Below, one piece after another: positions 1 to 64,000 of a DNA stretch of 64,000 bases; the first letter of the stretch is position 1, and every line of letters starts with the position of its first letter. The translations under genes were made by a program, and so were the position numbers. The stretch is from Marsupella aquatica (lineage: Eukaryota; Plantae; Marchantiophyta). The stretch spans positions 21,774,558 through 21,838,557 of the forward strand of contig OZ316895.1 of the NCBI GenBank assembly GCA_973895155.1, in the 5' to 3' direction. The notes beneath the pieces are model-generated. The model was not told the DNA's origin, searched no databases, and saw only the letters and a program-made list of their open reading frames with translations.

Positions 1-314
1 GGTCGGATTAGAATGGGATCGACTCATCAACCAGATATTTGCAGCTTGTGCCTCCATAGCAACCTCGAAAGTAAGTGTGAATGGGAGGTAGGCTGCCGAC
101 TGTAGTAATCAAAGCCCAGCTGATGGATTTCCCCTTCACCACGGGAGGATCGAAGGAGCCGGTCTTCTGGATTCACGCCCAACTTTCTGAGATGATGACT
201 CGAGGAGTAGCACCAGTATTTCCGGATAGGTAGAGCTCACCACGTCTAGATTTCCGGGCTCATGATCTGAATAGTTCATTCGCCGGAAACGTCTATCGAG
301 TTTGGCGGAAGCGA

Positions 315-1889
315 TTGATGGGTAATTGCCTCTGCACCTATAATCGACCAGCAGCAATCGGCACAGACACTTCCCAAGCCCTGATCCTGGTCGTGGGCAA
401 CGATGCAGAATACAAGTCTCGTGTCGCACAGGACCTCGCAGAGGCTCGTGGCGCGACAGAAAAGCACGTCAACAAGGCCGGGGTTCGGTGTTTCGCCAGA
501 AACGCTTCCCCCGCAGAACCTGTGGTGATGGAGACTGCTCCCTTGAAGACTGTCCCGGGTTTGTCCCGGGTGGACACTGCGAGAGTCTGGATCTCACAGA
601 ATTCCCTGAGACAGCTTTCGGGACAGGTTGTGTTTGTGGTTTGCGTCATAGGGTCGACCGATGCCGATGAAATCTCCAGGGAGCCGAGTTTCACGAAAAA
701 CCAATTCTGCTGGTTGCATGCGTTGGCGCATGTTTTTGAAAAGAACAAAAATGAGATCCTGATCATGGTTAAGTCGGAGGACAGCACTGACGATGCGTTC
801 AAGCAGAAATTCCTGCAGGTCCTGAAAAGGGATGGATTCCGATGCGAAGAAAACATCATCTTCGTCAAGTCGAAGAAAGCATATCTCAATTCTCCTATCG
901 TCAAAACGTTACTGCAATCTCATGTTGATGAGAGAATAATTGAACACAGGATCGAGGCAATGCCCCCTTTCCGTTTGCCAATGGTGGCACGGGATGGTAC
1001 CGGCTGGTTTGGGCCATGGGGTCCTGAGAACGTGATGCTTTTCGGGATTTCAGGCAGTGGAAAGTCCACACTGGCCAAGATGCTCACGACAGGGAGGCTA
1101 GACGGAGTCGATTCTCTCTCCACCAAATTTTCCACGAGCTCAGGTATGAGGGGAGAAACGAAGAAGGTCATTGTAGGGCAAGGGAGAGGGTGGTGTGTTG
1201 TCGACACTCCGGGGCTCGGAGAGTCGAACGAGGATGCAAAGAGCGGCGTATCAACAGACAGAGCGGGCAAATTGATCAAAGAGTACGTGATGTTGGCCCA
1301 AGGAGTTTACAGCCACTTCATCTTCGTCATTAAGAAGGAAAGGGTGAGCGAGTCCGATACGGCATTGTGGAGAATCTTCAACACAATGTTCCACGCAGAG
1401 GGGGTTGAAAACCACATGACTGTTGTGGTTTCCGGTGCAGATCAAATATGGGTTGACGAAAACATCAGTCATTTGAAGAAGTGTTTCGAAGGCTGTCACA
1501 GTTTTTTGCCTGCAGAATTCCCTTCAATGGAGCCGGATGTGCATTGTGACGAGGAAGCGGAGAGAGAGCTCCAAGAAGAGCTTCAGAACACGAGACTGCA
1601 GTCCTTGAAGGCGCTCGAGGAAGATCTCGCCAGCCTTTGTCGATTGGATGTGTCTTGCAGATTGGGAAAGTGGTCGCTCGGTACTCAACGGAGTTTGATA
1701 GCTCGCGATGAGGACGAATCCTTCTCGTACGGGGCTCATATGCGCCAAAATGCTGTCTTCGGACCGTCAGCCGGAAAACCACAGCCATCTGACTACGAAA
1801 CAGCCAGGACCATCATCAGATTCAAGTCCTTAACGACCCCAACCTTTCTCCCTGGGGAGAAATTAGTGGTTTCTCCGTGTAGAAAATAG
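315..1889 (+). CDS. Intronless AIG1/IAN-like (TRAFAC) P-loop GTPase with a degenerate N-terminal G-like domain and a possible N-acylation motif
   Basis: 524-aa ORF with G1 GISGSGKST, G2 Thr (GETKK) and G3 VVDTPGLG, followed by a FIFVIKKER strand typical of AIG1-type G domains; N-terminus (M)GNCLC. Confidence 0.8.
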   Translation: MMGNCLCTYNRPAAIGTDTSQALILVVGNDAEYKSRVAQDLAEARGATEKHVNKAGVRCFARNASPAEPVVMETAPLKTVPGLSRVDTARVWISQNSLRQLSGQVVFVVCVIGSTDADEISREPSFTKNQFCWLHALAHVFEKNKNEILIMVKSEDSTDDAFKQKFLQVLKRDGFRCEENIIFVKSKKAYLNSPIVKTLLQSHVDERIIEHRIEAMPPFRLPMVARDGTGWFGPWGPENVMLFGISGSGKSTLAKMLTTGRLDGVDSLSTKFSTSSGMRGETKKVIVGQGRGWCVVDTPGLGESNEDAKSGVSTDRAGKLIKEYVMLAQGVYSHFIFVIKKERVSESDTALWRIFNTMFHAEGVENHMTVVVSGADQIWVDENISHLKKCFEGCHSFLPAEFPSMEPDVHCDEEAERELQEELQNTRLQSLKALEEDLASLCRLDVSCRLGKWSLGTQRSLIARDEDESFSYGAHMRQNAVFGPSAGKPQPSDYETARTIIRFKSLTTPTFLPGEKLVVSPCRK

Positions 1890-4800
1890 GGAGAGCAGGC
1901 TAATCCCTCGCTATAGAGCTAAGAGAAAAATGAGGGACAGTAGACAAATCCCTCAAGTGCTCTTCCAAATACGTGATCCTGGGAGTACTCCATTAGTGAG
2001 ACCAGGACCAACCAGATCTCGAGATAGCTCGGAATGTTGAAATTTGAGAAGCGAAATCTATGCTGGGCTGTATCTTGATGCCAGAGAAAAGAAAGAGTAT
2101 CTGAGATGAACTGGAAAGTGGAGGAGCGCTGCTCATAGCACATTAAGGAGAGAGGAGAGAGGAGAAGATGAATACTCGCAGTGGGTTCTTAGCGTACAAT
2201 TCATGTGTCCCTCGGGGAGCTAGTTGTTCCGACACTTGTGACAACAAGTACCATAAATTTGCATGCCAGATCGAGAATGATATGCGGAATGGAATCACCG
2301 CTGAGGCATCAACAACATTCAGTTCAACAGGAAAACTGGGTAATAGTCTACTGCGGATTGCAAACAACGAGTTCGGGCATTGTCAAGAAGGCTAATGTTT
2401 CTAATGCCTCCTGCTCAACCGACTCAGGAGAATCAAGTACAGCATCCTCTATGTACTTGTTGGTTGCATCATATAGCTTCGATTGAAGTTACAATATTCT
2501 AGATTTCTCAATTTGATTCTGCTGCAGACACCAAATTATCTTATTTTCCTCTTTGGAGTAATCACATCTTTCAAAGAACTTGGATAGTAGATAGATGATG
2601 CCCTGCCTTCACAACATTCTAATTAATAGAGTTGAAATCGCAGTAGCCAGAGTTGTCAAGAGTAAATCCAGGTCCGAAAACTCATTGAAAATTCTGATGA
2701 GATTGCTTCACTTTTGTTCCAATTCAGGTGGTTAGACTCACAATCTAGCAGGTGGGGCATAATAATGATGATACATCAAGCTCGTCCAATCCAAACGATG
2801 TTACTAGTGGTAATGTCAAAAACATTGGAGTATTGCATCCTTTTGATGTCTGAGACTGACGAGGAACGTGAATGACGAAGAGAATTCGAGTGCTTCCTCT
2901 GGCGTGGCAAACACGGTGGAAACAGGTACATTGGACGTCCCACAAAAACATATTCACATAGTAGTTGTGATGTGGAGTTCTCGGATGTTGGTGGCATACC
3001 TGTCTCATCAAAATATGGCATCTGTCGTGCAGGCCGAATCGATGATGACGATATTTCTATCTGTCAGTGGGGCACCACTCTACCTTCAGGTGTCCTGTCA
3101 TCAAATTGGATTTTAGCGAAGGTTTTAGCACACTTCAATTTGGTGACTCGACTGGCACAATGCTTCGAATGGGTCAATACGAAAGTATCCAGCCTCTATG
3201 GAGCAACCCCTCTCAATAACGAAGATCCGCTTATTGATGGAAGAAGTAGGGAGGCATCCATGGATCCGAAGCCATAACTGCAACAACCCTACTTAGTTGC
3301 TGCCTTGACCATCACCTCCCAAATGGGCCTTGATTCGTTCTCAAAACGCTGCAGAAGCCCAAGAATATAGAATCAGAAGAAGAGTAGTTCATCGCTGTCG
3401 TTGTATACAGTTGTAGGAAGAAGCGAAGGGATCAGAGCGTATAACATGAAGCATATCAGTTCTTTTCTAGAGGATGATTACTATCGTGGAGAGCGGAGCG
3501 AGATCCCACTTCAGGAGATGTTGTGTGGTTTTCCACAATGTGGAACAGTAGTTACGAGGTGTTGCTGTCACCAATTGTGATAAAAAAAAGTCTGCTTACA
3601 GAAATTGATTGGAACTGGAAATTGCCTTTCGTTGTAAGTTCAACCATTGTTGTCGATATTGAATGTAGCCCACCCCTTGTTTGCAGTGAAGCGTAGGCAG
3701 GGACCATAGAGTAGACATAATAGTTTTATGTGGTAGAATCTTTGGTCCTCCGGTGATCGTTCTGCACGATGGCCTTTCTACAGAGTGTGTGGATCTGGCC
3801 ACCTTTGCAGATTGTTGGGAAATTGGCACAATACAATCACACAAGCACAAGCATACACACTGACACCAAGAAGATACCTGGTTCATCTTTGTCAAGGCTA
3901 TGTCCATGGAATGCTAAAGTTTTATTAAGCTTTGGCTATCATGGCCACACAAAACCTTCTTGTACAAGCTCTCCTTTTAACATCTAGCTAGTTATTTTAA
4001 ACATGAGTCTCCAAGAGGAGCTATTCCTAGCTCCTCTATATGCTACTGTAAACATTAGTGTCATGGCTAATCACCATTAACACCCTAATGGTGGTGGTTT
4101 AGCCAGAGTAACTAAAAGTTAACCCAAGACTTGAGTTAACCCTAACACAGATATAGTAAAGGTAGTCTTTGAATAGGCCCAGAATATAGCATGCCAAATC
4201 AGCTATGGTGGGAGCCTCGGTGGGGAGTAGCATAGTAGAAAACACCCATGAAGTTTCTATGCAATGTGGTAGGAGCATTCAAGCTATGGCCTCCATTCAC
4301 GTCTGGCATGGGAAAGACTACCAAGTGCTTTTGGCAGCTGGGCCTCCGGCCAGAGAATTGGGGCACATGCGCTTCCCACCCATACCCTGCACCCTTTCAA
4401 CTGAGTCCTTTTGGCAGCACGGGACCATGGAAGGTCCAACATTGTAAACGACCATATATTGTTCTTGAAATGTTTTTGGAAGGTGAATCTAACCCGTAAC
4501 ATCCTTGGGAGCCAAATCCATTCAAAACCTGAAAACCTGAAAACAAATCTGCTGCTCGCCCCCAAACAAGCTTCCAAAAGATGGATATGTTGCATCCCAT
4601 TTTGGATTCCAATTATGATTTGAGAAGGCAAATAGCCCTGGGGCTAGTTTCATAAATCACTTTCGTTACAACACCTGATTACAATTGGGTCCCACTCTTA
4701 GAGTATCACATCCAAGTTTTTAAGGGTGTTTCCATTTAGAAGATAAGTACAATCTATGCCTGTTTTTAACTGGATCTAGATAAGATGAGAATCTCCAACA

Positions 4801-6352
4801 CTTCTACTTCTCAGTCACAAAAAGTAAAGAAAAAGGAGAAAAATCTCAAGACGATCATGCATGCTCTGATTTGATACTTCTACAGTAGTACTGTAGATTT
4901 GTCAAACTTGACCGTGACTGTATATATTCATTGATAAACAAAAGCAGTCAGCCACATTTGAGAAGGTACAGCTTAATTACGGAAGGAACAGTGAGTTTTT
5001 CTGTTCTCGGGCATCTATACCCAAATTTCTCATCAGCTATCTCAAAATAACACAGGACGTTATGTGAGATTCTGCTACTAACAGTAGAACTTTGATCTCG
5101 CAAGATGACTTCCTTAGATGTCCCCAAAGTCACCTTCATGAAGGTGACACTGTTTGGCGTCAGATTATCTGATCTGGGCCTTTCTTCTTGGACAGATACT
5201 TGGCGAGAAAGAGTTGCGAATTGTAGCTCAAGACTCTGAGACCACCACTAACCAAGAATCTGAGCCTTCAACAACTCGAGATGAGGCAGCCAACTCGGCA
5301 GCCAATATTCAACAGCGGAAGGGAACTGTGCAGCTAGCACCTCAATCAACTAGCCGCTAGCTACTGCAGCATCGACTGCTGAGGTTTGTAAAACAGAAAC
5401 AAGAGGCTACTATTGACATATTTACCTCCACCGTCAGTGACTCAGTGATACCTACTGAAGAACCCAAAGGTTCGTCTCAAGAAGAGTTTTTTACATTTTT
5501 AAAAGGCTATCACCTCGTCGTCTCAAGAAAAGCATTACTCTGGAAAACTGAGTACGAGATCTGAAAACTACATTGATGAAAACCAAGATGTCCCAAACAA
5601 GTCGATTTTTCAATGGGGAGGGCCCGACGATCCGGCCTGCATAGGCCCCTCAAAAATGTCCGTGTCCCAGCAAGCTGTCTTGGGGATCACTATTTGGAGG
5701 CACCCTCATCATGTGCAATCGTTTGGACTTTTTGTAACACCCATAGAAATTTGAAAGTAAGTAGCGCTAAACTAATCATGAGGTAATTTGTAAGTTAGAT
5801 TTTTTTTCTTTTTTTGAACCCTCGTTCCATCTAAGTTTTTGTTAAGTCTTCTCTGAAACAAAATTTAAAAACTGTCAAGAGTGAACTCCTAGAAATTGGA
5901 TGCCTGTAGCCATGGGTTCCCATATTCCCGGCCCATGTTCAGTCGAGCTTGCAACCAGTGAGCTTGTGTCCACCATACCTCCTAGAGGAATATCACTCCT
6001 CTGGCGATGTGGTCAACACAATGCCCAGTTCTATGCTGTCCATTCTCCGCAATTCGCAGTTCATCTGTATCCTATCGTGCACATCTGTGCCCGGGCTCGG
6101 CATTGTTCTTTCATTCACTACAGTGAGATGGGAAGTCCACAACCCGAAGGGAACTTTCTCTACCTACTAGTAGAATGGCCGGAAGCTCAAGTAGAAACAG
6201 CAGCCAAAGATATACGTACTCTTTTAAAACAAATTCATTGGCGGTAAACATTCAACCTTAATTTTTCCAAGAGAGGAGAACTTGTGACTAACGACCATCT
6301 CGTCAGATCTGTCTGTGCACGTTAAGGATCTCCTTATGCAGCAAACATCCTG

Positions 6353-9300
6353 TTACTTGAGTGAAGCATTTGAGACACCTGATGAACTTTCAGTACTATA
6401 GCTATTCCCATTGCTCAACCTATGTAAACCTTCTGCTAATTTAGACTCACAACTCATTGATACCGTATCCTCCAAAGACAACTTCTTGTGTGTGTAGGTC
6501 ACACCTTTGTCCCCATCTACCACCTGCCCGGTTCCTCTCAACAACCTGAAATACGATCCAAAAAATTAAGCTCCAGACAGTTTACTAATCTTCCATCAGA
6601 GCAATGTGCGCCCGTAGGAGAGGGTCAAGTAATATGTAGATTGAGTTTGGTGTCCATAGTGATAGAAAGGTTTAACTCAGAACTCACGACTTTGGGGATT
6701 GACAGCATGCTCACTAAATTTTGAGCCACTAGATAAAGATGTAGCAAAATTTTGGAGCACGAGGGGGCTTTGAGGTTCTGAACATACCATCGTGTGGTCA
6801 GGAGTCCCTCCACCCCTACGGGACCACGAGCATGGATTCTACTTGTGCTGATGCCAACCTGTCAAAAGACGGAGCGGCATCAGAAATTTCTCTGACGTTT
6901 GGAACATTTACTCAAAGCTTCCGATCTCTTTCCCAATTTACAACAACCTCCATGGACGACGTAGGAAATGGATGTACGACTTTCTTGAGAAATAACGATG
7001 TTTGAAGTAGATTGGTGAGTCCAAGCTTGTAATAAGAGCATTTCGTACAAACCAAGAAGAATATTGGAGGAAAAAGAGGTCCAACAACTATGACATACCT
7101 CAGCTCCCAGCCCAAAGCGAGCCCCATCACAAAACCTTGTACTTGCATTCCTGAAGACTGCGGCACTGCAAGCAAGAATCCAAAACCAGTTTCAGGGTTT
7201 ATATCTGGGTTGCAAAACAGTTCTGAAAAGAATTGTGGGGGTTCGCGAAACTTAGGAGGATACGATCAGCAGCAGAAGAGATATTAATTACATTCCACCA
7301 GGACAATAACAACTTTGACAAGCACCAGTAGGCAAATAAGTAGAGCACGAGTCTCCACGCTAATGCCTTTCAACAAACGAAGAAGTTAAATGATTCACCT
7401 GTCAACTTTCTGCAAAAATTTCTCAGCAATCTTATCGTCCTTCGTAACAATACAATCGGTATGAGAACTGCCACCACAAAACGAATATAATTAGTCTTGA
7501 CCAATATAAAAATCTTTTACTACCTATGTATACTGTTATGCTTGCTTCCCTCCAGATTACCGGAAAACAAGGGCGAACCAAACCACGTACTTTTGCCAGC
7601 ATGCGTCTTTGGAATGCTTGATTGAGGCAAAGAGCGTTTACTTGAAGCTCTCCAAAATAACATAAAATTAGATTTCTACCGCACGGCTGACAGGCATTCC
7701 TCACCTCCCGAACTCATGGATATGGTTGATAGCTGCATCCACATCCTTAACAATCTCTACTGTGCAAGCTAGCCCACTATACTCTTTATGAAGAGTATCA
7801 GCCTTTTGAAGTTTCAGAACTTCTACTGCTCTTGGTCCCCCATACATTGTTACCCCTGTCAATTGTACAACATGATGCGAGATGTCAGGACCAAGCAAAA
7901 TTATCGCACTAGTGAAAACAATATAAACAAGTATAGGGACGGTCAGATTTCAGAGAAGTAGATCAATAACCGCACCTGCTACCTGTAAAGGGAATACAAG
8001 CTTCTCCCAGCCTCCATTCCCAACCAACGATTCATGGACCAGCAGTGTCTCCTGCAAGCATACCACAATCAGTTCTGCAGTTCGAAGGAGTAGGTTACTA
8101 AAGCAATCTCTGCACATTCGCTGTAAGGTCAGCCAGATCCTGAGAACATTGCAGTAAGGTAGAAAATTGCCGACTCTGCTTTGAAGGTCTGGACTGGAAA
8201 AGTACCATGCTGTTGCAAGCAGCTGGGTAATCAACTTTAGAATCCAGAATTATTTTCTTTGCCATCTCTGTATCTGCAGCCTCATCTATATACACATGGC
8301 ATACTCCATCTGTGCACAAGACCCAGATCTCGTATTATTAGCTCTAGTGACGCAGGAAGAAGTACTGTACCAACCTTCTTTCGTACAACCTAAGTAAGGC
8401 ATGCTTAACCAAAGAAACGGTGGCCAGACGGAGGAGTAAAATAACTGTCTACTCGTACCTCCAACATCGAAATGCAGTCAGGTTACAAAATCGAAGCACG
8501 CAAGGATATCAAACAGTTGAGCGTCCAGAACACAATTTTAATTGATTGATCAAGGTTGTACAGGTGTATGCTAATAACTAACCAGCATGGCCAAGAACAG
8601 GGATCTTCGTTGTTGCTTTGATTTGTGAAACTAGCGCATTGCTGCCCCTTGGTATCACCAGATCGATTACATCATCCAACTGTGTGTAACCAAGCAAGTC
8701 CATTAGAACATAATATCATCATCAATGAATTGCCGAACTTTCCCGAAACTAGAAACCGAAACCGAAATTTTCAAGGCTTTCACCGAGTCCTAGATTCACA
8801 GTCTTACTTGCCACATACTCGCCGTTCGTAAATTATCTTCCAATACCTTTACTCCATAGACATATTGGTTGATAGGCTGTTCACAGTTTATATACATGAC
8901 TTGTATTTCAAAGGAGGTAGTAACAAGGATTTCGTCCACCCTGGATAACAATGCAACGTACCTTGAGAAGATCAGGTATTTCATCCCTCCCAGTTACCAG
9001 GCCAATAAGCTCTGGGCCCACGGATTTGGGCAGCGCTTGAGTTACAACCTACGACACACTTAACAGTAAAAAACTCTATTCAAGCTACATGATATCCATT
9101 TCTTCAGAACACAGCTTCAACACCAAGTACGGGTACACACGAAAGGCAGATCTGTTACACCGAGAAAGATGTCTGATAAGGGAAAAAAAACAGTTTTGTA
9201 ATGGCATACCTTATGCAGAATAGCGTTTGATCGAGCTGCCTCTTTTCCTCCTTTCAAGAGTAAACCATTTCCACTCCGAACGGCCAGCGAAGCAATCTGC

Positions 9301-12300
9301 ACAGTTTATCAGTTCTCATGAATTAGACCTCTGGTAAAATAGGATCTCTAGAAATGGCCCTCAGAAGGAACTGATTGACAGCTTTGAGTTGAACAACAAA
9401 CTAGATTTTAACTTTCAAGTGAAATTCGGTAGCCAAAGGTATGCAACAAAGTGCAACTCTCAAACAGTTCGCACTGTTGCCTGCACCTGCACTAGAGATT
9501 CGGGTCGTGATTCAAAAATAACGAGTACAACCCCTAGAGGAGCAGTTGTCTTCTCCAGTATCAAGCCTTCAGAAACCTGGAAGATGATATAGTCAGATAT
9601 ACCAAACTTATGTTAAACTGATGAAGGAAAAATATTTCTCATGGATCCAAATACGAAAGGAGATACTATAGAACAGTCTACGAGAGACAAATGTCTTCAC
9701 ATTAAGCTGCAAGAAAAGCTTGCTACGTAATTCCATCCATTTCGAAGTGACAGTACGGTGTTCTAACCTCTGTTCTTTGTGAAACCTTGCCTATGGGCTC
9801 CTCCATATCTGCAAGGACCCTGATTGACTTCGCCAAACTGGCAATCTGTCACAAATTACCAACAACGGAGTCCAATTTAGAGTGATATATTGAACACCCT
9901 GTAAACATATATAGGGCATGATAGGTATAATCCCAGCTAAGATATAGACACAGGACATATAATACATAATACAACTTCAAAGGGTACATTAGCTCTTCGT
10001 GGGTACCTTGCCCGGTTTGATGGTCAGCCGTGCGATGAGCGATGATGATAGCTTCGCTTCATGAGCAGCTTGCGTATCAATCTTATTTTCAGCCTTGATC
10101 AGCTCCTCATTTTCGAGTAATGCGCTGGCAACATCCAGCAGTGCCTGTCGACGTTCACCTGAAGAAAGACTCTGAATTTTCACTGGCAAAGTCAATGTAG
10201 TGATTAGGAAGAAGTCACTGGCAAAGTCAACGAAGGTAAAGCTTGTGGCTGTCTATTTCAGTTCGGACCCTTCGCTCGGAAACCTATATGTATATATGGC
10301 AGAAGGGAGAGAGCAACAGCTACCTGAAGACGACGACTAGCATCCCGAGAAGCAACAGCCATCTCGCGTGCCCCATTTGAATCAAAAGAACTCCACTGCT
10401 GTGCATCCTTATGAAACAATGTACCAATTTTCTCGCCTTCTATCACACGTCGAAGGACATCCGTAGCACATCCACTACGGAAACAATGCGTTAGAGCAGT
10501 TTCGAACCCTAGAACTGACAGACATCGAGATGGACTTCATGCACTCTGCGCTTTATCTTACTGGCACGGATCAAATCATAGCCCCTTTGGTGAAATAAGG
10601 CACCAATTCCAGACACCTGAGAGAAACAAATTCGCAGGTCATGAACTTTATTGGCGATCCAGAGCCGACCCGACAGTTTAAAGCTACCGGGCAGCGCAGC
10701 TCACCTAGTAATTACAACAGGAATACCAGCCGATGCTGCATTCCAAGCAGCATAAACCTTTGCTGTCATTCCACCTCGTCCGACTCTGGACTTTTCACCA
10801 AAGGTAACCATTTCATCATGCTTCTCTTTTAAGTAGGTATGAATGAGTTTTGACTTGGAGTCGCTTGGAGGCCCTGTGTAGAGACCTTCAACGTCACTGA
10901 GAAGAATAAGAAGATCTGCTTTCAATTCCAACGCTAATAAGGCTGCTAGACTGTCATTGTCCCAGAAAATTCCACCAGAATCCTGCACCCACAATAGCGA
11001 AAAAGGCTGATTATGACTTAGCTGCACACGCAAGAAATAGCATGCCGATGACACATATAAATCACGAGAGTCTCGACATGCACTCAGCACCAGAAATGAA
11101 ATCCTCTAAACTGGGAGGCACAACTTGGATGCTACAAATAGAAAGTAGGCATAATAGAAACAACGGGCAAATGCTAGTACTCCACCCTTTAGATTATCTT
11201 CCCCAGCTCAAGACTGAATTCAATGGAGGAGATCTGGTATTTCAGTATTCACTCGATGATTTCAAGACTAGGTGTCTAAATTGCGTAAGTGAATGTCAAG
11301 GCCCTCGAGACAAATCGAAGGCTGCCGATACTATCAGCGAATCACAAATAGAAGAGAGAAACCAGAACCTTGTATGGTGCTTTTCTGGTACTAACTGCAT
11401 CATTCTCGTTAAAAACTGGTACCACTCGAAGGCTTAGCAGATTGAAGACTGTTTCAGACAGCTGTGCTCTAAAATCAGGATTTTGGAAGTCGAGGTCGGT
11501 GACCAGAAGCTGTGCTGATGCCACGTCCAACTGCACACACGAGAACGATGCTCTTCAGGAAAGCAGACTCAGAAATGTAAAGAACAGGTCAAGAAAATAT
11601 GACAACAGCGTGAAAATTAATCTCTCCATCTATTGTATGGCACACCCACAACAGAAACTGTCATATTCCCTTACTCCCAGGCATATACAGAGCAGACAGA
11701 GATGTACTAATGTTTAAAGACGCCCACGTTTTCATACACATCTATGCTGGTATACCCTCAATCACAAGAGAACTCAGACCTTATAACCACTCAGATTTAC
11801 CTGCCGGAGATTTGTTCATTATATCAATAAGCTGGCAACGTCTGCGGACTTTGTACTTTTGTTCATAAACGTATTCATATCATTGATTGAGAACTGCCGC
11901 CAGTCCAAATTATGAGGACACCGGTGGGGAGTCTCAACAAACATTATAAGTGAACTGCCCCGTCAAGTCCCTCTCGCAGATTTCTCCTTTTAAAAAATTA
12001 ATGCCTATATATATGTCGCTTTAGTTAAGGAAATTTAAAAACACCTTTTGAAGTTTACCAGCAATAGCAAATTTTTTTATGGAAAACACCGGTGTCTGTT
12101 GACGGACATGAGAGTTTGTTACTAAGAGATCTTACTTCAAAGTTTCAACGTCAGATTGAGGGGCAGGCGAGGAACGAACGACAGCTCTACTCCGCTGCAT
12201 AGATTTCGCGGGTGCTCTTTGAAGATCATCCGAGACCCAATTCATTGTAAGCGTTTCGTGCCAAGGACATTAATTCTAGCCCGCACATCATAGACGCCGA

Positions 12301-15248
12301 TAATTCATTTCTAGCGTTACAGCTAAGTTCAAACAACCATAGAACATTGGTCGTCGGATTGATGTGTGGGTTTCCTCATCGTTGTCTCGTATTGACGTAA
12401 AGTATCCAAATATAATCAAGGAAAACATTTCGAAACAATGGGTGTCTACGGAAGGCTGTAATATCTCTTCAGTACAGATTAAAGCATTTATAAAACCTGC
12501 CCCAATCCGAGCTTCGCTAGTCCGTCTAAAGAAATGAGCTGGAATAATTGGACAATTTCTTTCTCTCGATAATTGTCACGTTTTATGGCCCACGAGTACC
12601 CAAACTCGAGTATGGGCCACCACAGGACCCAAATTACTTCACACCAAACATCATCCAGTGTTTCGCTACGACACGGGATTATCCACCTCGCCACGGCTCT
12701 GTCGCTCTCGCTGTCTGTACGATGGCCAACGTACAAACTTTCCAATGCAACGCATGGGCAGCTGAGCGGCAGATCCCACTAAGTGCATCTTCGCATGGAG
12801 AGGGGGTATTCAGTGAAGTATTGTACAAGACCTACTCGTCATGTCCCAGGAACGTAGAGGGCTGCTACTCCATCGATGAATTCATTCCCAACTCCAATAG
12901 GCGTGCTAATGAAGGATACTGTTGTTCATCCCACCTTTATACCCAATGTAACTAACACTGATGCCTGCGGGTAATGGGGGGATCCAAGAGAGTACACAGT
13001 TCATGAGGACCGGGCTTCTCTTTCCTACTGAGAGGCCCTTCTAACAAACAATAAAGGACGAACCTCCGGGCGTTTCAATCACTGGGAAGGGAACCAGACC
13101 AAGTCTGCTTGCCGTACAGCATCATGGCTTTGCAGAAAAGAGGAGCGTAACCGATGCAAGGTAGGGGCTGGGTGTCGGAACTACGAAGCTCAGCGCAGCT
13201 CGGCTGTCGGGAATCGATTGACAGATGGCCCCTCTCCTGTCGCCGCCACAAGAGAATTTTATCTGTCATTCTCGTTAGAAAGGAGAGGCAGAGACAGAAT
13301 TCATGAGCTCATCACTACATCATCCTTCCATGACGCCTCGAAGTCTCGATCATAGGAAATCAGTCCGTCACAATTGCACTTCACAATTCCCTCGAGACAA
13401 CCTTTTCAGTCCCAGTCCATACTCCACTACCGGGTCAGCAGAGGTCTCCAACGAGGCCGGCCTACCAAGCAGCTACCCATCTTCGACTTCTTTGTGGGTT
13501 TGCCCCTTGCTAGTAGATTCCGCCCGCAACTAAAACTTCCTGCCCAGCTGCTACGCCCCATCCCTTAAAAAACTCCTCTCCCCTCCCCCCCCCGCCCCAA
13601 CTCCCCTGCCCTTAGCACGTTTTAGCCAAGTATCGTAGTCTCGAGCCCATGGTATCACTGTCGAGGACGTTCACACTAGAACAGGAGCACCGCATTGGAT
13701 GGAATGAAAGGCTGGAGAGGTACATAGAAAATGTTCTCTGAAGCAATTTTCACCAAATTCAAATTTGAGGGCTTGGTTTAGAAATGGACAACGTATCAGG
13801 TGGACGAATGAACACTCCCCCCCCACCTCCAAAAAACAAAGAAACTTTTTTTTTGCCTTAAAAAAAACCAAAAAACTTGCTCCGAGGAGCAAATGTGGTA
13901 TCATAAGGCATTCTGGAATTAGAAGAGGAGCACTCGAGCATCATTCTGATGAAGCAAGATAGACGACTTACGAGGCCGAAGAGATGATCATAGAGAGCCA
14001 TCAAACCACTCTGACCCACTGCAGCGGATGCCTTCCCATCCAAATCTCTTTGTGGCTTCTGCAAGTCAACGAAACTGCCACAAACGATAGCATCAGTGAT
14101 TGACTGACGCAATAGCTGTTTCCTTATTAAGATGCATTCTACACTTCAGAATGGCTAAATCGTCAAAACAGATGCGAAAGGCAGACAACAAGACATGGCC
14201 GAAGTGGACGATGCCAGATTGTCCCTCCAACGAAAGTACAATCTTTCCACCATCTTTCCGAGGTCTGTGAGCCAATTCCATGTTTGACCCTGATCCAAGG
14301 ATATATTTTCGGCAAGCATTTCAGCATCCCTTAAGCCTCTTCAACCTGCCCCATTCAGTTTGCAGCTCGAATCTGTGAACGGACAAAGGCCCTGACTATA
14401 CTGCTGTGGATACATCCCTGGGCGAATTCTGCATTCACATGTGCATCCTGTTGAAACCACACCTGCTGTTCATTAATAGCTGATGACGAAGCTTTTGTCT
14501 TCCCACACCAACTGCTCCAGATGTGACAAAGATGACTTCTATTCCATCTTGTAGAAGCCCCTTCACCTGCAAATTCATCCGAAACTCGTCGTCAATTTCC
14601 GAATGAGTACGACAGAGTGGACAACCCCTAACATAGTTTTTCACGAACTGGTCGCTGGAACCTACCGGTTTGCCTGGCCAAACAGTTTCGGGCAATGCAT
14701 GAGATTGAACTTTCCGCTACTGTTCTGATAGTAATTACTTTCATCGCCGCCTGACACTGCATTGCAAGTGTACCAAGCTAAATGTTGAGTACTGGAGAAG
14801 GCAAACACAAACCTGTTCACACACAGCACCAAGGCGCCCCAGTGCAAGCTTGCCGTCAGACCGTGTAACGACGGCAGTGCCGACCTGATCATCATTCGTA
14901 ACCGGTGTTAGACTCAGAAAATCGAATCTGAAATCGAACATAGCAGAAAAACAGAACCACACAATGGCGAAAGTTGCAATCTTAGTGGCTTCAGGTTGGA
15001 CAGCGAATCACTAGTGGAGCGACAGTACAACGTTCAAGATTACTGCCAGGCCAGCATTCGCCATTGACACCACCGATTCCTCAAAATCGAAAGCTTACAC
15101 AGAGCTCGTTCGAAAGGAGAGTGTCTGGCTCAACATACAATTCCATCGAAACAAAGAGCAGACGAACGACAAAAGCAAGGATTCAAGAACTGCTCACCTT
15201 CACCACGACACGCCTCACATCCTTCATGAACGCTCTGGATGGCTCCAT
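6353..15248 (-). CDS. P5CS: Delta-1-pyrroline-5-carboxylate synthetase (bifunctional glutamate 5-kinase / glutamate-5-semialdehyde dehydrogenase), about 20 exons
   Basis: GT-AG exons give [17 protein letters not shown] (15198-15248), [102 protein letters not shown] (catalytic Cys), [32 protein letters not shown] and final exon [11 protein letters not shown]; stop at 6353. Confidence 0.97.
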
Positions 15249-16011
15249 GGCTCCCTGATTCCTGTCCACTGCAAAGCAGAGGACGCCAGAGGACTCTCCA
15301 ACTCAACTCAACTCAAATCAGTCCAATCCCAGTCTGTGTCAACAGTTGGGCAGTTCCTAATTCTCTCCTCGACTCCTGTGTGAGATTGGAAGGTCTGCTT
15401 GAGACAGAATGCGCTGCTCAAGAGTCCTCACTCGAGTTGAGAGAAAGTGAAAGAGAGAGCCAGAGAAGGGATTGCAGCAACCCTCAAACCAAAGAGCACA
15501 AAGATTGAGCAGCAGAGCACACAGAGAGAGCGAGACAGAAGAGAGGAAGAAAACGGGTTACCAGGGAAAGCAATCGCTTTACACTTATATTCAGTACTAG
15601 TATATGGCAGAGCACATTGCTTGATCGATTAACCACTCCTTTTCACCTAACCATCTCTCCACTGGATGTTTGGACGCTTTCCGAGAGAGGGTACGATTGT
15701 GTTTTGCTTCCGCATCTCGAGGGCCCACACTGAGCTGCGCTCTGATCCATCGCTGAGGAAACGCGAGCTCGATTCCGTCCTTCATTGGCTGCTGCTGCAC
15801 CTTTTGATTGGGCTCGCTCTACCGTATACGAATCGTCATCACCGCCTTTTTATTCCCACTCCAAAAGATCAGCTCATGATCATCCGACATTCCGTTTCCC
15901 TCAAATGATGAGCTCCTTTTTACTGTATCTATTCCATTTCCGTAGACCCTGCTCTCTCTCTCTCTCGCTCCGACACAAGTTAGAGATTAGATTTATAAGA
16001 GGTGTTCTTTA

Positions 16012-16385
16012 GGATTAAGATTAAATCTAGACACTAGACACTATATATATATATATATATGAAGAGGTAACTTCTAAGATTAAATCTAGACCTTATCTAT
16101 ATATATAGAGAGATATATTTTGTGGGATTAAATCTAGACATTATCTATCTATATAAATATGTATGTGTATGAAGAGGAACCTTTTTGGATTAAATCTAGA
16201 CCTTATCTATCTATATAAACATATATGAAAAGGTACCTTCTTGGATTAAATCTAGAGCTTACCTATCTATATAAATACATATGAAGAGGTACCTTCTTTG
16301 ATTAAATTTAGACCTTATCTATCTATATAAATATATAAGAAGAGGTACCTTCTTGGGTTAGATCTAGACCTTACCTATCTTATAT
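16012..16385. repeat. AT-rich tandem repeat, ~56-bp unit, ~6-7 copies
   Basis: Recurrent GATTAAATCTAGACCTTATCTATCTATATAAA...GAAGAGGTACCTTC upstream of P5CS. Confidence 0.85.
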
Positions 16386-18873
16386 TTTAATTATATAGAG
16401 AAAGCTGCAAAAGAACAAAAACCGGCCAACTGTAAGACATAATCCTAGAGGCAAAAGACCCAATCAAGGGAAGACAACCAAAGAGCCAAAAGGCCAGAGC
16501 AACCAAGCAAGAAGAGCACCACTAAACACCCAGGAACAAAAGCCCCAAAACCCTGATAATGAGAGGAAAGGATGCAATGTGTTATCTTTGTGACAGAAGT
16601 TTGAGGTTGGTTTTACAAGAAGTGCCTCTAAGATAAAATATGGGCCGTGAGTGGGAAGGATGCAGTTAGGCATGATTGCGACATAAGTTTGAGGTTGGCT
16701 TTACATGAAGTAGCCTCTAAGATTAGATCTGGACAGTATCCTGGACAGATAATGCATACGAGTGGAAAGGATATGGTTGGGCAGGATTGTGATACAAGTT
16801 TGAGGCAGGGTTGTGATTTGTGCGCAAGTGTTGCTGTTGAGGCTGGTCGCAATTTCAGCTATGATAATTAATAATTGTAATTTGCTCAAAAGAGGTATTT
16901 CTCTGGAACTACAAAAGTTGCAGTCTAGAATTTGTCATTTCTTTGAGACTGTAATCTTGAATATTGACTGCAAAGATGGCCTGTTGGTGAACATGTAGGA
17001 GCTTTCAATGATACAAACAGAACCATGCTTGATTGTTATATCACTAAAGATGGTTGAGCCCTTGTTGTGGTCTTTGGGGCCTCACTTTAAGTGAGCCCCT
17101 ATATCAAGCACAAAATTTTCAAGTAACAAATACCCTAAAACTTAAGAAAACAAAGTAACCCTTTTATTTATTTTAACCCCTAACTTTATAGAATGTTCTC
17201 AAATTTGGTATTAGAAACCCCTATAGTACCTATAAATACAAAAATTGGATTAAAACACCCCTAATGACCTTCAACAAATTTTGTAAGTCTTCTGCCCAAA
17301 TGAATTAAAAAAATCCCTAACTTATTTGTGCACAATAGGTCGGAGAGAAAGAAGTGAGGACTCCGGGGTTCTGGTACAACCTTAAGACCAGACTCTCTTC
17401 ACATTGATCTTAATTATGTCTATCATTGCTTCTGGCTTTGGGTATAGCATTGATCGACGCCTGCTAGGTTATTCATTGGGACAGAGCCCCGGACAGAGCT
17501 TAGAAGTTTTCAGTGGTTGGCTGATTTGCTATAATGATTGTGCCTGAAACTGGCAAATCAAAGACAAATAATTTCAAACTATTTGCTAAATAGATGCGCC
17601 TTGTCCCAGCCTAAGCACTACCGTCTTCCGCCAAACACAGTGCCTGGGCGTTACGTTCAAATTTGAATTTTTAGGGTCTCCAAAGTAACAAGTGTTTTTT
17701 TCTTCAAACACAACATTGTTGTTTTAACACAGTGCGTGGGTGTTGCGTTTGAATATTGGTGTTGTGTTTGAGTTGGACGTTGTGTTGGAGATTTGACCCT
17801 GACTTTTCTACATTGAGCACAAACAATGACGAATCTTGAACCATATGACTCACCATATGATAAAGTTAATATTCGAACACAATGCCCAATTCCAAACACC
17901 ATGCCCTGCAAGTACAAAAAATCAAAACACATAGTCAAAACTCAAATACAATACCCTGGGTGCACTATTCGAATAGAGTGCCCCAGGCATGGCCCACTAT
18001 TTGAATACACGGCCTTGGCTTTGTGTTCAGAGGAAGATGGTTGTGTTACCTCTCTTCTTATATATCACCCACTGTCTGTGGGCGCTCATTTGATTTGCAC
18101 AACTCATTCAAAACTAAGTTTTAGCATTTTTTCAAAGTTATGCATAGCAGCATAGCAATATTAATTCTAACTGTGTCTTGCTTGATTCAAAGGACAAGTT
18201 AGATACTTCACAGTGGATTATATGAGTACAACTCAATAAAACATATGAAGATGATACATATTTTTTCAAAGGCCATTATGATATGTGGTTCTAATGTTCT
18301 CATCCCAAAAGATGGGAATCAATGACCCACTAAAAGGTCTTCATGGTAGGGCAAACATAGCCAGATCAAAATATTTACCTAACTTTTCTTGAACCAAAGA
18401 ATTGGCTGAAAAGTTTTCCTGTCCTGATTTAGTTTCCCCATACTCAAAACTCGTGGGTTGTAAAATTGTTTATCCACATCAAACTGGAGGGTCATTTCTT
18501 GTTCTAAATATAGACTACTTCAAATCAAGCTGAATCTTTTGAAATGAAGTTCCATAATAAATACAAATCCCTGAATGAAGTATTTTGCTCTTTTAAGGCT
18601 TTTCTGCCTTTTGGCCATCATGCGTTCCCCCATTCAAGGGGTTCATGAGAAAATAAAGTCAAAATTAGAAAAAAAAATAGAAAATTCTCTTGAATGAGCG
18701 AAGGAGCCCCGGTCCGACCATCCCATCTCATCAGCACCGTCCATCAGGGGCTCATCCTTGGCCATCTTTGGAACTTTGACACAGCCTATTACAAACAAGG
18801 CTGGACAGGGTCGTGACGGAGAAACAGGATGACAAAGTATGGATGGCGGAAATGACGGAGCGGAGCTCGTTCA

Positions 18874-19960
18874 ATAATGTATAAGCTGCGCCTAATTAGT
18901 ACCCAATCGGGCAGTCCATCCCAGCCTTCTTGGCATTACGGCAATTGAGAGCTGGGACCACAGGGACAACGTGAAAACATTCAAGCTGTGCAGAACGTGG
19001 GAGCTTCTTGCACTGTGCTCTCAATCTTTGTTGCAGGGCTCAATAGTCGACAACCTGCAGGAGTGCATGGGAGGGAATGTTTCAGATGAGAATTGATGGT
19101 GACGTACGTGTGGCATCCTGTGGCCCGTTGACTCAGTTTGGCAGGCCAGGGAAATCAAATTTGGCGCTTGCCAAATTGCCCAAAAGTGGCGGTCGGGAAA
19201 CTGGTTTTGGTGGCGCCCATAAATTCATTTTGGGATCCGGAGGATGGGTGCAAGCAAGAAATTGTTGTCGTCCGGGAACAGTCCAATGTGGCGGTCCCGG
19301 CCCATTTAGCGACCACTGGTGCGGTCGCTCTTACTAGTAAAGCTCAATGCAAAGCTACTTTTGAGGGTTACCATGTAGAGTGAAGCCTCTAGACCCTAAC
19401 TCTCAAGAAAGACAAAATATAAAAGGAGAGTGGACAAATACAAGAGAAAAGGCAAAAATGAGCCAGAAATAGTATATAATCATTTTGATTACTGGATTCT
19501 TTATCATCATGGTTTCTATTTATGTCCCAAGGACTTAGGGGGTGACAATTGAATTAGGGGTGGGGGTGAAATATGCAAATAGGGGTGGAGCGGTGCCAGG
19601 ACTAGTGCACCGCATTTGAAAACAAGACTACCTTTGAAGAGAGTTGAGGGAGTAGGGACCCCATGTGAAGAGAGTTGATGTATTAGGGAGTGTGAAAGGT
19701 CAGTCGCTGTCATCCAAGATTGAAGATCGAGCTATGGGACACTGGAAACGATGGAACAGAGCCAGTTGAATAATGTACCAAGCAAGGTGACCCTTTGGGC
19801 CGCCCTCACAATCTTTGTGCCATTGCCTATTTTATAGCTCTATGAGTAGTCTCTATTACTTACCCCTAGTGTATTTTCCCCTCACTTTCCGATAATGTAT
19901 AATCTGCCCCTAATTAGTACCCAACCGGGCAGCCCGTCCTAGCCTTCCCGGCGTTATGGC
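18874..19960. repeat. Diverged ~68-bp direct repeats about 1 kb apart (possible decayed LTR/TRIM-like remnant)
   Basis: ATAATGTATAA.CTGC.CCTAATTAGTACCCAA.CGGGCAG.CC.TCC.AGCCTTC..GGC.TTA.GGC at 18874-18941 and 19892-19960. Confidence 0.55.
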
Positions 19961-20471
19961 TATCTTTTTATCTTGAAAGGAATTCTTCACTCATGAGAAA
20001 AGTAAAATCCAGTAAAACATGGAGTAAAAAGGTCAGATAAAAAAAGATCAAGGATCAAACAATCACCCCATGATCAGACGCATCCAATCCCGAGGAGAAG
20101 GATAAAATCAGGAACTAAAGTGGAATGTAACAACATGTCATCCACACTATAACAAATCAAAAACGCAAATAGGAGGGTTAACTCAACCTCAAAGAACAAA
20201 GAGAGGAAACAACAAACACTGAATCCTGAGCAACTGTCTCAAGGCAACAATCCAATAAAGATCAACCATCTACCAACAAAACAGAGAAACAAATAGACCA
20301 AAGTGACCAAAGAAAGTGACTTCAAGGAGGGTCAAAAGCAAAAGCCCAGAGAGGTTAACTTTGCTATCCTTAATAAAATACAACAAAACAGAGAAACCAA
20401 TAGACTAAACACCTTCTAACACGAACATAAAAAGAAATGTGTAACAAAGTGACCAAAGAAAGTGACTTCAA

Positions 20472-20858
20472 CCAATTGGCTTAGGTCAATTGGCTAAGGG
20501 ATTTGTCTGGAACTGAGAGGTCCCAGGTTCAAATCCCCCTCCACACACTGGGGTGTGGAGGGTATATGTGTGTGGGTGGGATGGGTTTTGTGGGTAGTGG
20601 ATTGGAGTTCTGATTATCTGCTCGGCCCTTGGGTGCCCACTTTGTGGCCCTGATGTAATCCTCTCTCCTTCCTGGTGCGGGTCCATGTCGGATCAGTTGG
20701 GACTCACCCTGGTCTGGGTTCCCTACAGAAAAAACTATCACATTGGGGTGGGGGGAGTCGGACTCACCCTGGTCTGGGTTCCCTACAGAAAAACTGTCAC
20801 ATTGGGGTGGGGGGAGTCTAATTGTATTTCCTCCCCATTTCAGTTCAAGACAAAAAAG
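20472..20858 (+). mobile_element. tRNA-derived SINE with 17-bp target-site duplication
   Basis: Pol III A-box-like TAGGTCAATTGG (~20482) and B-box GGTTCAAATCC (~20526); internal 60-bp tandem duplication (20700-20818); A-rich tail; flanked by AAAGAAAGTGACTTCAA at 20455-20471 and 20859-20875. Confidence 0.8.
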
Positions 20859-23388
20859 AAAGAAAGTGACTTCAAGGAGGGTCAAAAGCAAAAGCTTAGA
20901 GAGGTTAAATTTGCTATCCTTAATTAATAAAATACAGACAATCTTTCCCCATGTACCCAACCGGACAACCTGTCCACATCTGGCCGTCGACAAGTAATGT
21001 CAGCGACACCTGGCGGGCACACCTGGGTTCTAGCGCAAATCTTTTCCCTGACCTGTCAGCCAGCCCTCCCAGCTGCCCAGTCGATAAAATGCGCCGGGCA
21101 CCCCTTTTTCAGGGTGCAGGGAACGGAGACCGGGCGACAGGGACTGACGCGACCTGTCAGCCGTCCTGCCCAATCGATTCCCTCTAAAGTACCCGACCCG
21201 GTCAGACCGGCCCAGTGCCCGCGCTGCCCGGTCGACGGGTGCCCCCCGCCCGTCCCGTTCCAGACCGTAGAACGGACGATGGTGACTGCTACGGCGTCCG
21301 GCGACGGGATAAACGGTGCAGGGACGGAGACGACGGTGTAAAGGGAATGAGGAAATGGCAGAGGGGGACGAAGAAGCGAGGGGCGAAGCAGAGGGAGAGA
21401 TCGCATGGGAATCTGGCGGATTACGAAGGAGATCCATACTTGCTAATGCAGCAGCACGGATGCAACAACTACGAAAGCAGCTGCTGCTAAGCCAACAACA
21501 ACGAAGCGGCAGGGAGCAGGAGAGGAGGAGCACCAACAATAGCGGTGCAGAAGGAGGAAGAGGAGGAGCAGCAGCAGCATGAAGCACACATCTTGGTGTT
21601 GTGTTTCTTTCTGAACAATCTCAATCGTTTGACAGGAAGGAGGGATTATTGGGCTAAAGTGGTTCTCGTCGTTGTTGTCCTCTTTGTCTCGCCAGACGTG
21701 GAGGAGAGTTGGACAAGGAATACTTAGTAAGCAGTTCAGTAGAGCTGTGTGAGGAGGAGGAGTGAGTACGGGGGTGGAGAACAAGGAGTTGGTGGGTGCT
21801 GCTGATTGCTGGATAACAGAACAGAACGGAAGGACTGGCTAGTGAAGAAGGAGGAAAGGAAAGGGAGGAAGGAAGCAATCTAAAGATCCTCGGTCGACTT
21901 CCGATCCTGTCATTTCGGGTGAGTTCAATAGCCAAATTTGGGGAGGAGGAAATGAGGGAACGGACCGTGATGGAAGTGGATGGAGGGTCGTGATAGGAGA
22001 GAGTGGTGTGATATCGGAGTGGTAACAAGTCTGGGCTCGTTTGATTGACTGAGTGATTGATTGGGAAGAATGAAGGAATGAATGTTGGTAAATTGAGTGT
22101 AAGGATGGGTTTTCTTTTGGAAGAACTACCATGGGGAAAGGCAATTGGGCGACATTGGCTGACTTGGGTTGGGTTGGGCGGGTTGGGTTGAGTTCACTTG
22201 AGTTCGGAGGAGTGTTTTGATCGGAAGGACTTGAAAGAAAGAACGAGCTGGTGGTGAAATGTCAGTTCAGTTCTATCCCTCGTGTGGATCGAGATAATGG
22301 ATTTTCTTTGCCGTCGTTGTGGGCTCTAAGACGTTTGTGTAATTTTCTTGGGTTGTTCGTCGTGTTTTAATCTTTTCTTGGTATCTAGAAAGAATCTAGA
22401 GGTATCGATCGGGCCGCCTGTGACGCAGTTGGTGCTGAGATAATATCATGCGATTTTACTGCTCAATGCATCGCAGTTGAGTTTAATTAAGATCAATGCA
22501 CGCGATCTGAGAACGTGTGATGGAAAAGGGATTCAGAGTTTTCTGCAGAACAGATGTGATCCCACGGGACTTCTCGGTCACTCTTATTTTACCCGGAGCA
22601 TTATAATGTAATTTATTCAGGTTGTCGTTGTTTCGGTTAGAATTTCTTCTTCTTGCTCTTCTTCAGGGTCCTGCATTGCAGGATACTTATAAATCACGAG
22701 GCGGTTGAGCTGCTAGTTGCTGTATTTCCCCCGGTCCCATAATTCGTCCTCATCAATCAGTATGGAAAACTCTAGATACTTAGTGAGTTATTAACTTTGC
22801 AGAAGCTGTAATTCTCTTCTCTCCTCTCCTCTCCTCTGCTGTCCTCTCTTCAGGCATTTTAGCTTTTAAGCCTTCCTGGAAAAGATTTCCATCTAGTACG
22901 CTCAGCTTGGTTGAATGGTTGCCCATGCCCTCCTCAAATTTTTCGTTTGAAGAGTATGTCAAAGTAGGCTCCGTCCTGCAAGGCACAGTGCCAACTTTCA
23001 AATCTCAGGCAGGACTGTGGACGAAATCCTGCCTCAGGTACCGGTACAGTAAGTATCGTAGGATTATAAATCATATAATCGTAAATTAGTGTTCCAGACT
23101 GAGTTGACTAGCGTGTCTGCCGCCTGTGCCCCCTTTCGAGTTCAATCTGCTGACCTTGCTTTTTCTATGATGTGCCGATTGGCTCCTACGCCTTCACGGA
23201 TTGTATCTTATCTGCTGTGCTCTCCGGCCTCTGAGAGGCAAAGGTCAATTCTTTGTCTCCAAATTGGGTAATAAATCCCTTCAAATTGGTGTATTGCGGA
23301 TATCTTGGAAGGTTTTGTTTTGAAACTTACCAGCACCATAACCAGTTCCTCGTTGATAATAGGAGAGAGCACAGCTGCGGAAGCGACC

Positions 23389-26300
23389 ATGGGTCAAAAG
23401 AGTCGTGCAGTAGTCAATGGTGGTTCTCCTGGATCTCAAAACAGTCGTGCGTTAGTTACCGGTGTTTTTCCTGGAATTTTGGAGAAGCGCAAGAAGGACA
23501 AATCAGGTTCTTGAGTTCTCCCTCCATAGCTTATCATTCTTACGTTTCAGAAATTTTGCATTATGTTGGCCAAGATTTCTGTTCTGCTCAAATCTCTCTC
23601 TCGTTAAGCACATTCCTCGTGGATTACAATACCCTTCGAGACAAGATGTTGGGCTTCGTGCCTTACTTCATTCATTGTGATGTGTTTTTCCAGTGCTGGT
23701 CCTTGATGGTTTAGTTTCTGATCTAGCTCGGCGCACACAGTCAGCTATCGATGGGACTGGTCCCACTCAACATTTGGAAAGCATCCGCGCAATTCACCGG
23801 TTGTTAGGGCAGGTACAGTAATATTTCAATTTTGCTGGCCAATCTAGTCTTGAAAGTAAATGTTGGAGTACAGTGAGCTCTGATGGCAATTCAGAACTGT
23901 TAATGTTTGCGCTAGCATGCTTGCCTGCGGAGGTTTCCCATTGCAGGATATATTCCACAAAATAAAGCGAAGATACTGCTAGCAGGGAACGAATCGCCAC
24001 ACTAATGAATTCAGTTTTCCTGTTGCAGATTCAAAAGCTTGAACGTCCTTTCGTCATCCAACCAAATGCTGCAGATGTTTCTGCCCGGCTAAACGTTTTA
24101 GAGGAATGGCTGCAAGTTCAAGGCGTACCGGTAATGACTAGGAGGCAATTTGTGGGTGTATTTATTCTCTTAAGTCGCACTCAGAAAGAACGAGGAAGTA
24201 CCATGCAATGAATTGTGTATCTCCTTAAGGTATACAACGAGTTTGAAGTTAAACATAACAAACAGTTTACTCAGTTTTCGGCGTGGATCTTGAGTGATGC
24301 AAAGACCAAGTAGACTCCAGAAACTGTAAGATAAGTTTCATTTTTCTGGATTTGTTCCTTTCTCCTGGGCTCTGAGTCAAATCTTGAAATGTTCATGACA
24401 GACGGAAGGACTGAAACTCACAGGAGGGCTTAGAGAAGGTGCCGGTGTGGTTGCGCAACAAAAGTTTGAAAAGGGACAGATGATATGTACTGTGCCGGCA
24501 CACGTGATGATGACAACCGCAACAGCGATCCGGTCTAAGGTGTGCCTTTCAATCTACATTATTCCTCTGGCTAATATTTAAAAAGCTTTCTTGCTTTCTT
24601 GCTTTCTTGCTGCCTTCTGTTGGGAAGTCTCAACCGCGTGTTAGCCTTTTATACCATCGCCGCATTTGGCATCGTTGTTTTTGTTCGTTGTTGCTAATCT
24701 TTACAATAAGTCTTACATCTGACATTGTACCTGTCGGCGAAGCGTTTTCAACGAAGTGTTAACGTTTTTGTCTTCCAGGAACCTTGGCCTGATGCTCTGG
24801 TTTGGCTCTTGGGTCCTGTTGTAGGATGATGTAGGTATTCTCTTCAAGGCCGATCCAATTCTTCGACAAATGCCAACATTGATTCTTGCTCTCCACCTAC
24901 TGTTTGAGAAGGTGAAGTTTCATTTTACACGTATTTTGTGTTAGACCTTTCCTGATTAGTTCCATACTTTGACCTTGGTGATTGCTGAAACGTAAGCACC
25001 TGATTTTTGCAACAGCATCGCGTATCTGAGGACCCTTCAAATTGGGCTGGATACATTCAATCTCTGCCTGGTCAAGAATCACCTTCAGAATTGAAATCAG
25101 TGAATACTAATAACTTCATCATGCCTTTGGCCTTCAGGTGCTTGTTTTACCTCCATTTCTGATCTCCGTTTCTCGTTGTTGCGCTTTTGAGAGGTTTTCT
25201 TTTGCATGTTTTCTTGGCCAAGTCCAACAGAAACTGCTGATGCTACATGATGCGTACGTACTGAGTCAGTGGTGATATTCAAAACACGTTTAATTCAGGG
25301 ATATTTCCTCCAATAGTGGTGGTCCTCGAGCAATCCTACTGAATCCCGTTTGTAATTATATGTTTGTTGAATATGTAGCAAATTGATTTAACCTGCAGCC
25401 TCCGAGTACTTAAATTGAGAGTTACAAACTTTCTTGGCGGAAGGCACAAGGTTTCTGCTTAGAATACCCTCTTGCTTGCAAACCATATCATATTAGTGAC
25501 ATTTTCTAATGGAAAGTCATGTTCATCGTGCAGCCTCGAGACAATTGAAGCACTCAAAGGAACTGCGGTGAGTTGTATGTTACCTGATTGGATTGGACAT
25601 ATCCGTAGAACGTGTCAAGCTATTAGAGAACTAAATTCCAGAGACATGTTAACTTGGTATGTCGCTGATACTTAGGGTATCGATGACCTTCTGAATCTCT
25701 TTGTGCCTGACTCTCATTGTACGCACTCATTTCGGAGTATCAGCTAGACAGAGAGGATTGATGTAGCTTTCAGTTTGTTACCTGATCATCAAGGATGTCT
25801 GTGAACTGTACATCCAGGTGCTTGTTGAAATGCACAAGGCATTGAGAAACTATGCGAGGCAGTATGCGCATGTTCGTTTACTTTTGAAGCAGCTGAGAGG
25901 GCAGTCGATGGCAATAGAACGGGCCAATTCTTGGTTCACATGGGCCGAGTTCCGATGGGCGGCCTCTGTAAGCATGCCGTGCTTTCTTGTGTGTTAAGTC
26001 TACTCTTCGGTAGTGGGCGACTTAGGTGCAATATGAGTGAATGTGTGTGAAGCTTTGGGTTTGCTGCGATGACTATTTACTCCTCAGCATCATTTGGAGT
26101 TTTTTTCGTGAAAGTTAGTAAAGCACTGTATGTGATTATTATAGTACTTCATGTGGTTCCGTGCAGATTGTAATGACACGACAGAACCCAATACCTGGAA
26201 CACCGGATATGGAAACACCCCAGGCACTGGCTCTGATCCCCTATTTGGACATGTTCAACCATGAGGTTAGCCACCCGTTTGCCTTCATGCGGTTGTTGTA

Positions 26301-28909
26301 GTTTGGTTCTGTTATTACTAGATTGGTTATCATTTTCTCACATACTCATATATGTCTTTTCGTTACATCCATGGCTGGTTTGAAGGAAGGAGATATTACC
26401 TGCCATTTTGCTGTTCAACAGCAGCAGATGGAGCTGACTGCCAAGAGAGACTTTGAAGCTGGTGAGCAGGTATGCCCATTTTCCTTGATTTTGGGTGTAC
26501 CGTTTGATTGGGATCATTCTGATGTAGACTTAGAAGGCAGCTACTATGCATAGGTTGGGGGCCATGAACCTGTGTTGTTGCTAAACAAGGACCTCCATTC
26601 CCCTTACTGGATGTCTCATTTTGATGACTTGTTGTTTCTGCTTTGTGAAGGTGTACATATCTTATGGGTACCGGCCAAATTCTGCACTTCTACTGTACTC
26701 AGGATTTGTGCCTGAACACAACTCGAGAGACAGAATCAAGTGAGTGGGGAGATTCAATTTAATGAATCGGATTTAGTCTGCTCAGTTCTAGTCTGCAAGT
26801 TATAGAGCATATTTGTTAGATTTCAGCGTTCCGGAGTTCTCTCAAGCTCAATTTGTTGAAGATTATGCCTCTTCCAATCTCGTGACCAATGGGACGTAAT
26901 AGCAAAATGAATCGAAGATATCTGAAAGAGTGACGCAAATGACAGCAACTTGCAAGCTGATAAGATTTGTCCACAGGGTTCCGGTGGAGCTTCCTCCCTC
27001 AGATCCTCTTTATGCAAAGAAGGTAGGCTTATATTGCTGTGTTCATGTCCAAGAAGGTGTTCACGAGGCAGAAAACAAGTCTATGAATGTGATGAAGCAT
27101 GCTTGTACATCTTTAACAATCTTTAGATATCAGGCAAATGTTGAAATCGTTGTCTAGTAATGACGAGTTCAGGTCTTGCGAATGAAATGTAGCAAGGCCA
27201 AATTTCATTGCAAAGTAGTGCCTTGTGGGATCTTGATTGCCGTTCAGCGTTGTGCCTCAGTTTACTATGTTGAAGCAAAGCAGTCGACCGCAAACTTAGT
27301 GAAAGAACTTGCTCTGTGGTCTAGTATTCTTGCGACTGGTGCAACAATGTTCATGAAGCAGTGCCGGCTAAATTCTTGCGATTCTGTGCAGGCAGCACTG
27401 CTGAAATGGTTAGAACTTCCATCTGCAGGATGGCTAGAGCTTTTCTATGACGGCACACCGTCACCAGAGCTTGCTACATGGATAAAGGTGGCTATCATGC
27501 AGGATTTGTCTGTGGTCACAGAAAATCTTCGTGCAGCTATTGCTTCACGGGCTCAAGAAACAGCTGCAATTTTACAGTACAGAGCTGCACTCCGTGAGGC
27601 AGAGGAAAAAGCAAGAAGTATGGCCCTACAGCAAAATGAAGAAGCAGAATCTACTTCAGAGATAGAAGGTAAGGAATCAACCTACCCTTCTGTTTAAATA
27701 TTTGTCACCCCCCTGTTGTGCTTGCACATTCCTGACATCGTCCTGTTTGTCCTCTTCAAATTGTGTGCCAATTATAGTTACAAATGTTGCCACAGTCTAG
27801 CATTTGCTTGTTACATCGTGAGTATTGATCAATTGACGATTTTGTTCCTTGGATTGATCTGACACCATTCATGTTGTAGATCTCTTGGAAACGTGATTAG
27901 GCACAATCAGCTGTCCTATGAAACCCTTTCAGCTCCAATTTGAGCAAATGTGCCTAATCACTTTTCCAAGGGATTTACAGTGAGTTCAATCCAAGGAACA
28001 AAATAGCCAATTGAGAAACACTTGCGATATAACAAACCAAAGCTAGACTGTAGCAACATTTGTAACTATAATTGGCACACAATTTGAAGAGAACAAACCC
28101 TCACGGGGTTTCATAGGACAGCTGATCGGAATCAGCAGGGAGCCATTTCATGTCCTATGAAACACTTTCACGTGAGGATACTCAAATTGGCATGTTCACG
28201 TGAATCGATCTTCGTTTGTAGAACTACTTAATTACAGCTGTATACTCGAGTAATATTTCGATTGGGTTGAAATGATGTTTCAGCATCACCAGTAGCTGAA
28301 CAAGAGAATGGGTCTCCGGAAGCCAAGGGAGACCACAGTACCGCACAGGATTCCACCAGCAATGAGGCAGACTCGTCTGCTACAGATAACCTTGAAGTCA
28401 AAGCCTCTGAAGAGAAGGAGGAGGAAACTATTGCAGTCAAGGAGGCTGCTGAAGCAAGTGCGTCGGACGAGACTGACACTGAAGCAGTTTTGGCAGAACA
28501 AAGTACTTTAGGGACTGGTGAAGAATCCCAGGAGCCCTCGCCCCTTGAAGGCGATGAAAATGGCTTGGATGAACATCAGACGGCATCTGAAAGTCAAGAA
28601 CATGAACATATACTAGGTGAGCATTTGTTCCCTGCAGAGGCAGCTCTGCTAGGTGAGATGTGTAAATTACGCATTAGAGATTTGGGAAATGGAATCGTTC
28701 AGAAAGAGGTTAATGGGTTGAGCCAGGAGTTGCCCAGGGGTCTCGGGTTTGTAATGGGAGATGGGCTAAAGGTCCAACCTAAAAGCACATCGAAGGAATT
28801 GGGGATGGCTTTGAAAATTCGGCAGCAGGAGCAAGACACCCTGTTGAGAGCAATTGATAGAGGGTCAAGGTATCAACACAGTCACTCGAATTGCCAGCAC
28901 TGCCACTGA
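23389..28909 (+). CDS. SET-domain protein methyltransferase, SETD3/Rubisco-LSMT family (SETD3-like), multi-exon, with a long acidic insert
   Basis: Spliced exons give DPILRQMPTLILALHLLFEK, WAGYIQSLP, FTWAEFRWAAS, VMTRQNPIP, ALIPYLDMFNH, AKRDFEAGEQVYISYGYRPNSALLLYSGFV and VELPPSDPLYAKK. These parallel recalled SETD3 motifs (YRWAVSSVMTRQNQIP, ALIPLWDMCNH, DFRAGEQIYIFYGTRSN). The start ATG is inferred. Confidence 0.88.
27745..28097. repeat. Long imperfect inverted repeat (fold-back/MITE-like) in the last intron of the SET gene
   Basis: Arm 27745-27905 (…CTTCAAATTGTGTGCCAATTATAGTTACAAATGTTGC…TTTTGTTCCTTGGATTGA…TTGGAAACGTGATTAGGCACA) is the reverse complement of 27949-28097. Confidence 0.85.
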
Positions 28910-30481
28910 GAGATAGTGGGTTTCCAGTGCAGTGGTGGAATAATTATGAGATCGCAGTGGTGATGTTTTGTTCTTTAATGTTATCATCGACGGCGTCTCA
29001 CGACCATGGGTTTTTCGTCCTCATGGAAAGCACACACATAAGCACATATCTATTGCAGGTACACAATACTTGAGCATGGAACTTGGTTCTTCCGAAAGTA
29101 CGTCGTGACTCAATGATTTCAATAAGATGAACGGAATTTTGATCACCCCATGAAATATCGTGGTGACAATTTTCCAAGTTCAATCGGTTGGACTTGCTGA
29201 CATTTAATGGATTGAGGTCATGTCCCGGGGACACAGTTGGCTCGGGACAAAATTGAACATAATCTACAAGAGGCATTTAGCACAGTTCCTAACCCACAAG
29301 ACACATCTATCGAGGACTATTCAAGACTTTGGCGTGGACCATGTCCTAATTGCAAGTGCAGTGCGAGTCCATAGCACCATACATATTTACAAAGGTCATG
29401 GACGGTGCTGATGTCGCTCAGAAGACTCTTCATAGGATTTCCTCTGGAAAGAGTCAGGAGTAGAATCGGAAACAGCCTTGACGATTTGACATCTTCCACG
29501 AATGAACTCGGATTTGGAAAGATCTTCGGCAACCATTAGTGGATTCCAGGTCACTCAATGATAATTGGGTGACCACGTAATTGGTGGCATGGTGCGTTCA
29601 TGACAGGATGACGCAGTCCATCGAGCTGCATGTGCGCTGGCGGCAAACATTCATCAATGCTGTTGTCGAGCATCATCATTAACTGGTTCTAAGTGAATCA
29701 AGGGTCTCTTGTGTCCCGCCATTATCAGTAGGCATTAGGTCGGAATTTGGATGCAACAACAATTGGTCATTACGTGAGGGTGGAGTCGCTCACATTGAAA
29801 TGCATTATGCGATTCCTGAGGCCGTAAGAGCGTCTCCACCCGTCTAGTATGCCATTGGCTACGGGCACAAGTTGTGGCCTAAAAAATTAGCTTCACCTGC
29901 ATCCGCACTGATACAACCCCAAAAAGAACTCAGTTTCACGAACTCGAGCTTGAACAATGTTCCCATGGGGCACCCCCCATTATCCTGGTTGTTTCCGGTG
30001 AGCAGTAGACCATATCCTCCCGGGTGTCCAACATAATCTTCATTGACGTCAGTGCTAGATTGAATTCATGTCAGTTGATGCGAGATTTCATGACCGATGA
30101 CCAACACAAAAAGTTGACGTCCGAGATAAATCGCAACAACCTAACGACGGAAATGGCCGATATCTGAGACGACTTGCAAAATCGGAGCTTCCAGCATAGG
30201 TATCTCCACGCAAAGATGCTTCGAGTGACTAAGTTGTCGTCCAGAAGGACATCTTCGTACCTTCTGGATTTTATTGAAATGGTTTTGGAGAAATAAATTT
30301 CCTGAGAGATCCGTTTACGACTAATACTAATTGGATGCCCATCGAGCTTTCATTTGAAGCCGCCCATATCCTGTCGCTGGAAAATGTCGAATCTACATGC
30401 TTCCAATCTAGCACAGATCGGCGCAACGTGAGTCGATATGCTACATATCCTGCAATTTGGAATGGCTTGAACTCGAATTGT

Positions 30482-30617
30482 GATCGCAGACAGCTTAATC
30501 TATGTATCTAATTGGTTTTCACCTCCAATTTCATCAGAAGGTGACATGGGATCGCAGACAGCTTAATCTATGTATCTAATTGGTTTTCACCTCCAATTTC
30601 ATCAGAAGGTGACATGG
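30482..30617. repeat. Perfect 68-bp tandem duplication
   Basis: GATCGCAGACAGCTTAATCTATGTATCTAATTGGTTTTCACCTCCAATTTCATCAGAAGGTGACATGG twice, head to tail. Confidence 0.9.
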
Positions 30618-30875
30618 CAACTTGAACTAGTTCAGAAGCATGAGGTGAGAGGAAGAGGATTCCCGACGGTTGTTAGAGGTCAAAATATGAGACTTCTAAA
30701 AAAAACATGCTATGAAAGATCACTTCAGCGCTGGGCAATACGGAAGAAGGAAGCGCCCATCAGAAAAACAATGAGTTTGATAGTTGTACATGGGCTCTTC
30801 CCCGATGGAACTAGGGAAGCGGGTTCGGTGTAGAGCCCTATGAGAGACTGGAGTTCACCGTTGTGGGGAAGAGTT

Positions 30876-33800
30876 TCAAGTCGAGGGAGATGGGATGATA
30901 GGTTGGAAGTTCAGCTGCAGCTGCTTTTTCTTTGCAGCAGGCTCCTTATCGACGCCTGCGAACACAAACAAACAAGAGAAGGGACGGCGCAAGGCAACGA
31001 TAAGAAACGACTGCTGATTCTCTGAATGTTGATAAACTTCGGATATTGGATTCCACTGAGACGAGAGATGTCCAAAGGACGCTAAAACCACGTGACAAGG
31101 TCCGAAAGCATAAGAGACCCAACATTCACACTTTCACGAGGCAAAGAATGTGAACGTGCTATGGCGACAACGCACAGGAAACTATTTTCATGTAGAAATA
31201 TTGTTGGACAGTCTGGCTTGGATTTTAGAACCGCCACGCGTCTTACAAGTCTACTCAAAGCGACGAAGCGGAGATTAAGGACGTCTACAAGTTAACAATG
31301 GACGACGGAAAGGAGGCCATCGCTAGCTGAGGCTCTTCTTTCTTTTCGTCCAAGTTTCAGTCCAGGGAACTACACGGAATAGCAGTTAAACAGGACATAC
31401 GACCAAAATCCTTCGCATTGGCAGCAACAATCGCAAATCGTTCAGAAGATTCAAGAGAAGTGAATTACCTGACCCGGAGACGACACGCCTAACGGCTTCT
31501 CGGGCGGCCACGACAGAATCCCTCCATTGTTTGTAAGATTCCTTCTCGACTGCCCTTTTTGATCTTTTGAAACCAGGGACCTGCGTGGAGACATCGTGAG
31601 AAGCTGTGGAGCTGGAAGCCTATCAATGGGGATATGATAGTCACGTCTGAGTACAATCGAGAGGAACACTAATTATGATTCAGCTCGTGGCCTCAGGAGA
31701 ATACAGAAACACTCTTTAGTGTCTAACGAATTACCTCATTGTCTTCGTGTAGAAGTTACTAAAAAGCCCTTCCATCATTTCCAAAGTTTGGTACTTTACT
31801 GATGATTGTGGATTTACGATTTCACAATAAGTGGCTCGTGATCTTTGAGCGGAATGTAGTGTACTTCACTTGTTGTGCTAATCGGAAGATCCAATGCGAT
31901 TGAGTTGGCTAGGACGGGGAAGAGTGAGGTGGAGTTCAAATCGAAACGGTTGTATGAGACTGGCAACTGTGCTCACCTCAACTCGGTCCTCGTCGTCGAG
32001 AGGCTCCTCGTCAGTCTCTGAGTCATCGTCGCTGCTCTTCCTCTTACCCGGAAGGGCATCCAACAAGTCTGTCACGAGGCAGGAAACTTTAAAAACGCGG
32101 CCAATGTGAGCTTTTTCAACTCCTCTACGACCAGTCACAGACGAAGACAAACCAGCCCAACCCCACAGATAGATGGTGCAGTAACGATTTCGTACCTCTA
32201 TTGGTCTTTACTGCCTTGGAATCCCGCTTTTCCTTCGTGGTGCCAAGTACGTCGAAGCAAAGATCCATCATGGATGCCATGACCTGAAAAAAAGCAAATC
32301 GCAAGCGAATTGGATGCAAGTCTGGGAGCGAGATTTGAAACACTTATTTGTGGAGTGAGAGAGGACGAGTCCAACTGTGGAGTGAGAGAGGTGTGTCCAA
32401 CTGGGCTATCGAGTGGCCGAACATCACTCTTAAATTTACCAGGGAATTTTTTTTGGCATTTCAGGCAAGAACTTTGAGCTAGTGATGAGCAAACATTCGA
32501 TTTGATACTTACGTGGCTAAATTCCGAATCGGAACTCCCGCATACCTCCATCAATTTTGCCTTGTCGACCTTTAGCTGAAAGATGCAGTATCAATATGCT
32601 TATCAAGATACTGGATTTAAGTTCAGTACGATGCCACACTTAACTCCTCAACAGGCAATTCTGGTACGAATGAACCAATAGAACACCATCAACTACATTC
32701 TATGGCACAGGATTTGCATAGCAAGCAATCATTCACTTTACTCAAAATTACCTTGTGCTTCTTCGCACACAAGTAGAAGGCCACCGATGTGAATACGGGA
32801 CGATTGAAATCAGCACTCGATCGTCTAGACTCGGGTAGGGCCGCTACGAATCTCTGTTGGTAGCTGCAAAAGAAGGATTGCGGAACAAATTCCACGTCAT
32901 CGTTCAGAGACGAATTAAATTGTAAAGAAGAGGTGATAACAACAAACCAATGCATGTGGATTGAGTATCTTTGCAATGAAGGTGCGCTCTTTGCCATTGA
33001 CGTCACTAAAATAATAGACCACACAAGTGTATGAGTGAAGCGACCCAGTACGACCATTCCACCGAGAGGTAGAGGAAGCTTACAGTGCTAAATTTTTGTG
33101 CACGGTGCCTATTAGCCTGACACACCCGAACTGGACGGCGAGCCCCCGGACATCCACTTTTTTTCTGCAGGTGGTCGAATCAAAGTTAGGCTTCACAAAG
33201 ACAATGGAGGAACATCAATTCAAATCGGAAGTGAGCTGGGGTCCAATTGATCGCAACAATTGACAAACCAGATCTTAGCTACAGTAGTTTCAATGTATAG
33301 GTTCCAAGAAGCTGAGCTGAGTGCAGTTTATCCCAATTCCAAGAGGAATTCTGCTAATCCATGAACCTAATCCCTTTCTAAAGTAGCCTGCTTTTCTTTG
33401 GGTGGATTTTCGTACGTCCTACTAGTAGGAAAGAACTCCATTTCACAGGAAAGCGACGAGTGTGCTGTGCACATATGACTCCGATTACAAAGTTCCAAGT
33501 CTCCCTTGGCATAATAAGAAACTACTGTAAGACAGATGAAGAGACTTAAATAGGGGAAAAGATGCGAAGGAAGATGCTGGAACTCACCGGAGACCTAACG
33601 CGTTTTGGATGGCGAGAGAAGACCTCATGTAGCCCTTCTCGGACAATCCGCTGCAGCGAATCGCTCTTTGACGATCAAATGGCACTTGCAACCTACTCAT
33701 CGAGCAAAGAATCGATCAGATTGTATTCTAAGTTCTAGTCCAAATGTGATGTCGTTTTCAGGGATTGCCTGAGCTCGAGTTTCGGCAATCACTTGATGCA

Positions 33801-34299
33801 TTGATCTACGAATAGATTAAATTGACCTGATAACAAACTTTTTCACTGAATTTTTTCATTGCGGGAGATGACTGGTACTCACGATTGACATGCAAGTTCG
33901 ACGCAGAGCACGGCCTTGCAGATCTCCCCCTGCATCGACAAATCATTCACATCAGTCCAGCAACTACTGATGTCAATCGATGCAAAAGGCGCCTGAGAGA
34001 AGACCGACAGATCACCTAAGACGTACTGCAGCGTTCTCATTTTCTCCTCTGTTTACTCTAAACCCTCGAGAAGAACCCACATTCGGAAGAATTAAGATAA
34101 ATTTTGATGAGAGGCGTTTTGCCCACACTGACATCAGCTGACTTCAATCTAAGCAGATCGGAGAATCGAATCGTACCACGCCAAATTCGGACGCATTGAA
34201 GTGAACTTTGCTTAATCTCTGCAGCTCCTGAGATTTCCTCAGCACCTTCCCGCCATTCTCCGGAATTCCGAGCTTCGTCTGCAACTGCTTTAGATCCAT
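30876..34299 (-). CDS. ORC6: Origin recognition complex subunit 6, about 10 exons
   Basis: Exons: MDLKQLQTKLGIPENGGKVLRKSQELQRL, GEICKAVLCVELAC, SGLSEKGYMRS, VRGLAVQFGCVRLI, YQQRFVAALPESRRSSADFNRPVFTSVAFYLCAKKHK, LKVDKAKLMEVCG, MMDLCFDVLG, DLLDALPGKR, YKQWRDSV, QLQLNF; colinear with plant ORC6. Confidence 0.95.
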
Positions 34300-34866
34300 G
34301 GCGGGAAAAGTTGAGCTGGATCAATACCACCCCAGTGCCGCACCACCCTACCGAAGAGCTCTCATCCGGAGGATTCTAAGTCTGACGAGGATGATTACCT
34401 CAGAATTCATCTCGTCAGCAGCTTTTCTTCTACGAAACGTGAACACGGGAATCTACTAGAAATCTCAATCCAGCGTGTGTTTCTCTCAGAACTCGCATTC
34501 GGAGATGGGTTCCCTGAGAAATCCCGTGAGGAGGATTTTCTAAGAAATTTCAACAGAGCCACTCCACATCTAAGAAATCTCTTCAAGAAATTACACTACG
34601 CAATTTCAACAGAGCTCGTCTCGAGGAACCGCCTGAAGAATCCCATCAGGAGGGGTTTCTAACAAATTTCAATAGAGCGAGCGCACATCAGAGAAATCTC
34701 TCTTGAGGGAATTTTACTACGGAACTTCAAGAGAGCGCGTCTCGTGGAAATCTGCACAATGCGGTCGTTTCTGATTGCAAATCTTCCTCCAGACAATTTT
34801 CCTTGGAGGATTTTCTAATACGAAACAAGAGTCTCTGAGCTCAGCTAAAGAATTCTCGAAGCTTTC

Positions 34867-34880
34867 TTTCCCGCGCAAAA
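34867..34880. promoter_or_regulatory. E2F-type site (TTTCCCGCGCAAAA) upstream of ORC6; a second TTTTCCCGCC lies on the minus strand at 34300-34309
   Basis: Matches the E2F consensus TTTSSCGS and sits upstream of a replication-licensing gene, a classic E2F target class. Confidence 0.55.
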
Positions 34881-35029
34881 GAACACCGATGATTCTCGTG
34901 ACGAGCCCTTCGCGCGCTTATTGTAATTTTGAAAGTGGGAGCGATTTCGCCCGCCCACATTCGAATTGCCGCGCCTTAACTCTGTATACAGTCGGCTCTC
35001 TCTAAGTGCAAATTCAGTTGACGCAAAAC

Positions 35030-35730
35030 CTGATAACTGCAAAGGCGTTCGGTTGCACTCATTTCGCACCTTTTGTACAAACAAGCCTCCACAACTTTAC
35101 AAGTGAAGGCCTTGATATCTGGACATAAATACTTAATTTTATAAGTGCACAATCCCATTGCGATTCAATTACTGATAAGTGCACTGCATCTTTAGTAGAG
35201 TAAAGTGCCATTCTGGGTGGGGACCCAATTTAGGACACGGATGTACATTTTAGGGTGCAAAGGCTGATAACTGCAAGGCCTCCTGTTCTTCCTTTTTCAT
35301 AGTGAGTTTGCGCACTCCTTTTGTACAGTGCAGTGCAAACAGGCCTCCACCACTTTATAGGCCAAATCCCTTGATAACTGTACATAAACATTCATTAATA
35401 AGGGCACAATCCCATCAATTTCGCTTACTGATAACTGCATGGCATTTCTAAATAAAGTAAAAATTGCACTTATGGGTTGGGAAGCCAATTAAGACAGGGA
35501 TTTACAGTTTAGGGTTCAAAACCCTGCTTACTGCAAGGTGTCCTGTTCTTCCTTTTTTCATAGGGAGTTTGCACTCCTTTAGCACCTTTTGCACAAAAAA
35601 GGCCTCAACAACATTAGAAGTGAGCCCTTGATAACTGTAGATGAACACTTCATTCCGGGTAAATTGCTTTTAGTAGAGTAGAAACTTGACTTATGGGTGG
35701 AACCCAGTTTTTGACAAGGATGTACACGGG
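35030..35730. repeat. ~240-bp diverged tandem repeat, ~3 copies (likely transposon subterminal region)
   Basis: Recurrent CTGATAACTGCAAGG, GCCTCCACAACTTTA, CCTTGATAACTG, GCACAATCCCAT and TGGGTGG.ACCCAATTT blocks. Confidence 0.7.
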
Positions 35731-36867
35731 CTTCTCTTCTTTTCAATCGGATCTACATGAGTCCTCTTGTTGAAATTGTATGGCCTTGTGCGCAGCATTC
35801 CCCTATCATTTACATTTGGATAGAGATCATCCCTATCCACCGACTCCATCCTCTCTGAACCTTCAACCAAAATGTCCGACAAAAATTTCCCATTTGCAAG
35901 TAGTTTTGTTGAATCAATTTGCCACCAAACCAAAGTAATTACTCCCCTATGGAAGTTGGGAAAGTATTGTGATTCCACCACATCTTTCACAGCAATCCCT
36001 ACATGGTCCTCACCAAGCATTTCATCGTCAACCGCCGCCGTTTCTTGAGGCACAGTGATGGTCCCCGTGGCAACCCTATTGGTTCGATCTGAACCGATGT
36101 ATAGTTCGACCAACTCTGACATCCAATTTGACCGTTGGAAATAGTCACAATTAGTTTTAGAAATTTCAGCTGAGGGAGACTCCACAACAAAACTCCGCTC
36201 TATGTTGATATCATCACCCGCATCCTTCTTTGAGAAACTCTTTCTACTTCGGACATCTGCCACGTCCCAGAGAACCCATGAGTCTTTTGCCTCGTCAATT
36301 GTTTCAGCCCCACTGTGTTTGTAAGGTAAAACCCTACTCCCATGAATGACATTAGTGACCCTCACACTGATCCGTGATTCACCAAGTAAAATGTTGTGAC
36401 ATCTTTCCATTGGATTTGTATTGAAAACAACTCCAAGGGCTACACAACACCCAAAGATGAACATTTCAACCTCATCCCCTTGCCTCGGAGTGGTCGATGA
36501 GTCCTCCTCTACAATTGGATTTTTCTCCAAATTACTCTCGGGTCTATTTGAACAACTACCTACACTAATGCGTTTTTGAGAATTTGTTGTCGTTAATAGA
36601 TATGCGCAAGACAAATCCCAAATAACGCAAGAATCAATGGCATCAAAAAGGTTTTCTGCCCGAGGCATCGGAAATGGTAGTTTTGTGGTTCGGTCAAAAA
36701 CTTTCTCAATGAGAACTCCCATTCGATTCTCTCTCAACAATATCTTTTGAACACTATCTTGCGGGTTGACTTTTTGAACTGTCTCGCTCGCAACATCGTA
36801 ACCATCATTTGTCAATATCATATTGTCTTCTCTCAAAAATATTTCGGTCATTCCTATAACGTATTCA
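35691..36867 (-). pseudogene. Transposon-associated gene exon with three tandem Tnp1/En-Spm-like (DUF8039-type) domains
   Basis: Three repeats of VA.G.V…P….H…LGE….V.V..V……LP…….T…A….V.W. A splice acceptor lies near 36868, and the reading frame runs out into the tandem repeat. Confidence 0.6.
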
Positions 36868-37042
36868 CCTGCACAATTTTAAATGTAAAGTATTAGTTAA
36901 GAATGGTCCCAACTAGGAAGCACATAGGTGTCAACCCTCTCCAAGGACAGTGCGCATATCGGGATTATCCCCATCAAGAAAAATAATAGGTCCCCCAAAA
37001 GTCCCTATCTAGCCCTAAGATCCCTGATCCCAATTTAGACGT

Positions 37043-39020
37043 CGGATAGGGATGATCCCTGTCCAAACGACGGATAGGGTCTGTCAGTGTCCAAACGGCG
37101 AACAAGGATCATCCCTGCCTAAACGGCGGATAGTGTCTGTCACTGTCCAAAAGGCGGACACGCCTGATCCCTGTCCAAATGGTGGATCGGGTCTATTCCC
37201 TGTCCAAACAACTGACAAGGATGATTCAAGGAAACTTTTCATATTGGGGTCCAATCAAGCAAATACCTCAAACGGCGGACAGGGATCATCCGGAGAACGA
37301 CCGCGGACACGGATCCCTATTGAAAGGGTAGACAGGGATCATCCCTATCAAAACGGCGGACAGGGACCATCCCTATCCAAACGGTGGACAGGGATCATCC
37401 CTATCCAAACAACGAATACGGATCATTATCCAACCAGAGGATCCAAACGGCGAATACGGATCATTATCCAACCAGAGGATCCAAACTGTAGAGGATCCAA
37501 TAAAGTGCTATAGTTCATATGGTCCTCTACAGTACTCTACGGTGGACAGGGATCATCCCTATCCAAACAGCAGATAGAGATGATCCCTATCCAGATAGCA
37601 AACAGGGATGACCCTTGTACGGACAATTGACTCTACACACTAATTTAATGTTTGAGCAAAGAACGGTTGGATTGAGATTATCCCAATCGTGAGTTGGGCT
37701 GGGATTTTTTCACTTCAACCTTAACTTAGATATAGTAATTCCTAAATTTGCGAATATCAATGGAATATGCTACAATTCTATAATTAGGTTTAAAGTTACC
37801 TATAATGGAAATGATTCTTGAACCCAAAACTCAATTTAGTTTATGTTGTCAAACCAAGGATTAAAATACTGTGTTGAAGGGGTAGTTATCAGTAACCAGG
37901 TAAACTAAATGCTTCAGGGGAGTGGAAGAAATTAAAACTAGATGTTCTGTCTGGAAAACAAGAGTGTCTCAATGGGGCTCCGTAATGAACTGACCTGGTT
38001 GAGGAACAGAACAAAAATCTAGAAATGAAAATACCAAATGAGGACCAGCCGGACAACCCCAAGTATCTTATACAAGTTGTTGAAGATCGCCCTTATGGAT
38101 AAGGCGATGCGTGATCAGCCTTAAGCAACGGCGAGTGGATTAGGTCGGGCGACGCACTTTAGGGCAGCCGTGCATTTAGGGTTTTCCACTCGCCTCGGCC
38201 TCCCACGTGTTCAGTGTGCCTTGCCTCGCCTCGGGGGGTAAAGGAGGCAGGAGGTCCCACTTGGGCCTCATTCTTCATTCCCTCCTCGCTCCTTGCTCGC
38301 TCTCCTCCCTCCTCCGTCCGCTCCTCCTCTTCTCCACTCTTGCTCTTGCGCTCCTTTGCTCGCTCCTCCGCCTCATTCGCTTCCAATCTCCTTCGCTCCG
38401 ACGCCTCTGCACTCCTTCGCTCTGCCTCCGCACTAAAGTTTATCCCCATAGCCGCCACGTTAATTGCCCTAGATCTAACGCTCTGCAATCCTCCACGTGT
38501 CCATAAGGCCACGTGTCACACGATGGAGCCATCCAGACCTATTCCAGTGTGTCTCGTCAGTGAGCCAACAGAGGAGACAGACCTCTCATCCATTGAGGAC
38601 ATGGTGGAGACGGCCCTCGAGGATTCCAGAGCCTTTCAATCGCTCAATCCAAGTGAGTATCCCAGTAACAAGTTGAATATTTGTATGGTGGACAGAGATG
38701 ATCCCTGTCCAAGTAGAGTCCAAATAGAAGATAGTCATCTTTATTAGACAGAGATGATCTCTATCCAAATGGATGGAGATCATCCCTGTCCAATTGCATA
38801 GATATCATTTATTTCCAAACTGACGATAGAGGATGTCCTATCAGACGATGCTGAGGACCTTTATTAGGAATTGGATAGAGATGATCCCTGTCCAAGTAGA
38901 GGATAGAGATGATAATAACGATCGTCAGTATCCTCTCATTGAACAGAGATGATCTTTATTACAAATTGGACAGAGATCATCGCTGTCCAAATAGAGGATA
39001 GAGATGATCCCTGTCCAATT
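37043..39020. repeat. Arrays of a 23-bp palindrome (consensus TGGACAGGGATNATCCCTGTCCA), ~28-bp period in 37043-37620; further copies at 38690-39020
   Basis: Examples: CGGATAGGGATGATCCCTGTCCA (37043), TGGACAGGGATCATCCCTATCCA (~37385, ~37543), TGGACAGAGATGATCCCTGTCCA (~38689). Dispersed copies also at ~40719, ~40797, ~40875 and ~43482. Confidence 0.9.
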
Positions 39021-42000
39021 TTTGTCAATTACAAAAGTAAGATTTCCAAACTAATATGCCTAGATGGGACTATTGCAGGGAGCTATCTAAATGCATTGAA
39101 ACCACAGATTTCAGACGCAGATTGCTCCGAGGGAGTCTTGTTGGAGCAGAGCAGAGAAGATTTTCGTTGGGGCCTTGAGTTCTCCAAAGTTGATTTTGAT
39201 TTCCTTAGCACGTCAACGAGACGGGATCCCATTTTGTGCATAAAGGTCAGAACTGTAGATCAGGAGACTCTTGTACTCGGACCTGTAGTCTTCATTGGAA
39301 TTGAAGGAAGAGGGTTTGTTTCCATCATTCTTGAGCTCCATAAAAGGATACGATGGGTTAAATTACATCTACCATCAAAGGCGTATTCTTCAGAATTCAA
39401 TGTTGAGTGGTCTGCAGCTGGAGAACTTGGCGTGTTGGCAATGGGCTTTTTCCCTAAGTCGAATTCAACTCAAAAGGTGACTGTTGGAGTGAAGGGGATT
39501 CTTCCACTTGACATCATGTATGGGTTTCAATATGTGAAGCTTAATATGCATAAACACCAAGGGAATTATACATTTCCGGTGACATGGATTTTAAATAATT
39601 TGCTTGACAAGGCAGGATTCCTATCATCGGAATCAGGTGTTTTCCTTGACAAGAAAATTATATTTGCGGAGGAGTTTGCAATGGATAATGCAAAAAAGTG
39701 GGTAGAATCATTACCCAAGCCTACAAGTGTTGCACTAGTAGTGGTGAACAAGCCTACAAATGTTGCACCAGTAGTGGTGAACAAGCCTCCAGTAGTTGTT
39801 AACAAAGAAGTTCCGAAGCCTAGAAAAATATCTCAGGAGACAACAACCGGGACTGCAGGAACAACGGCCGGGACAGCCTCCAAACAAGTGGTAGGGAAGC
39901 GAAGACAAAGAGAGAAGAAGGAGCGCAAGAAAACTGAGACACTGCCGAAGGAACCCGAGAAGAAGCCAGTAAAGAAGAAACATAAAACTGACAAGACTAT
40001 TGCGCGGTCAACTCCGACGGATGTACAGATGCTCCCAAAGGATGAGGGAGACAAACTTGATGCCACGGAGGAGAAGAAGGTCTTAGAAGGGAATGATGTT
40101 CTCCAAAGAATAGAGCAGTACTATACTTTTGGGATAAATGAAATATTTTCTATTCCAGTGGAGAAAATTTATCCAACTCCGGCAAGGTTATGTTACAGGA
40201 TGCTCAACAGTGCCCATGTGAAGCACATAGCCGAATCCATGGTGAAAAACCCTGGACATGAACCTCATGTTGCGGACCTTCTTCCTTACAATCCAAAACT
40301 TAGAAAGTTGCTTCATTTTGACAGCACGGAGAACGACCGCAAAGACCTTCTTGGAGGAGTGAAGAAAGGCAAGATTGTTTTCCTTGCCGTCAGTGGGCAA
40401 CATTCTGCTAGGGCGGGCAAATGGGTTCTTGAGTGGGCCAAAACTGATGCCAAGCTCACAGTTTTGGCAAAAAAGTTAAAATATAGGAAGGCTAGATTAT
40501 TGTCAGACCTTACGCCATCGGCTATACTGGTTGAGCACTCAATGAGATCAAATGCCATCAATTCTTCGATGGTGTTTCAATCGTGCTTCAAAGATACAAT
40601 TGTTCATGCAAGAAAACAATTCCTTGAAACTGGAAGACCAAGAAAGTCAAAGCACGGGGACAACAAATCAAACGCCCAAGAGAGTCAAAAATTTCAGGTG
40701 AGAAACATTTTTCTTGTTTGGACAGAGATGGTCTCTGTCCAAGAGTGTGACCGTCCGTTACATTGATTTTAGTTCAATATGTTTTTGGTTATGACTTGGA
40801 TGGAAATGGTCTCTGTCCAAGAGTGAGACCTTCCATTCTGTAGATTTTACTTCATTCTACTTTTGGTTATGGCTTGGACGGAGATGGTCTCTGTCCAAGC
40901 AAGCGATTGTGTGTTGTCAAATCTCATTGATTGTAGATAACTTACAATGTTCATTCTCCCTAATTTTTGATTGTAGGATTATCTGGCATTGGCAAGGATG
41001 ACCATGGGGAGAAAAGACTTGAAAATGTATACTGGTTACTTTTTGCCGAGAATGATCTTTTCGAGTTATGGCGGTAGTGTGCCAGATGTGGATTGATGGA
41101 AAACTTCCTGATGGGGCTGGTACACAGGGAAACAAAAGGTCCGAAAAGGCGATAACCGTCGCCATGTTTCGTTGTTTTGATGGTGAAATCTCAAATAGAG
41201 ATTTGACCAGAATTTTGAACAAGGTGAAGTCGGGTCAGATTTTATTGAAGAAAGATCCGACTAATAAGTCAGATGTTCCAGCGATGGAGGAGTTTGCAAA
41301 GGAGGTGAAGATATTGATCAAATTGAAGTCTCTTATTGGAGATTACTACTTCAAAAAGGATCCAAAACACTTCCCAGCAGATACTGATTGGGCTAAAGTG
41401 ATTGAAGTCCTCCCATTATTGGGTCCCGATTCGGAGTTGAACAGGTGCCGAAGAGCAGCTGGCGATGTATGGTTGACAAATTTGTTGAAGTCGAATCATA
41501 CAAAGGAGAGTGAGATATTGCCAATGACATTGGTGATGCGTCTAGATGATATTTACTGTCAAAAGTTTGGCGGTGGGACAAGTTCTCGAACCCAGCCGTG
41601 GGTCACATTTTTTAGTAACAACCTACTGAAGACTGTGGATCCGGAGTCGTTGGAAGAACAATCTCCAACATGCCCTCTTGCAATTGTTGATTTCAGCCGA
41701 CTTCAGCAAAAAGAGTGGACTGAAGTAGAGATTTTGGTCCTCTTCCAATATATAGTAGAGTTACCACGAAATCCTACCATTGTTGTGATGATAACTGTCC
41801 ATCCGGGTTATCTTGTACTGAATGTCCTAAGCGCTCTTCGTAAATTAGGACATTCAAAAACTCTGAGTATTCACATTGAGTATGGGAGTTATTACCGAGA
41901 TGATCAACCTCACCCTCAGGACTTATGTTGGAAGGGAGGAATAGAAGAGGTTATCTTTGCCGGAATTTCTTGCGAGGAGAACGTCAACTGGGATGAAGTG

Positions 42001-43302
42001 TACGGTACTGATTTCGTGGTTGAGAAGGTCAAGGGAAAGGGGAAGGCCAAGGACGCGGACGAGGAGTCATTGCATGAAGATCTAAAAAATATGATGACCC
42101 CAGAAGAGGCGGCAATCCTTCTGCACATGGCACCTCAATTTGAGACTGTCGGCGCTCGGGGTGGGTGGGTGAATCCTCACGCCAAACCCACACGGATGAT
42201 CCAAAAGATCATCCAAACACTGTCCGAGCCGGGGGATTTGATTCTTGACTTTTTCTCTGGCGGTCAAGTGATGAAGGCATCCCTTTTTTCTCAACGTGAA
42301 TGTTTTGTTTATTGTGACTCTCAACATGAGAGACATTTTGTGGAAGCATACGCTTCGTTCCTTTGTGAGAAGGTTCCCACCATCAAAGATCGTTATGATC
42401 GCTATGTCGGTGGAAGTTCTAGACATTGGGAACCCTCTTCTGCCGCTGTTGCTATTGAGGATGAATCAGATGGTGATCAAGAAGATGGAGCTGACCAATC
42501 AGTCAAAGACGATGGGCCATCAGAGGCATACGTGAAGAATTTGGATGACCGAGTTGGCGAGGGTGAAAATATTGACCTTGTGGACGACGATATGATTGTT
42601 GGATCTGCACCTTGTAGTTCACCAATTACAGATGCTGCCCCCATGGGCCCCAACAAGGGCCAATATAATGATAACTTGGATAGAGATGGTCTCCATCCAC
42701 AAGTGCCTGGACAAGAGATGGAAGTTGATACTTTTGAAAAACTTTCTTCAAACAACCTTCTCAATCAAGGTGCGGAGAGGCATGGTGAGTCCAATGAACT
42801 CGAAACATTGGGATTGAGACCACAGCCCATCCAAATAGCTGACATTCCCGTGAATGAAGCAAGTGCATCCACGACTGCTGACAACCAGGCAGGTGCTTCA
42901 ATTTGTCCCAATACACTCTTTTCCTCTTCTGATGACAAATTGGTGTTTGTTCGATCACAATCAAGAAGTCCCGTTATCCTTCCACTCTCAAAAAAGAAAG
43001 GGAAGAGAGTAGGATCAACTGGATATAAGTCACTTGAATATGATTGCCAATGTTACGTGTGGAAAAGTGGACCCGATGTAGGAACTGAAGTTGCGTTGGA
43101 TGCTGCTCAATCAATTTTGAACAATGACTCGTACAAAAAGCACAAGAAAGATCCAACTTATAGAAGTGGAGAATTGGGATTGATAACTCCGGTTTGGTCT
43201 GCACCTTATTGGGTAGAGGAGAGTACCTCCGATGTCAATTATGAGATCCAACAAGAACTCGGTGATGATATCTTGATTGATGAATATGGATCGCATTGTT
43301 AG
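38523..43302 (+). pseudogene. Three-exon gene for a ParB/Srx-like domain fused to a beta-class N6-adenine/N4-cytosine DNA methyltransferase-like domain (two apparent 1-nt frameshifts)
   Basis: Exons 38523-38652, 39079-40697 and 40977-43302 have GT/AG borders; the first junction is phase-consistent, and exon 3 needs two 1-nt corrections. ParB-like: SIPVEKIYP…RMLNSAHVKHIAESM…FLAVSGQHSARA. MTase-like: NPHAKPTRMIQKIIQTLSEPGDLILDFFSGG (motifs X/I), with motif IV position AIVDFSR. Lys-rich linker and acidic tail. Confidence 0.7.
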
Positions 43303-43457
43303 CCAAGGTCTAGATTGAGCGATGTGACCTTATCAATTTGATATAATATAGTCTGTATAATTATACTTCAAGTTTAACAATTAGAGCATCAGTATCAATA
43401 TCCATCTCCTCTTTACGGTTTCTCAATGAATCTGATCAGTATGCAGATATATTTTCT

Positions 43458-44593
43458 TTGTGGTTGGCCACTTGTGTTGGATTGACAGAGATGATCTCTA
43501 TCCAAACTTCAAATGTGGTTTTATCTCTAAGATTGGTATTTGTTGCACTTGCAAAACCAAGACCTTGTTCCATCAAACGCAAATTGTTGATTTTGGATCT
43601 TAACAAAATACTTTGGGATTCAGTTGAATTCCAAAGCAAGGGCAAATCTAGAAATGTTGTGATCCCAAGTGGAGTGCATTGGGATAGAAAAAATGGAATT
43701 AGTTGCATGTACACAGAAAGGCCAGGCTCCATGAGTTTCTAAAGTTGGTTTTTGACCGATTTGACATTGCAATTTGGACATGTGCTTGGGTACATCGAAC
43801 AGTGAAAATGCTGAACATGATGTTCACTGCTGAGGAGCGGTTGAAACTTAAGTTTGTATTCACACAAGTGGAAGCCTTTGACACGGGCATTCAAATGCGT
43901 GACATTACAAACGGAAAGGCAAATGTGCTACTGAAGGATTTTTGGGTGGTATGGAGTGGATTTGGAAATCTATATGATGAAACCAACACCCTCCTTGTGG
44001 ATGACTCCCCCCTTAAGGCATTTGCCAACCCAAGCATGACCGGACTATTTCCAGTGCCCTACACGCATGCCAATGGTGGAGATAATTTTCTTCTAACAAT
44101 TCTTTGGCCTTGTCTTGAGAAACTATCCCATGCAAGTGACATTAGATGTTATCTTCTTCTTAACTCTCCACTGTGGTCTCTATTGCACATAAAGAGAGAC
44201 AAGGTAAAAAATGAAATTACTTATGATCAACTTAGTAAGAGATGTGCAACAAAAATTTGGAAATCACAGTTTACGCATAGTGTGTTGGACCTCAATAGCA
44301 ATGAGATTCCTTGGAACGTGAAGCATCGTATATGTAGTTTACGTCCTGAGGCAGAACTTGATGATGCACTTGTCACGTCACTTGCTAAAGCATTTGTAGG
44401 AAGGGACTATTCAGGTCCGCATAGAGAAAATCCCAGACACTTTTTGCGGGAGATTATAGCCATTAGAAATAACACCACCAAGTTTCAGCTCCCTGAAGAT
44501 AAAGGGACTTGCAAGGTCCGTGACACTAGGGTAGATAGTAAAGGAGACAGGGGCACGTGCTCAAATACACATTGTAAGGAGCACTTTGTTTAG
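43458..44593 (+). pseudogene. FCP1/NIF-type HAD phosphatase domain gene with one frameshift at ~43725
   Basis: KLLILDLNKILWD (motif I), YTERPG/LHEFLKLVFDRFDIAIWT, LLKD and NTLLVDDSPLKAFANP, split over ORFs 43458-43742 and 43703-44593. The true start is uncertain. Confidence 0.8.
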
Positions 44594-45069
44594 AGATATG
44601 ACTCATGTTAAGCCCCTTAGATAGAAGAAATACATTGTAAATTTGGAGATAATTGTATATTATTTTATAATCTATTTGGAGTTATGTCATTTTGTTCACA
44701 CATATTCAAGGGTTTATTTGTGCTGAAATGTTTTTATAAGTATGATCTCTATCCTACTATTCTTTGTGAATTCATAAATAATGATCTCTATCCTATTATT
44801 CTTTGTGAATGAATAAATGATATAATATGTATTATTTATTAATATAATACTTATATGATTTGGCCTATAAAGTGTACATTTAGAGACCAAAAAGTGTACA
44901 TTTGGGTTTCTTAAAGTATATATTTGGGGACATGAAAGTGTACATTTCAACACTGATTTGTGAACAAAAGAAAATACACCTTTAATGAATAGGCTGATTT
45001 TTTGGATTTCATAGTGCAACCATTTTTGAAATATGACTGTGAATGATTGATATTTATTACAGGTTACCC

Positions 45070-48000
45070 ATGCCTCTCATTCGAAGAAGCCTCCGAGATG
45101 AACAAATGCTCGCTAGAGCCAAGGGGCAAAGGAACAGACGTGCAAGGATAATTAATGAGCCTGAATTTGGGCCTCTTATGACACGACATGGGTCTACCTC
45201 TAGGGATGAAGCAAATTTATTTTCTTCTCATAAACCATGAGTAAAATTTAATTCTACTTTGAAATGTAAATAACATTTTATGTTGTTTATTGTTCTCCAC
45301 TAGGGAACCATCTCACAATGAAGATGATATAGTGCCTCCACAAATTACGATCAACCCACCACGCCGTCGCACAAGTCGTGTTCCACATCTGCCAACTATG
45401 TATGTTGAGAACTCTTGAATTTTACAGTTCAAACTTCTACTTTGTTAAAGTTTATTGTTGGACTGTTTATTAGATCTAATAGTTTATTATTTAGAGGATT
45501 TGACAGGATTTTGAGTGATTGGTTATTTAAAAGAAACGGGAGATAATGGGCTTATCCTTGGTTTTGATTGGTTTTTCAGCAACCTAGCACGTTGCCGCAT
45601 ATTTGATGTGTATCATGTGTTTCAGCATACTTGAAACTTGAAACTACGAGGTCAAACAAATCAAGAGAGTGGTCACCATTACCTTGGACGCATAAATGTG
45701 GTGTGCCCATCATGTAAAGCCTTGCACTGGACAGCAGAGAAGGTGAGTTCTACAAATTTTAAGGACTCTCCATTTGGCAAGTGTTGTAGTCATGGTAGGG
45801 TGGATTTACCACCATTGCGATCTCTTCCTCCATTATTGGCAACATTGGTCTCCGGTGAGGGACCAACAAGTAAAAAGTTCTTGAGTCATATTCGAGCTTA
45901 TAACTCAGCACGTACTTCAGCTTGCATCCACCGGTGCTAACATGTCCGGAGAAGTACATGGCGGCATAAAACATCTTCGCATTCAAGGTGGGATATATCA
46001 TTCTATTGGCCCTCTTTATCCTGAGGTAGGACAACCCCCAAAATTTGCTCAACTTTACATTTATGTCACTGAGCACGAGATCATAGAAAATAGAGGTAGG
46101 GTAATTACTGATGGTATTGAGATTGAGACCTTGAGAGGATTACAAAATCTTATGCGTGAGCATAATGCATATGTGCGATCTTTTCAAGCTATAGCATGTG
46201 AAGTTGGTAGTCAAAATGTGCGCATAGTATTGAAAGCTAGCGAAAGAGATCTTGATGCTAGACGTTATAACTTGCCAGTAGCATCGGAGGTCGCAACCAT
46301 TATTCCTGGAGATGGAAGTGAGGAGGTTGGTCCACGTGATATCATTGTATACTTGCATGGAGGAGGGGTACGTCGTATATCTAATCTCAATCAGGCATAT
46401 ATTCCTTTGCATTTTGTTCTGCTATTTCCATATGGTGAGGCAGGATGACATATAGGCATTCGAAAATGGAATTCTTCTATATTAGAAGAGACTATTGCTA
46501 TGGAAAGTGAAGAGGGTGTGGTGGAGAATATTATTCACGAGAGGGCCTATGACAATGTCATGGATAATGATGCACATGCAGATACAGGGACAAAGAATGT
46601 TATCCCTTTGGAGTTTGCCTCATTTAGGCTTCATACACGACAAGATAATCCTATAGAGTGCATGGATGGTAGTAGGCTGACACGTTTTGATAGGCTTTAC
46701 CAGGAGTACATGGTGGATGTTTATGCCACTATTGAGAGCCAGAGGTTGACCTATATACGTACCCATCAACCTCAGTTAAGAGCGCATCTATATCAGGGGG
46801 TTCAAGATGCCATGACAAGACATGATCATGCAGTAGATATTGGAAGACGCATCATATTACCTTCGAGCTTTATAGGAGGTCCACGTCATATGCACCAATT
46901 ATTTAAGGATGCCATGACTATTGTTAGGCATTTTGGCAAGCCTGATTATTTTTTGACAATGACATGCAATCCTACATGGAAGGAGATCACGGATGAGTTG
47001 GTATGTAGCAACCAAAAAGCAGCTAATCGTTCAGACTTGATTGCTCAGGTGTTTGAACAAAAGAAGAAGACATTGCTAGATCTGCTAAAAAATCAAAAGA
47101 TTTTGGGTAATTGTGTGGCAAAGATACATACTATAGAATTTCAAAAAAGAGGTTTGCCACACATTCATCTTTTGATGTGCATGAGTTATGAGGACAAACC
47201 ACGAAATGCTACCCAGATTGATGATGTTATTTTGGCGGAGATACCAGATCCTATTTTGCATCCAAGTCTTTATCAAACTGTGGTTACTTGCATGATGCAT
47301 GGACAATGTGGTGCCCAAATGAGAAATGCTCCATGCATGAAAAATGGAGTGTGCTCAAAATGTTTTCCAAAACCTTTTGCCTCCCACACCACATTCAACG
47401 AGGATGGATACCCGATATATCGCAGGTGCGTTGATTTCAATTACTTATATACCATGCTTTCATGTACTTATATTATATTTATATGTGTATATAATTATAT
47501 TTACCTATGATATTTTCTTGCTTTAAACACTGCAAACGAGATGATGGTTTTATGGTGAAGAAGAAAAACTGTTTCTTGGACAATCGTTGGGTGGTGCCGT
47601 ACAATAAATTACTATGCACACTTTTTGATTGTCACATAAATCTTGAAGTTACAAGTGGCATTGCTGCTGTGAAGTATATTTATAAATATGTGTACAAGGG
47701 ATCCGACGCAATTTTGGTCTGATTGTCACGAGCTGGTGGCACAATTGAGACAGGGGCACCAGTAGATGAGGTCTCAGAATATCGAGATGCATGGTATTTA
47801 TTTCATTTCATATTTCTATTCTGTTTTTTACTAATTCATTAATCAATTTCAAGTTTTGCAATAATGTGAATTTCAAGTTTTGCAATAATGTGAATTGACT
47901 TAAGAGTTTTTGTACAATTGTTATTTGATTCTATTTGAAGATTTTTCAAATCATACTAATATTTTTGTTTGTAGATACATCTCATCTGTTGAAGCATGTT

Positions 48001-51000
48001 GACACATTTTCAAGTTTCGTTTGCATTCGGAAGAGCCAAGTATTGTTCGATTAACTGTTCATCTTGAGAATGAGCAAAGTATTGTTTTTAGTGAGAACGT
48101 AACAACCGAGGATATTTTACAACGGAGGGTGGCAACCACATTGACAGAATGATTTGTAACGAATGTTAGTGATCCTGGGGCACGACAATATAAATACCAT
48201 GAGTTTCCACTTCATTATAGTTGGAACAAGAACAACAAAAAAATGGATTCTCCGTAAGAAAAAGATTAAAGGCTGCGGATACCCCATTGGCCGTTTATAT
48301 TTGACTCATCCAGGTATTATTTTTTTCTTGACTTAATTGCACTCAAATAATTGAATTTATTATTATTATATTCAAAATATTCATTTTAATGAATTTTTGT
48401 TGTGCAAGTGAAGGAGAACGTCATTGGATGTGGTTACTTCTTCATCATATTAAAGGGGCTATTGGATATGACAGTTCGAAAACAATTGGTAATGTAACCA
48501 TGCCCACTTTTAAGGAGGTAGCAATTAAGTTGGGACTCTTGGAAGATGATTTAGAGGTTATTGATTGTTTGAGGGAATGTTCAGAGATTCGGATTGGACG
48601 TGCAGTCCGTCAACTTTTTGCCATCATTCTTCTCTACAACACACCTGCACGCCCTAAAGAGTTATGGGATCAATTTATATCATCCATGACAGAGGATCTA
48701 CTGTATTTAAGACGTCAGGTATTCTTTTCTACACAAATCCATTTCTTTACTCACGAGGCATAACTTCTAATAAAATGATTTAATGCGCTACATTCATCTT
48801 GCAAACTAACATTGGTCAACCACATTGTATTTGTAGGAATTTGGAATGTCTGATCTTCCTCAACATGCTGTTATCAATAATGCATTGTTGGAAATTGACC
48901 GTTATTTACAAGATAACAACAAATGATTGTCCCATTTTTCTGATATATATCAAGCAAATTTTATTTGCAATGAAGAGGCTCATTCTCATTTGGAGTTAGA
49001 GGAACTCTCATATGATCGTGTTACACTACGTGCATGTGCATTGGAAGGAGAAGAAAAACTAAATGATGGACAAAATTTAATTTGGCAACAAGTGAATGAT
49101 GTTTGTGAGACCGTATTGCAAGGTGAATCTCCTCGGGTAAGTATATACATTACCTTTCCATATAGCTTTGCAACATGATTATGAGATGTTTTATTTTGAC
49201 ACTATGAATAATTTTCATGTCGATAACTCAAGGTTTTCGTTTTATCTAGGAGCATCTATTCTTTATTGATGGACCAGGTAGATCTGGAAATACATTTTTG
49301 TATAATCTTCTATTAGCAAGGGTCAGATGTGAGGGGCACATTGCTCTTGCCGTGGCATCATCAGGGATTGCAGCCTTACTATTACAGGGAGGTTGCACAG
49401 CACATTCACGATTCAAGATTCCACTCATTGTTCACGAAAGCTTTACTTGCAAGTAAGAAGTTAAAATTGTGTTTATAGTGAGATTGAGTTCATAAAAAAT
49501 ACTAATTTATAGATATTGAGCTATTGGTTTAGAGATATAGTACAAATGGTATTTTTTCATATTTTTTTTGTGATGATAATGTGCAGCATAGTAATGGAGA
49601 GTGAAGCCACACGCTTGATCCGATGCGCATTATTGATCATATGGGATGAAGCACCCATGACTCATAGACATGCCTTTGAGGCTGTTAGCCGGACACTTCA
49701 AGATATCATGAAGAGTAACTTGCCGTTTGGAGGAAAATTGATGGTCTTTGGTGGTGATTTTCGCCAAGTGCTTCCTGTACCCTAGGCCCTCAGTCTTAAC
49801 TAATATGTGGAGGACGTGCGAACGCTCAAAGGGTAGTTTTTATTAATTTTGAACTAATAATTATAATTATTACCGGTAATAAGGGAACTTTTAATAGTAA
49901 AATGGAAATAACAAGGGGTAAACAGGAAAAGGGCCCGATCGTAGGGGGTCCACTTCTTTTACATAGAGTGAGGGCCCAGGGTTCCTGTAGTTCGGCATGG
50001 AGATCAAGCGGCCATCATTCGAGCCACCTTCAAAAGATCTTCTATATGGTCAAAGATAAAAGTGATGAGGCTAAGTGAGAACATGAGAGTAAAAACACTA
50101 GAAGGTATGTTATATTATCAAGAATTCTTTTTTAATTTTATACTAGGTGTGTTATGATATTTATAGAGTATCATTTTCACTATTTAGTTTATGAAATGTT
50201 AATTTATCTTAGCACCAACCTTTCCATGGTGGAATAAGTAAATATATTTTTCTTTAATATTTGCTTCAAAAAAATCTGACAACCTTTCTGGATTTTCGTA
50301 TATGTAGGAGAAGAGGCGCTTGAGCAACAAGGCTTTAGCGATTGGTTACTAGCAATTGGAGAGGGAACTTTGCCAACTGAGTCTGATTTGGGTGATGATG
50401 TCATTCGTTTGCCATATGACCTGATAATGCCAACTGACCATCTTAGTGACCTAATTGTTGAGATCTATGGCTCAGATCCAGTGAACTTCAACAATGCTAA
50501 CTTTTTAAAAGATAGAGCTATTTTGACCACCACAAACAAAGATGTGGATAAGGTCAATGAGGAGGTGATGCGTGGCTTTCCTGGAGAGGTAAATCCCTTA
50601 CCACTAGCAACTTGAAGAGCTTTCAATTTTATCTTTGAAGGAAAAACATTTCAATGAAAGTTAGTAACTTTCTAATTTTTATCCATGGAGTTTTGCAGGA
50701 GCATGAGTTTTTGAGTGCAGATTCAATTCCCAATGAAGCAACTCCCTTCATGTATCCCACAAAATTCCTCAATACATTGTTGCCATCTGGTTTACCTCCA
50801 CATAAGTTGACTCTGAAGATTGGTGCACCCATCATGCTTTTGAGAAACATGAATGGGTCAAGAGGACAAGCTAATGGCACTCGCTTGATAGTTCGTGGTT
50901 TTGGGCGTCATGTCATAGATGCAGAGATCATCATAGGGAAGAATATCGGAGACCGTGTTTTCATTCCACACATTCCTCTTATTGCATCTGACTCAGGGTT

Positions 51001-51256
51001 ACCATTTGATCTTCGTCGATTTCAGTTTCCTATTCGTGCTGCCTTTGGTATGACCATCAATAAGTCTCAAGGTCAAACCTTGGCAAAGATTGGGATATTT
51101 CTACCAAACCCAGTTTTCTCGCATGGTCAATTATATGTGGCATTGTCTAGGGTTGGTGCTCGGATTGGTATTCGCATTATGATAGCACGGAATGCATATC
51201 CCAATAAGGATGACCTTTACACAAGGAATGTTGTATACCGGGAGATTTTAAGATGA
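45070..51256 (+). pseudogene. Helitron RepHel (HUH Rep + PIF1-like SF1 helicase), intron-containing, inactivated
   Basis: Zn region CPSCKALHW…CC; Rep motifs YFLTMTCNP, EFQKRGLPHIHLL, KYIYKYVYKG; helicase motifs FIDGPGRSGNTF (mutated Walker A), IIWDEAPM, GGDFRQVLP, MTINKSQGQTL, HGQLYVALSRV; in-frame stops at 46446, 48000, 48150; MITE insertion. Confidence 0.95.
49780..49981. mobile_element. 202-bp MITE with 17-bp TIRs and 8-bp TSD inserted in the Helitron helicase exon
   Basis: TIRs CCCTAGGCCCTCAGTCT / AGAGTGAGGGCCCAGGG (15/17); TSD TTCCTGTA at 49772-49779 and 49982-49989; removal restores GGDFRQVLPV-VRHGDQAAII. Confidence 0.9.
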
Positions 51257-52006
51257 TTGTGTGATCATTGGAGGGTGCGTTTCCATCAAGCTCTTGGTAA
51301 CACTGGCACGAGCCCGTGCATTGATAGAACGGCTTCTCTACTCCGAGCTTCAATAATCAATTGTTTCAATATTTGACAGGTAAATATTCCTTCCACATTC
51401 ATTCAATTCAATACTAACTTGACCCTTTTTTGATAACATGATTGGATCTTCTTAGCACTTGGAATCTTTTTGAAGAGGGTTATATTGCTTACTCCACTCT
51501 CTTTATATTCCATCATTCTAGATGTATTCAATCTATTGTAGTTGATTTCCTCCTATGAAGGTTCTTTTGGCTTCTTCTTTTGGGTGTTTTTGCAGTTGTA
51601 GTTTGGGTTGCTTGGTTGGTTCCACACTCCAAGCAAATGGAGCACTTCTAGATATTCAAGCAGATGTGTAGTCTACAATGGACTATTTCATGGTGGCTGT
51701 CATATGACATTATTGTTTTATGTCATGTTGACATCTACAAGCCATCTAACATACCTTATGTTCAGATTTCCACCATTTGAATAAAATTTAGGGTTTTCCC
51801 CCACTTGAACCATTTTACCATCAAGTTTTGAGTCTTGGTGGAAAAATTTCTCAAGTGAGGTTTCCCTTTGCCTTTTGATACACTATTCTTATTATTTTCT
51901 CAAATCTATTTTGTCTCAAGCACTTTTTGGTCCTCATCGCTATTGACGTTCAAAGAGCGGGTAGTCGGAGCTAGTTTGTGTTAAGGGCAAGCAGACTATC
52001 AACAGT

Positions 52007-52530
52007 CTACCACTGCTTAAGTACAGCCTGGAGTTGGTGAAGAGCACTACTCAATTGTCTTTGCTTCTTCTCTGATTGGCAGACGTCAATCATAGCCCTA
52101 AGATGTGTTTCAGTTTGACGCAGGACAACCCACCCTCGGAGTTGACCCAGAAACTGAGAGTATGTAGCATCATTTAGTTCTTTCCAAATGCTTGAGCACA
52201 TCTCCATAATCAAAACCATGGGGTCAGATTTCCTTTTGTGCATCTGCACAGCAGTAATGACAGCTTTGTGCAAAGATATCCCTGTGGAGTATTCCATGCC
52301 TTAGCTTGATGAATGCAAAAGACTCTAAAAAGTCCCTTAGTAAATTCAACCATACATTTACCCCCAAAACTCCTACAGCAATCATATTTGGACATGTGGA
52401 CCAATCCGGTGGTGACACATGGCGAGCCTATATTACAAACCCTTGTACACTATGACTTGGCACACATTTTTAAGAACCTCTACATTCATTATAACCCAGC
52501 ACTTCATTAAACAGAGCCTTCTTAGAATTT
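52007..52530 (-). mobile_element. Decayed L1/Tx1-like LINE ORF2 C-terminal fragment
   Basis: SSIWKELND resembles the IWKERN motif that follows the zf-RVT region; Cys/His/Trp-rich broken frames lie upstream. Confidence 0.4.
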
Positions 52531-53215
52531 ATTAAGAAATGATAATTATTACCTGCAAATGAGGTTTAAGAACCCCTTGAGTTGTTTGCAAGGGGATCAT
52601 GATGTATTAGTTAAGCTAAGGGCCCAGGGGATTTGAGACCCCCTCTTGTCCCCAAGAACCCAAATGCATAAGGTAGCTTCTGATATATATTCTTCCCATT
52701 TGGGGGTTTTGTTACCCTTCCCTATTTCTCTTTATTGGGTTGCTTTGCATTTGTGACTTGCCCCCCCATTTGGCATTTTTGTTACCCTTTTTCCCTTTAT
52801 TGGGTTGCTTTGCCTTTAGGACTTGTCCCCCCATTTGGCATATTTGTTATTTGCACCTTTATATATATAGAGGACAGACGTTTGAAAGTTTTGATGTCAT
52901 GACCAAAAGTGTCTTGGAGAGACTTGTCCACCTAAGTGACCGCCAATAGATATTCTCCCTGCTGACTGGACTGGGAGCTGGGCTATATATGGCATTGGCA
53001 ACAGGCTAGGAATGGGAGAATCTGCAATGATGAAGATAGATATGATTATATGTCTTATCTGAAGTCTGTGGCCCTGGAACGAGTGCAGGATAAGAGTAGA
53101 CTATCTCCAACCATGTTGCTTATTGTATACATTAAATATAGCTGAAAAGGTTGTAGGTTTTTAGGTTGCTATATATAGCAAAGATGATATGTTAAAGAGC
53201 AAGCCCGGGGGTTAT

Positions 53216-53720
53216 TGGGCTTTTTAGTATCTCCTGACATATGCACCCTTGGATGCTAATCATTGGATCTTGTAGTATTCACTCAATGCGCTAGACAAGA
53301 GCTCACACACTCATCCAATGACCATGGTTATTGGATTTTTTAGTATCTCCTGACATATGCACCCTTGGATGCTAATCATTGGATCTTGTAGTATTCACTC
53401 AATGCACTAGACAAGAGCTCATACACACATCCAATAACAAAAAAACCCAGTAAGGTCAGAAATGGATAGAGTTAGAATAACCCATTATTGGGGTTGCCTT
53501 TTTTGTTGAATCTTCCTGGGTTTGGTCAATATAACGTTAGAGTAAACCAACCCAGTAACCTGTGAAGATGCTCTAAGAACCCTACATCTACAAGCGTACA
53601 CCAACCCACTAACAGTAGTAATAGACCTGTGGAGATGCTCTAAGAACACTGCATCTACAAGAGTAGACCAACCCACTAACACTAGTAATAGGTGGAAATG
53701 CTCTCAGAACACTTCATCTA
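53216..53720. repeat. ~117-bp duplication followed by a ~62-bp unit three times
   Basis: TTTTAGTATCTCCTGACATATGCACCC…CTAGACAAGAGCTCA twice; AACCCACTAACA…GATGCTCTAAGAACAC…CATCTACAAG three times. Confidence 0.8.
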
Positions 53721-54008
53721 CAGACGGTGGTGCATGAATCCCGCAAATGCCTAATGGGCTGAGCGAGCAGATAAACCCATGTGAGGAGGCATCACCAGTT
53801 ACTTGGGCTTTTGCTCCAAAATCCAAATCCATAAGTGAGCAATTTCCTAACAAGTCGGAACGCTTACTGTGCTACACCAATTTCCAGGTCAATCTTGAAT
53901 GAGACTCGGGCGTGCGATATTGTGACGCACCTCCCGGTTCCCCACTGCCGAACTCCTCAGTCCCACTTTCCCGACCAGAGAGGAGACACTGGTGAACCCA
54001 ATTAGAAG

Positions 54009-54386
54009 AATTATTTTACTCGGGCATCAGGCTGTAATTGGTCGTGGTTCAAGCAGAAATACAGGCTGCTCTGCTTTCGATCTCTGGCCATGTAGCGTTG
54101 GTCCCTGTACATACAGTATCCCCCAACCTACGATGGTAAGTCCTTTCATTTCAAAGGTTGATCGCTTGATTAACTGAATTGTAAAATTAAGGCAAGGAGA
54201 TGGTGAAAAGCTACAGATGTCTCTTGTACGTTCAACTTTCAATCAGATAATTTCGCAATCTCGAGTTGTAGACATTATGATCGAGAAATTAATTTTGATT
54301 TTGACATTATTGAATCAATTCTCGAGCAGCCTGTATTTCTGCTTGAACCACGACCAATTACAGCCTGATGCCCGAGTAAAATAATT
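54009..54386. repeat. Perfect 63-bp inverted repeat around a 252-bp spacer
   Basis: 54009-54071 AATTATTTTACTCGGGCATCAGG…ACAGGCTGCTC is the exact reverse complement of 54324-54386. Confidence 0.9.
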
Positions 54387-55212
54387 ACCTTGATTTTGAC
54401 ATTATTTCTCTATCGATAATTTCGCAATCTCGAGTTGTAGACATAAGTTGTGAAAAGATTAAGGGAGACAAGTCCTGGAAGTGCATTCAATAATGTCAAA
54501 ATCCAAATTTTCCATGCACGGCTGTAGACACAAAAATCGCTGATTTTGATCGAGAATATTCATTAATGTCAAAATCAAAAACTTCCGTCTGTTCAAGAAA
54601 CTCTTAGGATGATTGGGTGACGGAGAGTTTTAAAACTTCATGGTTTCGTCATGGAATCTGAAAATGTTTGACGCATTGGAATGCTCTTTCCTAAAAAGTC
54701 CTAACCGTTCCTTACACTAAGCTTGCATTGAGATAAATTCCAAATCGTTTCCTCTCCACGAAATAGCTAAATTTTCACTTAACAACAGAGAGATTCAAAA
54801 TTCGATGTTAGACTGGTTGGAACATCTGTCGAAGGCTCCTAGCTGTTCTATGCACGAAACTGTTCACTGTGAGGTGTTGAGCTTCGCCGTTCATCCTTGT
54901 TCTATACTCTTCTTACTGCCACTGTGTCCGCTTGCTCTCTGTATAGGTGTTATCTAAGCAGGCACTGTATATTTGTGTTTACCGTTAGATTTAGGGTTAA
55001 TCCTGCTTACGGTCAGATTAGCATTCTCTTATTCTGGTGCGGAGCATTTCCTCGCCGTCCTATTCTTAAGGTCCTTCCCACTGTTCATTTGAATATCTTG
55101 CTAATTTTACTACGAAAACTGTTGGCGACGAGTTTCTTCATGGTATCAGAGCAATTGCTGCCAGGACACGATCGTGGTGAGAATTTCCCATCGGTCCTCG
55201 TGTGCTGAGCAG

Positions 55213-58200
55213 ATGGCTGGCGGCCCACAGCGATCATCGCAGAGCAGCGGCTCCCAAGCTGTTTCTCCAGGTAGCAGTACCCAGCAAGCATCGCCAAGTA
55301 CTGGACCTCCTGCAACGCAGAATGTCCACTACGAGTTTGATAAAGGCCTCGTCTATGCAGACAAGGACAAGCTCGACGGCAGCAAAAATTTCATTGGATG
55401 GTCATTCAAGGTGGAGCGACAGTTCCGCAAAGATAAGGTATGGTTCGAGCTGGTCAGTCCCGACCCAACGAAGCCAATGCAGCTCACGCCTGAGCAAATC
55501 GAAGAGAAGAAGGAAAGAGCAATATACATTTTTTCGCAGACGGTCAAGGATCACATCTTCCCCATCGTGAAGAAGTACATCGACGATCCTGCCAAAATAT
55601 GGCAGCAACTGAAATCACGTTTTGAATCTGCAGCTATGGGTAAGCAGCTCATCCTCAGGGAGAAACTGTCAAGGATGCACATGTCTGAAGGGAGCAGCGT
55701 TGAGGAGTACATCCGTGAGATTGACAACTTGGTAATGCAGCTTGGTGACATCAATTTCATCATCGAGGATAAGGAACTCATTCGCACTACTCTGAAAGGA
55801 TTACCTGATAGCTGGAAACCATTTATCATGTCATTTGGCACCTTGCTGCACCAATTCCCGATGCTGTCATTCTCTGACCTCATTGGTCACCTTGAGGCCA
55901 AAGAAATGCAGCGGGCCTTACAGAACAACGACACCGAAGAAGCACTTGTGACTAGCCACAACACCCATCGAGGTGGCTCATCCCATGGACGAGGCAGAGG
56001 CAAAAACAACTATCGTGGACGGGGATGAAGCGCACCTTCTTCAGCCCCCAGGAAGAACGAAACCTGCAACTTCTGTGGTCATGCTGGCCATTGGGAAGGA
56101 GAATGCCTCAAGAAGATAGAGAGCCAGATCAAGGGCCTACAAATCAAGCATGCGGACATCAAGAAGGGCATGCACCATGCAAATGTAGCAAAGACAGTGG
56201 AACCTGAAGAATGTGAGTCTGACAGCGATCCTGACAAAAGTATCTTAGAAGTTAATCTCACAGAATTCAGAGCTAGTCACGATTGGCTAGTTGACTTAGG
56301 AGCTAGTACTCATGTAACTGGGAACAAGAGTACCCTTAGTCACGTTGTTACACACGCATCTGTCTCCAATGTAACAACTGCCTCTGGTGCACGCATTCCA
56401 GTGGCTGGAAGAGGCAGCACGAAGTTCAATGGAAATAAAGTGGTCAAAAAGATTTTGTACGTGCCTGGTATGACTCGAAACCTCTTGTCAGTGGGTCAGT
56501 TAGCTGATGAAGGCCATAATGTATTGTTTAATTCTCATCACTGCTACGTGTTGGATAAAGAAGATCCTAATAAGATCTTTCTGAGGGCAACTAGGGATAG
56601 TCATAACAGTCTATACCGCCTTGACTCGTCCATTCAGGGCAATGCCAGGCTGTGCTCTGAAATATATCTTTCATTAGGTGACAGCAACGACAAGCATGTT
56701 GGCAGTCCTCCATCCAACCCACATACGAGCAATACTGAAGGTGAGACACAAAGCAACGTGTCATCACTTGAGCTATGGCACCGAAGGCTCAGTCACATCA
56801 ATGTTCACAGAGTTCACAATATGTCTTCGAACGAGTTGGCTGAAGGCATGCCCAAGATAGCTCTGGAGGATCATGTGTGTGACACATGCATCATGGGGAA
56901 ACAACATCGAGAGCGCATCCCCAAGAAATCTGCCAACAGGTCAACCAAACCACTGCAACTAATTCATACGGATCTATGTGGCCCCTTTGTTGTTTCATCT
57001 CTCTCTAAAGCAAAATACTTACTTACGTTCACAGATGATTTCTCGCGATACACTTGGGTGTATCTCTTGAAAGCTAAAAGTGAAACCTTCTCAAAGTTCA
57101 AAGAGTTTAAAGCTATGGTCGAAAATGAATTCGACAGCAAAATACGGTGTGTCCGATCTGACCGAGGAGGTGAATACTTGTCAAACGAATTCTGTCAATT
57201 CTGTGACAGACAGGGGATCAAAAGACAACTCACAGCGGCTCGAACACCTCAACAAAATGGAGTAGCAGAAAGGAAGAACCGGACCCTGCTGGAAGCAGCA
57301 CGCAGCGCCCACATTGCAAGCGGAGCTCCCACATTCCTATGGGATGAGCTCATTCAATCTGCCGCATATGTGCTCAACAGGTGTGACACTGCATCTCTGA
57401 TCCACTCCACGCCCTTTCAGCAACTATACAATGCCAAGCCTGACTTGTCTAGACTCCGTATTATTGGGTGTTTGGCATACGTTCATGTCCCTAGCAAACT
57501 AAGACACAAGCTGGCAGCCAAGTCCATTCGTACTGCTTTAGTAGGATACGATGAGAGATCAAAAGCATACAGGTGTTATGATCCCATCAAAAGGAAAATC
57601 TATATCAGTCGAGATGTTGTGTTTAATGAGTTGAAGATGTTTGACTTTAACATCAAAACATCTCAAGCCAATACAGAATCACCACTGATTCTACCAGGTC
57701 AGTTCACATCTATCTCCCCTGTAATACAGGAACAAAACTCCCACTCTGCATCTGAACCCGTCTCTTCTGACTCCATGCCCATTAATCTTGACAATAGTGC
57801 TGACCCTAACCTTGAAGCAATTGGTCCGGTTAACTCCTCTCCTGAGGTCGCACCCACATCAACATTGCCATCTCCAATCCGCAGGCAATCATCTCGTGCA
57901 AGGGAGCTCCCAGTTCGCCTGCGTCAAGACTACGTGTTGGATTTTCGACCCAGCAACCCTGATGTCTGCCTCGTCGAGACTACCGACTATGTGGATGAAA
58001 ACATCACATTCCAGCAAGCAAGGTTGGATCCTCAATGGAATGCAGCTATGAAAGAGGAATTTGAATCTTTGATTGAAAATGAGACATGGATTCTCACTGC
58101 ACTCCCACCAGGAAAGTAGGCTATTTCTTCCAGATGGCTGTACAGGGCTAAACCTGAAGTAAACCCCACTCGCACCCGGTTGAAAGCTCGACTGGTGGCT

Positions 58201-59485
58201 CGTGGTATTGAGCAGCGCGCTGGAGTTGATTTTGAGGACACCTTTGCACCGGTGGTCAAGTGGTCTACGATTCGACTCGTTATTGCACTAGCTGCAGCTC
58301 TTGGCTGGTCTATCAGCCAAATGGACGTCATCACTGCATTCTTGAATGGCAAACTCAAGGAGCTAATCTACATGGTGCAACCGCCAGGCTTTGAGGTCCC
58401 AGGATCCGAACATCTTGTACGTGCCAGCTAAATCGATCCATCTATGGCTTAAAGCAATCCCCGCGTGCATGGTATGAGGAAGTCGATCGCTTCCTTTGCT
58501 CCAAAGGCTGGACCCGGAGCACTGCAGACCATAATTTGTATTTCATCAACGAAGGGGGGAAAATTGTCCTTCTGCTTCTTTTCGTTGCTTCTCATCATCG
58601 TTGATGACTTACTTATTGCCGACTTACTCATCGTTGATGAAATACAAATTATGGTCTGCAGCATCATCTGATACACTGTCACCCGATGTGGATATCACTC
58701 ACTACTGCAAGTTAGTAGGCAAATTAATCTACCTTACCAATACCAGACCAGATCTGGCGTATGCTGTGGGGATTCTCAGCAGATTTATGTCATCCCCACA
58801 ACAAAAACACATGGATGCTGCAAGGCATGTTCTCAGATACATTAAATCCACCATCGACTTGGGATTACTCTTCCAGAGAACTGGAACATTGTCTCTCTCA
58901 GGCTACACTAACTCAGACCATGCTGCATGTAAAGACACTCGAAGGTCTATTGGGGCATATGTGTTCCAATTTGCTAGGGGCACTGTTACTTGGTCAAGCA
59001 AACGACAAGCAACAGTCTCTCAGAGCACCACCGAAGCTGAATACAGAGCCCTATCAGAAGGAGCTCGAGAAGCTGTCTTCCTTCGGCGCCTGCTCACAGA
59101 GCTGAGTTTCATCCCAGAAATTCAAGTGGCACTGAATTGCCATAATCGGGAGGTAATGTCAAATCTATCGGTGGCTAGTCAACCCACCTTGCAAGATGCT
59201 CATTTGAACCTACACTGCGACAATCAAGGTTCAATTAATTTGGCGAAGAACCCCATTTTCCATGCTAGGACCAAGCATATCGAACTCCAACACCACTACA
59301 TCAGGGAAAGAGTCTTGGAAGGAGAAGTGACACTCAATTATATTCCTACTGCAGAGCAACCTGCAGACATCCTTACAAAATCCCTTCCAAGATGGAAGTT
59401 CGAGAAACATCGTGAATTTCTTGGCATGAAGTCCCTGCGAGACATTCTACCTACCCTGGGTAATGCAGCTACTCAGGATGCGTAG
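55213..59485 (+). pseudogene. Copia gag-pol (Gag, zinc knuckle, protease, integrase, RT, RNase H) with nonsense codons and an RT deletion
   Basis: CNFCGHAGHWEGEC; WLVDLGASTHV; WHRRLSH…CDTC; IHTDLCGP, RSDRGGEY, QQNGVAERKNR; [19 protein letters not shown]; TEAEYRAL, HARTKHIE, ADILTKSL; stops at 56026 and 58117; frameshift/deletion at ~58420-58660. Confidence 0.95.
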
Positions 59486-60047
59486 CATCACGGTACACCT
59501 CTAAGCAGTATTCACATCTGTACAGCAGACTACCTAATCTGTCTCGTCCCATGCTCCAGAATCGATGCCCATGGACTGCATGATCCCCTGCTTGCTGCAA
59601 CTTATCCTGCAAGTACTGCTCCGCCTCAATCTTTGATTTAAAGGATTTGTACACCTGACCCTTGTACCCCTTTTCCTGCGGCTCGCATTCCTCCCAGGAA
59701 CCATACAACCCCGGTACATACCCTCGCACCACGGCATAGTACTTCCGCTTTGTGGTGTGGTCACTAAAGTAGCGTGATGCTGGCACGACAGGCTGTACCA
59801 TTGGCTGGGCACTCTGGGCATCGGTAGTTGGGGCAACTTTCACTATTACCTGGCCTCTCTGCTCATCTTCTCGTGGCACATTCTCGCTCTCTCCCCGGCA
59901 ACTCTCTGCTTCGCTCGCAATCGAATTCAACTTCCATTCCACGTACTGGAATTGTGTCTCGATCACGTCTCCTAGCAATCTGAGCACCAACCGGATCATA
60001 CCCAACATCACCCAGAGCACCTGCAAGCCCACTCTGCTTGGGTCCAT
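59469..60047 (-). CDS. Antisense extra ORF in the copia element: hydrophobic N-terminal helix + RNase H1 hybrid-binding / Caulimovirus viroplasmin (Cauli_VI) domain
   Basis: Uninterrupted 192-aa ORF between pol and the 3' LTR; KYYAVVRGYVPGLYGSWEECEPQEKGYKGQVYKSFKSKIEAEQYL matches the HBD pattern YYAV..G..PG.Y..W.EC..QV.G…..YK.F….EA..Y. Confidence 0.8.
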   Translation of the reverse strand: MDPSRVGLQVLWVMLGMIRLVLRLLGDVIETQFQYVEWKLNSIASEAESCRGESENVPREDEQRGQVIVKVAPTTDAQSAQPMVQPVVPASRYFSDHTTKRKYYAVVRGYVPGLYGSWEECEPQEKGYKGQVYKSFKSKIEAEQYLQDKLQQAGDHAVHGHRFWSMGRDRLGSLLYRCEYCLEVYRDATHPE

Positions 60048-61853
60048 TCTCCCTACTTCGTGTCATGCGTCTGATGGATTACCGGACGGGAGGGGGTGTT
60101 GAGCTTTGCCGTTCATCCTTGTTCTATACTCTTCTTACTGCCACTGTGTCCGCTTGCTCTCTGTATAGGTGTTATCTAAGCAGGCACTGTATATTTGTGT
60201 TTACCGTTAGATTTAGGGTTAATCCTGCTTACGGTCAGATTAGCATTCTCTTATTCTGGTGCGGAGCATTTCCTCGCCGTCCTATTCTTAAGGTCCTTCC
60301 CACTGTTCATTTGAATATCTTGCTAATTTTACTACGAAAACTGTTGGCGACGAGTTTCTTCATGAGGTGAACTGCGGATCCTTCTTTTCCAAGAATGCCT
60401 GATTTCAGTAAAAATTTGTGAAAATTTTATGATAATGGATTCAGATCTTGAACTGTGGATTCTTGTCGAAGAATTCCCTAACAAGGAGAAAAATCACGAA
60501 GGGTATCAAGTTTTACAGACTCTGGCTGAATTTGCGGCGCAATAGATTCCCGCAACTATTTAGGATCCAATACATTGAACTTACAATAGGCCTCTTCTGT
60601 TCATTGTTAGATCTGCCAATACGTGAGATTCGTATCGGCTGGTCGGCTGGTCCGGGATAGAATTCTATCCAGTTGCCTGGTCTAGTCAAAGTTTACTGTG
60701 CCAAAACATCGCTTTCAGAAAAAAAGATTGTCAGCAGATTTTCTTAGAAAGTATCAACAAAGGAAGACAAGAAAATCGCGAAAAGCATCCCGAGAGGACC
60801 AACAAACCCATGTATTTAAAACCCGATATAAAGTTCCACCTACGCCAATGTAAACCAATCCAGGTCACCTCTGGAATCAAATCTTGCACGGGCCAATTTG
60901 CTGATCGACATTGAGGTGAGGGAATATATAGTCATGTTTGATAGTTAATTTGCACTCGGGTTTGCAAAGATAATTATGAGAACCTTCGTCATTCCCAACG
61001 TCGCACAGTAATACTTCGGTATTGTACTCGCCGGAGGATGAAACAACTCTCACGATTATCATGTGCACATGGAGAGTTCTGGCATTAAAAATTCACAAAA
61101 GCAAAACGAATTGTAAACATGTGAAGTGGCTCGAATCAGCTTGAGACAGACTATGCACGTTTTCAGTTTCTTCCGCCGCGTTGGATCCCTTTTCAATTGT
61201 ATGAAATGGGGTCACCTTTCCTTGTTCCACGACCACAGCAATTCACTCTCTACTTTGTTATACGGAACGGTAGACTAATGAATTGTACAATCACTTCAAC
61301 TCAATAATGATTCGGGGAAGGTGTTATCTGACTCGATATTTGACGAGTAATTTTTTAGTGCAAAGTTCCGTATAACTCCGCCAAATGACGTTCATTGGAT
61401 GTTGGATTGAATGAAAAGTAGGTCTCGATACCAAATCAAGAACGGGCTCGCGAAGAGTCCGAGTCGGGCAGCTTGGATTACTATGACAGGCAAGAGAGGA
61501 TTTTGACTCGAGCCACTTTCAGCTTGTCAGCGAGGCCAGAAACGTTGAATAATTATGTGGAAGGTTTGGTTACCTTCTCACATTCCTGATCTTTGAAAGA
61601 CATTCACAATAAAACAAATATACACATACTTTTTACAGAAAAAGGTCAAATAGAGTACAAAAGAATAAACAAGAGAGGTCCCAAGTGGACAAAACCAAAC
61701 GCAAAAGAAGTGAGCAAAAGGAAACCCTAAAAACCAAGAAAGAGGAACTAAAAGAAGTGAGCAAAAGGAAACCCCTAAAAACCAAGAAAGAGGAACGAAA
61801 ACTACTGCAAATGGACCGAGGTCCTCATCATACCTAGCAAATGTGGCAACAAG

Positions 61854-62756
61854 CTAGTGGTCTACATCAAGTGTCGAAACTAGATCGGCAAGTGGGACAG
61901 GAATGTCCTCTAGGGGGGCTAGCCGCTGCGGAGTCACACTAGCACCCACTGTCAGAGATCGACGATAGACGGCCCGAGCTTGAGCACGCTGTAAGGTGAC
62001 TGAAATGCGTTGGCGAAAGTGCGTGGTGAAAACAGATAGCGGGGGCCCGGTGGGACCCATCCGGCCGTGAACATCCCGAGCAGCTTGGCGAAGAAGCCCG
62101 TCGAACTGATGATGGAGACGCCCAAATATCTCAAGAGCAAGGGGCAGGAAGCTATCAGATGAAGCACGTGCAGCATATTTGGCCTCCTTCGTTGTTGCTG
62201 CTCGTGATGCTGCTGCCCCTGCCGTTGTTGCCGCTGTCCCAATGATGTCTTGGCGCAATGGGTTTGCCACCACTACATCTGCCAAAGTACGGTGACCGTC
62301 ACGGACCATGGTAAGATCCACCCGTAACCGCTGTGATGGAGGACCAGGTAACTCGAGCACCACCTCCCGCCGCGCGCAGACCAAAGCGCCAGAGAGAACC
62401 TGAGCAGTCGCATCTCTCACAGCGTCGTGAACAAAAATGGTTTCGCCGCCCAAACTGCATCGAAGAAGATGGACACCTGTGGCATCACAAGGCTTCCCAC
62501 AAGTGCAAGTAGGAGGCAAACCAGCAAGAAGTGGGTGGGGCAAGCCCATACGAAGACGCATGGCTGTCGCAAACTCCGCTGAAGACATCCGCAGGTGAGG
62601 AATGACTGGATTGGCCTGAAGCCAGCCTCCTGCGCCCTTCCCTCCGGAAGAAAGAATCCGAGCTCGGTCCGTGTCAGGTGCCTCGGTGAGGATGCTGGAA
62701 AGGGTGAAAGCGTGCATACGCCCAGCAAGGTCTGCCTGAAGACGGACGGGGTCCAA
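61854..62756 (-). mobile_element. 5'-truncated RLE-type (CRE/R2-like) non-LTR retrotransposon: CCHC zinc finger + restriction-like endonuclease
   Basis: AGGWL.A.P…F..AMRLRMG; CTCG…HLLRC; HDAVRD; RVDL…LADVVVANP; KEAKY; FLPLALEIFGRL; RQRISVTLQRAQA. No RT domain is present. The 3' UTR contains a ~46-bp duplication (61705-61798). Confidence 0.85.
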
Positions 62757-63489
62757 GGATAAAAACTATAATACAAGGTTGCGCCTTTTTATGCAGTGGT
62801 CGTCATTCAAAAATACAGTGCCAAGAAAAGAAATAACCAATAAATAGAAGGGATAAAACCAAAAGAAATTAAATACAGTGTGAACCAAAAAGTACAGTAA
62901 ATCTTTTCACACAAACAGTAATCAATTGGTGTACACAAAAAACAAAAAATGTAACTAACCCCTTTTCACACAAAAAAGAATCTAATGGTGGGAACAAAAG
63001 ACAAAAATGTACCTAACCCAGTTGTATGCAAGAGTATCATAAGTGATATACCATATCCTCTAAAAATGGATATGGTATTATTTACAAACTCAAGAAAAAA
63101 TGGGAACAATCCTAGGTCTTAAGTAAAAATTTGTTTTTCTGTAAATGTAGGATCCATCCATATCTCTATTAATCTGGATTACCTCTGCCCAAGCTACCCA
63201 TAACCTACCTCAACCCAACCAAGATAAAAAATAAAAAATTGAATATTATTAAAAAATAATTATTCAAATTGAGACTTAAAGAATTGGATAAGAACTTTAA
63301 AGTTTGAAAAAACTTGAGTATTAATAATGTATATATGATATTAATTTCTCTAAAATTTTAAAATTTAAAATAATTTTTTCTATCACTTGGTTGTGCTTGG
63401 ACTCTATGTTGCCGTGACTATTATCTCAGCCTCCGATTTCTATGTGCAGTGCACGAGTTGTTGCACACCATCACAACAACTCTACCTTG

Positions 63490-64000
63490 CCTTGACATAT
63501 TTTTCTCATCTCGCCATTTTTTCTGACATTGACATTATCTCATGACAATTTTTTCTCACCCTCAACATCATTTAGGTCCTTGATATATTTTCTCACCTGA
63601 CTTGACATCTTTTCTCACCACAACATCTTTCCCTCACCCTCAACATATTTTCTCTCCTCAACGTCATTTTCTCACCTCACCATGTTTTTTCTCTCCTCAA
63701 CATCACCTTGACTTCTTTGTCTCACCTCAACATCTCTTTTTGTCATTGACATTTGTTTTCACCTCGAAATCTGACCTATTTCTCAACTTCACATTTTTAT
63801 CTCACCACAACATCTTTCCCTCACCCTCAACATCTTTTCCTCATCTTCACATATTTTTCTCACATCGCCATCTTTTCTCTCCTTGACATAGTTTTTGCTC
63901 TAATTATTTTTCTTAGCTCAACATCTCTTTTTCTCATCAACATCTTTGTTCACCTCGACATCTTTTTCTCACCTCCACTTCTTTTTCTCACTTCAACTTC
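63490..64000. repeat. Degenerate C/T-rich minisatellite, ~18-20-bp unit (TTTTCTCACCTCAACATC)
   Basis: Repeated TTTTTCTCACC(T/A)C(A/G)ACATC variants run to the window end. Confidence 0.85.

Follow-up and report, generated by a model that had tools for sequence, protein, structure and literature searches.

The window, the 64,000-nucleotide stretch of Marsupella aquatica DNA that was analysed, carries a spliced fusion gene on the forward strand, followed on the same strand by an ORF for a NIF/FCP1-like HAD domain and a Helitron RepHel gene, and preceded by an ORF on the reverse strand. The fusion gene was modelled with three exons (38523-38652, 39064-40697 and 40977-43302) separated by GT..AG introns, giving 4,090 nt of coding sequence. 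Its length would be 1,363 codons with two frame breaks counted in; the first-pass annotation had described a spliced three-exon gene of ~1350 codons, and every motif that it listed is in place. Exon 1 was assigned from its ATG, GT donor and phase 1 (splice signals and phase only) and has no match among the homologues compared. Exon 2, which is defined by homologues, the structure model and fold searches, encodes an N-terminal β domain, a Lys-rich linker and a predicted ParB/Srx-fold domain (~40070-40690). Exon 3 encodes a helical domain (to ~41580), a predicted β-class methyltransferase (MTase) fold (~41580-42400), an acidic disordered linker and a C-terminal domain (~42900-43300). The exon 2/3 junction (KFQ/DY) is spanned by the Calypogeia fissa proteins P0012 and P0002, and in the metagenome locus L001 an intron falls at this very position. 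Near this position in the profile, 32 of 166 proteins end and 31 begin, as would be expected if a conserved intron cuts the ORFs. The reading frame of the window copy is interrupted twice in exon 3, by 1-nt breaks near 41021 and 41074, and the extra base at each is present in the contigs of all four sequencing runs compared. Exon positions account for 13 of the 40 variants listed out of 2,152, with the residue changed at 9 and unchanged at 4; the positions are few and selected and give no measure of decay.

The structure model has a pLDDT of ~90 on both the N-terminal β domain and the ParB/Srx domain. Fold searches with the predicted structure gave a weak PH/PTB-like fold for the former and recovered the ParB/Srx nucleotide-binding fold for the latter. 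The ParB/Srx-like core that had been proposed from sequence is borne out by fold evidence only, the ParB part of the window protein having no match in Pfam, PHROG, NCBIfam or PADLOC. A PDB sequence search with the ParB alignment gave no relevant match, and the whole ParB profile scored a probability of 0.3% (E 0.21) against seven phage and plasmid ParBs. The domain contains the motifs IPVEKIYP (40152-40175) and SGQHSARA (40392-40415), the latter starting with the ParB box SGQHS (40392..40406), in which Ser stands at the place of the CTP-binding Arg that ends the GxxR box of ParB. Across 47 aligned rows, the box has G in 44, Q in 45, H in 46 and, at the last position, S in 45, L in 2 and R in none; an upstream Arg (44/48) and a downstream Asn (42/47) are conserved as well. 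SGQHS pairs with SGHRR of phage ParB in a profile alignment that is non-significant. The box Arg of Caulobacter ParB is required for CTP binding, according to the available part of the published text (PMC8367383), and we infer that the Ser of SGQHS is its equivalent. The exon 2/3 junction was also considered as a ParB-type HTH and found unsupported; its hhalign score of 9.5, obtained with a seven-sequence template, is within the range of 20 shuffles (5.7-11.6).

The MTase part of the window protein matches PF01555 above chance (E 2.9e-6; score 27.8 bits, cut-off 26.7). Residues 176-450 of the model superpose on residues 3-260 of CcrM, with 212 residues aligned at 3.6 Å, and the predicted permuted Rossmann fold places the motif IV position ahead of motifs X and I. 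This is the β-class order, as the first-pass annotation had assigned it. Motifs X and I (NPHAKP...LDFFSGG, 42172..42264, with NPHAKP at 42172-42189 and LDFFSGG at 42244-42264) are located at residues 373-403 of the model and the DF strand at 208-213, the motif IV Asp being predicted to end the second core strand. Motif IV was placed by topology, as sequence profiles failed to align the N-terminal half, which scored at chance. The strand (AIVDFSR, 41680-41700, in the feature 41680..41724) is followed by a conserved Trp and has no PP[YF]. In the 55-row alignment, which includes near-duplicates, Asp is invariant (55/55) and followed by F/L, then T/S/G, then R/H; PP[YF] occurs in none of the rows and no aromatic residue is found at the fourth position. 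[DNS]PP[YFW] is absent from all of the at least 171 homologues scanned, fragments included, whereas DPPY is present in all six of the β-order phage MTases used for comparison. The loss of DPPY/SPPY in favour of DFSR had been read as a sign that this one copy may be dead; the motif is indeed missing, but this is the state of the whole family. The Trp nine residues past the Asp (52/55 rows) and the Lys of motif X (53/55) are retained. Motif I, the SAM-binding FxGxG motif of the class, reads DFFSGG here; it is conserved, yet one residue shorter than the DFFAGSG of M.RsrI. The helical and C-terminal domains gave no clear fold match in searches within the 748-aa model. The C-terminal domain (42900-43302, forward strand, ~130 aa), for which no family match was found either, carries YVWKSG and IDEYGS and is conserved in the non-Riccia branch.

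Word-based searches returned 6, 4 and 5 related proteins. A profile spanning both domains returned 377 representatives at E ≤ 0.001 and 271 at ≤ 1e-10, 150 of these 271 being among the matches listed. In the minority of records that carry an organism name, the organisms are all liverworts (Calypogeia fissa or Riccia sorocarpa). Many divergent copies are present per genome in Riccia and Calypogeia. The ParB and MTase parts are covered together by 7 of 166 proteins, and P0167 contains the ParB, helical, MTase and C-terminal domains in a single 1,009-aa ORF, confirming a true fusion. Exact-pattern scans, which miss distant relatives, gave no close relative among 87 and 66 pattern matches in viral contigs or among 30 in prokaryote genomes; the metagenome scan gave one relative among 42 matches, on a 1.8-kb contig. 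A quick tree of 38 of the 55 rows (<25% gaps) was poorly resolved. Four relatives (P0036, P0058, P0146 and the Riccia sorocarpa gene model P0064) carry [AV]RTKQT..K..GGK/VGK, in three of the four at or near the N-terminus, a motif which we take to resemble the histone H3 tail.

Summed contig depth climbs above the flank level at ~35.76 kb, and depth near flank level is found only outside ~35.76-52.1 kb. Relative to the left flank, depth over the gene is 40, 588, 412 and 101 times (runs X1, X2, X3 and X5) and over RepHel 16, 197, 48 and 14 times, so that the gene exceeds RepHel by 2.6-, 3.0-, 8.7- and 7.3-fold; the sums are limited to contigs with a likeness of 85% or more and are not copy numbers. 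The step between the gene block and RepHel falls in the 44789-45452 bin, a boundary set at 664-bp resolution. Splicing, a conserved intron position and long-conserved folds would all suit a domesticated single-copy host gene that lies among transposons by chance. However, a depth of 40-590 times the flank, the divergent copies in each Riccia and Calypogeia genome and the broken frame of the window copy identify a multi-copy repeat. We regard a host gene as highly improbable and, for this locus, as largely refuted, although some relatives could be domesticated.

The repeat block contains a dispersed 25-bp imperfect palindrome of the TTGGAYAGRGATSATCYCTRTCCAA type (35814..43505), dense in 37040-37600 and in introns 1 and 2. 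Seven copies are self-complementary at 18-22 of 25 positions. Matches to its matrix are confined to 35814-44758, the one at 44732 being weak, and the rest of the 64-kb window has none; 10 shuffles gave 0-2 matches. Just before RepHel and near the depth step, 44742-44947 is made up of 39-bp repeats with half a palindrome and of 22-bp repeats. The divergent ORF (35691..36878, reverse strand) is of high depth, is truncated by the block's left edge and encodes three degenerate ~80-aa repeats, the pairs of which were equalled by 0, 0 and 13 of 1000 shuffles. It has no Pfam, PHROG or NCBIfam match. A 259-bp tandem repeat (2.3 copies, 35053-35654) of low depth abuts the left edge.

The NIF/FCP1-like HAD domain ORF (43500..44593, forward strand; PF03031, 6.2e-8) has a frame break near 43724. 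The Riccia models P0015, P0018 and P0021 run from the MTase on into a NIF/FCP1 domain with 36-38% identity to the window ORF, which lies ~0.4 kb behind the gene, and this indicates that the fusion gene and NIF travel together. The canonical motif of NIF/FCP1 is DxD; the window has DLN, and the six relatives in which the motif was found (nine examined) have DVE or DTE. With the ParB, MTase and NIF/HAD motifs all altered, the module comprises three enzyme folds with non-canonical motifs.

RepHel (45059..51256, forward strand; PF14214, 4.6e-54; PF21530, 1.3e-18) is a multi-exon HUH plus Pif1 gene, with the HUH motif at 47157, and is broken by stops and a MITE. The 202-bp MITE (49780-49981), presumably hAT-like, has terminal inverted repeats, and its target duplication, TTCCTGTA, is 8 bp long; its depth is very high and it is missing from other copies. 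A candidate Helitron 3' end (51608..51651, forward strand) consists of a hairpin with an 8-bp stem 11 nt before a CTAG (at 51648, 0.4 kb behind RepHel), which is followed by A and not T. At -7.3 kcal/mol, the hairpin is the best of 10 CTRR sites in 51250-52260 and lies in the 1st-5th percentile among 833 sites in the window. No 5' TC end was found.

The first-pass annotation had the fusion gene linked to a Helitron. RepHel does adjoin it on the same strand and in the same repeat block, and a position inside the Helitron's ends is a possibility; given the depth step, the end of the palindromes and the missing 5' end, the link amounts to adjacency within one repeated block. Two readings of the carrier are considered, separately from those of the mechanism. 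The module may be cargo of the adjacent Helitron, forming one element of ~16 kb (35.7-51.7 kb), with the excess copies either derived from it and non-autonomous or partnered with RepHels that have diverged further. RepHel starts ~1.8 kb past the stop codon and 0.5 kb past the NIF ORF, no low-copy bin separates it from the module (664-bp resolution), the whole block is bounded by depth close to flank level and a hairpin-CTAG end can be proposed. However, gene depth is above RepHel depth in all four runs with a step near 45 kb, the palindromes stop before RepHel, none of 171 homologues matches the window RepHel, the left edge cuts an ORF and the CTAG is followed by the wrong base. We put this reading at just short of an even chance. 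Alternatively, the carrier could be another DNA transposon, CACTA-like or unclassified, with its transposase missing here and the Helitron as a separate neighbour. The depth step near 45 kb suits this, as do the tandem repeats with units of 22 and 39 bp and, at 45012, a TAGTG, all of which would fit a subterminal region, and the repeats of the divergent ORF, which we take to resemble the C-terminal domain found in CACTA proteins of the TnpA type. But TAGTG is present at 13 sites between 33 and 56 kb, no family match was obtained for the divergent ORF and no transposase domain is among the Pfam matches of the homologues scanned. A check for the CACTA/EnSpm hallmarks, namely CACTA terminal inverted repeats, a 3-bp TSD and a TnpD transposase, found one of the 13 TAGTG near the depth step, a truncated left end and no transposase ORF. 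We consider a carrier of this kind possible, with a chance somewhat below even.

Elsewhere in the window, a Copia retrotransposon gag-pol split by stops is located at 55105-59485 (forward strand) and an ORF with an AIG1/MMR_HSR1-type GTPase domain at 234-1889 (forward strand). A 303-aa ORF (61854-62765, reverse strand) has no Pfam match and by eye resembles the C-terminal section of a protein from a retroelement. A perfect 63-bp inverted repeat has its arms (54009-54071 and 54324-54386) 252 nt apart.

Our preferred reading, held with modest confidence, is that this spliced, high-copy gene serves a liverwort DNA transposon as an accessory and that the predicted ParB/Srx and β-class MTase fusion is a non-catalytic DNA binder. 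Since both folds are without their usual catalytic motifs family-wide (no PP[YF], no ParB-box Arg), DNA binding is likelier than methylation, and the earlier suggestion that the element marks its own DNA becomes less likely. The two folds would derive from prokaryotic or phage genes and have been retained as binding surfaces. Much as ParB does at parS, the protein would load at the 25-bp palindromes of its own element. Once loaded, it could coat or organise that element, either to aid transposition or to keep silencing at bay, and the NIF/FCP1-like partner would belong to the same module. Intact copies might instead be active MTases with a non-canonical strand-4 motif (D-F/L-S/T-R/H), guided by the ParB-like domain to element DNA and writing 6mA/4mC or using RNA or another acceptor. 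The invariant Asp and conserved Trp and Lys keep this alternative alive; they persist with DFFSGG from Calypogeia to Riccia, and the whole β-class topology is retained in the superposition on CcrM. The available part of PMC4738411 reports unusual strand-4 motifs in permuted clades from eukaryotes, and a bacterial 4mC enzyme is already in use in a liverwort, according to the part available of 10.1101/2021.02.12.428880. Against activity stand the missing PP and fourth-position aromatic, the shortened motif I, the DPPY of all six β-order phage enzymes compared and the absence of canonical motifs in the adjoining ParB and HAD folds, and we consider it unlikely. A still bolder reading, which we judge improbable, is a self-addressed epigenetic counter-silencing module, a prokaryote-derived ParB-parS-like system of liverwort transposons. 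In it, a ParB-fold protein loaded at palindromes within the element would bring in an MTase with new chemistry (Asp kept, PPY replaced) that writes a 6mA/4mC mark, and some lineages would add a mimic of the histone H3 tail and a domain of the CTD-phosphatase type. The non-catalytic binder would mean that distant liverwort lineages have retained two enzyme folds as modules for binding, and fusion protein and palindrome form a candidate protein-site pair. An active enzyme would mean that its active site is a new variant and that a transposon writes a DNA mark.

No description of this fusion family was among the matches of full-text literature searches, which cover few subscription papers, nor in the available parts of PMC12344493 and PMC12885004. 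It is apparently an undescribed large family that combines prokaryote-type ParB and amino-MTase folds in land-plant repeats. The family shares its G-Q-H box with DndB-type DGQHR proteins (weak DndB match, E 0.031, 3/55 members). DUF3723 proteins are feature neighbours in the atlas at 0.94-0.95, with DUF3723 on 31% and 98% of the members of two clusters; there was no match to PF12520 (DUF3723) by HMM. In the available part of 10.1101/2021.12.13.472469, DUF3723 is conserved transposon cargo of fungal Starships and no MTase fusion is described, and we treat the possible link to this unexplained cargo gene as a lead only.

M.RsrI, CcrM, M.MboIIA and M.PvuII (PF01555) share the fold, the permuted order and the motif X-I sequence with the liverwort family, which differs from them in having no [DNS]PP[YF], a motif I one residue short and an MTase placed behind ParB and helical domains in a spliced gene of a eukaryotic repeat. 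The ParB/Noc/KorB/Srx superfamily shares its fold, but the liverwort proteins have Ser for Arg in the box, an insertion of ~30 residues and no detected HTH. The family occurs in the same lineage as a domesticated bacterial 4mC enzyme. Marchantia DN4MT1a/b and the bdelloid N4CMT belong to the host, contain SPPY and have demonstrated 4mC activity, as described in the available parts of 10.1101/2021.02.12.428880 and PMC8885841; the present family is multi-copy, without SPPY and with a ParB fold, DN4MT1 being set apart by that description. The cases listed in the available part of PMC4738411 include inactive MTases of the DIRS1 retrotransposon, a chlorophyte Dam fused to ParB-HTH and a clade in haptophytes that stems from phage ParB loci, and no land-plant transposon fusion is among them. 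The DIRS1 enzyme resembles our proposal as a transposon-borne, likely inactive amino-MTase, and the chlorophyte Dam shares the pairing of ParB-type and MTase domains, but in that source both are group-2 MTases. The phage ParB-MTase fusion of L002 has the same pairing, but with motif I before motif IV and with SGHRR and DPPY intact.
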